Positions 1 through 42,220 of a stretch of DNA of 42,220 nt are shown piece by piece. The stretch lies in the NCBI GenBank assembly GCA_023128895.1, contig JAGMDC010000007.1, positions 1 to 42,220 on the forward strand, in the 5' to 3' direction. Below the pieces are notes generated by a model. It saw only the letters and a list, made by a program, of their open reading frames with translations, did no database searches and was not told where the DNA came from. Made by a program: the position numbers and the translations under genes. Every line of letters begins with the position of its first letter. Positions within the stretch are counted from its first letter, which is position 1. The stretch comes from Candidatus Parcubacteria bacterium (GTDB lineage Bacteria > Patescibacteriota > Minisyncoccia > Minisyncoccales > JAGMDC01).

Positions 1-58
1 GATAAATAAATTGGGATATCTGAGAATAAGGGTTAGTGCTGAATTTAAATTAAAAATC

Positions 59-89
59 AAAAGGGACGAGAACATTTCTCGTTCTTTTT
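59..89 (+). terminator. Probable intrinsic terminator of the upstream (off-window) gene
   Basis: Hairpin AAAAGGGACGAGAA-cat-TTCTCGTTCTTTTT (two G-U pairs) ending in a T run. Confidence 0.55.
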
Positions 90-98
90 GATTTAAGT

Positions 99-127
99 TT
101 GCTATTTCGCGAAAAATTAGGTAAAAT
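99..127 (+). promoter_or_regulatory. Sigma70-type promoter of valS
   Basis: TTGCTA (99-104), 17-nt spacer, TAAAAT (122-127); ATG at 140, no SD. Confidence 0.55.
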
Positions 128-139
128 TTAGGTATAATC

Positions 140-2569
140 ATGAGAAAGAGGTATCCTAAAAATTTGAAAAAATGGCAGGAATTTTGGGAAAAAGAAAAAA
201 TCTACAAATTTGACGAAAAAAGTAACAAACAGATTTACAGCGTAGACACTCCCCCTCCAACCGTGAGCGGCAAGATGCATATAGGCCATTTATTCTCGTA
301 CACGCATCAGGATGTTATTATCAGGTTCCATCGGATGAAAGGCGAAAATATATTTTATCCCTTTGGAACTGATGACAACGGTCTGCCAACAGAAAGATTT
401 GTTGAAAAGCAAAAAAGAGTTAAAAGCGCGAGAATGAAAAGAAGCGCGTTTGTCAATCTCTGCCAGCAAACAGTAAAAGAATTAAAACCCAAATTTATTC
501 AAAATTGGAAAGACATTGGCTTGTCCGCTGATTTTGATTATTCTTATTCCACAATTGACAAGCATTGCCAAAAAATAAGCCAATCAATGTTTATTGAACT
601 TTACAATAAAAAGCGTGTTTATAGAAAACAAGCGCCTATAATGTGGTGTCCTACCTGTCAAACAGCCATTGCCCAGGCAGAATTAGAGGACAGGGAAAGA
701 GAATCGTTTTTAACCTATGTTAAGGTTAACGTCATTGATACAGATACACACATTATATTTGCAACAACAAGACCAGAATTATTGCCGGCCTGCGTTGGCA
801 TCAGTGTCCACCCTACGGACAAAAGATATAAAAAATTAATAGGGAAAAAGGTCAAAATGCCTATCACTGGCGCGGAAATTGCTATCACCGCAGACGAAAA
901 AACAAATAAAAATTATGGTTCCGGGGTTGTATATTACTGCTCTTACGGCGGAGTTGAGTGTATTGACTGGCTCGCGCGCCATCCAAAAGTAAAACCAATC
1001 AATATAATGGGCAAGGATGGGAAGTTTAACGAGAGCGCGGGCAAATACGCTGGGATGACCTCTCTGCAGGCGCGTGAAAAAATAGTGCTGGACTTAATAA
1101 AACTTAACGCAATAACAAAACAACAAAAAATAAAACACATAGTCAATACACACGATCGGTGCGGAACAGATATAGAATTCATTGCCACAAAGCAATGGTT
1201 TATTAAATATTTAGACCTAAAACAGGAATTTATTGAACTGGGAACAAAAATAAATTGGCATCCAAAATATATGAGAATCCGTTTTGAGAACTGGGTTAAA
1301 GGCCTTCAATGGGATTGGTGCATATCAAGACAAAGGTTTTTCGGAGTTCCCTTCCCTGTTTGGTATTGTAAAAAATGCGGAAAACACAAATTAGCTGATA
1401 TTAAGAATTTGCCTGTTGACCCATTGAAACACAAGCCCAAAACAAAATGTTCCTGCGGCAGTAATAAATTTATCCCCGAACAAGATATTTTAGACACATG
1501 GGCAACCAGTTCTTTAACTCCGCAAATCGCTGTTGAATTATTAAAAAACAAAAAACTGGGCAAAAATATTTTCCCGATGTCTTTGCGCCCGCAGGCGCAC
1601 GACATCATAAATACCTGGCTTTTCTACGCGCTCGCGCGCGGCAAACTGCATTTTAATAAAATTCCGTGGAAAAATATTTTAATCTCCGGGTTTGCGCTTG
1701 ACCCAAAAGGGGAAAAAATGTCAAAGTCGAAGGGAAATATTGTGGAGCCGCCAAAAGTTATAAAAAAATATCCTGTTGATGCTTTGCGATATTGGTCCGC
1801 GGAAGCAAGTTTGGGCAGAGATTTAAGATACGACGAAGAAGAACTAAAAAACGGGCATAGGTTAATGACCAAATTATGGAACGCGTCTCGCTTCTCATTC
1901 TCCCGTCTCAAAAATTTTAATGGCAGCAAACCGGATAAATTAGAGCCATTGGACAAATGGCTATTTTCCAAGTTGCAGACAACTATTAAAAACAGTACTG
2001 ATTATTTTGAAAAATACGAATTCGCGAAAGCCAAAAAAGAAATTGAGGATTTTTTCTGGAAAACTTTTTGCGACAATTATCTGGAATTAGTAAAATATCG
2101 CCTTTATTCGCGCAAAAACAAGCAGGCAAAACAATCCGCGAGATATACTTTATACACAACGCTCTTTGCTATATTAAAATTATGGGCGCCAATAATTCCC
2201 TACATTACTGAAGAAATTTATCAATCAAATTTCAGGAAACTGGAAAAAACAAAAAGTATTCACATAACCAAATGGCCTGAATATAACAAAGAATTAGTTG
2301 ATAAAGAGATAGAAAGAAAAACACAGACCTTGATTGATTTAATCGCAATAATAAGAAAAGAAAAATCAAACAAGGGTTATTCTCTGAAAAAAGAGATTAG
2401 AAATCTTACAATTTCCGCCGACAAAAACATTATTCAATCCCTAACTGATTTTCTGGAGGACTTAAAAGCAATCGGCAATATATCTTTTATTGGATTTGGA
2501 AATTTCACATTAGCAGACCAAAACATTATAACCGTAAACCCTAATCTAAAAGTCAAAATTGTCTTTTAG
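140..2569 (+). CDS. valS: Valine--tRNA ligase, archaeal-type (type 2)
   Basis: DTPPPTVSG..HIGH, DDNGLPTER, DWCISRQR, KMSKS; no long C-terminal coiled coil. Confidence 0.93.
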   Translation: MRKRYPKNLKKWQEFWEKEKIYKFDEKSNKQIYSVDTPPPTVSGKMHIGHLFSYTHQDVIIRFHRMKGENIFYPFGTDDNGLPTERFVEKQKRVKSARMKRSAFVNLCQQTVKELKPKFIQNWKDIGLSADFDYSYSTIDKHCQKISQSMFIELYNKKRVYRKQAPIMWCPTCQTAIAQAELEDRERESFLTYVKVNVIDTDTHIIFATTRPELLPACVGISVHPTDKRYKKLIGKKVKMPITGAEIAITADEKTNKNYGSGVVYYCSYGGVECIDWLARHPKVKPINIMGKDGKFNESAGKYAGMTSLQAREKIVLDLIKLNAITKQQKIKHIVNTHDRCGTDIEFIATKQWFIKYLDLKQEFIELGTKINWHPKYMRIRFENWVKGLQWDWCISRQRFFGVPFPVWYCKKCGKHKLADIKNLPVDPLKHKPKTKCSCGSNKFIPEQDILDTWATSSLTPQIAVELLKNKKLGKNIFPMSLRPQAHDIINTWLFYALARGKLHFNKIPWKNILISGFALDPKGEKMSKSKGNIVEPPKVIKKYPVDALRYWSAEASLGRDLRYDEEELKNGHRLMTKLWNASRFSFSRLKNFNGSKPDKLEPLDKWLFSKLQTTIKNSTDYFEKYEFAKAKKEIEDFFWKTFCDNYLELVKYRLYSRKNKQAKQSARYTLYTTLFAILKLWAPIIPYITEEIYQSNFRKLEKTKSIHITKWPEYNKELVDKEIERKTQTLIDLIAIIRKEKSNKGYSLKKEIRNLTISADKNIIQSLTDFLEDLKAIGNISFIGFGNFTLADQNIITVNPNLKVKIVF

Positions 2570-2584
2570 AATACATTTTCTTGT

Positions 2585-2632
2585 TTGCTCTGACCGAAGC
2601 ACTCAATGTTTTGAGGGCTTCGGTCGCTCGCT
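2585..2632 (-). repeat. Dispersed AGCGAG-hairpin-GAGCRA element (copy D)
   Basis: Stem GACCGAAGC.CTCAA/TTGAG.GCTTCGGTC (2592-2625); minus-strand flanks AGCGAG and GAGCAA. Confidence 0.55.
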
Positions 2633-2644
2633 TCACTGCGAAAA

Positions 2645-2673
2645 TTGAATTTTGATGAAAAAAATGATATGGT
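2645..2673 (+). promoter_or_regulatory. Promoter of gyrA, probably giving a leaderless mRNA
   Basis: TTGAAT (2645-50), 17 nt, extended -10 TGaTATGGT (-10 at 2668-73); ATG follows after 6 nt. Confidence 0.55.
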
Positions 2674-2679
2674 AATTTA

Positions 2680-5163
2680 ATGGATAATAATAAATCAAAT
2701 AACAATTCAGAAAAAGAAAAAAAACAAACACAGGAAATTGGGTACATAAAACCCAGAGAAATTGTTGAAGAAATGAAGGACTCATATATTGACTACGCAA
2801 TGTCAGTGATTGTTTCGCGTGCTTTGCCGGATGTCCGAGACGGATTAAAACCAGTCCACCGCAGAATTTTATTCGCGATGACGGAAATGGGATTAAAACA
2901 TAATGTCAAGTTCAGAAAATCCGCGACAGTCACTGGAGAAGTAATGGGCAAATTCCATCCGCATGGGGATATGGCTATCTATGATTCAATAGCCAGAATG
3001 GCGCAAGATTTTTCTTTAAGATACCCATTGGTCCAGGGCCAAGGCAATTTCGGGTCAATCGATGGAGACCCTGCGAGTGCAATGAGATATACAGAGTGCA
3101 GATTGTCAAAAATCGGGGAGGAGATGCTGAAAAATATTGAAAAAGAAACAGTGGATTTCAGGGATAATTACGACGCGACAAGAAAAGAGCCGGTTGTTCT
3201 GCCCTCGCCTGTTCCGCAACTTTTGCTTAACGGCACGCTTGGCATTGCTGTTGGTATGGCTACCAATATCCCCCCGCATAATTTAACAGAAGTTGTGGAC
3301 GCAACAATTTATCTGGTTGACAATCCAAAAGCCGACACTCCTGAATTGTTCAAAATCATTAAGGGTCCTGATTTTCCAGGGGGCGGAATGATTTATAATC
3401 AAAAAGAAATCATGGAAGCGTATTCTGTTGGCAAGGGACCCATAGAAAGCCGCGGCAAAGCGGAAATTATTGAAGATAAAAAAGGCAGGAACAGTATTTT
3501 AATCACGGAAATTCCTTATCAGGTCCAAAAATCCGGATTGGTCCAGCAAATCGCTAATTTAGTCCAGGACAAAAAAATTGTTGGGGTAAAAACCGTGCGG
3601 GACGAATCAGACCGCGAAGGAATGAGAGTTGTGATTGAACTGCAGAGAGACGCTTTCCCTCAAAAAATCTTGAACCGCCTCTATAAATTTTCCGACCTTC
3701 AAAAAACATTTCACTTAAATATGCTTGCTTTGGCAGACGGGATCCAGCCAAAGGTCTTGTCATTAAGCGAGGTTTTAACTTATTTTGTTGAACATAAGAA
3801 ACAAGTAGTAATAAGAAGAACTCAATTTGACTTAAAAAAAGCGCAGGAAAGGGCGCATATACTGGAAGGGCTGCATAAGTGTTTGTCAAAAATTGACGCT
3901 GTGATTAAAACAATCAAAGCGTCAAAAAACAGGGAAGACGCGCAGAAAAATTTAATGAAAAAATTCAAACTCACGGAAATTCAGGCAACCGCGATTTTGG
4001 AAATGAAATTAGCGAATTTAGCGAAACTGGAAAGGCAAAGAATAGAAGACGAACTAAAGGAAAAGGAAAAAATGATAAAAGAATTTACAGAACTTTTAAA
4101 AAGCCCTAAAAAAATAAAGGATTTGATGAAAAAAGAATTAAGAGAAGCAAAAGAAACATTTGGCGATGAAAGAAGAACCAGGGTTTACGCCCAAAAAATA
4201 GGAGAAATAGCGGAAGAGGATTTAATCCCGCAGGAAGAAACAGTGATAACTTTGACTCGCGGCGGATATATTAAAAGAGTTAATCCAGATATTTACAAAA
4301 TACAAAAAAGAGGCGGTAAAGGAATTATGGGAATGAAAACTTTGGGAGAAGACGTAATAGAACATTTTATTTCCTGTCAAACCCATGACTCTCTGCTGTT
4401 CTTTACTGATTCCGGAAAAGTGTTCAAAGTGCCTGCTTATGAAATCCCAGAGGGCTCCCGCGTGGCAAAAGGCCGCGGCATTCTGAATTTCCTGGAGATC
4501 ACGATTCAGGAAAAAATCCTGTCTGTTTTTTCATTAGGGAAAGAAGACGAGAAACTGGGGATAAAATATTTAGCAATGGCGACAAAAAATGGTATAATAA
4601 AAAGGACGGAATTAAATGATTTCAAAAATGTGAGAAAAAGCGGATTAATAGCGATTACCCTTAAAAAGGGCGATTCTCTCCGAACTGTGTGTAAAAGCGC
4701 TGGAAAAGATGAAATTATTTTAGTGACAAAGCAGGGCCAATCCATTAGATTCCTTGAGAAAAATATAAGGCCTATGTCAAGAATTGCTGCTGGAAATATA
4801 GGGATAAGATTAAAAAAAGGAGATGAGTTGATAGGAATGAACGTGATAAAAGAAAAAACAGAAAATTACTTGCTGGCGCTTATGGAAAACGGATATGGGA
4901 AAAGAACTAATTTGAAAGAATACCGTTTACAGGGCAGAGGCGGTTCCGGCATTAAAGCAGCAAATGTCACTGAAAAAACAGGTGAAATAAAAACGACAAA
5001 AATTTTAACAGGTGAAGAAGAGGATTTAATAGTTATTTCGCAAAAAGGCCAGGTTATCAAAACTCCAATTTCATCTGTTCCTAAATTAGGCAGGCCCACG
5101 CAAGGGGTTAAAATAATGCGTTTAGATAAAGGCGACAAAATAGCGTCAGCGGCATGTATGTAA
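2680..5163 (+). CDS. gyrA: DNA gyrase subunit A
   Basis: [20 protein letters not shown] (catalytic Tyr), GyrA-box QKRGGKG, C-terminal pinwheel repeats. Confidence 0.97.
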
Positions 5164-5179
5164 ATATAATAATTTTTCA

Positions 5180-5767
5180 ATGAATCAATTTTCAAACAAC
5201 AAAGGGTTTACGCTGATAGAAGTTGTGGTTTCTATTTTTATGTTTTTTTCAATATTTGTAGTGATTTTAGGATTTTTCGGATATGCTGTTAAGGGACAGA
5301 AAAAAGCGCTTGCCTCGCAAGAGATTTCTGACCAAATAAGTTATGTTATGGAATATATGAGCAGAAGCATAAGAATGGCAAACAAGGATGTGGGAGGAAC
5401 TTGTATCGCGGCTGGAAAAAATTATGAAATCACAACCCCTATGGCAGGATATTCTTGCATAAGATTTTTGAATTATGACAATAAATGTCAAGAATTTTGT
5501 TTTGATTCAAACAACAATCAATTAAAAAGACGTAAATCTGGTGATGGCGGCTCTGGAGGACTTGTCGGCTCTGAAGTGGACATAACCTCATCCAAACTCA
5601 AAGTAAATTCCGCTCAATTCAACATTATTGGCAACGGAATTGGGGATAATATTCAGCCAAAGATAACTATTTCTCTTGATGTGGAAAAAAATGCTGAAAA
5701 GCCGGAATACAACGCCCAAATCAAAATCCAATCCACAATTTCGCAAAGAAACCTTGATACGAACTAA
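5180..5767 (+). CDS. Minor type IV pilin (PilW/PulJ-like)
   Basis: Class III signal NKG|FTLIEVVVS followed by a hydrophobic helix. Confidence 0.85.
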   Translation: MNQFSNNKGFTLIEVVVSIFMFFSIFVVILGFFGYAVKGQKKALASQEISDQISYVMEYMSRSIRMANKDVGGTCIAAGKNYEITTPMAGYSCIRFLNYDNKCQEFCFDSNNNQLKRRKSGDGGSGGLVGSEVDITSSKLKVNSAQFNIIGNGIGDNIQPKITISLDVEKNAEKPEYNAQIKIQSTISQRNLDTN

Positions 5768-5778
5768 CGGCTGCAGCC

Positions 5779-5852
5779 GTCACCCTGAACGATAGCGAAG
5801 GGTCTCGTCCCAACAGTGATACAAAGAGACTCTTCGCTCCGCTCAGAATGAC
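5779..5852. repeat. REP-like inverted repeat element
   Basis: Arms GTCACCCTGAACGATAGCGAAGGGTCTC / GAGACTCTTCGCTCCGCTCAGAATGAC. Confidence 0.7.
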
Positions 5853-5862
5853 AATAAAAACA

Positions 5863-6267
5863 ATGAAACAATTTTCAAACTCTCAAAAAGGCGTAGCATT
5901 GTATGTTACTTTAATCGTCACATCCATAGTTCTGGCGATTGCTTTGGGCATAAGCTTGATTTTAGTTGGACAATTAAAAATGACAAGGGAAATCGGAGAT
6001 TCGACAAAAGCGTTTTTTGCCGCAGACGCCGGCATGGAAAGGGTGCTTGATCAAAGTATATCTGAAATTGAAACAAACAACGGTTATTATTCCGCTTCTT
6101 TTGACGGAAACCCTGATTATGGTTACGAAGTTTGGGTATACAGCAGTCCTAGTTGCGCTATCTGCGGGACCATACCAGTTGACGCTGCTTGTACCGGACA
6201 ATATCTTTGCTACAGGTCAAAAGGATTTTATAAAAGCATTAATAGGGCAATAGAGATTGTGAGGTGA
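5863..6267 (+). CDS. Minor pilin, PilX/GspK-like
   Basis: QKG|VALYVTL without Glu5, 'AFFAADAGME' motif; start moved from 5848 (inside the repeat) to MKQFSNSQKG, which parallels MNQFSNNKG of the upstream gene. Confidence 0.8.
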   Translation: MKQFSNSQKGVALYVTLIVTSIVLAIALGISLILVGQLKMTREIGDSTKAFFAADAGMERVLDQSISEIETNNGYYSASFDGNPDYGYEVWVYSSPSCAICGTIPVDAACTGQYLCYRSKGFYKSINRAIEIVR

Positions 6268-6274
6268 AGTGCGC

Positions 6275-6359
6275 ATAATATTGCGGCTATGCCGCATAAT
6301 TACTCGCTCGGAATAAATACAAAAACAAGCTTTTGTATTTATTCCTCGCTCATAATTAT
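6275..6359 (-). repeat. 85-bp two-hairpin element (copy A), inverted relative to 10130-10214
   Basis: Reverse complement matches 10130-10214 at 70/85 without gaps; perfect 15-bp stem 6310-6345. Confidence 0.85.
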
Positions 6360-8355
6360 GAATAGAATACAGGCGAAAAAGAGAATTGAAAAACTAAAAG
6401 CGGTGATTTCTTATCACCGTTATTTATATCATGTGTTAGACAAGCAGGAAATCTCTGACGAGGCTTTGGATTCCCTGAAACACGAACTCTATAAACTGGA
6501 ACAGCAATATCCGGATTTGCTCACTCCTGATTCTCCGACTCAGCGCGTAGGCGGCGAGCCCTTGAAGGAATTCAAAAAAGTAGAGCATAAAACGCCTATG
6601 CTTTCTATGGAGGATATTTTCTCGCAAGAAGAATTAAAAGATTGGGAAAACTATCTGAAACGGCTTTTGCCCGGGACATCGTTTAATTATTTTTGCGAAC
6701 CGAAAATAGACGGTTTTGCCATTAGTTTAATTTACAAAAATGGTGTTTTAATTCAGGGATCCACGCGCGGGGACGGAAAAATCGGAGAAAATGTGACGCA
6801 AAATTTAAAAACTATTGAAAGCATCCCATTAAAATTGAAATTGAGTCAAGACCCGAGATTGACAAAAGAGGTTGACATCAGGGGCGAGGTCTATATGGAA
6901 AAAAAGGATTTTGAAAAATTCAACAAAAAAAGAAAACAACTGAATGAACAGCCCTTTGCCAATCCCAGAAATTTGGCTGCCGGTTCTATCAGGCAGCTTG
7001 ACTCAAAACTTATGGCTTCCCGCCCTTTGAAATTTTTGGCTTATGATATTGCGAGCGACCTCGGACAAACAACACACTCTCAAGGGCACCAAATACTGCT
7101 CTCTTTGGGATTCAAAACCGAACTCGGCAAAAAATGCGCGAATTTACAAGAAATACAAAAATACTGGCAAAAAGTATCACAAAAGAGAAAAAATCTCGCT
7201 TTCCAAATTGACGGCATAGTGATCAATGTTGAAAATAATTCGTTTTTCAAAAAATTAGGAACAGCGGGAAAAAGCCCAAGAGGCGCGAGGGCTTTCAAAT
7301 TTTTTCCGGAACAAGCGACAACTATTATTGAAGATGTAAAATTCCAAATTGGAAGAACAGGCGCCATAACTCCGGTTGCTTTGTTAAAACCAATAAAAAT
7401 AGGGGGAACAACTGTGTCAAAAGCAACATTGCATAACGAAGACGAAATCAAGCGATTAGGAGTAAAAATAGGAGACACGATAATAGTTGAAAGAGCAGGA
7501 GATGTAATCCCTGCAGTGGAAAAAGTCCTGCCAGAACTGCGCGACGGAAAAGAAAAAAGAATTCAAATGCCAACTATCTGCCCTGTATGTAAGACCCCTT
7601 TAATTAAACCAAAAGGAGAGGTTATATGGAGGTGCCCGAATAAAAATTGTTTTGCCGTAAAAAGAGAATTATTAGAGCATTTTGCTTCCAAAAAGGGCTT
7701 TAATATTGACGGATTGGGACCGAAAATTATAAACAAACTATTGGAGGAAAATTTAATATGGTCTCCTTGCGATTTCTTTCATCTTTCCAAGGGAGATTTA
7801 TCTCCTTTGGAAAGATTTGCGGAAAAGTCAGATGAAAATTTAATACAAGCAATCCAGAAAAGCAAGACAATTCCTTTATCCAGATTTATTTATGCCTTGG
7901 GCATCCGTTTTGTGGGTGAAGAAACAGCAATTGTGCTTGCGCAATATTTCGGCTCTCTAAAAAAAATCATGGAAGCAAACAAACAGGAATTATCAGCAGT
8001 GCCGGATGTCGGACCTCGGGTCTCCAACAGCATCTTTAATTGGTTTCGAGAAAAAGACAATCAAAAATTAATTACTGATTTGATAAGCGCGGGAATAAGA
8101 ATTCTTGCTCCGGCAAAAATATCGCGAAAATTATCCGGAAAAACATTTGTTTTGACAGGGACATTAAATTCAATGACACGGGAGCAGACAAAAAACAAAA
8201 TTCGGTTTTTGGGAGGCGATGTCCCGAATTCAATTTCTCAAAAAACTATGTTTCTGGTTGTTGGCAAAAACCCTGGGGAGACAAAAACAAAAAAAGCCAA
8301 AAAAGTTGGTATAAAAATCATACACGAAAAAGAATTTCTAAAAATGATCAAGTGA
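6358..8355 (+). CDS. ligA: NAD-dependent DNA ligase
   Basis: EPKIDG, TRGDG, FANPRN, Cys4 zinc finger, HhH repeats, BRCT; the 6289 start lies in the repeat, so 6358 is preferred. Confidence 0.97.
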   Translation: MNRIQAKKRIEKLKAVISYHRYLYHVLDKQEISDEALDSLKHELYKLEQQYPDLLTPDSPTQRVGGEPLKEFKKVEHKTPMLSMEDIFSQEELKDWENYLKRLLPGTSFNYFCEPKIDGFAISLIYKNGVLIQGSTRGDGKIGENVTQNLKTIESIPLKLKLSQDPRLTKEVDIRGEVYMEKKDFEKFNKKRKQLNEQPFANPRNLAAGSIRQLDSKLMASRPLKFLAYDIASDLGQTTHSQGHQILLSLGFKTELGKKCANLQEIQKYWQKVSQKRKNLAFQIDGIVINVENNSFFKKLGTAGKSPRGARAFKFFPEQATTIIEDVKFQIGRTGAITPVALLKPIKIGGTTVSKATLHNEDEIKRLGVKIGDTIIVERAGDVIPAVEKVLPELRDGKEKRIQMPTICPVCKTPLIKPKGEVIWRCPNKNCFAVKRELLEHFASKKGFNIDGLGPKIINKLLEENLIWSPCDFFHLSKGDLSPLERFAEKSDENLIQAIQKSKTIPLSRFIYALGIRFVGEETAIVLAQYFGSLKKIMEANKQELSAVPDVGPRVSNSIFNWFREKDNQKLITDLISAGIRILAPAKISRKLSGKTFVLTGTLNSMTREQTKNKIRFLGGDVPNSISQKTMFLVVGKNPGETKTKKAKKVGIKIIHEKEFLKMIK

Positions 8356-8364
8356 AATTGTTTT

Positions 8365-9459
8365 ATGTCTTTTTTTTCTTATCTAAAAAGGTTTGATTGG
8401 ATTTTAATTAGCGCGGTGATTTTGCTCGCTGGCATTGGATTGGTTTCTCTTTACAGCTCCTCTCTGGCAAAAGGGGATTTTTCTAATTTTAACAAACAAA
8501 TTGTGTTTTTAATAATAGGGATATCCTTGATGTTTTTATTTTCTTTTTTTGATTACAGAATATTAAAAAACAATCCTTATCTCATTTTATTTTTATATTC
8601 TCTTTGCTGTTTTGCTTTATTGGGATTATTCTTTTTCGCTCCTGAAATCAGAGGAGTGAAATCCTGGTATAAAGTAGGGGGCTTGTCTATAGACCCTATA
8701 GAATTTACAAAAATTGTGTTAATAATCTTACTGGCAAAATATTTTTCCGCGCGGCATATTGAAATGTATAAAATAAAACATATTCTTGTGTCCGGCCTCT
8801 ATGTTTTAATACCCTGTGTTTTAATCTTTTTCCAGCCAGACCTTGGTTCTACTCTGATTTTGGGTTTTATTTGGCTGACAATTTTAATAATTTCCGGAAT
8901 AAAAATACGGCATTTTTTGATTTTGTGCTTGTGCGGTGTTCTGATTTTCAGTCTGGGATGGTCATTTTTAATGAAAGATTATCAAAAACAAAGAATTTTA
9001 AGTTTTGTAGCGCCAACAGTTGACCCATTGGGCGCTGGCTGGTCCCAGACCCAGTCGAAAATTGCTATTGGTTCCGGAGGAATCTTTGGCAAAGGCATAG
9101 GACAGGGATCCCAAACCCAGTATGGATTTTTACCTGAACCGCAAACCGATTTTATTTTCGCGGCAATTGCCGAAGAAACTGGCTTTATCGGCGTTAGCGC
9201 CCTGCTTATTTTATTTTTAATACTGGTTTGGCGGGTTATAAAAAAAGCTCTGGTTTGCTCTACTAATTTTTCCCGATTATTCGCTACTGGATTAGCAGCG
9301 CTTTTTTTCTGTCAAATTTTCATTAATATTGGAATGAATCTCGGACTCCTGCCTATCATTGGAATATCTCTGCCATTTGTTAGTTACGGCGGCGGCGGAT
9401 TAATCCTCAACCTTATCGCTCTCGGACTTTTGCAGAACATCCATTCCAGTCGCGGGTAA
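8365..9459 (+). CDS. rodA: SEDS peptidoglycan polymerase RodA
   Basis: Polytopic; QPDLG, QSKIAIGSGG, LPEPQTDFIFA, LPFVSYGG. Confidence 0.88.
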   Translation: MSFFSYLKRFDWILISAVILLAGIGLVSLYSSSLAKGDFSNFNKQIVFLIIGISLMFLFSFFDYRILKNNPYLILFLYSLCCFALLGLFFFAPEIRGVKSWYKVGGLSIDPIEFTKIVLIILLAKYFSARHIEMYKIKHILVSGLYVLIPCVLIFFQPDLGSTLILGFIWLTILIISGIKIRHFLILCLCGVLIFSLGWSFLMKDYQKQRILSFVAPTVDPLGAGWSQTQSKIAIGSGGIFGKGIGQGSQTQYGFLPEPQTDFIFAAIAEETGFIGVSALLILFLILVWRVIKKALVCSTNFSRLFATGLAALFFCQIFINIGMNLGLLPIIGISLPFVSYGGGGLILNLIALGLLQNIHSSRG

Positions 9460-9495
9460 AAAACACATAAATGAAATTTAATAATAATTAAAAAT

Positions 9496-9987
9496 ATGAA
9501 AAATAATTTTGAAATTAGAAAAGCGAATATCAAAGATTTAGAACATATTCTTAGATTATATCATGAATTGCTCAAAGAAGAATTCAAAAAGTTTGACAAA
9601 AGCTTAAATCCGAATTGGGCATATAGCAAGTTAACGAAAAAATATTTCCAAGAAAGAATTACGAAAAAAAATGGATTTATAGAGGTTGTGGAAAACAACA
9701 AAAAAATAATTGGATATTTATGCGGAGGAATATCAGAGCAATCATTTTATTTATATCGTCAAAAAGCAAAATATGCTAGATTAGACGAAATGCTAATTGA
9801 CAAAAAATTCAGAGGCAAAAATTTAGGAACTAAATTAGTTAAAGATTTTGTGAAATGGTGCGAAAAAAATAAAGTTGATTATATTTCTGTTACCGCGTCG
9901 GTTGGAAATAAAAAATCCTTAAATTTTTACAGAAAACTCGGGTTTAAGGATTACGATTTAACTTTAGAGATGAAAATGAAAAAATGA
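9496..9987 (+). CDS. GNAT-family N-acetyltransferase
   Basis: IRKA start, acetyl-CoA motif FRGKNLGTKL, N..SLNFYRKLGF. Confidence 0.9.
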   Translation: MKNNFEIRKANIKDLEHILRLYHELLKEEFKKFDKSLNPNWAYSKLTKKYFQERITKKNGFIEVVENNKKIIGYLCGGISEQSFYLYRQKAKYARLDEMLIDKKFRGKNLGTKLVKDFVKWCEKNKVDYISVTASVGNKKSLNFYRKLGFKDYDLTLEMKMKK

Positions 9988-9996
9988 AAAACCCTG

Positions 9997-10048
9997 CAAC
10001 CTTATCGCCCTCGGACTCCTGCAGAACATAAGTTTTAGTCGCGGGTAA
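9997..10048 (+). repeat. Diverged direct repeat of the rodA 3' end (9408-9459)
   Basis: 44/52 identity; encodes NLIALGLLQNISFSRG* versus NLIALGLLQNIHSSRG*. Confidence 0.9.
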
Positions 10049-10075
10049 TCTATTTTTCTTTTCATTATAAATTAT

Positions 10076-10134
10076 TTATCCACAGGTTAAGGAAAACACG
10101 CTGGTATACATACATCCTGTTATTGTGATATAAT
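10076..10134 (+). promoter_or_regulatory. DnaA box plus extended -10 promoter of the VirB6-like gene
   Basis: TTATCCACA 10076-84; TGaTATAAT 10126-34. Confidence 0.6.
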
Positions 10135-10214
10135 TAGGAGCGAGGGAGAAGTACAAAAATTCATTTTTGTATTTTAACCGAGCGAGTAATTATGCGGCTT
10201 TGCCGCAATAATAG
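10130..10214 (+). repeat. 85-bp two-hairpin element (copy B)
   Basis: GAGCGAG-hairpin-CCGAGCGAG followed by TGCGGC-ttt-GCCGCA; see copy A. Confidence 0.85.
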
Positions 10215-10218
10215 TTTA

Positions 10219-12120
10219 ATGTTTGAAACCCGAAAATTGAAAAAATTTTTGCTAAGTTTCGCATCTGTCAAAAAAACAACTTCATTGCTGATTTTGTTTT
10301 GCGTTATCGGCGGCATAATGGTTCCAATCTATCCTGCCAATGCCTGGCCTTCCTGGTGGGACGCGGTAGTCGTGGGCACTTTACCTGTTACTGCCCCGCT
10401 TCTTGGCGCAATAGCAGGCGCAAAATTTTTAAAAAGCAAATTGGACGAAGGCGGAATAAATATTTTTGAGGGAATGCTTTCTGTAGGCATTACTGGCTTA
10501 GTATCAGTCAGCTCTGTTTTTCTGTCACTTGGCCAAGGGGCTTTGGGCTGGGTGACCAGCCCTGGTTTTGTTAATGTGAGTTTTACAGGCGATGACAATA
10601 CAATCGTCGCAGAGGGATGGAAGATTGTCAGAAATCTTGTGAATATGTTTATTGTTCTAGGCTTTGTTATTGTTGCCCTTGCCACTATTATCGGCATACA
10701 AGAATACAACGCGCAAAAACTTTTGCCCGGTTTAATCGCAATAGCGCTTTTAATCAATTTCACGCCGGTAATCTGCGGTTTAATGATTGACGCTTCAAAC
10801 ATAGCGATGAATCATTTTTTATCAGGCGCGACATTGAATAGGGGTTTTATTGAAACTATAGATTACCAAACAGGCGCGATACTTGAAAAAGAGGGACTTG
10901 AATTGACAGAGAAACTCGGATTAGCAGCGGGCTTGGCTGGTTTTAATATTCTTGGAGGAATTATTTTCATGCTTTTCGCTCTTTTGTTCGCCGTAAGATA
11001 TGTCGCGCTCTGGATTTTAGTTATTTTGTCGCCTTTGGCGTTCTTTTGCTATATTTTTCCAAAAGCAAAAGGGGTATGGTCTGCCTGGTGGACGCAATTT
11101 TTTCAATGGTGCATTATTGGAATACCAGCGGCTTTCTTTATCTATTTATCAAACAATCTCACAGCTGAAATGATGAGAGGAAGTATGCTTGGCAAACCAA
11201 CTGGCGAAATCAGTGTAACCGGGTTCAGCGCTTTATTTATGTTTATGGTGCCTATGATGTTTATGGTTGTTGGATTGTTCGCTTCCTTAAAGACCGGCGC
11301 AATGGGCGCGAATATGATAACCGCATACGCGCAGACAACAGGAAAGCAAGCCACTACAAGAGTAAGCAAATGGGCTGGTGGGAAAGCCAAAAAACAAGTT
11401 GGTGAAATCGGCGAAAATCCTTGGGTTAGGAGAAGAATAGAAGGCGCGGGAAGAAGAGCTGAATGGCTTGATAAATACAAACACCCGACTGAAAGAGGGA
11501 GAGTTTTGGCAGACGCGACGCAAAGAGAAAAGAGAAACCAAGAAATAGAGGCAAGTAAAAAACGAATAATTCACTTATCCGCGGATGAAAGAGAAAAAGT
11601 GGCTGGAACAAATATTGAGAAAATAGGTAAATTCAGAGCAGACACTGAACAAGATATGCTTAGCGACCACGATAAGAGAAATATAAATGTTGTAAGAAAA
11701 TATGGAACGGGTAAAGATATAGGCGACGCGGAAAAGAAACGACCTGACTGGGCAGGGGATTTAGATACGGAAAAGGTTCAAAAAATTATGATGGCTGATA
11801 GCGTATCCGAGGAAGTGGCAAAAAAAAGAGTTGTCAGAAAAAAAATAGAAGGAATAACTCCGTTAAAACTGAGACAGGAAATACAACCAGAGGCATTGGA
11901 AAATGTTGATGTGTTTACTGCTATGAGTAAACAGCAATACGAAGAAATAAAAAATAAAGGCAAGAAAAAACACAGAGAAGCAATGAAAAAAAATATTACT
12001 AAAAATATACACGCGATAAGGCAGACAATTAATGAAATAGAAGATACCGGGCAATATGAGAGAGCGTCTGAATTAATGGATAGAGTAATAGAAATAGATT
12101 CCAGCCCGGATTTTGCTTAA
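10219..12120 (+). CDS. VirB6/TrbL-like polytopic T4SS membrane protein with a charged cytoplasmic tail
   Basis: About 8-9 hydrophobic segments; GW.IVRN..N, ALLINF, R...LWILVILSPLAF, W..WW motifs; context with PrgI/VirB4; start taken downstream of the repeat. Confidence 0.7.
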   Translation: MFETRKLKKFLLSFASVKKTTSLLILFCVIGGIMVPIYPANAWPSWWDAVVVGTLPVTAPLLGAIAGAKFLKSKLDEGGINIFEGMLSVGITGLVSVSSVFLSLGQGALGWVTSPGFVNVSFTGDDNTIVAEGWKIVRNLVNMFIVLGFVIVALATIIGIQEYNAQKLLPGLIAIALLINFTPVICGLMIDASNIAMNHFLSGATLNRGFIETIDYQTGAILEKEGLELTEKLGLAAGLAGFNILGGIIFMLFALLFAVRYVALWILVILSPLAFFCYIFPKAKGVWSAWWTQFFQWCIIGIPAAFFIYLSNNLTAEMMRGSMLGKPTGEISVTGFSALFMFMVPMMFMVVGLFASLKTGAMGANMITAYAQTTGKQATTRVSKWAGGKAKKQVGEIGENPWVRRRIEGAGRRAEWLDKYKHPTERGRVLADATQREKRNQEIEASKKRIIHLSADEREKVAGTNIEKIGKFRADTEQDMLSDHDKRNINVVRKYGTGKDIGDAEKKRPDWAGDLDTEKVQKIMMADSVSEEVAKKRVVRKKIEGITPLKLRQEIQPEALENVDVFTAMSKQQYEEIKNKGKKKHREAMKKNITKNIHAIRQTINEIEDTGQYERASELMDRVIEIDSSPDFA

Positions 12121-12141
12121 TATTTAATTTTGAATACTTTA

Positions 12142-12558
12142 ATGAAATATAATACAAATATAAAAATAATTTTTCCAGAAAACACTGTTTTAATTATCGC
12201 TAAAATTATGAAAAAATATGGGGTAGCAGAGAAAAGAGAAACGATATTTGAAAAATTAGAAAAACAAGAAACAACTAATGCAAAAAAAATAGCAAAAATC
12301 ATCAAAAAAGCGGCTGAAGAAAAAGCGCCTATCAAAACAATTTCTTCTAATATCCAAAAACATTTAAAGATTCCGACAAAACAAGCGAAAAAAATGGCTC
12401 AAGAGATTCAGAAAAATATCTTAAACCTTGTAAAAGAAACTCTGGTTAAAGGCGAAGAAATAAACGAGAAACCAATCAAAACAATACCAAATAAATTTTC
12501 AATAAAAAAATCAAAAGAAGAACAAAATCCAGACGCATATAGAGAAACAATTAAATAA
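12142..12558 (+). CDS. Lys-rich hypothetical protein ending in a D(P/A)YRE-type motif
   Basis: Open frame co-oriented with the VirB6-like gene; C-terminus PDAYRETIK; start uncertain (12130 TTG or 12142 ATG). Confidence 0.7.
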   Translation: MKYNTNIKIIFPENTVLIIAKIMKKYGVAEKRETIFEKLEKQETTNAKKIAKIIKKAAEEKAPIKTISSNIQKHLKIPTKQAKKMAQEIQKNILNLVKETLVKGEEINEKPIKTIPNKFSIKKSKEEQNPDAYRETIK

Positions 12559-12582
12559 ATTGAATAAAAAGAAAAATAAAAC

Positions 12583-12604
12583 GGGGATTTACTCCCCTTT
12601 TTTT
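12583..12604. terminator. Weak bidirectional terminator between convergent genes
   Basis: A-rich run, GGGGA-tttac-TCCCC, T run. Confidence 0.5.
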
Positions 12605-13835
12605 ATTCATATTTTTTGGCTACCTGTTCAAATTTTTCTTTCTTATGCTTATATGTATCTCCTGTCGCCTCTGTTTTTTCTGTCGCCTCTGTTTTTTCTG
12701 TTTTCTCCGTTTTTCCCGCGCTGCCGGCGATGATCTGTTGAGCCGCCGCACCTGCTACGAGCGCTTCGGCTATATTGCCAGCGATAGTGCTGCTCCCGCT
12801 ACTCGTCTGAAACCGTATCAATTTCACGACTTCTTTTCCTGTATCTACTTGCAATCCTTTAGACACCTGTAACTCGTAAATGCTATGCGCTATTTGGTCG
12901 GCGTTCATTGGATCAAATCCTCCCTCAACAAGTTTCTTTCTGATAGCCCCAACTACCTCTGTCTCCCTTTGCAGTCTTCGCGCTTCATATTTCGCTCCTT
13001 GCGCGAATAATTTCTCTTTGTCTGGCTGGGAAATCGCTTTTTTAAGGTCCTTGTCTTCCAAATCCACTACTCTTAATGCTACATCTGTTTTATCTGTATT
13101 CAAACCGCCTAATTTGAAGGGGCTATTTTTACCTGTAATTCTCTCATTTACTATATCTAGTATCTTTGCTCTGCCGTCTTTTTCTGTTGCTATGCCCCAA
13201 GTCATTGACCCTATTGCTTCCCTAAAAGCGCTGTCTATTTCTCCGACTACATAATCTCTCAGCCCTTCTTCTGTGGTAGGAGTCCCTCTTTCTATGGCAT
13301 TTTTCACGCTTTGAAAATCTCTATTAAACTCTGTGTATATCACGGCGTCAACGACTATCATTTGTTTCCCAAACTCTTCTTCGTTTTCTCCTTTTCCTTC
13401 TTTGCCTTTCTTTGAAATGGCTAATCGCGGGTCAAAATTTAATTTCAACCGCGTTTTAGGAATTTTCACTAATCCGCAATGAGGTAATCGCGGCACCAAA
13501 CAAGGGCCTGAATCACGATAACCCACTATCTTTTCAAAGAAAATAACTGCTGCAATGTGCTTTTTGTCCACCATCCGTATCCATGTGGCAAGCCATATCG
13601 CTGTCAAAAACGCCAACGCTACTATCACTGTTACCATTGAAATTTTTAGCAACGCGCTTAAAATCCCTGACAGCGCAAAAAATGCCGCAGTTGCTCCTAT
13701 AATTATTCCTATTGTCTTTGATTCATTCCATTCGCCTCCTCCATCGCTCGACACCTGCGCTTGCTGACTGCTCTGACCTGTTGGTGTTGCCGTGTTCTCC
13801 GATGTATCGTTCCCTAAAATATCTCCTAAAGTCAT
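12603..13835 (-). CDS. SPFH/Band 7 (stomatin/flotillin-like) membrane protein
   Basis: Two TM helices then IRMV....AAVIFFEK.....SGP, VDAVIY, AFREAIGSMTW, coiled coil; strong SD GGAGGTGA upstream; C-terminal 18-bp repeats (TEKTEA). Confidence 0.7.
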   Translation of the reverse strand: MTLGDILGNDTSENTATPTGQSSQQAQVSSDGGGEWNESKTIGIIIGATAAFFALSGILSALLKISMVTVIVALAFLTAIWLATWIRMVDKKHIAAVIFFEKIVGYRDSGPCLVPRLPHCGLVKIPKTRLKLNFDPRLAISKKGKEGKGENEEEFGKQMIVVDAVIYTEFNRDFQSVKNAIERGTPTTEEGLRDYVVGEIDSAFREAIGSMTWGIATEKDGRAKILDIVNERITGKNSPFKLGGLNTDKTDVALRVVDLEDKDLKKAISQPDKEKLFAQGAKYEARRLQRETEVVGAIRKKLVEGGFDPMNADQIAHSIYELQVSKGLQVDTGKEVVKLIRFQTSSGSSTIAGNIAEALVAGAAAQQIIAGSAGKTEKTEKTEATEKTEATGDTYKHKKEKFEQVAKKYE

Positions 13836-13922
13836 TTTTTCTTTTTTTCACCTCCTTTTTATACCCTCATTTCTAAATTCTATATTCTAAATTCTATATT
13901 CTATTTTAAGGGTGCTGATATA

Positions 13923-13950
13923 ATCATAGCATTTGTTTTGATTTTGTCAA
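13923..13950 (-). promoter_or_regulatory. Promoter of the SPFH gene
   Basis: Minus strand TTGACA, 16 nt, TATGAT with extended TG. Confidence 0.65.
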
Positions 13951-13961
13951 GGTTAATAATT

Positions 13962-14007
13962 TTATCAACAAACCCTATTTCCCCTATTTCTCTATTTATG
14001 GTAAAAT
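13962..14007 (+). promoter_or_regulatory. Near-consensus DnaA box and extended -10 upstream of prgI
   Basis: TTATCAACA 13962-70; TGgTAAAAT 13999-14007. Confidence 0.45.
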
Positions 14008-14076
14008 AAATAAAATAATTTTGACATTTGCTAATTTTACATTTTAATTTGTCATTTTACACTTAGCGAAGCGATT

Positions 14077-14478
14077 ATGGAGTTTACTGTTCCAAAATTT
14101 ATTGAGAAAGAAGCGAAAATCATAGGGCCTTTGACTTTTAAACAATTTTTATGTTTGCTCATACCAGGAGCCACTGTGTTTCTCGCTTATTATACTTTGC
14201 CTCTTGCCATTGCTATTCTTCTCGCTATTGTTTTAATGGGCGGCGGTATTGCTCTTGCTTTTTTGAAAATCGGGGGCAGGAGTTTTCCTGTTGTTATGAA
14301 AAATTTTGTAACCTTTTATCCTTCTGTAAAATTATATGTCTGGAAAAGAAAAGCCATACCGCCGAAAATAATAAAAAAAGAAGAAGTAAAACAAAAGAAA
14401 AAAGAAATTGCTATTTCTCCAAAGGTTACCGAGAGCAAACTGAAAAATTTATCCAGTAGAATTGAAACCTTTAGATAA
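14077..14478 (+). CDS. PrgI-family (VirB3-like) T4SS protein
   Basis: VPKFIEKEAKIIGPLTFKQF, two TM helices, Y.W motif. Confidence 0.85.
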   Translation: MEFTVPKFIEKEAKIIGPLTFKQFLCLLIPGATVFLAYYTLPLAIAILLAIVLMGGGIALAFLKIGGRSFPVVMKNFVTFYPSVKLYVWKRKAIPPKIIKKEEVKQKKKEIAISPKVTESKLKNLSSRIETFR

Positions 14479-14488
14479 ATATAAAATT

Positions 14489-15133
14489 ATGGCGCAGCCA
14501 TCCACACAAAGTTTTTTAGAAATCGGACAAATCAAAGAAGGCGTGCTTATTCTGAAAAGCAACGCGTTAAGGAGCATATTAATGGTCTCGTCTTTGAATT
14601 ACGCGCTGAAATCAAACGAAGAGCAAACCGCGATTATTTATCAATTCCAAAATTTCCTGAATTCTCTGGATTTTACCTGCCAGATTATTGTTCAGTCCAG
14701 ACGGTTAAATATTACTGGCTATCTTGAAAAATTGCGCAAAGCAGAGGAAAAACAAACCAATGATTTGTTAAAAATTCAAATATCCGGATATATAGAATTT
14801 ATAGAAAGTTTAGTTGGCACTGGAAGCATTATGAATAAATCGTTTTTCGTAATAGTGCCTTTTAGTTTGTTTGACGAGCGAAAACAGCAGCCAAAAGATG
14901 GAATAAAACTGCAAGCCCCGAAATTCCCAATCCTAACTGAAGAAACTTTTAAGCGATGCAAATCCCAATTAATGCAAAGAACTAATTTTATAATGATGGG
15001 ATTGGCAAGATGCGGATTAAAAGCCACGCCGCTAAATACTTCTGAAATAATTGAATTATTCTGGTCATTGCACCACCCAAAAAGAGCCGAAGTCGGCTAT
15101 TATCCTGAAATGCCGCCAGAATTAACCCTATAA
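14489..15133 (+). CDS. T4SS protein resembling the TraC/VirB4 N-terminal domain
   Basis: STQSFLEI..IKEG, SSLNYALKS.EEQ, FLNSLDF..QI; lies between prgI and the ATPase. Confidence 0.7.
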   Translation: MAQPSTQSFLEIGQIKEGVLILKSNALRSILMVSSLNYALKSNEEQTAIIYQFQNFLNSLDFTCQIIVQSRRLNITGYLEKLRKAEEKQTNDLLKIQISGYIEFIESLVGTGSIMNKSFFVIVPFSLFDERKQQPKDGIKLQAPKFPILTEETFKRCKSQLMQRTNFIMMGLARCGLKATPLNTSEIIELFWSLHHPKRAEVGYYPEMPPELTL

Positions 15134-15148
15134 TTTATTTTCAAGTAA

Positions 15149-15300
15149 AGCGAGGGAAGTCCAAGCGAGCTTGCTCGCTTGGACTTCCGAGCGAACGCGA
15201 AAATGTAGCCCAGACATACATTTTCTAATACCCCACCGCTCTGCGGTGGGGTAAAATACAAACCTTTAGGTGGGATTTGATACCCTGCCCAAAGTCTGGG
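15149..15300. repeat. Cluster of four hairpins in the virB4 leader, including copy C of the AGCGAG element
   Basis: Stems at 15155-15188 (16 bp), 15199-15225 (9 bp), 15229-15253 (11 bp) and about 15264-15294 (imperfect). Confidence 0.75.
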
Positions 15301-15310
15301 ATTCATTAAT

Positions 15311-17098
15311 ATGAAATTTCCTTTTTTTAAAAAACCAAAACAAAATATCGTAGAAAAATTGTTTGAAAAAGAAACACTAAGAGCCGCGGACATTATTGCC
15401 CCTGCTTCTATTAAAGTAGAACAAAGCCGATTACAGATAGGAGATGAACGGTTTGCTAAAACATTTTTTATTTTTTCCTACCCGCGTTATCTAAACTCCG
15501 GCTGGCTGTCGCCGATTATAAACTTAGACGTTCCAATGGATGTTTCTTTTTTTATCCACCCTATCGCGAGCGGGATAGTGTTAAAACAATTAAGAAAACG
15601 GCTCACAGAAATTCAGGCAGAACTTTTAACAAGAGAGGAGAAAGGACTTATTCGGGACCCGACTTTGGAAACAGCGTTAAATGATATTGAAAATTTAAGA
15701 GACCAGCTTCAAACAGCCCAGGAAAGAATGTTTAAGTTTGGGCTTTATATCACTGTTTACGCAAACCAGGAAAAAGAACTCGCGGAAACAGAGACAGAAC
15801 TGCGTTCTATTTTAGAATCACGGTTGATTTATATCAAACCCGCGTTATACCAGCAAAAACAAGGATTTACTTCCACCTCCCCTTATGGGCTGGACCAATT
15901 AGGAGTGCACAACACTGTAAACACTGAACCATTGTCCAGTATTTTTCCTTTTATCTCTTTTGATTTGTCTTCCAACGAAGGCATCTTATACGGAATTAAC
16001 AAACACAACAATTCTTTGGTTTTGTTTGATAGATTTACCATGGAAAATTCAAACTTCACAATTTTCGGAAAATCCGGTTCCGGAAAGTCATTTTTGGTGA
16101 AAATTGAGGCGCTTCGGTCGTTAATGCTCGGCACTGATGTAATTATTCTTGACCCTGAAAACGAATATAAAGCGCTGGCAAACAGCGTCGGCGGCGCGTT
16201 TTTCAGCATTTCTTTGTCTTCTCCGCATCATATCAATCCTTTTGACCTTCCAGCGCCCCGGGAAGACGAAAGGCCTGAAGATGTACTACGTTCCAATATT
16301 ATTAATTTAGTAGGATTGTTCAGAATTATGTTCGGTGGATTAACGCCCGAAGAAGACGCGATTATGGACAGAGCGATAACAGAAACATACGCGGCAAAAG
16401 ATATTTCTGCGGACACCGATCCAAAATTATGGAGCAAAAACTTTCCTTTAATGCAGGATTTGGAAGCAGTGCTGGAAACAATGGACGGAGCGGAATCATT
16501 AGTAAGGAGGACAAGAAAATTCACCAAAGGAACTTTTGCAAAATTCTTTAACCAGCCGTCCAACATTTCCGTGAATAAAAGATTCGTAGTGTTTGGAATC
16601 AGGGATATGGAAGATGAATTAAGGCCTATAGCAATGTTTATGGTAATGAGATATATTTGGAACTCCGTCCGAGCGGAAATTAAAAAAAGAATATTAGTGG
16701 TGGATGAGGCATGGTGGATAATGCAGTCGGAAGACGGAGCTTCATTTTTGTTCGGCATCTGCAAGAGAGCCAGAAAATACTGGCTTGGCGTAACAACTAT
16801 TACGCAGGATGTGGCTGACTTTATGAAATCTCCTTATGGAAAACCAATTCTCACTAATTCGTCTCTGCATCTTTTAATGAAACAATCGCCTGCTTCTATT
16901 GATATAGTCCAAAAGACCTTTAATTTGACTGATGAGGAAAAATATATGCTTTTAGAGGCGGCTATTGGAGAAGGATTGTTTTTCGCTGGAATGAAACATG
17001 TGGCAATGAGGGTTGTCGCGTCTTACGCCGAAGAGCAAATCATCACCACAAACCCTGAAGAACTGCAAAAAATCAAATTGGCAAAAGAAACACAATAA
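15311..17098 (+). CDS. virB4: VirB4-like T4SS ATPase
   Basis: Walker A GKSGSGKS, ILDPENEY, INPFD, Walker B VVDEAW, KRARKY, ITQ. Confidence 0.9.
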   Translation: MKFPFFKKPKQNIVEKLFEKETLRAADIIAPASIKVEQSRLQIGDERFAKTFFIFSYPRYLNSGWLSPIINLDVPMDVSFFIHPIASGIVLKQLRKRLTEIQAELLTREEKGLIRDPTLETALNDIENLRDQLQTAQERMFKFGLYITVYANQEKELAETETELRSILESRLIYIKPALYQQKQGFTSTSPYGLDQLGVHNTVNTEPLSSIFPFISFDLSSNEGILYGINKHNNSLVLFDRFTMENSNFTIFGKSGSGKSFLVKIEALRSLMLGTDVIILDPENEYKALANSVGGAFFSISLSSPHHINPFDLPAPREDERPEDVLRSNIINLVGLFRIMFGGLTPEEDAIMDRAITETYAAKDISADTDPKLWSKNFPLMQDLEAVLETMDGAESLVRRTRKFTKGTFAKFFNQPSNISVNKRFVVFGIRDMEDELRPIAMFMVMRYIWNSVRAEIKKRILVVDEAWWIMQSEDGASFLFGICKRARKYWLGVTTITQDVADFMKSPYGKPILTNSSLHLLMKQSPASIDIVQKTFNLTDEEKYMLLEAAIGEGLFFAGMKHVAMRVVASYAEEQIITTNPEELQKIKLAKETQ

Positions 17099-17113
17099 AA
17101 AAATTATTAAATT

Positions 17114-17518
17114 ATGTCAGATCTTATGAGTCCAGAGGGGGTTGTAATGCTTGCTCTGGCAGTAATGTTAGATATAATAGGGATAATTTGTTTGATTTTA
17201 GACCTTGTTTTTGGAATAGGTGAAGTTCTTTCTTATATCCCTGATTTTATAGGTATTGGATTTTTTGGACTTTGGATTTTAATGCGTTCGCAAGAGGAAA
17301 AAACCTATAAACAAGCAAGAGGGGAAGTGGCAAGCGCAGTTGCTGAACATAAAAGAAAAGTCCAAGCAGCGAAAAAAGCGTTCAAAAAAGGCGCTAAAAG
17401 AGCTGGCAAAAGAGGATTTAAATTTTTATTCGCTATGGTTGGAGAACTTATCCCATTACTTGGCGCCCTGCCGTTTTGGACCATATTTGTACTTCTTGAA
17501 TTGAGAGGGGATAAGTGA
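17114..17518 (+). CDS. Small membrane protein of the T4SS locus
   Basis: Hydrophobic N-terminal hairpin, basic linker, ELIPLLGALPFWT. Confidence 0.75.
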   Translation: MSDLMSPEGVVMLALAVMLDIIGIICLILDLVFGIGEVLSYIPDFIGIGFFGLWILMRSQEEKTYKQARGEVASAVAEHKRKVQAAKKAFKKGAKRAGKRGFKFLFAMVGELIPLLGALPFWTIFVLLELRGDK

Positions 17519-17555
17519 TGTTTGTTTTTTCCAAAAAATAAAGTAAAATAAAATA

Positions 17556-18941
17556 ATGATTAACAATCAAAAAATTCTTTTAATACTTATCCTTATAGGA
17601 GTTTTTGGATTGTTCTGCGCTAGCAATTTTGTATTAGCCCAGGAAATCACCGATTATCCAACAATATCGGGCGCTGACACGCCTGGACCAGACACCACTC
17701 TGCCTCAGTATATCAAATATTTATTTAATTTCGGCATAGCGCTGGGAGGAATTTTGGCTTTTGTTGTTTTTGCTTTTGGAGGCGTAATGTGGGTTATGTC
17801 TGCCGGCAACCCGGTAATAATCGGTATTGCAAAAGCAAAAATGCTCAAAGGAATTATGGGTCTGGCTCTCCTGCTCGCCTCATACCTGATTATTGTTGCC
17901 ATAAATCCTGATTTAACTGTTTTAACTTTGGAAGATTTAGATTGGAAAGAATATACCGGTCGTAAATATGTTCCGGCAGACATAGACGCGAAAACTTATA
18001 AAGAAATGCCTATTGGCCTTTTAATTGAAGATATTTTGGCGAAAAATATCAGTTGTTTTGACAAAGACGGCAATTTAATTAACTGCAGAACTCAGGAAAT
18101 TATCCAGCACGCCAAAGAGGATATCTTTGCTCCTGATACACATTATAATTACTGCTATAAATATGATAATCGGGGCAATAAAAAAGAGTTAATGGATTAT
18201 CGCGACCGAATGGACTGCATAAAAAGACTTTTAGTCGCGATTAAAATAAAAAGCAATGAATTAAAACAAATATCTAAAAAATTAGAGATAGCGCTTAAAC
18301 AATGTAAATGCACAAACTGTGACCATGGCTATTGCATAGATGGATTTTGCAATGGTCGATGTAAATGTATTCCTTGTAAAAATCACTGCCATTGCTGCGG
18401 CAGTCCAAGAGAAGAACGGATATCCTGTTCAGGCAATCCTCCTTTCACGCTTTATACAGACCCCTGCCCCAACAGAAAGGAAATAGATGATATAAGAAAT
18501 GAAATTCACCAAATAATAAATGGAACTAAGAAAAAAATTGACGGCGCAAATATAATAGATGATCCATTGCATGACACAAAATTTTTATATCTTAAAGAAG
18601 CTCAAGAAAGGTTAAATGGCTTAAAACAAGAATTAAATAAAGACTTAGACGAGTTAAAAGAAGTAGAAGAACTAACAAAATTTCCTTACGGCAAGCGATT
18701 AAGTTTGGCAGAATATTTTGACAAAAAATTAAAAAGAAACATAAACAAACAAATGTTCAAACACTTCTATATCCCTGAATACGACAGTATTTCAAGATAC
18801 TGTAAGATATTTAACTGCAAAGATTTTGATAGTGATGTTTGTCACGGATACAGACTTAATGACAAAGGCATATTATGCAATTTATTCAATTTTGACGGCG
18901 ATCCAGCCACTTTCTATTATCCTAAAAAAGAATATGAATAG
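17556..18941 (+). CDS. VirB2/TrbC-like pilin fused to a Cys-rich helical extracellular domain
   Basis: Signal peptide (VLA|Q); YIKYLFNF..GG..W..SAGNP....AK......GL.LLL..Y.I...INP; 11 Cys in about 32 aa. Confidence 0.75.
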   Translation: MINNQKILLILILIGVFGLFCASNFVLAQEITDYPTISGADTPGPDTTLPQYIKYLFNFGIALGGILAFVVFAFGGVMWVMSAGNPVIIGIAKAKMLKGIMGLALLLASYLIIVAINPDLTVLTLEDLDWKEYTGRKYVPADIDAKTYKEMPIGLLIEDILAKNISCFDKDGNLINCRTQEIIQHAKEDIFAPDTHYNYCYKYDNRGNKKELMDYRDRMDCIKRLLVAIKIKSNELKQISKKLEIALKQCKCTNCDHGYCIDGFCNGRCKCIPCKNHCHCCGSPREERISCSGNPPFTLYTDPCPNRKEIDDIRNEIHQIINGTKKKIDGANIIDDPLHDTKFLYLKEAQERLNGLKQELNKDLDELKEVEELTKFPYGKRLSLAEYFDKKLKRNINKQMFKHFYIPEYDSISRYCKIFNCKDFDSDVCHGYRLNDKGILCNLFNFDGDPATFYYPKKEYE

Positions 18942-19863
18942 CCATAATCATAAAATTATTTTCATTATATTGGCTCTGCCTTTAATCGGCGCCTTGACAT
19001 ATTCATTCTATAATTCCTATAGTAATGAAAATGCAAAGGTTTTTGCTTTTCTTGGAAAAGAAACAAAGTGCGTTGTTGACCCGGTTATAGAAAAAAAATT
19101 CTTGGGAACGGAAAGAGGCAAAATCCCGATTGGCGAAGCAGTTGACGAAGCAGAGGACTTTGCCCAAAAAATAATAGATGAAATGAACATTATAAATAGC
19201 AATCTTACAAATGAGATAAATGCTGGGAATGAATTAGTTTGGCTTCCTGAACAATGCGAATGTAAAAGGTGCACAAGCAGTATGGAAACAGATATTCTAA
19301 GGTGCCAATGGGAATGGACTACAGGTTCTGGATTAAACGAAAAAACGCATTCTTGCTCTTGCATTACTCAACATAATTGTAAATGTGTTTGCTCGGGCGA
19401 TGTCTGCCCGTTTGGCGAAATTGAAGGAAAAATAGATATAATCCAAGAAGCAGATTCAAATATTCAAAAATCTTTGGAAAGAATAATAGATTTAATTGAT
19501 GCGAAGAATTTATTGCCTGGTGACCCTGATAGATGGAATGTTTTGAATAAATTATTAAATTCGCGGGTAAAAATGGAGGAATGCATTATTGGCTATGACT
19601 CTGCGCTTGACGCGCCAAGAGCAAAAATGAATCTCTTGAGCTGCAGGATTGCCTTAGACAGAATATACTTGCATAAACTCAACATTGCCGGATATTTTGA
19701 AGATAATATATCTCCTTTCCCCCATTGTTATCCTTTTATTGCTGACAATACAATAAAATCTATTTGTATAGAAAACAAAGACAGCAAAGAATGCCGAGAA
19801 GCAATTAAGGATTATATGGATAACTATTTCTGCGCCGGCTATGTCGGCCTTGGCGATAAATAA
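18934..19863 (+). CDS. Membrane-anchored Cys-rich protein paralogous to the C-domain of 17556-18941
   Basis: One TM/signal segment; shared PIG, QCxCxxC and D(P/V)CP motifs; ATG overlaps the upstream stop. Confidence 0.7.
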   Translation: MNSHNHKIIFIILALPLIGALTYSFYNSYSNENAKVFAFLGKETKCVVDPVIEKKFLGTERGKIPIGEAVDEAEDFAQKIIDEMNIINSNLTNEINAGNELVWLPEQCECKRCTSSMETDILRCQWEWTTGSGLNEKTHSCSCITQHNCKCVCSGDVCPFGEIEGKIDIIQEADSNIQKSLERIIDLIDAKNLLPGDPDRWNVLNKLLNSRVKMEECIIGYDSALDAPRAKMNLLSCRIALDRIYLHKLNIAGYFEDNISPFPHCYPFIADNTIKSICIENKDSKECREAIKDYMDNYFCAGYVGLGDK

Positions 19864-19871
19864 ATGAATAT

Positions 19872-21248
19872 ATGAAAACCAATCAAAAAATCATTTTAAT
19901 ATTTATTCTTGTTGGATTTATGGCGCTGGTTTGCGCAGGAGATTTTGCTCTCGCGCAAAGGGATTTGGAAGTTATTGATTATCCCGATGTGCCTGGCGCT
20001 GTTACGCCCGGCAAAGACACTGAATTGCCCCAATATGTTAAGTATTTGTTTAATTTCGCCATTGGCTTAGGCGGAATTTTGGCGTTTGTTATTCTTATTT
20101 TTGGAGGAATTAAATGGATGACATCTGCCGGGGACCCGACAAAAATTAACGAAGCAAAAACAAAAATGCTCGGCGGCATTATTGGTTTAATACTGTTGTT
20201 AGGCGCTTGGTTTATTATTGACGCTATAAACCCAAAATTGCTCTCTCTGAAAAAAATGGATAAATTGGAACCAAACACAGGAATTTATGTTACCGGCGAT
20301 TTTACAGACAACGAAGGCAATGTATATCAAGAAAAAAGATGGTATGTAGGAGATATTCAAAGTTTCACAAATTTTGTTCCAACATCAATGGAATTCATCA
20401 GCGAACCATTGGAATTGCTTTCTGTTTTTGAACATACTCAAGAAGAATTTAAAGGCAGTATAGAAGAAATAGAAAACACGGGCAAAGGCAGCGGCGCCAA
20501 CATTTCAGGAAAATCAATTTCTTTCCAATGGGCAAAATCAGGATTTTACTTGTATGAAGAACCTGATTTTGATGTTTTACAGAAAAAGCCGGAATATCTT
20601 TCCGGGTCCGCGGCTGTTCTTAAGGAATGGGACAATATGACAGAATCCATAAAAATCAAGCATCCTTCAAAACAAATTATTAAAATGGGGGTCGCTTTCA
20701 CGGAACCGAATTTTAACGGAAAGTGTGAATTGGTTCTTGAAGGACTATATGAATTTTTTGATGATAAAATAAGCAATGATCTCATCACAAGGCTGCCAGA
20801 TTTTCCAACTTCTCATCCTGGGGCAGGCAAAGACCTGTCTTCTATGCATATATTTACTCTTGATACTGACAAAGAGCAAAAGGGCGAAGTAATCTTTTAC
20901 GACGAAATCAACTGCCAGGGAAACAGTTTTACAACAACCCTTGAAAGAGAAAGAGGCGCGACAGGAGTAGTAACGGGAAACATTATAGGTTCGGGTAGTT
21001 TTGTAAGTCATAACTTCGGGGCAAATACCGCTGACGAACGCGTTATGTCTTTCAAAATCAACGGGCCTTATGTTGTTGTTATTATGACAAAAGGGCTGGG
21101 CGTAGACAAATCAAACCGAATATGCCAGCGCTTCCTTAAACCAAACGACACAAATTGCTACGGCACTCTTAAAGGAAGCAATGTTTTTGACCCTGACCCA
21201 AACAGCGACTTGAAACCGCGCGGATTCTTTATAGTTGGTTCGAACTAA
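19872..21248 (+). CDS. VirB2-like pilin fused to beta/gamma-crystallin-like domains
   Basis: Same pilin motif; FYLYEEPDF..WDNMTES, FTEPNFNG, FYDEINCQG. Confidence 0.72.
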   Translation: MKTNQKIILIFILVGFMALVCAGDFALAQRDLEVIDYPDVPGAVTPGKDTELPQYVKYLFNFAIGLGGILAFVILIFGGIKWMTSAGDPTKINEAKTKMLGGIIGLILLLGAWFIIDAINPKLLSLKKMDKLEPNTGIYVTGDFTDNEGNVYQEKRWYVGDIQSFTNFVPTSMEFISEPLELLSVFEHTQEEFKGSIEEIENTGKGSGANISGKSISFQWAKSGFYLYEEPDFDVLQKKPEYLSGSAAVLKEWDNMTESIKIKHPSKQIIKMGVAFTEPNFNGKCELVLEGLYEFFDDKISNDLITRLPDFPTSHPGAGKDLSSMHIFTLDTDKEQKGEVIFYDEINCQGNSFTTTLERERGATGVVTGNIIGSGSFVSHNFGANTADERVMSFKINGPYVVVIMTKGLGVDKSNRICQRFLKPNDTNCYGTLKGSNVFDPDPNSDLKPRGFFIVGSN

Positions 21249-21257
21249 ACAACCAAT

Positions 21258-22931
21258 ATGGCTCAAAAAAAACAAAAAATCATTTTAATACTTATCCTTG
21301 TTGGATTTATGGCGCTGGTTTGCGCGGGGGATTTTGCTCTCGCGCAAAGGGATTTGGAAGTTATTGATTATCCTGATGTGCCTGGCGCCGCAGCGCCCGG
21401 CAGAGACACCACCCTGCCCCAATACATTAAATATCTGTTTAATTTCGGCATAGCCCTTGGAGGAATTTTGGTTTTTTTGGTCTTTGTATCCGCTGGAATT
21501 CGCTGGTCAACCTCTGCAGGCGACCCAACAAAAATCGCTCAGGCAAAATCAAGAATGCTGGCTGGAATAATCGGCTTGGCGCTGTTACTCTTCTGCTATC
21601 TTATAATCACTGCGATAAATCCCAATTTAAAAACATTTCAAGATGTGAAAGAAATGCCTCAAAGCGTTGGCATTTATATCACCGGCGATGTAACAGATAA
21701 CGAAGGAAACATATATCAAGAAGAAAGATGTTATCAGGGCAGTATTCCCGGCTTCACAAATTTTACTCCGACATCAATAAAATTTATCAGCAATGAAGAA
21801 GAGCTGCTTGCTATATTTGTTTACAGCCAGGAAGAATATAAAGGGACATCTACAAGGATTGAGAATAAAGGAAAAGGAACGGGGGACAACATTTCAGGAG
21901 AATCAATTGATTTCCTTTGGAACAAGCCCGGCACTTATTTATATGAAAAAACTAATTTTGAAATTCATAACAGGCAGCCAAAATTTTGTACAGGACTTTA
22001 CCAAGACCTAAGCAAAGATAACTGGGATAATAAAACGCAATCCTTGAAATTCAACAATATACCCGGAGCAGGCTTAAATTTCGGCGCTGTCTTATTCTCT
22101 GAAAATGATTTTGAGGGCAGCAAATGCGGATACGCGTTTGAAAAAGATGTTGCAGACCTGTCTCTTGGCAGCAATAATTATCTCTGGCCCATAGAAAAAG
22201 ACAACCTCTCTTCAATGATTGTGTTGAATACTTCAAAAACAGGCGGAACTGTAACTTTTTACGATTCAATCAACTGCCAGGGCAGAGAAAAAACATACAC
22301 GACTTCAGATGTTCTGGCAATAAACGACCTTACCAAGGACAATTGTTCGTTTGGGGATTGTCTCTTTGGTAGATTAAACGCGGATGATATAGAAAAAGAA
22401 TTGCATAGAAACATTATGTCTATGCGAATAGAAGGAGATATGTACGCGCTTCTTAAGTCGCAAGAGGGAGAAGAATATGTTCCTCCGCCTTGGGATGAAG
22501 AAAAAATTGAGTTTCCTCCCGGTATCCCAGTCAGCGAATGCACTACACGAGTGTTAGCAGCGCTTGCGAATGGAACTGAATTTGACATTGTCCGCCCAAC
22601 AAAAAAGGATTTAAGGTCAAGATTTCCCGAAACCAGAGGGGGTTGGCACGGCGAAACTCCGACTAATTTTAGTTGCGATGAAGTTTGCGCAAATCGAGGC
22701 CAGGATTGCCTAGGCATAGGATTATATAATGTAGAAAAGACTTTTTGCAGATATATAATACATAATATAGGATCGAATTGCCAGCTGTCAGCAAATTTAG
22801 AATGGGGAGAATGCGGAATGGGCTTTAGGTATGGATCCGGCTTCTGCGAAGAATCCTCTCCTGTCTGGGCATCATGGGGATATGCCGATACTGGCTGTTA
22901 TTGTGTGAATAAAGGAATCCTTGAAAAATAA
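21258..22931 (+). CDS. VirB2-like pilin with crystallin-like domains and a distinct Cys-rich C-terminal domain
   Basis: Paralog of 19872-21248 up to about residue 400 (YLYEKTNF, WDNKTQS, LFSENDFEG, DNLSS), then an unrelated SCDEVC...C domain. Confidence 0.72.
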   Translation: MAQKKQKIILILILVGFMALVCAGDFALAQRDLEVIDYPDVPGAAAPGRDTTLPQYIKYLFNFGIALGGILVFLVFVSAGIRWSTSAGDPTKIAQAKSRMLAGIIGLALLLFCYLIITAINPNLKTFQDVKEMPQSVGIYITGDVTDNEGNIYQEERCYQGSIPGFTNFTPTSIKFISNEEELLAIFVYSQEEYKGTSTRIENKGKGTGDNISGESIDFLWNKPGTYLYEKTNFEIHNRQPKFCTGLYQDLSKDNWDNKTQSLKFNNIPGAGLNFGAVLFSENDFEGSKCGYAFEKDVADLSLGSNNYLWPIEKDNLSSMIVLNTSKTGGTVTFYDSINCQGREKTYTTSDVLAINDLTKDNCSFGDCLFGRLNADDIEKELHRNIMSMRIEGDMYALLKSQEGEEYVPPPWDEEKIEFPPGIPVSECTTRVLAALANGTEFDIVRPTKKDLRSRFPETRGGWHGETPTNFSCDEVCANRGQDCLGIGLYNVEKTFCRYIIHNIGSNCQLSANLEWGECGMGFRYGSGFCEESSPVWASWGYADTGCYCVNKGILEK

Positions 22932-22950
22932 ATATTACTTTTGTAAAATT

Positions 22951-24672
22951 ATGAATATATTTGAAAAACTTCATTATAAACTCCAATATATTGATAAAAG
23001 GATTTTAATTATTTTGGCTATTGCAGCTGTTGTTTTACTAATAGCAATAATTTGTATTGTTTTTTTGGGAAACAAAGAAAAGCCGCTAACGCCACAGGAA
23101 AAGCAAGAGCAAGAACAAGAGCAAGAACAAGGAGAAACTGAAGAAGATGTGTATCATTACACGCCTTTGACTAAAACAGATTGTGAAAATACAACGAATA
23201 AACAAGAAAAACAAAAGTGTTTTGATAGATTAGAACACATAAATATTCTTATGCGAAACAATTATATAAAATGTTTGGATATTACTACATTGGAAGTTAG
23301 AGACGATTGTTTGTTAAATTTTGCTTATTCTATTCTTCTAAACGATAATTTATGTTTTGCTATTTCAGACCCCCAAAAAAGACATTTGTGCGTAGACAGA
23401 ATAATTATAACAAACAGAGACAAAAACGCTTGTAAAAAGCATTTTGGGGACGAACCATTTGAGTGTCAGGAATGTATGGACAGGATTTCAGCGTTTAATA
23501 TAGGGGAAGACAAAAATCCAGAAAAAATATATGAATGTCAAAAAATTAAAAGTTTGGAATATCCGAGATTATGCCTTTGGATGTCTTTTAAGAATACATT
23601 TAAGGATAATTGCGAATTAGTGCCTTTGGAGTTCAGGCCTTATTGTATTGCTTACTATACTATTCATAGCGCAAGCACAAAAGAGCATTGTTCAGCAATA
23701 GCATTAGAGCAATACAAAGATTTTTGTTTGGCTAAGGTTGAAGCAGGGGGATGGAGAGGAGTTGCATCTCTTGATTCAGACAATGACGGTATTACAGACT
23801 GGAACGATTTATTTATGGGATTAGATCCTAAAAATCCTGATACAGACGGAGACGGATTATCAGACGGGGATGAGATGTCTGAATATCATACAAATCCTAC
23901 AGAAAAAGACACTGATAATGACGGCTTGACTGATTATCAAGAAATAAAGATTTATCATACCAATCCTCAAAAGCCGGACACTGATGGAGATGGAATACTG
24001 GACGGAAAAGAGATCAGAAGCGGAAGCAATGCTTTAAGCGGAGATAGAGATAAAGACGGACTTTTAGACGAGATTGAAAAGAAAATTGGTACAAATATCA
24101 ATAAAAAGGACACTGATGGAGATGGAATGACTGACGGCGATGAATGGAAACGAGGGTTAAATCCTTTAAAACCAGGCGCTGTTTTATCTGATACTGATAA
24201 AGACGGGTTAAAGGATTTGGATGAGATTTTTTACGGAACAGACAGATTAAATCCTGATACAGACGGAGATGGAATTTTAGACGGGGAAGAGATAAAAAGA
24301 TTGACTAATCCATTAGGAAAGGGATATATGGATTTTGACAATGACGGAATAACTGATAAACAAGAAATAGAGCGCGGAACAAATCCTGTTTTGCCGGACG
24401 CCGGAGACAGCCATAGCAATATCGCGCCAACCAATGCTTCCGCCGCTATTCCAGATTCTGAGTATTCTTCTGATTGGCTTGCCAGTATTTTAAATCCTTT
24501 TCTCTCTTTAACCGCAAGCCAGGATCCAGACACAGACACAGGATGCCAGCTATTCAAAAAACCTAAAAGAAAAGACGGTTGTATCAACACCTTAAAAGGG
24601 AGCGCTGTATACAGCCCTGATTTTTCTGGAAAAAAAGTTGAGTCCTTAATGCTCATTCCAGCGAAATACTAA
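22951..24672 (+). CDS. Surface protein with Cx10-11C repeats and thrombospondin type 3-like Ca-binding repeats
   Basis: N-terminal TM, about 7 Cys-pair repeats, 9 DxDxDGxxDxx(E/D) repeats (about 23773-24366); ATG 22951 preferred over TTG 22921. Confidence 0.8.
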   Translation: MNIFEKLHYKLQYIDKRILIILAIAAVVLLIAIICIVFLGNKEKPLTPQEKQEQEQEQEQGETEEDVYHYTPLTKTDCENTTNKQEKQKCFDRLEHINILMRNNYIKCLDITTLEVRDDCLLNFAYSILLNDNLCFAISDPQKRHLCVDRIIITNRDKNACKKHFGDEPFECQECMDRISAFNIGEDKNPEKIYECQKIKSLEYPRLCLWMSFKNTFKDNCELVPLEFRPYCIAYYTIHSASTKEHCSAIALEQYKDFCLAKVEAGGWRGVASLDSDNDGITDWNDLFMGLDPKNPDTDGDGLSDGDEMSEYHTNPTEKDTDNDGLTDYQEIKIYHTNPQKPDTDGDGILDGKEIRSGSNALSGDRDKDGLLDEIEKKIGTNINKKDTDGDGMTDGDEWKRGLNPLKPGAVLSDTDKDGLKDLDEIFYGTDRLNPDTDGDGILDGEEIKRLTNPLGKGYMDFDNDGITDKQEIERGTNPVLPDAGDSHSNIAPTNASAAIPDSEYSSDWLASILNPFLSLTASQDPDTDTGCQLFKKPKRKDGCINTLKGSAVYSPDFSGKKVESLMLIPAKY

Positions 24673-24699
24673 AAAACCGCGCTTAAGCGCGGTTTTTTA
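24670..24699. terminator. Bidirectional terminator overlapping both convergent stop codons
   Basis: Perfect 30-bp palindrome TAAAAAACCGCGCTTAAGCGCGGTTTTTTA. Confidence 0.8.
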
Positions 24700-25159
24700 T
24701 AACAATTCTTCTATTTTCCCGCTCGCCTATGCTTTCTGTCTCAACATCTCCCCTTGCTTGCAATTCCAAATGCACAATTCTTCTTTCATAAGCGGTCATT
24801 GGAGGAAGAATTTTTTCTTTTTTAGACAAAGACACCTCGTCCGCTATTGACCGCGCCAAATCCTTCAAATACTCGTTCTTTTTCTTTTTATAATCCTGAA
24901 TATCCAAATCAATATAAAATATATCTTCTTTTTTCTCACAGCGAATATTTTTTCTCAAAATAGCGGTTAATAAATGCTGAATTTCCGTTAAAGTGCGGCC
25001 GCCTTCTCCTATTAAAATCTGAGGCTCGTCTATTTTCAAATCAATGGGAATGGTTGAGTCAATCACATCATTAAACAAAATTTCCGGGTCAAAATCGGTT
25101 TTTTTAAAAAACTCTTTTGTTATTTTTTTAATTTTTTCTAAATTCTCTTTTGAAATCAT
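24683..25159 (-). CDS. jag: Jag/KhpB (EloR) RNA-binding protein, KH + R3H
   Basis: LIGEGGRTL..IQ, LPPM.AYERRIVH, ESIGE. Confidence 0.9.
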   Translation of the reverse strand: MISKENLEKIKKITKEFFKKTDFDPEILFNDVIDSTIPIDLKIDEPQILIGEGGRTLTEIQHLLTAILRKNIRCEKKEDIFYIDLDIQDYKKKKNEYLKDLARSIADEVSLSKKEKILPPMTAYERRIVHLELQARGDVETESIGERENRRIVIKNRA

Positions 25160-25163
25160 AAAT

Positions 25164-25910
25164 CTATCTTGTTGTTTCTTGCGGCTTCATAACAAAGTGT
25201 TGTTGGGCAATGGCGAACAAAGTAAATGTTATCCAATACAAGCCGATTGCCGCGGGAAATTTCCAAAGTATTACAACAGTGAAAATCGGAAAAAAGTAAA
25301 GCATCTGTTTCTGCATCATATTGGAAAATCCCGCCATAGGGTCTTTAGGGTCAATATTTTTCTTCTGCTGTGTCTTGCTCATTACTGGCGTAAGCATTTT
25401 TGTCTGAAAAAACTGAAAAATTCCTGCCAAAATCGCTAAATAGATACAGGGCTCGGCTAAATTAATTATTCCTAAAAAAAACGGGTTAATTACTTCAGGC
25501 GCGGAAACAAAACTGTAAAGATTATTCATCCGTTCCGGTTCAAGCCCTTTCCAAAAAACCCTGTAAAGCGCGATTAAAATCGGAAGCTGGATTAACAAAG
25601 GCAGGCATCCAGAGAAAGGATTTATCTTTTCTTTTTTGTAAAATTCCATCACTGCTTTCATTTGCTGCTCTTTATTGTGCTTGAACTTTCTTTCAATTTC
25701 CTTTATTTTTGGCTGAATTTCCGCCAATGCCTTCTGCATTTTAATGCCTTTGGCTCCTAACGGATATAGCATCACTTTTATTAAAACAGTCAAAGCAATT
25801 ATTGCTATTCCAAAATCCTGACCGGGCAAGTGCTTGTATAATAAAATCAAGCCGTTAAACAATGGCTGATATAAAACAATATCAAAAAAAGAAACAAATA
25901 GTTCAATCAT
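25164..25910 (-). CDS. yidC: Membrane protein insertase YidC (short form)
   Basis: [34 protein letters not shown]. Confidence 0.95.
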
Positions 25911-26491
25911 TTGGTTTTAATCACTTGGTCAATAAGGCCGTATTCTTTTGCTTCCTGGGCTGAAAGATAAAAATCCCTGTCAGTGTCTTTTTCTAATTTT
26001 TTCAACGGCTGGCCAGTGTGTTTTGCTAAAATTTTATTTAATTTATCTTTAATCCTTACAATTTGGCGCGCGGTAATTTCAATTTCCACTGCTTCGCCTG
26101 ATATGCCGCCGGTGGCAACCTGATGAAGCAAGATTTCGACATTAGGCAAAGCAAACCTTTTTTTCTTGGCTCCTGCAGCCAACAAAATCGCGCCCATAGA
26201 ACCGGCAAGACCAACGCAAACAGTGGAAATCGGGGCCTTTACATACTGCATAGTGTCATAAATCGCCAAACCAGCGGTAACAATGCCGCCCGGGGTATTA
26301 ATATAAAGTTGGATATCTTTGTTCGAGTCTGCTGAAGACAAAAACAACATCTGCGCGATAATTGAATTCGCGACAGCGTCGGTTACCGGTCCCGCGAGAA
26401 AGATAATCCTTTCTTTCAACAAGCGGGAATAAATGTCATACGCCCGCTCCCCATATGGAGATTTTTCAATAACTGTTGGTATAAGATTCAT
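25907..26491 (-). CDS. clpP: Clp protease proteolytic subunit
   Basis: [18 protein letters not shown] (Ser), HQ, DRDF, A.EYGLID. Confidence 0.97.
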
Positions 26492-26511
26492 AATAGTAAA
26501 ATTTTTAATTT

Positions 26512-27708
26512 TTAATCAATTTTTTTGGCTTTTGTTGTTTTTTTCTTCGATGTTTTTTCTTTTTCTTTCTCTTCTTTCTCTTCTTTCTCTTCTTTGCCGC
26601 CTGTCTCCTCGCCGCTTCTTACATCTATTTTCCAGCCGGTTAATTGCGCGGCTAACCGAACATTCTGTCCCTCTTTCCCTATTGCCAGAGAAAGCTGGTC
26701 TTCGGGGACAATAACCATTGCCTTATTTTTAGGCATAATTCTCACTTCCATTACTTTGGCTGGGGACAAAGAATTACTAATATACTTTTCCGATTTGTCA
26801 GAATATTCAATAATATCAACTTTCTCGCCTCCTAACTCGTTTATTACTGCCATAACTCTTGTGCCTTTCTGCCCCACCATGGCGCCGATAGGGTCAACGC
26901 CGTCTGCTTTGGCTGATACAGCTATTTTGGAACGCGACCCCGGTTCCCGGGCAATTGATTTAATCACCACATCTCCTGCTTGAATCTCCGGAACTTCCAG
27001 TTCAAATAATTTGGAAAGCATTTTAGGATAAGAACGAGATAAAATTATCAAGGGACCTTTTGCTCCTTCGTCCACTTTCATAACATATAATTTGAACCTC
27101 TGTCCATATCTGTAAAATTCTCCTTGAATTTGCTCCTCTCTCGGCAGAATTCCCAAACCCTTGCCAATGTCTAAAAAAACTTTTCCTTCCTCAATCCGCT
27201 GGACTATGCCTGAAATTATCTCCCCTTCTTTGTCTTTATATTCTTCAAAAATAGTGTTTCTTTCTGCTTCTCTTATTCTCTGCAAAATTACCTGTTTGGC
27301 CGTCTGAGCAGCAATTCTGCCGTAATCCTGTTTTGTCTCCAATCTAATTTCCAAATCTTCCCCTTTTTTTATTTTGGAATCTATTTTTTTCGCGTCTTTT
27401 AATAAAATATGCTTTTCAGGGTTAAAACGAATTTTTTCATCTTCTCTTTCTTCTTCTTGATTTTTTAATTCTTCTAATTCCTGTTCGGAATAAATTTCAT
27501 CTTCTGCAACCACTAATTTTATCTGCCAAAACTTAACATCTCCTGTTTTGGAAGATAATTTTGCTTTAATTATTTGGCCCTTTTTACCGTAATCTTTTTT
27601 ATACGCCGCGGCAAAGGCCTGCTCAATAATTTCAACAACTTTTTCCTTGCTAATACCCTTTTCTTCGCTTATTTGCGTAATTGACGATGTAAAAATTTTT
27701 AAATCCAT
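26512..27708 (-). CDS. nusA: Transcription factor NusA
   Basis: [11 protein letters not shown]1 domain, [26 protein letters not shown]. Confidence 0.97.
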
Positions 27709-27721
27709 AACTGCAAAAATT

Positions 27722-27919
27722 TTATGGTTGGTCTACCCCGCCCGGGTTCCACGGGTTGCACCTTAATATTCTTTTAATTCCTAAAAACAATCCTTTGATT
27801 GTTCCATATTTTTTTATTGCCAAACAGCAATATTCTGAACAACTCGGGTGAAACCTGCAATGATGCCCTAAATAAGGCGAAATAAATATTTGATAAAATT
27901 TAATAATTTTTATAAACAT
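27722..27919 (-). CDS. yidD: Membrane protein insertion efficiency factor
   Basis: YQ..ISP, CRFHPSCSEY, RILRCNPW..GG.D. Confidence 0.95.
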   Translation of the reverse strand: MFIKIIKFYQIFISPYLGHHCRFHPSCSEYCCLAIKKYGTIKGLFLGIKRILRCNPWNPGGVDQP

Positions 27920-28248
27920 ACACCTGCGCGTAAAAAAGATTGTTCAACACATTTGTCAATTTCATTAAATTTTTTATTTTTTATATCCGACAAAGCAACA
28001 ACAACAATATCCATTCCTTTTTCTATTTTCTGTTCTCTGCTGTTAATCGCCTCTCTCAAACGCCTTTTTATCTGATTTCTTTCAACTGCTTTATTGGAAA
28101 TTTTTTTACTCACTATAATGCCAAATCTTGAAAAACCCAAATCATTATTTCTAACCTTTAAGTATAAAAAATCTTTTCTATATCCTCTGCCCCGCTTAAA
28201 CACTAATTCAAAATCTTTCTTTTTTGTAAGGAAATTTTGTTTTTTCAT
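27910..28248 (-). CDS. rnpA: Ribonuclease P protein component
   Basis: RFGIIVSKK, AVERNQIKRRLRE. Confidence 0.95.
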   Translation of the reverse strand: MKKQNFLTKKKDFELVFKRGRGYRKDFLYLKVRNNDLGFSRFGIIVSKKISNKAVERNQIKRRLREAINSREQKIEKGMDIVVVALSDIKNKKFNEIDKCVEQSFLRAGVCL

Positions 28249-28277
28249 TTACATTAAAAAACCCAAAAACAACTCGG

Positions 28278-28412
28278 CTATACCGTAAGTTTTTCTCTTC
28301 CTTTCGCGCGGCGGCGGGATAACACTTTTTTCCCTGGCTTGGTCCTGTTTCTTTGTAAAAAACCGTGTGTACGCGCCCTTTTTCTTTTTTTAGGTTGATA
28401 AGTAATACTCAT
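28278..28412 (-). CDS. rpmH: 50S ribosomal protein L34 (not in ORF track)
   Basis: Manual translation [44 protein letters not shown]; immediately upstream of rnpA. Confidence 0.96.
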
Positions 28413-28447
28413 AATAAATAGAATATAGAATAATTTTTCCATATTCC

Positions 28448-28466
28448 CTGCCTACCGGACAGGCAG
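28448..28466. repeat. Small GC-rich palindrome in the rpmH leader
   Basis: CTGCCT-accggac-AGGCAG in AT-rich context. Confidence 0.5.
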
Positions 28467-28490
28467 ATAAATTCCAGATTCTTACATTTA

Positions 28491-28519
28491 AGGATAGCAT
28501 ATTGATTTTCAATAGTCAA
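28491..28519 (-). promoter_or_regulatory. Promoter of the rpmH operon
   Basis: Minus strand TTGACT, 17 nt, TATCCT with extended TG. Confidence 0.6.
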
Positions 28520-28570
28520 ATTTATAGGGCTACGCTGGAATTAAAATCAGAAAAGGTTTAAGATGAGATA

Positions 28571-29281
28571 ATGAACAGCGAACAGCGAACAGCGAACAAT
28601 CTAAAAAAGCAAAGAATTAAAATCCAGGGTAAAAATTGGGAGCGTTGTCTTGTCAAAACGCATTTTATCACTAAGGATGACAATTTAGAGAACATTATTG
28701 AAAAATATGCTCTGCGCGAGGCAAAAAAATCAGACATCGTAGCGTTATGCCAAAAAATCGTTTCCATCACTCATAAAAAAATTATTTATAGAAAAGATAT
28801 AAAATTAGGATTTTGGGCGAAATTTTTGTCTAAATTTGTTAAAAAAACGCCTTATGGATTTTCAGTTGGCAACCCATTGAAAATGCAGGTAGCGATAAAT
28901 TTAGCAGGACTTCCCAGAATTTTATTCGCAAGTATTTGCGCTATATTCGGAAAAATCGTAGGGATTAAAGGAATTTTTTACAAAATAGCCGGACATCAAA
29001 TTAACCAAATAGACGGATTTTACGGAGAAGCGTTTCCGCAATATAATGATATGGCGATATTGGGATTAGACAGAAAATTCAGTAATAATCTCTGCGGCAA
29101 ATTAAAAGAAAAATACAATCTTTCGTTTGCTATCGTGGATATAAACGACATAGGCGGGAACATATTAGGAACAAGCGCTGATATAAAAGAAAAAACAAAA
29201 TTGATATTGGAATTATTAAAAGACAACCCGGCAGGCCAGTCAAACCAGCAAACTCCGATTATTATCTTAAAAAAATGCTAA
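28571..29281 (+). CDS. F420-0:gamma-glutamyl ligase (CofE)-like protein
   Basis: KTHFI...D, DIV.L.QKIVSI, IDG, AIVD.ND.G, DNPAGQ..Q.TPI. Confidence 0.75.
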   Translation: MNSEQRTANNLKKQRIKIQGKNWERCLVKTHFITKDDNLENIIEKYALREAKKSDIVALCQKIVSITHKKIIYRKDIKLGFWAKFLSKFVKKTPYGFSVGNPLKMQVAINLAGLPRILFASICAIFGKIVGIKGIFYKIAGHQINQIDGFYGEAFPQYNDMAILGLDRKFSNNLCGKLKEKYNLSFAIVDINDIGGNILGTSADIKEKTKLILELLKDNPAGQSNQQTPIIILKKC

Positions 29282-30666
29282 AAATTTTTGACAAAAAAAC
29301 AAAAAGCATTAATTGGGCTGCTTTTATATTAGCCACAGCGTTTTTAATAAGCGCGGTTTTAGGGCTAATAAGGGACAGATTATTAGCAAGCAGTTTCGGC
29401 GCTGGCGATGAATTAGACATATATTATGCCGCGTTCAGAATACCTGATTTTATTATTATGGTTTTGCTGATGGGCGCTATTTCAGCCGCAATAATCCCGA
29501 TTTTTACAGAACAGTTAATCAAGTCCAAAGAAACCGCGTGGAAATATTTTTCCAACCTGTTAAATTTATTTTTAATTATTTTAATAATATCCTGCGGAAT
29601 TTTGTTTATATTCGCGCCGCAAATTATTTCTATTATTGCCTCTGGATTTTCTGAAGATAAAAAACTTCTTACCATCGCGCTTACAAGAATTATGCTTATA
29701 AGCCCGATTCTCTTGGGGATGAGTAATATCATTTCCGGAATTTTAAGGGTTTTTAACAGATTTTTAATCACAGCCCTGTGCCCTATTATGTATAACTTGG
29801 GAATTATTTTTGGAATTATGTTCTTTGTCCCTTATATGGGGCTCAAAGGCCTTGCCTGGGGCGTGGTATTAGGCGGCGGACTGCATTTGCTGATACAAAT
29901 TCCTATTTTATGCAAACTCGGATTTGCTCCCGGTAAAATTCTTAACTTTCGCGAACCAAATTTTATTAAAACAATAAAATTAACAATACCCAGATCTATT
30001 GGATTAATGGCTAACCAGATTAATCTTATAGTGGTAACTGTTATCGCGTCCGGCTTAGCAAAAGGAAGTTTAGGTATTTTCAATTTGGCGGAAGGATTGA
30101 GCCGCCCTATTCTTAGTTTAATAGCTGTTTCTTTTTCTGTTGCGGCTTTCCCAGCGCTAAGTTTGTCATTTTCCAAGAACAACCAGAAAAAATTCCAAAA
30201 GATATTTAATTCTGTATTCTATAAAATCCTATTTTCAAGTTTAGGCTTAAGCGCGCTTCTCTTTATATTCAGACAGGCAATAGTGGATATTATTTATCAT
30301 ACTGGAAAATTTGAAGCAATGCACAGCGCTCTTTGTTCCGCTTGCTTGGGAATGTTTTGTATCGGGATTTTCGCGCAAGGACTGGTTCTTTTATTGGCAA
30401 AAGCATTTTACGCGCGGCAAAACACTAAAATTCCGGCTTTTGCGAGCATTATGGCGGCATTAATAAATATTATTCTCTGCTTTTACTTTGTTCATTTGCT
30501 TTCATTTGCTAATAATTTCCAGCAAGGAATAATAAAATTTTTGGATATACAGGGCCTGCAGAATATTGAAATCATTGGACTTCCATTAGCCCTGTCTATT
30601 TCAAGCATATTCCAATTCTGTCTGCTTTTAATCTTTTTCAAATACAAACAAAAACAACCACAATAG
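29275..30666 (+). CDS. murJ: Lipid II flippase MurJ
   Basis: LGLIRDRLLA..FGAG, YYAAFRIPD, GAISAA.IP.F, AFYARQNTK.P. Confidence 0.92.
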   Translation: MLKIFDKKTKSINWAAFILATAFLISAVLGLIRDRLLASSFGAGDELDIYYAAFRIPDFIIMVLLMGAISAAIIPIFTEQLIKSKETAWKYFSNLLNLFLIILIISCGILFIFAPQIISIIASGFSEDKKLLTIALTRIMLISPILLGMSNIISGILRVFNRFLITALCPIMYNLGIIFGIMFFVPYMGLKGLAWGVVLGGGLHLLIQIPILCKLGFAPGKILNFREPNFIKTIKLTIPRSIGLMANQINLIVVTVIASGLAKGSLGIFNLAEGLSRPILSLIAVSFSVAAFPALSLSFSKNNQKKFQKIFNSVFYKILFSSLGLSALLFIFRQAIVDIIYHTGKFEAMHSALCSACLGMFCIGIFAQGLVLLLAKAFYARQNTKIPAFASIMAALINIILCFYFVHLLSFANNFQQGIIKFLDIQGLQNIEIIGLPLALSISSIFQFCLLLIFFKYKQKQPQ

Positions 30667-30675
30667 GTTATTTCT

Positions 30676-30750
30676 TGGAGCGGGTGATGGGAATCGAACC
30701 CACATCGCAACCTTGGAAGGGTTGTGTAATAACCATTATACAACACCCGC
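30676..30750 (-). tRNA. tRNA-Gly(TCC), CCA encoded
   Basis: Cloverleaf GCGGGTG.../CAACC-CTTCCAA-GGTTG/GGTTCGATTCC/CACCCGC-T-CCA. Confidence 0.95.
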
Positions 30751-30774
30751 CTTCGTCCCTTCGGGACTTCGGCG
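30748..30774. repeat. REP-like hairpin in the tRNA spacer
   Basis: CGCC-ttc-GTCCC-ttc-GGGAC-ttc-GGCG. Confidence 0.5.
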
Positions 30775-30802
30775 TAGCAAGCCCGCATATCACTATATTT
30801 TG

Positions 30803-30873
30803 TCGGGGTACTCAGATTCGAACTGAGATTAAATCCTCCCAAAGGACTCGTGCTGCCGTTGCACTATACCCCG
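30803..30873 (-). tRNA. tRNA-Pro(TGG), CCA not encoded
   Basis: CGGGGTA/TACCCCG-A acceptor (C1-G72, A73), AGTCC-TTTGGGA-GGATT, TTCGAAT loop. Confidence 0.92.
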
Positions 30874-30933
30874 TGTTTAAATAACTTGTTGTTATTCTTT
30901 TATAATATAGTATAATAAAATATAATATACAAG

Positions 30934-31920
30934 ATGTTTTTCAAAAAAAATCTAAGCCAATTGAATATCGCCGCGCAATGCAGAAAAAACGGGCTTCCTT
31001 TACACCAATGTCCCCAAATTATTTTTCTCATTATGGGAATAATAATAATCGGGACAATGATTTCCTTTTACGCTATTGGAATGCATTGGATAGAAGACCC
31101 CGCAACAGTTGCTTTAATTATTTCAATAATCACCATTGTTTTGTTAATACTAAGTTTTATTATCACTCGAAGCTTTGAACGGTTAGCAGAAGCATCGCGG
31201 ATGAAAACAGAATTTATCAATATTGTTTCCCACCAGCTCCGCTCCCCTTTGACAAACTTAAAATGGGCGACTGATTTTTTGAAAACAGCGACATTAAACA
31301 AATTAGACGAATCAGAAACAGAATTTTTCTATGTTTTGGAAGAAAACTGCAAAAGAATGAATGAATTAATAAATAACCTGTTGACTGTTTCCAGAATTGA
31401 GCAAAAGCGGTTAATAGAAAATAAAAAAATTGTTTCTCTGCCAAGATTATTAAAAGAAATAATTAAGGAAAGCAATGCTTTTGCGATTGCGTCAAATGTG
31501 ACAATAAAAACAGAAATTGAAGAAAAAATTCCTGAAATTTACTGCACACGCTCTCTTATTAAGACAGTGATAGAGAATCTTATAAACAACGCTATTCACT
31601 ATTCTTCTGCTAAAGACAACTCTGAACCGCAAAAAAAAATAGTAGAAATAAAATTAAATAAGAGAGGCAAGAATATTTATCTTGAGATACAAGATTATGG
31701 CATAGGCATTCCGGAAGAAGATAAAAAATTTATTTTTGAAAAATTTTTCAGGTCTAAAAATGTTTCAAAGCATCAAACCAGGGGAAGCGGGTTAGGACTT
31801 TTTATTGCCAAATCCATAGTAAAAAAAATGAACGGAAAAATAGGATTTCAATCAAAACAAAATCAGGGAACAACTTTTTGGTTCACATTGCCAATTAAAA
31901 AATTAAAACTTGAAACATAA
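30934..31920 (+). CDS. Sensor histidine kinase (2 TM, HisKA + HATPase)
   Basis: SHQLRSPL, NLINNA, DYGIGI, IFEKFFR, GSGLGL. Confidence 0.93.
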   Translation: MFFKKNLSQLNIAAQCRKNGLPLHQCPQIIFLIMGIIIIGTMISFYAIGMHWIEDPATVALIISIITIVLLILSFIITRSFERLAEASRMKTEFINIVSHQLRSPLTNLKWATDFLKTATLNKLDESETEFFYVLEENCKRMNELINNLLTVSRIEQKRLIENKKIVSLPRLLKEIIKESNAFAIASNVTIKTEIEEKIPEIYCTRSLIKTVIENLINNAIHYSSAKDNSEPQKKIVEIKLNKRGKNIYLEIQDYGIGIPEEDKKFIFEKFFRSKNVSKHQTRGSGLGLFIAKSIVKKMNGKIGFQSKQNQGTTFWFTLPIKKLKLET

Positions 31921-31989
31921 AACTTGAAACATAAATCCCTGTTTATACTATTTATATTTTAAGTTCCAAGTTCCAAGTTTCAAAAATTG

Positions 31990-32358
31990 ATGAAAACAAT
32001 ATTATTTATTGAAGACGAATCCGCTCTTCAAAAAACTTTTGGAGAAATTTTAAAGAGGGAAGGGTATAAAATGATTTCCGCGTTAGACGGAGAAACCGGC
32101 TTAAAATTATGTAAAACGGAAAAACCAGACCTGGTTATATTAGACCTCATACTGCCCAAACTCCATGGGTTTGAAATTCTGAAAAAAGTCAAAGCAGATG
32201 AAGAAATAAAAGATATCCCTATTATTGTTTTGACTAATTTAGAAACAATGGCGGATGTGGAAAAAGCCATTGAATTAGGGGCAATGACTTATTTGGTAAA
32301 AGCGAATTACAGTCTGGAAGAAGTGATAAACAAAGTCAAAAAAGCGTTGGGAGCATGA
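31990..32358 (+). CDS. Single-domain response regulator (CheY-like)
   Basis: IEDE, LVILDLILP, IIVLT, YLVK; no output domain. Confidence 0.92.
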   Translation: MKTILFIEDESALQKTFGEILKREGYKMISALDGETGLKLCKTEKPDLVILDLILPKLHGFEILKKVKADEEIKDIPIIVLTNLETMADVEKAIELGAMTYLVKANYSLEEVINKVKKALGA

Positions 32359-34109
32359 GAGTTGAACCGCAACAATTAAAAGCTTTTTTATTAGATGCTG
32401 GACTGGTGAGCGAAGAACAATTTAAAAAAGCTTTAAAAAAAGCAAAAGACGCTAATAAAAAAATTGGCGATTTTTTAGTTTCAGACGGGCTAATTTCTGA
32501 AAATAATTTAATAAAATTAGAAGCGTATATATTGGGAATTCCTTTTGTAAATTTAGAAAAAGAAACAATAATTCCCGAAATTTTAAAAATTATTCCTGAA
32601 CCAATTGCTCGATCGCATAATATTGTTGCTTTTAGAAAAAAACAAGGTGTTCTTGAAGTGGCTATGCTTAACCCGGAGGATCTGTCAACTATTGAATTTA
32701 TAAAGAAGAAAACGAATCTGAAAATTTTGCCCCGATTGACAACAACTGAAAGTATTAAGCATATCCTGCGCCAATATCAAAAAAGCTTAAAAGCGGAATT
32801 TGGAGAAATTATTAAAAAAGAATCAAAAACCGCAGCATCTATAAAACTTAAAAAAGAAGGGGAAAAAGAGCGGGGTGATTTAAGAAAAGTAGCTGAAGAA
32901 CTGCCGGTAATAAAAATCGTTGATACTCTTGTCAAACACGCTATTCTGCAAAAGGCGTCGGACATCCATATTGAACCCTGTGAAAAAGAAATTATTGTCC
33001 GTTATAGGATTGACGGGATTTTGCGCGACGCTATGACTCTGCCCAAAAAAGCCGCGTCCGGGATTGTAGCGAGAATTAAGGTTCTATCTAAATTAAAATT
33101 AGACGAACACCGCCTGCCCCAGGACGGCAGATTTAAGATTGAAAGCCAGGATTTTAAATATTCTATCAGGGTGTCTATCTTGCCTGTGTTTAACGGCGAA
33201 AAAATTGTAATGCGGCTTTTGTCTGAAAATTCCCAATCCCACAATAATTTAGAATCTCTGGGTTTGAGGGGCGATGCCCTGGAAGAGATACAAACAAATT
33301 TAAGAAAGCCGGTAGGAATGATTTTAGTCACGGGGCCTACTGGAAGCGGCAAAACAACTACTCTGTATTCTGTTTTAGATATATTAAACACTCCAAAAGT
33401 TAATATTTCCACAGTGGAAGACCCTGTGGAATATAGAATGCCAAGAATCAACCAGACACAAATCAAGCCAAAAATCGGGTTAACTTTTGCCGCCGGGCTT
33501 CGCTCGTTGGTAAGACAGGATCCTGATATTATTATGGTCGGAGAAATAAGAGACAAAGAAACAGCCGGCTTGAGCATTAACGCGGCGCTCACCGGCCATC
33601 TAGTTTTGTCCACATTGCATACCACTAACGCCGCCGGAGCCATCACCAGGTTAATAGATATGGGAGCCGAGCCGTTTCTGATATCCTCCACCTTAAATGT
33701 AATTTTAGCCCAGCGATTAGTGCGGCGCTTGTGCGATGAAAAAGAGAAATATTATCTAACCAACACAGACATAAAAAACCTTGGGAAACACTGTAATACT
33801 GATGACATTTTACGAATTTTAAAACTGGAAAAAATAATAAAGCAAAACCAAACTTTGAGAAAAACCGCGTTTTACAAACCAAAACCTTCTAAAAACTGTG
33901 CTGACGGGTATAAAGGCAGAATAGGAATTTATGAGGTTTTGCCTGTTACTGAAGTGATAAAAGAACTAATTATAAAAGGAACTGATTCCAACGAAATCCA
34001 GAAGCACGCGCGAAAGCAAGGAATGAGAACAATGATAGAGGACGGGTTTGTTAAAGCGGCGCAGGGTATGACAAGTATTGAAGAAGTCCTGCGCGTAATC
34101 GTAGAATGA
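32355..34109 (+). CDS. pilB: Type IV pilus assembly ATPase PilB/GspE
   Basis: ASDIHIEP, RLPQDGR, GPTGSGKTT, TVEDPVE, RQDPDIIMVGEIRD, TGHLVLSTLH. Confidence 0.92.
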   Translation: MRVEPQQLKAFLLDAGLVSEEQFKKALKKAKDANKKIGDFLVSDGLISENNLIKLEAYILGIPFVNLEKETIIPEILKIIPEPIARSHNIVAFRKKQGVLEVAMLNPEDLSTIEFIKKKTNLKILPRLTTTESIKHILRQYQKSLKAEFGEIIKKESKTAASIKLKKEGEKERGDLRKVAEELPVIKIVDTLVKHAILQKASDIHIEPCEKEIIVRYRIDGILRDAMTLPKKAASGIVARIKVLSKLKLDEHRLPQDGRFKIESQDFKYSIRVSILPVFNGEKIVMRLLSENSQSHNNLESLGLRGDALEEIQTNLRKPVGMILVTGPTGSGKTTTLYSVLDILNTPKVNISTVEDPVEYRMPRINQTQIKPKIGLTFAAGLRSLVRQDPDIIMVGEIRDKETAGLSINAALTGHLVLSTLHTTNAAGAITRLIDMGAEPFLISSTLNVILAQRLVRRLCDEKEKYYLTNTDIKNLGKHCNTDDILRILKLEKIIKQNQTLRKTAFYKPKPSKNCADGYKGRIGIYEVLPVTEVIKELIIKGTDSNEIQKHARKQGMRTMIEDGFVKAAQGMTSIEEVLRVIVE

Positions 34110-34136
34110 TGATTTTTCACAAATTATGAATTAAAT

Positions 34137-34163
34137 AAAAACAGGGGAATTCCCCTGTTTTTT
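34137..34163. terminator. Bidirectional terminator (pilB / pilin)
   Basis: AAAAACAGGGG-aatt-CCCCTGTTTTTT. Confidence 0.85.
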
Positions 34164-34190
34164 AATCTGAAATAATCGCTGAAACCATTT

Positions 34191-34655
34191 TTACCAACAA
34201 TCAAGACCAGTAACGCTAGGCGAAGTAGTTAAATCCATTCTTGCTCCTTTATGGGAAGCGGCATAATATGTCCCATCCTCTTTATCATTTTTCGCCCAAA
34301 CACAAAATCTTTGGTCAGCGCCCGCAGCAGTATTATCTACCCAATTATAAGCCCTCCCGCTAGTTGGATCGTCTGGCATTCCTGACGCCGGCATATAGGT
34401 GCCAATACCGCCTGCTTTAGCGGCGGTATAGTTTAAATATGCGGGATACTTATCATTAGCAACATCGCTGTAAAATAATTCACAGGCAGTTCCCATCTGC
34501 CTCATATCCGACTGCCTTCGCGCGTCTCGCGCTTTTGCTCTGGCTCCTCCCATTGAAACCAGCACAATTGACGATAAAATTCCAATAATGGAAATAACAA
34601 CCAATAATTCAATCAATGTGAAACCTTTATGTTTTCTAGCAAATATTTTTAACAT
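34191..34655 (-). CDS. Type IV major pilin-like protein, copy 2
   Basis: KG|[25 protein letters not shown]-terminal Cys. Confidence 0.9.
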   Translation of the reverse strand: MLKIFARKHKGFTLIELLVVISIIGILSSIVLVSMGGARAKARDARRQSDMRQMGTACELFYSDVANDKYPAYLNYTAAKAGGIGTYMPASGMPDDPTSGRAYNWVDNTAAGADQRFCVWAKNDKEDGTYYAASHKGARMDLTTSPSVTGLDCW

Positions 34656-34751
34656 AATTAGATTGTCAATGATTAATGCTCAATAATCAGTGACAAATAA
34701 TAAATTATTAATTTTGTCCGACCTTTGATTATATTATTTTTAATATATTTT

Positions 34752-34788
34752 ATAATACCATGTTCTAAAAAAAAGTTGTTGTGGATAA
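34752..34788 (-). promoter_or_regulatory. Pilin copy 2 promoter with DnaA box
   Basis: Minus strand TTATCCACA (34788-80), T8 tract, TGgTATTAT. Confidence 0.55.
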
Positions 34789-34819
34789 CTTTTTAGTTTC
34801 CGCGGGCTGTAAATTAAAT

Positions 34820-34846
34820 AAAAACAGGGGAATCCCCCTGTTTTTT
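34820..34846. terminator. Terminator of pilin copy 1 (duplicate of 34137-34163)
   Basis: AAAAACAGGGG-aatc-CCCCTGTTTTTT. Confidence 0.8.
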
Positions 34847-34873
34847 AATCTAAATAAATAAACTATATCAATT

Positions 34874-35338
34874 TTACCAGCAAGCGCAAGTCGTTGGAAC
34901 GGTGGTTAAATCCATTCTCGCTCCTTTATGAGAAGCGGCAAACCATGTTGCGCCATCATCTGATTTCGCAAAAACGCAAAATTTTTGATCATCATTGCAA
35001 CCACCAATACCAGCAGTATTATCTATCCAGACATAAGTATTACTGCCGGGATCAGCTGGCATTCCTGACGCTGGCATATAAGTGCCAATACCTCCTGCTT
35101 TAGCAAGTGCATAGGTTGCGTATTGAGGATACTTATCATTAGCAACGTCGCTGTAAAATAATTCACAGGCAGTTCCCATTTGCCTCATATCTGACTGTCT
35201 CCGCGCGTCTCTGGCTTTTGCTCTTGCTCCTCCCATCGAAACCAGCACAATTGACGATAAAATTCCAATAATGGAAATAACAACCAATAATTCAATCAAT
35301 GTGAAACCTTTATGTTTTCTAGCAAATATTTTTAACAT
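34874..35338 (-). CDS. Type IV major pilin-like protein, copy 1
   Basis: First 71 aa identical to copy 2. Confidence 0.9.
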
Positions 35339-35452
35339 AATTAGATTGTCAATGATTAATGCTCAATAATCAGTGACAAATAATAAATTATTAATTTTGT
35401 CCGACCTTTGATTATATTATTTTTAATATATTTTATATTGTTCTACACTCTC

Positions 35453-35490
35453 ATAATACCATGTTCTAAAAAAAAAGTTGTTGTGGATAA
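35453..35490 (-). promoter_or_regulatory. Pilin copy 1 promoter with DnaA box
   Basis: Minus strand TTATCCACA (35490-82), T9 tract, TGgTATTAT. Confidence 0.55.
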
Positions 35491-35505
35491 CTTTTTGCTA
35501 AAGGG

Positions 35506-35533
35506 TTGACAAATATGATTAAAAAAATATAAT
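35506..35533 (+). promoter_or_regulatory. Consensus sigma70 promoter of the acidic peptide gene
   Basis: TTGACA, 16 nt, TATAAT. Confidence 0.75.
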
Positions 35534-35590
35534 GGTGGTATATCCTGAAAAGGTCGAATATAATTAGATAATGAATTTTAAAAAAATAAT

Positions 35591-35716
35591 ATGGAATACG
35601 AAACTTTAATTAGTCAGGCCCCAGTCGAAGGTGAAGGCGAAGAAACTCCTGCAACTCCTGAAACAGGAGAAGAGGGAGAAAAAAAAGAGGAAGGAACTTC
35701 TGACAACGACCTGTAA
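35591..35716 (+). CDS. 41-aa acidic peptide (not in ORF track)
   Basis: MEYETLISQAPVEGEGEETPATPETGEEGEKKEEGTSDNDL*; has its own promoter and terminator. Confidence 0.7.
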   Translation: MEYETLISQAPVEGEGEETPATPETGEEGEKKEEGTSDNDL

Positions 35717-35725
35717 ATCTCAAAT

Positions 35726-35752
35726 TCAAAAACCCCCATTGGGGGTTTTTGA
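35726..35752 (+). terminator. Intrinsic terminator
   Basis: TCAAAAACCCCC-att-GGGGGTTTTTGA. Confidence 0.85.
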
Positions 35753-35810
35753 TTACTATATTATATGTTTATATGCTAAAATATTTATATATTAATATGA
35801 TTTCATAATT

Positions 35811-37754
35811 ATGGTTCAAAGAAAATTCCACAGAGAAATATACAAAGAAAGTAAAAAAAAGAAAGGTGCAAAAATATTAGTGAAATTTTTTTTCTCCTGT
35901 TTTTTTATTTTTGTTTTCAGTATCCTCGCATTATTTGTCTATTATGCGAAAGAGCTTCCAAGGCCTGAAAAATTCACGGAAAGGCAATTTAATGAATCCA
36001 CAAAAATATACGACAAAACAGGCGAAATTCTTTTATACAAGATATACGGCGAAGAAAAAAGAACAATAGTTCCTTTGAACGAAATTTCCGAGAATTTAAA
36101 AAACGCTGTAATAGCAATAGAAGACAAAAATTTTTATAATCATCACGGGATTGATTTCAAAGGAACAATGCGCGCCATATCTGTGAACTTAAAATCAAAA
36201 AAACCGAGCCAGGGCGGGTCAACTATCACGCAGCAGCTTATCAGGTCAACGTTTTTAACCAGAACAAAGACAATTGAAAGAAAAATAAGGGAAATTATTT
36301 TAACAATAGAAATTGAAAAAAAATATTCCAAAGACCAGATATTGGAATGGTATCTTAATCAGGTTCCGTTTGGGAGTAATGCTTACGGCGCGGAAGCCGC
36401 GAGCCAAACATATTTCAAAAAACCGGCAAAAGACCTCACAATAGAAGAATCAGCTGTTTTGGCCGGCTTAATACGCGCCCCAAGTTATCTGTCGCCTTAT
36501 GGAAAAAATAAAGATGAATTGCTAATCCGCAAAAACCATATTCTGAAAAAAATGGCTGAACGTAACTATATTTCAGAAGAACAAGCGAACCAAGCCATAG
36601 AAAAAGAAATCATATTTGCTCCGAATATAACAGAAATCAAAGCCCCGCATTTCACGCTTTATGTGAAAAAACTTTTAGAGGAAAAATACAGCGAAAGTTT
36701 CTTAAAAGAAAAGGGGTTAAAGGTCTATACTTCATTAAACTGGAATTTGCAGAAAATAGCAGAGCAAGTGATAGAACAAGGTGTTGAAACCAATGTAAAG
36801 TATTATAACGCGCATAACGCGGCTTTAGTTGCCATAGACCCGAATACCGGCGAAATCATGGCTATGAAGGGCTGCAAAGATTATTTTGGCAACGTAGAAC
36901 CAGAGGGATGTATTGCCGGAAAAAATTGCTTGTTTGAACCAGAAGTAAACATAGCGATTTACGGCATAGGCAGACAGCCCGGCTCAACCTTCAAGCCGTT
37001 TGCTTATGTAACTGCTTTTAGCAAGGGCTACACAAAGAATACAATAGTTGTGGATAGAAAAACTAACTTTGGAAAATATGGGACTAATAAAAATTATATT
37101 CCGCAAAATTACGACGGACTTTTCAGGGGGCCCGTTACATTAAAAACAGCGCTTGCCCAATCGTTAAATGTGCCCGCGGTAAAGGTTTTGGTAAATTTGG
37201 CTGGGATAGGCGACAGTATTAAAACAGCGCAAAATTTAGGCATCACAACATTAAAGCCGCCTTATGGCGCTTCTATTGTATTAGGCGGCTGGGAAGTAAG
37301 ATTATTGGAGATAACCTCGGCTTATGGAGTTTTCGCCGCTGACGGGCTAAAAATACCGCCTGTGAGTATCTTAAAAATTGAGGACAGCAAAGGAAATATT
37401 ATTTTTGAAAATGAAAAAACCCCTCAAAGGGTTTTAGGAACTAAAGAAACAAGAACCTTGAACAGTATTTTATCAGACAATAAAGCGAGGTCTCCTATGT
37501 TTGGGTCTAATTCTAATTTATATATAAGAGATTATCAAGTTGCGGGCAAGACAGGGACAACAGAGGAGTATAAAGACGCTTGGACATTAGGATATACGCC
37601 TTCTCTGGTATGCGGGGTCTGGGCAGGGAACAATAACGGAACTGTTATGGCTAAAAAACCCGCTGTCACTATTGCCGGGCATATTTGGAAAAATTTTATG
37701 ACCCAAACCCTTCCATTATTTCCCAAACAAAATTTCCCGCCAATAAATAACTAA
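35811..37754 (+). CDS. Class A penicillin-binding protein (PBP1A family)
   Basis: EDKNFYNHHG, GGSTITQQL, RKIRE; SxxK (STFK), SLN, KTG. Confidence 0.95.
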   Translation: MVQRKFHREIYKESKKKKGAKILVKFFFSCFFIFVFSILALFVYYAKELPRPEKFTERQFNESTKIYDKTGEILLYKIYGEEKRTIVPLNEISENLKNAVIAIEDKNFYNHHGIDFKGTMRAISVNLKSKKPSQGGSTITQQLIRSTFLTRTKTIERKIREIILTIEIEKKYSKDQILEWYLNQVPFGSNAYGAEAASQTYFKKPAKDLTIEESAVLAGLIRAPSYLSPYGKNKDELLIRKNHILKKMAERNYISEEQANQAIEKEIIFAPNITEIKAPHFTLYVKKLLEEKYSESFLKEKGLKVYTSLNWNLQKIAEQVIEQGVETNVKYYNAHNAALVAIDPNTGEIMAMKGCKDYFGNVEPEGCIAGKNCLFEPEVNIAIYGIGRQPGSTFKPFAYVTAFSKGYTKNTIVVDRKTNFGKYGTNKNYIPQNYDGLFRGPVTLKTALAQSLNVPAVKVLVNLAGIGDSIKTAQNLGITTLKPPYGASIVLGGWEVRLLEITSAYGVFAADGLKIPPVSILKIEDSKGNIIFENEKTPQRVLGTKETRTLNSILSDNKARSPMFGSNSNLYIRDYQVAGKTGTTEEYKDAWTLGYTPSLVCGVWAGNNNGTVMAKKPAVTIAGHIWKNFMTQTLPLFPKQNFPPINN

Positions 37755-38875
37755 ATTCCCTTAATGGGCATTACTACATAAAGGTAATTTTCATCTCCTT
37801 TTGGCTTTAATATTGCGGGGCCTTCTTCGCTGCTCAATTTTATAACCACTTCAGAACTGCTAAGATGCGCGAGCCCGTCTAATAAATACTTCCAATTAAA
37901 GGAAATTATCATATCTTTCCCTTTTATTTTTGATTTAAGAATAGATTGATTTTCCCCTAATTCCGTGTTTTGTGAAAAAATTTCCATTTCTTGTTCTTTT
38001 TCTTTTACTTTTATTTTCACTTCATTTGTATTTCCTGAAAATAAAGAGGCAGTTTTAATTTGATTTAAAAATTCATCTCTTGAAACAATAATTTCTGTTT
38101 TATATTCTTTCGGAATAATTTCCTGATAATTTGGATATTGCCCTTCTATTAAACGGGAAATAATTTGAATTCTTGGTTTTGAAATTTCTAAAAACGGTTC
38201 TTCAAATAAAACCTGATTAGAAGAAAAATATACTTTCATTTTTGTGTTTTTCTGGGAAAAAATATTCACAACAGTATGCGCTGTTTTTTGAGGAAGTATA
38301 AAAGAATTATTTTTTTGTATCTCTTTTTCAAAATAAAGAATTTTTTCAGCCAAACGGAAACTGTCCGTGCTTGCTAAATTTACTTTATTTTTTTGGAAAT
38401 TAAAATATATTCCTGAAAATTCCGGTTTAGTTTGATTAAGTGTTGTAAAATCAACTACTTGGGATATTCCCTGCGAAAAAGGAGAACTATTTATTTCAAT
38501 AAAATTTTCTGTTTCTATTTTTGGGATAATAGGAAAATCTTCTACTGAATCCCCTTTTATTTGAGTTTTGTAATTTTTACACTCAATATACAGCGCTTTA
38601 TTTTTAACCTCTAATTGGATTTTTTCATCCGGGAGTGAACTAATAAAACTGTATAAAAATTTTGCCGGAACAGTTATTCCTCCTTGTTTTTCAACTTTAC
38701 ATAAAGCCCAATAATTTATTCCTATTTCCAAATCAGTTCCTGATAATTTTAATAAATTTTCCTCTGTGGAAATTAAAATATTATTTAATATAGGTAAAGT
38801 TAAATTTCTTCCTATTATTTTTTCTATAATCTCCAAACCTTTTTTTAAATTTTCTTTTAGAATTATTATTTTCAT
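37751..38875 (-). CDS. dnaN: DNA polymerase III beta clamp
   Basis: LPIL.NIL, TDLE, STDSFRL, RLIEG.YPNY, YVVMP; downstream of dnaA. Confidence 0.96.
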   Translation of the reverse strand: MKIIILKENLKKGLEIIEKIIGRNLTLPILNNILISTEENLLKLSGTDLEIGINYWALCKVEKQGGITVPAKFLYSFISSLPDEKIQLEVKNKALYIECKNYKTQIKGDSVEDFPIIPKIETENFIEINSSPFSQGISQVVDFTTLNQTKPEFSGIYFNFQKNKVNLASTDSFRLAEKILYFEKEIQKNNSFILPQKTAHTVVNIFSQKNTKMKVYFSSNQVLFEEPFLEISKPRIQIISRLIEGQYPNYQEIIPKEYKTEIIVSRDEFLNQIKTASLFSGNTNEVKIKVKEKEQEMEIFSQNTELGENQSILKSKIKGKDMIISFNWKYLLDGLAHLSSSEVVIKLSSEEGPAILKPKGDENYLYVVMPIKGI

Positions 38876-39121
38876 TTTTTATATTTTTCCCCTCACTCTT
38901 AATTATAATAAATTAATATATTATATTTATTATAATTATTATGAAAGTATTATTTTATATTTTTATTCTTATTTAAGATTGAATGAATTGTGGATAAATA
39001 TGTGAAGAGAATATTTAATAATTTGTTAATAATTTTATTATTTTATAGTTATATATTTTTATAGTTATTTTATCTATATTGTTATCCTCTTTTAATCCCC
39101 ATTTTATTCCCATATTTTTCC
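38876..39121. other. Probable replication origin oriC
   Basis: Very AT-rich dnaA-dnaN intergenic region; perfect DnaA box 38989-97, degenerate boxes at 39024-32 and about 39104-12; AT tract towards dnaN. Confidence 0.75.
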
Positions 39122-40477
39122 TTACGACTGGTAGTATAATCTTTGTTTTATTATATTAATTTCTTCATTTAATGTCTCATTTTCTTGTATTTCTTTTGAG
39201 ATTTTTGAGCAAGCGTATATTGTTGTTGTATGGTCTTTGCCTTGGAATTTTCTGCCAATAAAAGGAAATGAACATTTTAATAAATCCCTTAGAAGATACA
39301 TTGCTATTTGCCTTGGTTTTACAATTTCTTTTTTTCTAGTTGAAAGAAAAAGGTCTTTTTCTTTCAAATCATAAAAATTTGCCACAATAGTTATTATTTT
39401 TTTAGGATTAATTGGTTTTTGCGGCGCTAAAATTATATTTTTCAAGATTTTTTTAATTACATTAAGGTCAATATCTTGATTGCTTATTTTTTTATGAATA
39501 GCAATTTTATTTATCGCGCCTTCTAATTCACGGATATTTTTTTGAATATTTTCGGCAACATATTCCAATACTTCGTCAGATAAATCAATTTTTCTTTCTT
39601 TTGTTTTTACTTTTAATATAGCGATTCTTGTTTCAATATCGGGAATTCCCACATCAACAATCATTCCGCCTTCAAATCTTGACCTTAACCGTTCTTCCAT
39701 AGAGGGAATTGCTTTTGGCAATCTGTCTGAAGAAATAATCATTTGCTTGTTGTTTTGGTATAAAGTGTTGAAAATATGGAAAAATTCTTCCTGGGTTTTC
39801 TCTTTTCCAGCCAGAAATTGTATGTCATCAATTATTAAAACATCAGTTTTTTTGAAATCATTTTTGAAATTTTCAATATTATGCTCTCTTATAGAATTTA
39901 CCACTCCGGAAATGAATTTTTCAGAAGAAATATATTTTATTCTTTTTTTAGGGAATTTTTTATTAACTTCATTCCCTATTGCCTGAATAAGATGCGTCTT
40001 ACCCAAGCCAACGCCGCCGTACACAAACAAAGGATTATAGACCAATCCAGGTTTTTTACAAATAGCCTGCGCCGCGGCGTGCGGAAGTTCGTTAAAAGAT
40101 CCGACCACAAAATTTTCAAAAATATAGCGCGGATTTAAGTTGGTTTCTTTATTTATCTTGAATTCCTGGAAGTCTAATTGGTTTTCGTTAAATACGTTTT
40201 GCTGGGGAATCTCTTTTTTGGTTTCAAGGACTGTCTTCGCGATGTCATATTTGATTTCCTTAATTTCTTGGTCTAAATCGCGCAGAATTTTTAAAATAGA
40301 TTTATTGTATTTATTTTCCAACCATTCTTTGGAAAAATTATTTGGTACAGAAACAATAACTTTCTCTCCTGTTTTATCTAAAATTTTAGTGTTCTTAAAC
40401 CAGGTGGCGAAATTTGCAGGAGACATATTAAATTGGACCTGGGCAAGCACTGCCTGCCATAATTCTTCCTTAGTCAT
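39122..40477 (-). CDS. dnaA: Chromosomal replication initiator DnaA
   Basis: FATWF, YNPLFVYGGVGLGKTHL, IIDDIQF, QEEFFH, RLRSRF, KDHTT; start MTKEELW preferred (40486 and 40513 possible). Confidence 0.97.
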   Translation of the reverse strand: MTKEELWQAVLAQVQFNMSPANFATWFKNTKILDKTGEKVIVSVPNNFSKEWLENKYNKSILKILRDLDQEIKEIKYDIAKTVLETKKEIPQQNVFNENQLDFQEFKINKETNLNPRYIFENFVVGSFNELPHAAAQAICKKPGLVYNPLFVYGGVGLGKTHLIQAIGNEVNKKFPKKRIKYISSEKFISGVVNSIREHNIENFKNDFKKTDVLIIDDIQFLAGKEKTQEEFFHIFNTLYQNNKQMIISSDRLPKAIPSMEERLRSRFEGGMIVDVGIPDIETRIAILKVKTKERKIDLSDEVLEYVAENIQKNIRELEGAINKIAIHKKISNQDIDLNVIKKILKNIILAPQKPINPKKIITIVANFYDLKEKDLFLSTRKKEIVKPRQIAMYLLRDLLKCSFPFIGRKFQGKDHTTTIYACSKISKEIQENETLNEEINIIKQRLYYQS

Positions 40478-40536
40478 TAGTGCCATTATATCATTTCCAA
40501 GAGACAATGGCAAAATAAATACAAGGCAGATAAATA

Positions 40537-40556
40537 TGTTAATAACCTGTGGAAAA
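40537..40556 (-). promoter_or_regulatory. Degenerate DnaA boxes upstream of dnaA (autoregulation)
   Basis: TGTTAATAA 40537-45, TGTGGAAAA 40548-56. Confidence 0.5.
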
Positions 40557-40626
40557 CCTGTGAGAATAATTTTTTACTTTCAAATTTTTTTTCAAACATA
40601 ATTTTTGAAGCAGGACCTTAAAAATC

Positions 40627-40655
40627 TTGAAAATTTAGGGATTTGCTGATATTAT
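40627..40655 (+). promoter_or_regulatory. Promoter, probably leaderless
   Basis: TTGAAA, 17 nt, TGaTATTAT; ATG follows after 6 nt. Confidence 0.6.
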
Positions 40656-40661
40656 GAAATA

Positions 40662-41111
40662 ATGCTGTCAAGTCTTAAAAATTCTTCTATACTAGCGCTT
40701 GCTGTGTCGTTTGCCGCGGTTTTTTTATTGGTTTGGGGTCTGAGCTGGCAGTATCATAAAATAGCAGAGCAAAATCAAGGGAAAATTGAAACAATTGAGC
40801 AAATAATGGAAAAAAATTCAGCAAAAGAGATGTTGAACAAATTTATGGACGCGCGTATTGTTAAACAAGAAGACCAGGCAAAAATTTATTTCACTGAAAA
40901 CGCGATGGAACAATATATCCAGAATAAATTTGTTTTAATAAACGATTTCAAAAGTTTTAAAATATCAAATACAGAGAGATTAGAGGATGAAAAATTTAGA
41001 TTTGTTGTTAAAATTCAAGAAAACAATAATATTAATGAGGTAATTGAAATAATTGCTATTATTAAAATTTCAGACCAATACTACATCAATTCTGTAGAAA
41101 TCGCTGGATGA
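40662..41111 (+). CDS. Hypothetical membrane-anchored protein
   Basis: Single N-terminal TM, alpha/beta soluble domain; promoter and terminator present. Confidence 0.75.
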   Translation: MLSSLKNSSILALAVSFAAVFLLVWGLSWQYHKIAEQNQGKIETIEQIMEKNSAKEMLNKFMDARIVKQEDQAKIYFTENAMEQYIQNKFVLINDFKSFKISNTERLEDEKFRFVVKIQENNNINEVIEIIAIIKISDQYYINSVEIAG

Positions 41112-41146
41112 CGCGAATTAAGAATTAAGAAAAAACCGGGAAATTA

Positions 41147-41175
41147 AAAAATCGGAAGTTCGTTTTCCGATTTTT
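41147..41175. terminator. Bidirectional terminator
   Basis: AAAAATCGGAA-gttcgtt-TTCCGATTTTT. Confidence 0.75.
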
Positions 41176-41226
41176 AGTTTGTAAAAGAAAAAAAAATTCC
41201 TAATTTGATTGTGGCGCTAAACCAAA

Positions 41227-42135
41227 TCAGGATATTTTTAGGATATGTGAGAAAAAGGTAGCTAGAACTGCTTTCAATATGCAAAACAGAAAAATAATGT
41301 TATCAGAAGTTTTTGCGTAATTTTTTCTCAAATAATAATCGTCTTTTACTATGCGTCCAAGATAAAATTCGTATTTGGCGAGAAGTATTTCAAACGCTAT
41401 TTTGTGCCGCAATAAATGAGGATTTTTGTAGAAATCATTTTTTGTGATAGCAAATTGCGACTTTGCAAAGGATATTTTGCCCTTGACCCACTTTCTGAAA
41501 TTAGGACTATTTATCTCTGTCTTCAGCGAGTTCGCTATGCCAAATTTTTCCATATCTTCTTTACTGATATTGATAATTCCAACATTGAGGTCTGAAATAA
41601 AGTCCCTTAAAGTATGGCTCCATTTTGAGCCTATGCCTCCTTGGAACTTTATAACATTATTGCTTAGGCCGCAAAAATAATTGAAAACTTTTATGCAGTT
41701 TTTGGCTTCAATTTCAAAATAATAATTCAAGTTTTTCTCTGTTTGAATTGTCTCTTTTCTCCCTAAATCCTGTTTAATGCAAAAAAGTATTTCATAAATC
41801 GTTTTCAATAATTTGTTGTTTAACGGCGTTAAAAACAATTCTCCGTATTCTAAATTTTTGAATTCATTCGAGTTGTTTGTCTTTTGATATGTTTGAGCCG
41901 CTTGGACTAAATTTATTTGTCTTTTCAAAAATTCTGTTTTTCTTTTTTCGGGATATTCTATATTTATAGAATCAATAATGTCATCCACCCAACGAAGATA
42001 CGAATACCAGCAAAAGAAATACTTTTTTGTACTTTTTCCAAAAAACAATCGCGCCACCCAAAACGTAAATTTACTTTTTTTTGTTATTTTTTCTGCCTTC
42101 CGAAATAATTCCTTTTTTGGATTTTTTTTCATCAT
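41227..42135 (-). CDS. Squalene/phytoene synthase-like (class 1 isoprenoid synthase fold) protein
   Basis: YSYLRWVDDIID (DDxxD) and HTLRDFISDL..G.I.I (second Asp motif); SD AGGAG. Confidence 0.7.
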   Translation of the reverse strand: MMKKNPKKELFRKAEKITKKSKFTFWVARLFFGKSTKKYFFCWYSYLRWVDDIIDSINIEYPEKRKTEFLKRQINLVQAAQTYQKTNNSNEFKNLEYGELFLTPLNNKLLKTIYEILFCIKQDLGRKETIQTEKNLNYYFEIEAKNCIKVFNYFCGLSNNVIKFQGGIGSKWSHTLRDFISDLNVGIINISKEDMEKFGIANSLKTEINSPNFRKWVKGKISFAKSQFAITKNDFYKNPHLLRHKIAFEILLAKYEFYLGRIVKDDYYLRKNYAKTSDNIIFLFCILKAVLATFFSHILKIS

Positions 42136-42220
42136 TCTCTCCTTTTTTTATTTAATTTGATATGTACTATATGCCAATATTACTTTTCTATTCCCAAAAG
42201 TCAACAGTATGTACTGGTCC

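Follow-up and report, generated by a model that had tools for sequence, protein, structure and literature searches.

Putative VirB2-like pilin modules fused to large passengers in a type IV secretion locus of a Candidatus Parcubacteria genome

The chromosomal type IV secretion system (T4SS) locus of an ultra-small Candidatus Parcubacteria bacterium (assembly GCA_023128895.1, contig JAGMDC010000007.1) contains three genes in which a signal peptide and a putative VirB2-like pilin hairpin are followed by 330–430 further residues. We refer to these long-form pilin genes as W1, W2 and W3; the window is the whole stretch of DNA analysed, 42,220 nucleotides. Our main reading, to which we assign a probability of roughly 45%, is that the long forms are T4SS-docked pilins displaying host-contact or wall-interacting passengers. 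The analysis shows how the genes are built, the crystallin fold, their T4SS setting, the conservation of the gene order and the variety of passengers among relatives; the topology, the association with the T4SS or a pilus, and the part played in adhesion or wall remodelling are what we infer.

Gene content of the locus

The genes discussed below are as follows.

10192..12120, + strand: candidate VirB6-like channel subunit, 642 aa, polytopic, hydrophilic C-terminal half
12130..12558, + strand: 142-aa protein, no Pfam family, 3' of the 642-aa gene in relatives too
14077..14478, + strand: PrgI/VirB3-like small membrane protein (PrgI PF12666, E 1.6e-8, 35.4 bits, cut-off 27)
14462..15133, + strand: TrsD-like protein, free-standing and related to the N-terminal part of VirB4 (NCBIfam, sub-cut-off)
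15311..17098, + strand: VirB4-family T4SS ATPase (NCBIfam conju_CD1110, E 5.2e-110, 368.9 bits, cut-off 325)
17114..17518, + strand: smTM, a 134-aa small membrane protein between virB4 and the first pilin-domain gene
17556-18941, + strand: W1 long-form pilin, 461 aa; signal peptide, hairpin ~45-120, 336-aa passenger (module A)
18934-19863, + strand: stand-alone Cys-rich module B, 309 aa, 17 Cys, own signal anchor, no pilin hairpin
19872-21248, + strand: W2 long-form pilin, 458 aa; signal peptide, PF18895 hairpin, beta-rich region ~138-220, predicted crystallin fold 223-458
21258-22931, + strand: W3 long-form pilin, paralogue of W2, 557 aa; extra Cys-rich C-terminal stretch of ~130 residues
22921..24672, + strand: TSP3-repeat membrane-anchored Cys-rich protein (TSP3_bac PF18884, E 9.1e-41, seven stretches)

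The order PrgI, TrsD, VirB4, smTM, W1, module B, W2, W3 and the matches of its members support the assignment of W1–W3 to the known chromosomal Patescibacteria T4SS locus near dnaA. The block ends at jag-yidC, ~15 kb from dnaN/dnaA, and neither a relaxase nor a coupling protein was seen within the window. The VirB4 ATPase also matches the Pfam models P-loop_TraG (E 1.6e-28) and CagE_TrbE_VirB (E 9.5e-5), and the PrgI-like protein has two hydrophobic segments. Matches of the TrsD-like protein to VirB4_plasma (E 3.7e-9, model positions 103-232) and TrsD NF041427 (E 2.4e-5) both lie below the curated cut-offs; this is probably the gene that an earlier, sequence-only reading of this DNA had described as split. 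The 642-aa protein, with seven hydrophobic segments and no Pfam or NCBIfam match, is a VirB6-like candidate by topology and synteny only. Its homologues accompany PrgI, TrsD and VirB4 in the majority of related loci, and homologues of the 142-aa protein follow it in L010, L013, L015, L016, L026, L030, L037 and L045. No family above threshold was found for smTM in Pfam or NCBIfam. The TSP3-repeat protein, encoded by the last gene of the block, has one hydrophobic segment (residues 28-46) and 19 Cys, and no separate homologue was found at E <= 1e-4 in 37 related virB4 loci. The start of this gene is uncertain (TTG at 22921).

The pilin module

The sequence-only reading had proposed three genes with a signal peptide, a pilin hairpin and a 330–430-aa extracellular domain. 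All three reading frames are open under translation table 11 at exactly the coordinates it gave, and the hairpins are predicted. It had presented the interval 17556..22931 as an array of such pilins; three long forms are indeed there, but the fourth gene, that of module B, has no hairpin.

Hydrophobic segments fall at residues 7-25 (the signal), ~59-81 and ~99-120 in each protein. The predicted models contain a helix-loop-helix hairpin, H49-81/H86-116 in W1 (pLDDT ~90) and H52-84/H89-119 in W2 (pLDDT of the model 77.6). W2 (E 1.2e-11, 44.9 bits) and W3 (E 7.5e-8, 32.8 bits) match Pfam PF18895, T4SS_pilin, so that two of the three genes exceed its gathering cut-off of 26.6 bits; W1 has no match to this family at E <= 0.1. 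Over the N-domain, W1 shares 61-62% identity with W2 and W3, and phmmer with the W2 module as query retrieves its pilin module. At the DNA level, W2 and W3 have 300 nt in common at 79% identity, and two 5' stretches (86 and 131 nt) are repeated across all three genes at 67-75%. As judged from these alignments, the N-module common to W1–W3 goes far beyond chance.

The hairpin loop reads SAGDPxxxxxAK, and an alignment with two short pilins among its sequences shows Y37, P38, G78, G79, S85, G87, P89, A95 and G105 to be invariant or nearly so. TrbC/VirB2 (PF04956) was not listed for W1–W3 at E <= 0.1 in Pfam; the relatives P0024, P0083, P0210 and P0228 are matched by both PF18895 and PF04956. An N-domain profile searched against PDB sequences found no solved VirB2 or TraA pilin, the best match (E 0.31) being an unrelated protein. 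The hairpin, searched as part of a longer model, matched many generic, unrelated helical hairpins at Z 7-8 (<= 8.1). Family membership, together with the relatives matched by both families, supports the view of the N-module taken in the sequence-only reading, namely as a T4SS pilin module of VirB2 type.

Crystallin-fold passengers

In the W2 model, residues 223-458 align structurally with complete gamma-crystallins of two domains (VIA Z 14.1, rmsd 3.0 Å, 171/171 residues), and Foldseek gives E 2.6e-7, probability 1.0 and a TM score of 0.70 on the target. The W2 passenger is thus predicted to be a double beta/gamma-crystallin fold of two Greek-key domains. W3 aligns with W2 (tails 41% identical) and is assigned the crystallin fold by this homology only; it holds 18 Cys in total. 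Greek-key motifs of the form [YFW]xxxx[YFWC]xG occur in W2 as FTEPNFNG (276) and YDEINCQG (343) and in W3 as YSQEEYKG (189), FSENDFEG (280) and YDSINCQG (335). None of the Pfam crystallin models reached its threshold: W3 gave only Crystall_3 at E 0.019 (15.5 bits against a cut-off of 27.3), and W2 gave nothing.

In microbial beta/gamma-crystallins, Ca2+ is bound in Greek-key hairpins through the motif [ND][ND]xx[ST]S. Strict matches to this canonical motif number zero in W2 and W3, and 53 of the 66 crystallin-family members also have none. The 'DN..(S/T)S' motifs noted from the letters are DNMTES in W2 and DNKTQS in W3, neither of which fits, and the suggestion that Ca2+ stabilises these domains is not supported. 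By its repeats, the TSP3-repeat protein appears the likelier Ca2+ binder.

Cysteine-rich modules

The W1 tail, module A, contains 21 Cys and long predicted helices. We found no PDB fold or sequence match for this passenger, and no VirB5-like fold was seen for W1 in these searches; its family accounts for 21 of 46 passenger tails in the wider set. The three passenger types named in the sequence-only reading stand, W1 being Cys-rich and helical, W2 crystallin-like, and W3 homologous to W2 with an added Cys-rich stretch.

The module B gene overlaps the W1 stop codon by 8 nt. Alignment of the W1 family against module B with hhalign gave a probability of 99.3% (E 1.3e-20) and showed that module B corresponds to the second module of longer W1-family members; in P0120 (766 aa) it is fused behind module A. 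The split pair of module A and module B genes was found in nine related loci. A Cys-rich module without any hairpin occurs in 13 of the 33 ORFs bearing that module, and in L040 all three genes after smTM have a plain signal anchor. Module B is free in this window as well, so the Cys-rich module can do without a pilin-hairpin tether.

Conservation in related genomes

Our sample of related loci comprised 37 virB4 loci, 35 of them informative, chosen without bias among related genomes. At least one long form lies directly downstream of virB4 in 21 of the 35 informative loci, and in 8/35 jag/yidC comes immediately after virB4, leaving no long form at that place. A smTM homologue directly follows virB4 in 21 of 37 loci and is itself followed by a pilin-domain gene in 19 of these 21, the exceptions being L040 and L053. 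PF18895 is present in 60 of 61 genomes (G000 included) and VirB4 in 40 of 41. Where pilin-domain genes lie away from virB4, in L010, L012, L044 and L053, they adjoin the homologue of the VirB6-like 642-aa protein; in genome G032 the pilin-fused forms are 23 kb from virB4.

The number of long-form genes per related locus ranges from 0 to 4 and their tails from 214 to 1,526 aa. The 46 tails fall into 12 sequence clusters, and domains in relatives include Peptidase_M23, LTD, NosD/beta-helix, SLT_3, NlpC/P60, Amidase_2, thioredoxin and dockerin. Neither passengers invariant across relatives nor an N-domain fold unlike VirB2, either of which would have told against the sequence-only reading, was found. 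Its word 'interchangeable' applies in part only: two families, both present here, make up 33 of the 46 tails, the gene order of the block is kept across the taxonomic order, and near-identical strains sequenced in three other studies have contigs with the same genes, differing by ~1%. The W1–W3 region forms a block of genes that is conserved and stable between strains, replacements being occasional.

Between orthologues, N-domains are somewhat better kept than passengers (52% against 40% identity for the W2 type, 58% against 52% for the W1 type). A phmmer search with the N-domain retrieved 30,094 representative proteins at E <= 1e-3. One N-terminal hairpin with a tail of at least 200 aa was found in 105 of 165 proteins analysed, a set made up of 162 from searches (the first 16 from length-limited searches) and the three of the window. 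On these hits, the long-form architecture is common.

Short pilins and the N-domain tree

The genome also encodes five ordinary short pilins (ORFs of 117-167 aa) on contig C8, away from the W1–W3 block, and all pilin-domain copies in its virB4 operon are long. In a quick tree, long-form N-domains branch apart from four of the five short pilins (support 98), and they are 26-31% identical to the two short pilins aligned; co-assembly of the two kinds is therefore not implied. The W1, W2 and W3 N-domains group together (SH-aLRT 99) though their passengers come from different old families, and N-domains likewise group within L039 and L041. Such grouping would fit homogenisation of modules that need to stay compatible. 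Ahead of the hairpin, 35 of 44 long forms carry the motif [LIVF]E..YP, as against 4 of 14 short ones. Together with the invariant residues and the likeness of N-domains within a locus, this motif makes the W1–W3 hairpin look like more than a generic anchor.

Proposed role and alternatives

In the reading that we prefer, Sec export and signal-peptide cleavage would leave the two-helix hairpin in the membrane, its loop in the cytoplasm and its C-terminus outside, placing the passenger on the cell surface. The hairpin would act as a T4SS-specific docking and assembly module, not as a generic anchor. The long forms would take the same path as the five short pilins, and a few copies would come to lie at the outer end or collar of the pilin-based structure that VirB4, PrgI, TrsD and the VirB6-like protein assemble. 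Module A with free module B, the W2 and W3 crystallin domains, and the wall hydrolases of relatives would then be the host-contact and wall-interacting parts. The crystallin fold, the many cysteines, the neighbouring TSP3 repeats and the domains of relatives suit extracellular contact, and contact with the host cell may be made by the fused pilin–passenger design. Epibiotic growth of other Patescibacteria depends on the T4SS machine.

A serious, if somewhat doubtful, alternative is that the hairpin is a plain membrane anchor, the long forms staying in the cytoplasmic membrane and working beside the T4SS as adhesins that span the wall or as proteins that remodel it, like TM-anchored VirB1-type proteins. 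Membrane-anchored VirB1-like (PrgK-type) proteins of monoderm T4SSs carry wall-hydrolase domains, and the M23, NlpC/P60, SLT_3 and Amidase_2 domains of relatives would fit a simple anchor in the same way, against the docking view. So would the simple signal anchors of same-family Cys-rich modules (13/33, with L040 and module B) and the separate branch of long-form N-domains; pili are, moreover, normally absent from monoderm T4SSs, as an excerpt of PMC12102498 has it. A plain anchor, however, would not need a loop conserved with short pilins, the LE..YP motif or N-domains alike within a locus, and the better conservation of N-domains than of passengers also speaks against it.

A role of the long forms as minor pilins or tip pilins seems to us rather unlikely; in it, VirB4 would, by way of the VirB2-like hairpin, load a small number of them onto the far end of an essential T4SS pilus, where the adhesins (elsewhere peptidoglycan hydrolases) would grip and open the host wall for transfer. 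If true, they would be the T4SS counterpart of tip-located type IV minor pilins and would supply the host-recognition component that is missing from the epibiont machinery.

Less probable still are structural subunits, in which a thick filament, homo- or heteropolymeric, would have hairpins at its core and passengers as its outer layer, the short pilins building another structure. The C-terminus is outside in VirB2-type filaments (F- and T-pilus structures), which by analogy would permit outward display, and outer-layer passenger domains are known from flagellin and from type IV pilin head domains. The placing of long forms in the virB4 operon with short pilins elsewhere, and N-domains alike within a locus, would also agree with it. 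A 330-1,500-aa passenger on every subunit would, however, be sterically demanding, passenger size and number vary widely among close relatives, and enzymes make poor coat domains.

It is very improbable that these are general surface proteins with no T4SS function, found beside virB4 through a conserved, highly expressed oriC/yidC neighbourhood: the end of the block at jag-yidC near dnaN/dnaA and the distant forms of G032 agree with this, but the N-module belongs to a T4SS pilin family, genes away from virB4 adjoin the VirB6-like homologue, and smTM and pilin genes co-occur.

Comparison with known systems

Like VirB2/TrbC/TraA pilins (PF04956; F and T pili), W1–W3 have a signal peptide and a hydrophobic hairpin of two helices joined by a short polar loop. 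The canonical proteins, which function in diderms, are ~70-120 aa long and lack a passenger. Type IVb minor pilins of the CofB/TcpB type have a pilin module in the filament core and large beta-rich C-terminal domains that make contact at the tip; the design logic is the same as in W1–W3, but this is an analogy only, the pilin fold and the machinery (type IV pilus) being unrelated. With the microbial beta/gamma-crystallins Protein S and spherulin 3a, the W2 model has in common two Greek-key domains arranged as in lens gamma-crystallin, whereas W2 and W3 lack the strict Ca2+ motif and are fused to a membrane hairpin. VirB1/PrgK-type hydrolases and VirB5-type tip adhesins are likewise extracellular T4SS accessories, and relatives of W1 carry M23, NlpC/P60, SLT_3 and amidase domains; W1–W3, however, have no recognisable hydrolase domain, and the VirB1, PrgK and VirB5 families are not anchored through a pilin hairpin.

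The closest likeness is to the Patescibacteria T4SS arrays (excerpts of Wang et al. 2023, Quinonero-Coronel et al. 2025 and the review PMC12857230), with PF18895, tandem paralogues, adjoining virB4, PrgI and TrsD, and a chromosomal position. Such arrays comprise 2-11 genes, among which a non-pilin gene may stand (excerpts of PMC10633639, PMC12102498, PMC12857230), and they are essential in Southlakia (PMC10633639, excerpt). Parts of PMC12102498 report TrsD as the commonest Patescibacteria T4SS component and no PrgB-like adhesin in the genomes surveyed. The array pilins, ~100-170 aa with no further domain, are treated in the excerpted accounts as small, in contrast to the 458-557 aa of W1–W3. 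In those excerpts, neither C-terminal passengers of 330-1,500 aa nor the Cys-rich module family, nor a passenger with a crystallin fold, turned up. The sequence-only reading had seen here its best candidate for an undescribed system. Excerpts of PMC12102498 already describe the T4SS on Patescibacteria chromosomes, with its arrays of VirB2-like pilins, TrsD and the site near dnaA. The T4SS machine has been described; the pilin–passenger fusion, which we did not find mentioned in the papers searched, is a variation on it and not a new system.

The virB4 gene block and its pilin module

The genome to which the window belongs is 741 kb and 96.6% complete, and the window comprises the whole of its 42,220-base contig C9. 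The named relatives closest to the window's proteins and loci are MAGs of Candidatus Parcubacteria, Nealsonbacteria and Minisyncoccales. The block around virB4 has housekeeping neighbours (gyrA, ligA, ftsW, clpP, nusA, murJ and a PBP; dnaN and dnaA lie at 37.7-40.5 kb), and it ends at jag-yidC on the opposite strand.

Genes of the block and the associated membrane protein
10192-12120, 642-aa polytopic membrane protein, kept with the cluster in relatives
14077-14478, + strand, PrgI/VirB3-like gene
14462-15133, + strand, TrsD-like gene
15311-17098, + strand, virB4
17114-17518, + strand, smTM, a small membrane protein of 134 aa
17556-18941, + strand, W1, first long-form pilin gene (pilin hairpin with a large passenger)
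18934-19863, + strand, module B, Cys-rich, on a plain signal anchor
19872-21248, + strand, W2, second long form
21258-22931, + strand, W3, third long form
22921-24672, + strand, Cys-rich anchored protein with seven TSP3 repeats

Judged by topology alone, the 642-aa protein is a candidate VirB6-like component. The apparent "split VirB4" consists of a free-standing TrsD-like protein (14462-15133) followed by VirB4 (15311-17098); nearly all related loci share this arrangement, and it already appears in the accessible part of PMC12102498. Type IV pilus parts are also encoded on the contig (5180-6267 and 32355-34109), namely a prepilin bearing an N-methylation motif, along with a PilX_N protein and a T2SSE ATPase of the PilB type.

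An N-terminal module some 125 residues long is common to W1, W2 and W3; within it, protein identity is 61-71% as against 22-41% in the tails. At the DNA level, a stretch of 300 nt shared by W2 and W3 is 79% identical, and all three genes contain two shorter 5' repeats at 67-75%. In the module, a signal peptide precedes a conserved LE..YP stretch and a pair of hydrophobic helices, with SAGDPxxxxxAK as the loop that connects them. W2 and W3 match the T4SS_pilin family PF18895, which bears out the sequence-only reading of this region as a T4SS pilin module; W1 has no PF18895 match at E <= 0.1. W2 also scored 39.5 bits against the NCBIfam Mbov_0395 pilin-like model, slightly below its cut-off of 40, and a search of PDB sequences with the N-domain profile returned nothing significant.

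Crystallin-like and Cys-rich passengers

The W2 model (mean pLDDT 77.6) has a beta-rich passenger, and residues 223-458 fit complete gamma-crystallins with a Z score of 14.1 and an rmsd of 3.0 Å over 171/171 residues. Foldseek likewise matched W2 to crystallins (E 2.6e-7, probability 1.0), and Greek-key signatures are found in the crystallin passengers. The strict calcium motif [ND][ND]xx[ST]S is absent from W2, from W3 and from 53 of 66 family members, and the Ca2+ binding first proposed for these domains is not supported.

For W1 the hairpin is modelled well; the passenger model (pLDDT <50 over 262-300 and 394-461) has long helices, leaves a Cys cluster unmodelled and is too poor for a fold to be assigned. 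With this poor passenger model, Foldseek against the PDB gave a best E of 2.8 and VIA wide found only generic helical hairpins or coiled coils (Z <= 8.1). Nothing significant was returned by the W1-family profile against PDB sequences, nor did the ESM Atlas yield a usable match to the W1 tail or the W3 C-terminal stretch. W3 and the TSP3 protein show no similarity.

In the TSP3-repeat gene, all four metagenomic runs examined at strain level contain a record that joins position 23001 to 24285 via 32 other letters, and other contig pieces cover part of the skipped stretch. The join may represent a shorter allele from which the Cys-rich and TSP3 part is largely missing; alternatively, the assembly may have collapsed at the repeats.

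A stable gene pair of W1 and module B

Module B is related to the second module of longer W1-family members, as seen by comparing it with the W1-family profile (probability 99.3%, E 1.3e-20); the relation is visible by profile only, BLASTP of W1 against module B giving E 1.9. Both modules are fused after one hairpin in the relative P0120 (766 aa), and fusion in relatives predicts that the W1 module and module B would form a complex. We considered whether W1 and module B are the product of a frameshift or pseudogene, and rejected this: module B carries a 32-residue signal anchor of its own, absent from P0120. Since the split arrangement, in which one gene encodes the pilin-fused first module and the next a free module B on a separate signal anchor, is seen again in nine related loci, the two are a stable gene pair rather than a frameshift.

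Within module B, the Cys-cluster region at 19294-19338 carries 18 substitutions in 45 bases in contigs of the sequencing run X5, with only four in the remainder of that 1,569-base piece. This looks like local recombination or a hypervariable patch.

Long forms at the virB4 loci of related genomes

VirB4 was found in 40 of 41 genomes. As an unbiased sample we fetched 37 virB4 loci, 35 of which show what comes after the gene. One to four long forms lie directly 3' of virB4 in 21 of the 35, mostly between an smTM homologue and jag-yidC. Three have a short pilin only, eight run from virB4 straight to jag, one has smTM and then jag, and in another (L054) the following gene is truncated by the contig end. 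The last, L040, has three Cys-module genes after virB4: they follow smTM one after another at 5784-9589 and encode Cys-rich helical modules of the same kind, each on a plain signal anchor, and the pilin-fused forms of that genome lie 23 kb off, adjoining a VirB6-like gene. Homologues of smTM (17114-17518) occur in 21 of the 37 loci, with a pilin-domain gene directly after in 19 of the 21, and none was detected in the eight loci with virB4 directly before jag; smTM may be a dedicated pilin partner.

Single-linkage clustering of 46 tails (43 long forms from the loci plus W1-W3) gave 12 clusters: the W1 type with 21 members, the W2 type with 12, and ten others of sizes 3 and 2 plus eight singletons. 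Pfam domains among the long forms of the loci include Peptidase_M23 (two proteins), a lamin-tail domain (two) and NosD/beta-helix (one), and those among the best phmmer matches SLT_3, NlpC/P60, Peptidase_Mx1, thioredoxin, dockerin and Amidase_2. Passengers do vary among relatives, as had been anticipated, with hydrolase and other domains carried by some of them. Complements differ within genus g4, two genomes having W1- and W2-type genes and a third a single long form of another class.

Orthologous passengers are 40-52% identical and therefore not hypervariable. Contig pieces from four runs of three other studies, near-identical strains differing by about 1% over the block, cover parts of VirB4, smTM, W1, module B, W2, W3 and the TSP3 gene, none spanning the whole block, and no strain-level cassette switching was seen in them. 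The idea of an array of interchangeable passengers stands in part: passengers are occasionally replaced, but smTM, a W1-type gene, module B and one or two W2-type genes form a conserved block that is not freely shuffled, with no replacement in the contig pieces from near-identical strains. Metagenome runs of cold seeps and marine sediments, from several studies, contain DNA near-identical to that of the window (beyond the likely source study, the share of words is 0.5-0.76).

Distribution of long forms

Queried by phmmer with the W2 N-domain, a set of 1.84 billion representative proteins yielded 30,094 matches at E <= 1e-3. We analysed 165 proteins (the best 150 of the 30,094, 12 from length-limited searches and W1-W3), a set biased to close relatives of the query, in which 118 have a single N-terminal hairpin, 105 of these with a tail of at least 200 aa. 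Several hairpins per chain occur in 43 and a single internal hairpin in four. Three proteins, P0083 (1775 aa), P0024 (1147 aa) and P0101 (1382 aa), carry 6-11 tandem PF18895 hairpins per polypeptide, two of them additionally matched by TrbC/VirB2 PF04956; such "polypilins" may be genuine fusions, or gene calls that ought to have been split.

Among 61 genomes, the window's own and 60 relatives mostly of the same order, PF18895 is present in 60, and 39 of 150 among the matches listed (with 168 further matches) fall in open frames of at least 300 aa. In a phylum-wide sample 12 of 150 among the matches listed were in such frames, two of them from the window's order. The long-form design is widespread throughout this Patescibacteria order, not unique to the window's genome, and rarer elsewhere in the phylum. 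The same genome also encodes five short pilins (ORFs of 117-167 aa) on contig C8, likely its ordinary pilins; at 3930-7871 on the minus strand, far from virB4, these five PF18895 genes flank a 512-aa polytopic membrane protein.

Possible roles of the long forms

We tentatively favour long forms that are docked at the T4SS in low copy, with a probability of about 0.45. The loop residues of the long-form hairpin are common to short pilins, and the LE..YP motif is found in 35 of 44 long forms as against 4 of 14 short pilins, both of which point to docking or assembly. N-domains also cluster by genome and not by passenger type, W1, W2 and W3 grouping at SH-aLRT 99 in a quick tree, as do those of two further loci (L039 and L041).

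These same three observations argue against the hairpin being a plain membrane anchor, an explanation that is possible though somewhat less likely. Consistent with it, 13 of 33 ORFs with a Cys-rich module have no hairpin, and the quick tree splits the long-form N-domains from four of the genome's five short pilins (support 98). Hydrolase domains are typical of anchored VirB1-like proteins, and hydrolase passengers speak for an anchor too. On balance of the loop, motif, tree, free modules and hydrolases, we consider it unlikely that long forms make up a decorated major filament, and very improbable that they have no T4SS link or that some further explanation applies. A complex prediction of two copies of a contig C8 short pilin (40-120) with the W2 N-domain (40-128) scored 0.00, which, run without controls, is no evidence either way for docking.

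Comparison with known systems

The T4SS and its pilins are essential in Southlakia, the sole genetically tractable Patescibacterium, according to the accessible part of PMC10633639. Pilin modules that bear large surface domains and are encoded in the virB4 operon offer concrete candidates for host-contact parts, with wall hydrolases among the domains carried in some lineages. The design also indicates that a VirB2-type hairpin is able to bear hundreds of additional residues, a load that bears on the insertion, extraction and assembly of such pilins.

According to the accessible part of the 2025 survey, adhesins such as PrgB went undetected in the genomes it covered (PMC12102498). In the accessible main text of PMC12102498, PMC10633639 and PMC12857230, and in full-text literature searches, long pilin passengers are not mentioned. 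The chromosomal MPF-FATA-like T4SS of Patescibacteria, with TrsD and a position near dnaA, is described in the accessible parts of the same three papers, as are VirB2-like arrays of 2-11 genes in 383 assemblies. At 6312-15360 of a Candidatus Magasanikbacteria contig (L021), fourteen consecutive pilin-domain genes of 130-300 aa form one array, exceeding the 2-11 range given in the accessible part of PMC12102498. With the machine itself already published, the suggestion of an undescribed system is not supported: the feature is real and well-defined, and belongs as a variant to a system already known.

What the first reader, a model, noticed from the sequence alone, without database searches (positions are those of the whole stretch)
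22464..24672. Split gene: the missing C-terminus of the pilin-crystallin gene reappears 2 kb later as the tail of the next gene
Seen: gene 21258 tracks paralog 19872 until ...IMSMRIEGDMYALLKSQ (22463) and then diverges. The paralog's remaining tail (ICQRFLKPNDTNCYGTLKGSNVFDPD) matches the end of the otherwise unrelated TSP3-repeat gene (SQ|DPDTDTGCQLFKKPKRKDGCINTLKGSAVYSPD, from 24523). Joining 22463 to 24523 rebuilds an in-frame full paralog, and SQ precedes both junctions. Inference: a ~2059-bp insert gave the pilin a new C-domain and added a second gene that captured the old tail in frame. The two proteins might dock by completing one domain in trans (split-domain complementation), or the insert is an exchangeable cassette.
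Basis: partly seen in the sequence, partly recalled or inferred. Interest (0 to 1): 0.85.

Follow-up and report, generated by a model that had tools for sequence, protein, structure and literature searches.

The report
Pilin gene split by inserted cassette
In an uncultured, tiny-genome bacterium, a two-gene module landed inside a surface-pilin gene, giving the pilin a new end domain and leaving the last three strands of its old domain, still intact, fused to the end of the newly arrived neighbour gene.

Summary
A profile of the C-terminal domain, built only from 17 pilins of other genomes, hits paralog A over positions 2-118, gene B over 4-77 and the end of the TSP3 gene C over 73-119. C scores E 5e-9 against all 11,985 open frames of the genome; the next hit has E 1.3. 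The domain models as a beta-gamma-crystallin fold. B keeps five strands and C carries the last three.

In 3 of 3 syntenic relatives the last pilin gene is uninterrupted and abuts the Jag gene, where C's tail now lies. The inserted DNA is collinear with a gene pair found elsewhere: a pilin-like protein ending in a Cys-rich domain, followed by a membrane-anchored TSP3 protein. Contigs from four other studies bridge both junctions, so this is not a misassembly.

The same left junction occurs in two diverged metagenome proteins, 59% identical to B. The split is therefore old, yet the tail still scores like a normal family tail. However, the five closest relatives of C stop just before the extension. 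Docking of the two halves in trans remains untested; the complex prediction gave no verdict.

The parts
15311..17098 (+). VirB4/TrbE-like ATPase that heads the type IV secretion-like cluster holding the pilin array
   Evidence: Pfam P-loop_TraG 99.9 bits and CagE_TrbE_VirB 22.9 bits. 74% identical orthologues in G007 and G003.
17556..18941 (+). Pilin paralog D: the same N-terminal pilin part, a different Cys-rich C-terminal part
   Evidence: 54-57% identical to the first ~150 residues of A and B. No Pfam hit at E <= 0.1.
19872..21248 (+). Gene A: intact pilin-crystallin paralog, the reference for the unsplit state
   Evidence: Pfam T4SS_pilin 44.9 bits. Domain profile positions 2-118, 100.5 bits. 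AF2 model of A326-458 has pLDDT 85.4, and the listed Foldseek hits are nearly all beta-gamma-crystallins.
21258..22475 (+). Gene B, ancestral part (B1-406): pilin N-terminus, middle region, and the first five strands of the last crystallin-like domain
   Evidence: T4SS_pilin 32.8 bits. 48% identical to A. Profile positions 4-77 = B325-406. None of 40 related genomes matched B beyond residue 404.
22476..22931 (+). Gene B, acquired part (B407-557 plus stop): linker and a Cys-rich end domain (...CDEVC..G..C.G.GL...TGCYC)
   Evidence: Homologues in 4 of 300 other genomes of the order and in 0 of 7 of the own family. 24 representative proteins at E <= 1e-3, the match lying at or near the C-terminus in the full-length ones. 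P0004 matches it at 63% and P0003 at 50%.
22951..24405 (+). Gene C, donor-derived part: N-terminal membrane anchor, Cys-containing helical region, seven TSP3 calcium-binding repeats
   Evidence: TSP3_bac 137.7 bits, 7 stretches. 60% identical and collinear with the 499-aa protein of L025/G208. 74-82% identical to P0026-P0030, which end here.
24406..24522 (+). Filler (C496-534) of unknown origin that links the TSP3 part to the tail; open only in C's frame
   Evidence: No homologue found. The other two frames carry stops.
24523..24672 (+). Captured tail (C535-583 plus stop): last three strands of the ancestral crystallin-like domain of gene B
   Evidence: Profile positions 73-119, E 5.2e-9 genome-wide. 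55.6% identical over 45 aa to the tail of the last pilin of G001 (E 1.6e-9). Leave-one-out tail score 58.3 bits, within the family range of 16.2-77.9. Bridged by contigs X8 record 22 and X12 record 7.
24670..24699 (.). Perfect 15+15 nt palindrome with A/T runs that overlaps C's stop codon, between the convergent genes C and Jag; terminator-like
   Evidence: Inverted repeat I4, 100% complementary, visible. The consensus terminator scan did not list it.
24683..25159 (-). Jag-like R3H/KH protein gene: the conserved neighbour that marks the ancestral 3' end of the last pilin gene
   Evidence: Pfam R3H 63.6 bits. Orthologues directly abut the last pilin gene in G001, G003 and G007.

Best explanation
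The locus is a VirB2-like pilin array beside a VirB4-type ATPase, in a 741-kb genome of the Saccharibacteria type.

Ancestral state: gene B was an ordinary member of a pilin family whose last domain is a beta-gamma-crystallin fold.

The event: a segment of about 1.9-2.06 kb recombined into the loop between the fifth and sixth strands of that domain. The segment comes from a gene pair that is conserved elsewhere. It holds the 3' third of a pilin-like gene, encoding a Cys-rich end domain, its stop codon, a 19-nt spacer, and the following membrane-anchored TSP3-repeat gene.

Result:
- B is a chimera: old pilin body, five-strand half-domain, new Cys-rich end.
- The TSP3 gene reads on through 39 filler codons into the last 49 codons of old B.
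- The three missing strands, with both conserved cysteines, therefore now form the C-terminus of protein C.

Shown: the split, its position, the donor-type origin, its reality in several assemblies, and its age (the same left junction in diverged relatives).

Inferred:
- The tail has been kept by selection rather than being a neutral relic (my odds about 55-60%).
- The leading functional model is that it completes B's orphan half-domain in trans outside the cell, tying the TSP3 protein to the pilin (my odds about 25-30%).
For: Complementary halves:
- A profile from 17 non-G000 homologues hits A at 2-118, B at 4-77 and C at 73-119. C has E 5.2e-9 against 11,985 frames.

Fold:
- AF2 of A326-458 has pLDDT 85.4 and pTM 0.81.
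- The top Foldseek PDB hits are spherulin 3a, nitrollin, clostrillin and gamma-crystallins.
- The break lies after strand 75-80 of the model. The tail holds strands 93-97, 104-105 and 126-131.

Synteny:
- In G001, G003 and G007 the last pilin-crystallin gene is whole (438-472 aa) and faces Jag/YidC directly, with no TSP3 gene.
- C's tail is most like the tail of that positional orthologue in G001 (55.6% over 45 aa).

Donor type:
- B469-550 matches the C-termini of proteins in G208, G243, G185 and G063.
- In 4 of 6 such loci a TM-plus-TSP3 gene follows within -4 to +23 nt. The window has a 19-nt gap.
- C75-501 is 60% identical and collinear with the G208/L025 protein.

Not an artefact:
- Contigs from four other studies bridge the left junction (X5 22120-22603, X8 21344-22614, X9 21874-23699).
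- They also bridge the right junction (X8 23796-24682, X12 24490-24749).

Age:
- P0004 (266 aa, 59% identical to B) and P0003 span the same left junction.
- By my hand count, the half-domain is about 61% identical between B and P0004.

No decay:
- The tail scores 58.3 bits against 16.2-77.9 for 18 family tails.
- Its identity to family tails lies on or above the body-tail trend (mean residual +0.048, sd 0.084).
- The frame is open through filler and tail only in C's frame.

Topology:
- B has a signal/pilin N-terminus and C an N-terminal membrane anchor. This allows both to be extracytoplasmic; the topology itself is inference.
Against: - The five closest relatives of C (P0026-P0030, 74-82% identical) all end at ...NPV(V/L)P plus 2-3 residues, which corresponds to C residue ~495. 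They have no filler and no tail.
- C is not their outgroup by pairwise identity. The extension may therefore be a late read-through peculiar to this lineage, or the extension is dispensable.
- I could not see the DNA around those genes. I do not know whether they sit beside chimeric B-like genes or belong to the donor lineage.
- No short open frame bearing the tail was found in the protein collection.
- The origin of the 39 filler codons is unknown.
- Only two tail polymorphisms were displayed, one synonymous and one Asn-to-Ser, so there is no dN/dS.
- The AF2 model of B321-557 is mediocre (pLDDT 69.7). It shows only that the linker is low-confidence, not how the half-domain is satisfied.
- The age argument assumes that P0004 and P0003 descend from the same event. 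It also assumes that their divergence from B reflects time rather than accelerated pilin evolution.
Confidence: 0.8

Rival explanations
1. Neutral relic. The insertion is real, but the tail has no function. The TSP3 gene simply lost its stop codon (or the crossover fell inside its reading frame), and translation runs into a leftover that has not yet decayed.
For: - Five of five nearest relatives of C end just before the extension, and C is nested among them by identity.
- An in-frame capture has a prior of one in three.
- No orphan-tail frames were found elsewhere.
Against: - The same left junction exists in proteins only 59% identical to B, so the split is old.
- Even so, the tail scores as a typical family tail and keeps both cysteines and the TLKG..VY.P motif.
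- Thirty-nine filler codons stay open in an AT-rich genome while both other frames are closed. By my rough hand estimate that is a few percent by chance.
Confidence: 0.35
2. The half-domain of B needs no partner. It is stabilised in cis by the new linker and Cys-rich domain, or by the upstream domain. The tail on C then serves something else or nothing.
For: - The half-domain and the new linker motif (PPG.P..EC..R...LA.G..FDIVR) are both conserved among B, P0004 and P0003.
- The relatives of C lack the tail.
Against: - The AF2 model of B321-557 gives the linker (B408-423) pLDDT under 50, with no confident packing.
- A beta-gamma-crystallin domain that lacks three of its eight strands is not expected to be stable. 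That is established knowledge of the fold, not tested here.
Confidence: 0.2
3. The tail did not come from B. A third pilin-crystallin paralog once lay downstream of C, and a deletion fused C to its last 49 codons.
For: - Pilin arrays of 2-11 genes are common in these bacteria (PMC12102498, passages read).
- The closest relatives of C have their own stop codon.
Against: - B breaks at profile position 77 and the tail begins at position 73. Two independent events hitting the same loop of a ~450-residue protein would be a coincidence.
- Syntenic relatives have the same gene count as A plus B, with the last gene abutting Jag.
Confidence: 0.07
4. The tail is a portable C-terminal module, a sorting or assembly signal that occurs on many unrelated surface proteins. 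Its presence on C would then need no split gene.
For: Every family pilin ends with it, even members that carry a cargo domain, such as the 975-aa Peptidase_C1 pilin of G222.
Against: - Among 49 non-G000 places in 33 genomes that match the tail profile, the open frames were mostly 345-530 aa.
- Of 10 such frames tested, 9 hit T4SS_pilin at E <= 1e-3 and 0 hit TSP3.
- The two larger frames inspected (G222) are also pilins.
- In the model the tail is three integral strands of a domain, not a linear tag.
Confidence: 0.08
5. Chance similarity or assembly chimera.
For: The raw pairwise match is short: 14 of 26 identical.
Against: Profile E 5.2e-9 genome-wide. Both junctions are bridged by contigs from four other studies.
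Confidence: 0.01

Closest known systems
   Same: Tandem, highly divergent T4SS_pilin genes beside a VirB4 ATPase in a Saccharimonadia-type genome. The paper reports arrays of 2-11 genes with mean identity 25%. It also reports that the T4SS cluster is essential for epibiotic growth in Ca. Southlakia epibionticum.
   Different: In the passages I read, the paper does not describe crystallin-like or Cys-rich end domains, TSP3 partner genes, or a pilin gene split by an insertion. 'Crystallin' occurs 0 times in it (listing).
Microbial beta-gamma-crystallin domains (spherulin 3a 1hdf, nitrollin 3ent, clostrillin 3i9h, archaeal 3hz2)
   Same: The model of A's last domain superposes on them (TM normalised to target 0.54-0.75). 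It has two Greek-key halves and a conserved Tyr, Cys and Ser.
   Different: Sequence identity is 7-19%. The only Pfam crystallin hit seen, Crystall_3 on B, is below threshold (E 0.019, 15.5 bits against 27.3); A has none. The domain sits at the end of a membrane pilin and has a conserved Cys pair in its second half.
Donor-strand complementation or exchange in pili (chaperone-usher pili, recalled; Pam pili of CPR bacteria, PMC13278184, abstract read)
   Same: If the trans model is right, a pilus-associated subunit with an incomplete beta fold is completed by strands from another polypeptide.
   Different: In those systems one strand of an Ig-like fold is exchanged between like subunits as the normal assembly mechanism. 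Here three strands of a crystallin fold would be supplied by an unrelated TSP3 protein, as the accidental outcome of a gene insertion. Nothing is shown experimentally or by prediction.
Gene fission and fusion by insertion; cargo domains inserted in the same pilin family (G222 Peptidase_C1 pilin)
   Same: Foreign modules enter the pilin open reading frame towards its 3' end, while the N-terminal pilin part is kept.
   Different: In G222 the cargo is in frame and the terminal crystallin domain stays whole in one protein. In the window the module carried a stop codon and a second gene, so one domain is now divided between two proteins.

Membership tests
T4SS_pilin / VirB2-like pilin array | Pfam PF18895 match above the gathering score in tandem genes | tested here: met
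   A 44.9 bits and B 32.8 bits against a cut-off of 26.6. D has no Pfam hit but is 54-57% identical to the N-termini of A and B.
T4SS_pilin / VirB2-like pilin array | Location beside a VirB4-type ATPase | tested here: met
   15311-17098: P-loop_TraG 99.9 bits, CagE_TrbE_VirB 22.9 bits.
Beta-gamma-crystallin superfamily (last domain of A; split between B and C) | Two-Greek-key beta-sandwich fold | tested here: met
   AF2 pLDDT 85.4. The listed Foldseek hits are nearly all beta-gamma-crystallins; best E 8.4e-4, TM to target up to 0.75.
Beta-gamma-crystallin superfamily (last domain of A; split between B and C) | Sequence-profile membership (Pfam Crystall families) | tested here: not met
   Only a sub-threshold Crystall_3 hit on B (15.5 bits against 27.3). 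None on A's domain even at E <= 10.
Bacterial TSP3-repeat proteins (gene C) | Repeated PF18884 calcium-binding motifs | tested here: met
   137.7 bits, 7 stretches.
Gene split by insertion | The two pieces cover complementary, non-overlapping parts of one family profile | tested here: met
   B at positions 4-77, C at positions 73-119 of a 120-position profile.
Gene split by insertion | Uninterrupted orthologues at the same chromosomal position in relatives | tested here: met
   G001, G003 and G007: whole pilin gene abutting Jag/YidC.
Gene split by insertion | Junctions supported by independent sequence data | tested here: met
   Contigs of runs X5, X8, X9 and X12 from four other studies.
Transposable element or integrative cassette | Terminal inverted repeats, target-site duplication, or a transposase/integrase gene | tested here: not met
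   No repeat pair at the junctions. The insert encodes only the Cys-rich domain end and the TSP3 protein.
Split-domain (donor-strand-like) complementation in trans | Physical association of the B half-domain with the C tail | tested here: inconclusive
   One complex prediction gave no verdict (see Tried and rejected).
Split-domain (donor-strand-like) complementation in trans | Both halves conserved under purifying selection after the split | tested here: inconclusive
   The half-domain is about 61% identical between B and P0004 (hand count). The tail is undecayed. But no second lineage with the tail was found, and the relatives of C lack it.

The most novel reading that the evidence does not exclude
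A beta-gamma-crystallin domain was cut in two by a gene-pair insertion and now works as a natural split domain. The five-strand half at the pilin's junction and the three-strand tail on the TSP3 protein reassemble outside the cell. This would tether the calcium-binding TSP3 protein to the VirB2-like pilin of an epibiotic Saccharibacteria-type cell, a donor-strand-like coupling that arose by accident and was then kept by selection.
Probability: 0.25. Interest if true: 0.8.

Novelty: new variant of a known kind. Interest (0 to 1): 0.5.

Why it matters
VirB2-like pilin arrays are among the few gene sets reported as essential for the epibiotic life of Saccharibacteria (PMC12102498, passages read). 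What their variable outer domains do, and how they diversify, is unknown.

This locus shows one concrete route. A whole 'end domain plus partner gene' module moved from one pilin scaffold onto another, inside a folded domain.

It also leaves an unusually clean natural experiment: one small beta-sandwich domain divided between two secreted or membrane proteins, with both halves apparently conserved.

If the halves reassemble, two things follow:
- It would be a new way for a surface filament to recruit an accessory protein.
- It would be a ready-made natural split-domain pair.

If they do not, the locus still dates and documents modular evolution of these pilins.

Tried and rejected
Complex prediction. 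Input was B321-410 with its alignment (A4) and C521-583 with its alignment (A2). Result: no verdict. ipSAE was 0.24, 0.44 and 0.18 against a mark of 0.32, and the controls were not run. I count this neither for nor against binding. A pass would in any case have been weak, because halves of one domain tend to be put together by likeness to solved folds.

RNA evidence. No RNA holder was listed, so nothing can be said about expression.

Protein-collection searches.
- Filler plus tail, near lengths: only the protein itself, as a cluster of 5 members on 4 contigs.
- Filler plus tail, shorter lengths: 2 candidates, none scored. The database-wide E-values of these searches are too strict to show tails of ordinary family pilins, so the blank is weak.

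Contig scans for relatives.
- Metagenome scan with C440-583: 4 loci, all donor-type or TSP3-only, and none with the tail. L025 encodes the same proteins as G208.
- Genome-contig scan with the B/P0004/P0003 alignment: none found.
- Genome-contig scan with the C-relatives alignment: only the G208 contig.
- The genomes of P0003, P0004 and P0026-P0030 therefore could not be reached.

Annotation of the Cys-rich end domain.
- Pfam: none, even at E <= 10.
- PDB sequences: none at E <= 1.
- Protein atlas: scores of 0.90 or less to eukaryotic clusters, with recognition below the informative level. Treated as no lead.
- Foldseek on the B321-557 model: 0 hits at E <= 0.001.

Duplicated strand. I considered that C's ...NPFLSLTASQ duplicates B's ...GDMYALLKSQ strand. 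The profile alignment of C starts only at residue 535, and the DNA differs. Rejected as unsupported.

Tree of the C relatives. It could not be built. I used pairwise identities from four alignments instead, which give no rooted order.

Terminator scan. It did not list the palindrome at the end of C that searches show.

Papers. Supplementary files of PMC12102498 (Table S3, Fig. S9 on pilin arrays) could not be opened and might list this array type. I ran two literature searches. I make no claim that the split is absent from print beyond those.

Full report
What is there.

The window is contig C9 of a 741-kb, 11-contig genome. A genome of the same order carries a record title naming Candidatus Saccharibacteria. 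Downstream of a VirB4/TrbE-like ATPase gene (15311-17098) lies a run of genes on the + strand:
- D: 17556-18941.
- A 345-aa gene.
- A: 19872-21248, 458 aa.
- B: 21258-22931, 557 aa.
- C: 22921 or, more likely, 22951-24672; 583 or 573 aa.
- Then the convergent Jag-like R3H/KH gene (24683-25159) and yidC.

A and B carry the Pfam T4SS_pilin domain above threshold. C has an N-terminal membrane anchor, a Cys-containing helical region and seven TSP3 repeats. This matches the 'VirB2-like pilin arrays' described for Patescibacteria (PMC12102498, passages read).

B follows A at 48% identity up to B402 and then diverges. The tail of A and the end of C match weakly in pairwise comparison (E 7e-5). Within the genome each is the other's best non-self hit (14 of 26 identical, E 0.002).

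To get a fair test I collected the C-terminal domain from other genomes of the order. I built a 120-position profile from 17 of them, with no sequence of this genome:
- A matches positions 2-118 (100.5 bits).
- B matches 4-77 (B325-406, 38.2 bits).
- C matches 73-119 (C535-581, 35.9 bits).

Against all 11,985 stop-to-stop frames of at least 30 aa in the genome, C's tail has E 5.2e-9 and the next unrelated frame has E 1.3. B and C therefore hold complementary halves of one domain, and the break falls in a variable loop.

The domain.

An AlphaFold2 model of A326-458, made with an 18-sequence alignment, is confident (pLDDT 85.4, pTM 0.81). Its best PDB matches are beta-gamma-crystallins: spherulin 3a, nitrollin, clostrillin, an archaeal crystallin and lens gamma-crystallins. 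The best E is 8.4e-4 and TM to target reaches 0.75. Sequence-profile membership is not met; there is only a sub-threshold Crystall_3 hit on B.

In the model, strands lie at 11-18, 27-34, 46-51, 68-72 and 75-80, and then at 93-97, 104-105 and 126-131. B keeps the first five. The tail on C is the last three, and includes the two cysteines conserved in most family members.

It is an insertion.

In G001, G003 and G007 (same family) the cluster is syntenic: VirB4, a small gene, pilins, then Jag and YidC. The last pilin-crystallin gene is whole (438-472 aa) and directly faces Jag, and there is no TSP3 gene. C's tail is most similar to the tail of that positional orthologue in G001 (55.6% over 45 aa, E 1.6e-9). 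None of 40 related genomes matched B beyond residue 404. None of the 7 family genomes has B's new end domain.

What was inserted.

B469-550 matches the C-termini of proteins in 4 of 300 other genomes of the order: G208, G243, G185 and G063. These fall in three genera.

Of six such loci:
- In four, the next gene, -4 to +23 nt away, is a membrane-anchored Cys-helical TSP3 protein collinear with C.
- In a fifth, a TSP3 gene lies upstream.
- In the sixth, the upstream side was not covered.

The window has a 19-nt gap between B's stop and C's ATG. C75-501 is 60% identical to the 499-aa protein of G208/L025. One donor-type upstream protein, that of L019, shares a weak pilin-like N-terminus with B (BLASTP E 1e-4). 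A sub-threshold TrbC hit occurs in 1 of 7 such proteins.

A search of 1.84 billion representatives found 24 proteins with this end domain at E <= 1e-3. In the full-length ones it lies at or near the C-terminus, on scaffolds of 305-1023 aa. The segment is therefore 'the end of a pilin-like gene plus its TSP3 partner'.

No terminal repeats, target duplication or recombinase gene were found. I take it as illegitimate or microhomology-guided recombination between pilin loci after transfer. That is inference.

There is no second copy of the pair in the genome.

Junctions.

Left: family homology runs to ...KSQEGE (about 22475). Homology to P0004/P0003-type sequences covers B409-555, so the junction is sharp.

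Right: homology to TSP3 proteins ends at about C495 (24405). The 39 codons at 24406-24522 have no detectable relative. The tail starts at 24523.

Not a misassembly.

Contigs of four runs from four other studies (cold-seep and marine-sediment metagenomes), differing from the window by up to a few percent, bridge both junctions:
- Left junction: X5 22120-22603, X8 21344-22614, X9 21874-23699.
- Right junction: X8 23796-24682, X12 24490-24749.

Age, and the state of the tail.

Two metagenome proteins contain the same left junction: the crystallin half ending ...MKIEGQFYVLLGSK.G, followed by the linker and the Cys-rich domain. P0004 is a 266-aa fragment, 59% identical to B. P0003 is 165 aa. By my hand count the half-domain itself is about 61% identical between B and P0004, as conserved as the rest. 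The chimera is therefore old and its half-domain is under constraint.

The tail has not decayed:
- With leave-one-out tail profiles, 18 family tails score 16.2-77.9 bits and C's tail scores 58.3.
- Across 153 family pairs, tail identity tracks body identity (r 0.68). The B-body/C-tail combination lies slightly above that trend (mean residual +0.048, sd 0.084).

The frame is open through filler and tail only in C's frame; the others have 4 and 6 stops over 24380-24672. Taken together this favours selection on the tail, if P0004 and P0003 descend from the same event.

Evidence the other way.

The five nearest relatives of C (P0026-P0030, 469-484 aa, 74-82% identical) all stop 2-3 residues after ...GTNPV(V/L)P. 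That is where C continues into filler and tail. By pairwise identity C is not their outgroup: C-P0026 is 82% and C-P0030 is 78%, while P0030 is 70-77% to the rest.

Three readings are possible:
- C's extension is a later read-through.
- Stops were gained more than once.
- These proteins belong to the donor lineage and never had a tail behind them.

I could not reach their DNA.

Only two tail polymorphisms were displayed among strains: GGT>GGC, synonymous, and AAC>AGC, Asn to Ser, a residue other family members have at that position.

Structure tests of the consequences.

The model of B321-557 is mediocre (pLDDT 69.7). The linker B408-423 is below 50, so there is no confident sign that the new sequence completes the half-domain in cis. 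Its fold search found nothing significant.

Context in the family.

A tail-only profile matched 49 places in 33 other genomes of 400 searched.
- Ten of these frames were tested. Nine hit T4SS_pilin at E <= 1e-3 (five above the cut-off) and none has TSP3 repeats.
- Larger frames in genus g72 are pilins with cargo. In G222 a 975-aa member carries a Peptidase_C1 domain (64 bits) in frame before an intact terminal crystallin domain.

Module insertion near the 3' end is therefore a habit of this family. The window is the case in which the module brought its own stop codon and a second gene, and cut the terminal domain.

Verdict.

The split-gene observation and the insertion inference are confirmed and sharpened: donor type, junctions, age and independent support.

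Whether the captured tail works is open. My odds:
- Kept by selection: about 55-60%.
- Completes B's half-domain in trans: about 25-30%.
- Plain relic: about 35%.

It is a new variant within a known kind, modular evolution of Patescibacterial VirB2-like pilin arrays. Interest is moderate, and high if trans-completion is shown.

Noticed in passing
window 19872-20050 and 21258-21440: The first ~60 residues of A and B (signal peptide and start of the pilin part) are about 87% identical by my hand count. The proteins are 48% identical overall. This suggests gene conversion or strong constraint at the 5' ends of the array genes.
   Followed up: no
window 21249-22060: Strain-level hypervariability in B's N-terminal half. 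An X5 contig differs at 35 positions plus 2 indels in 812 nt, against 4 in 484 nt in the next contig and about 1% in C.
   Followed up: no
L059 782-3706 (-), genome G222: A 975-aa member of the same pilin family carries a papain-type Peptidase_C1 domain (64 bits) inserted in frame before an intact terminal crystallin-like domain. A neighbouring 829-aa member has other repeated Cys modules.
   Followed up: partly
L018 1498-3222 (-) versus L021 1489-3093 (-): In G208 the pilin-like part (310 aa) and the Cys-rich part (261 aa) are two adjacent genes. In G063 they form one 534-aa protein. By eye, this is another fission or fusion in the donor-type family.
   Followed up: no
L022 2784-3119 (-), genome G243: At a second locus the TSP3-repeat gene lies upstream, not downstream, of the gene with the Cys-rich end domain. 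The downstream gene is an unrelated 330-aa membrane protein.
   Followed up: no
window 24670-24699: A perfect 15+15 nt palindrome (A-run, GC stem, T-run) overlaps C's stop codon between the convergent genes. The consensus terminator scan missed it.
   Followed up: partly
window 38001-40000: Markedly low G+C (0.24-0.27 against about 0.37 for the window) over two ORFs on the minus strand.
   Followed up: no
window 23070-23110: C has a short Glu/Gln-rich low-complexity run (QEKQEQEQEQEQGETEE) just after its membrane anchor. Its closest relatives have different, shorter linkers there.
   Followed up: no
alignments A3 and A10: MAFFT repeatedly aligned the donor-type motif [ST]F[DE]IVR with the family strand motif SF[EK]I.G. 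B has both, about 45 residues apart. This is probably chance, but it is a possible patch of similarity between the two pilin classes.
   Followed up: no
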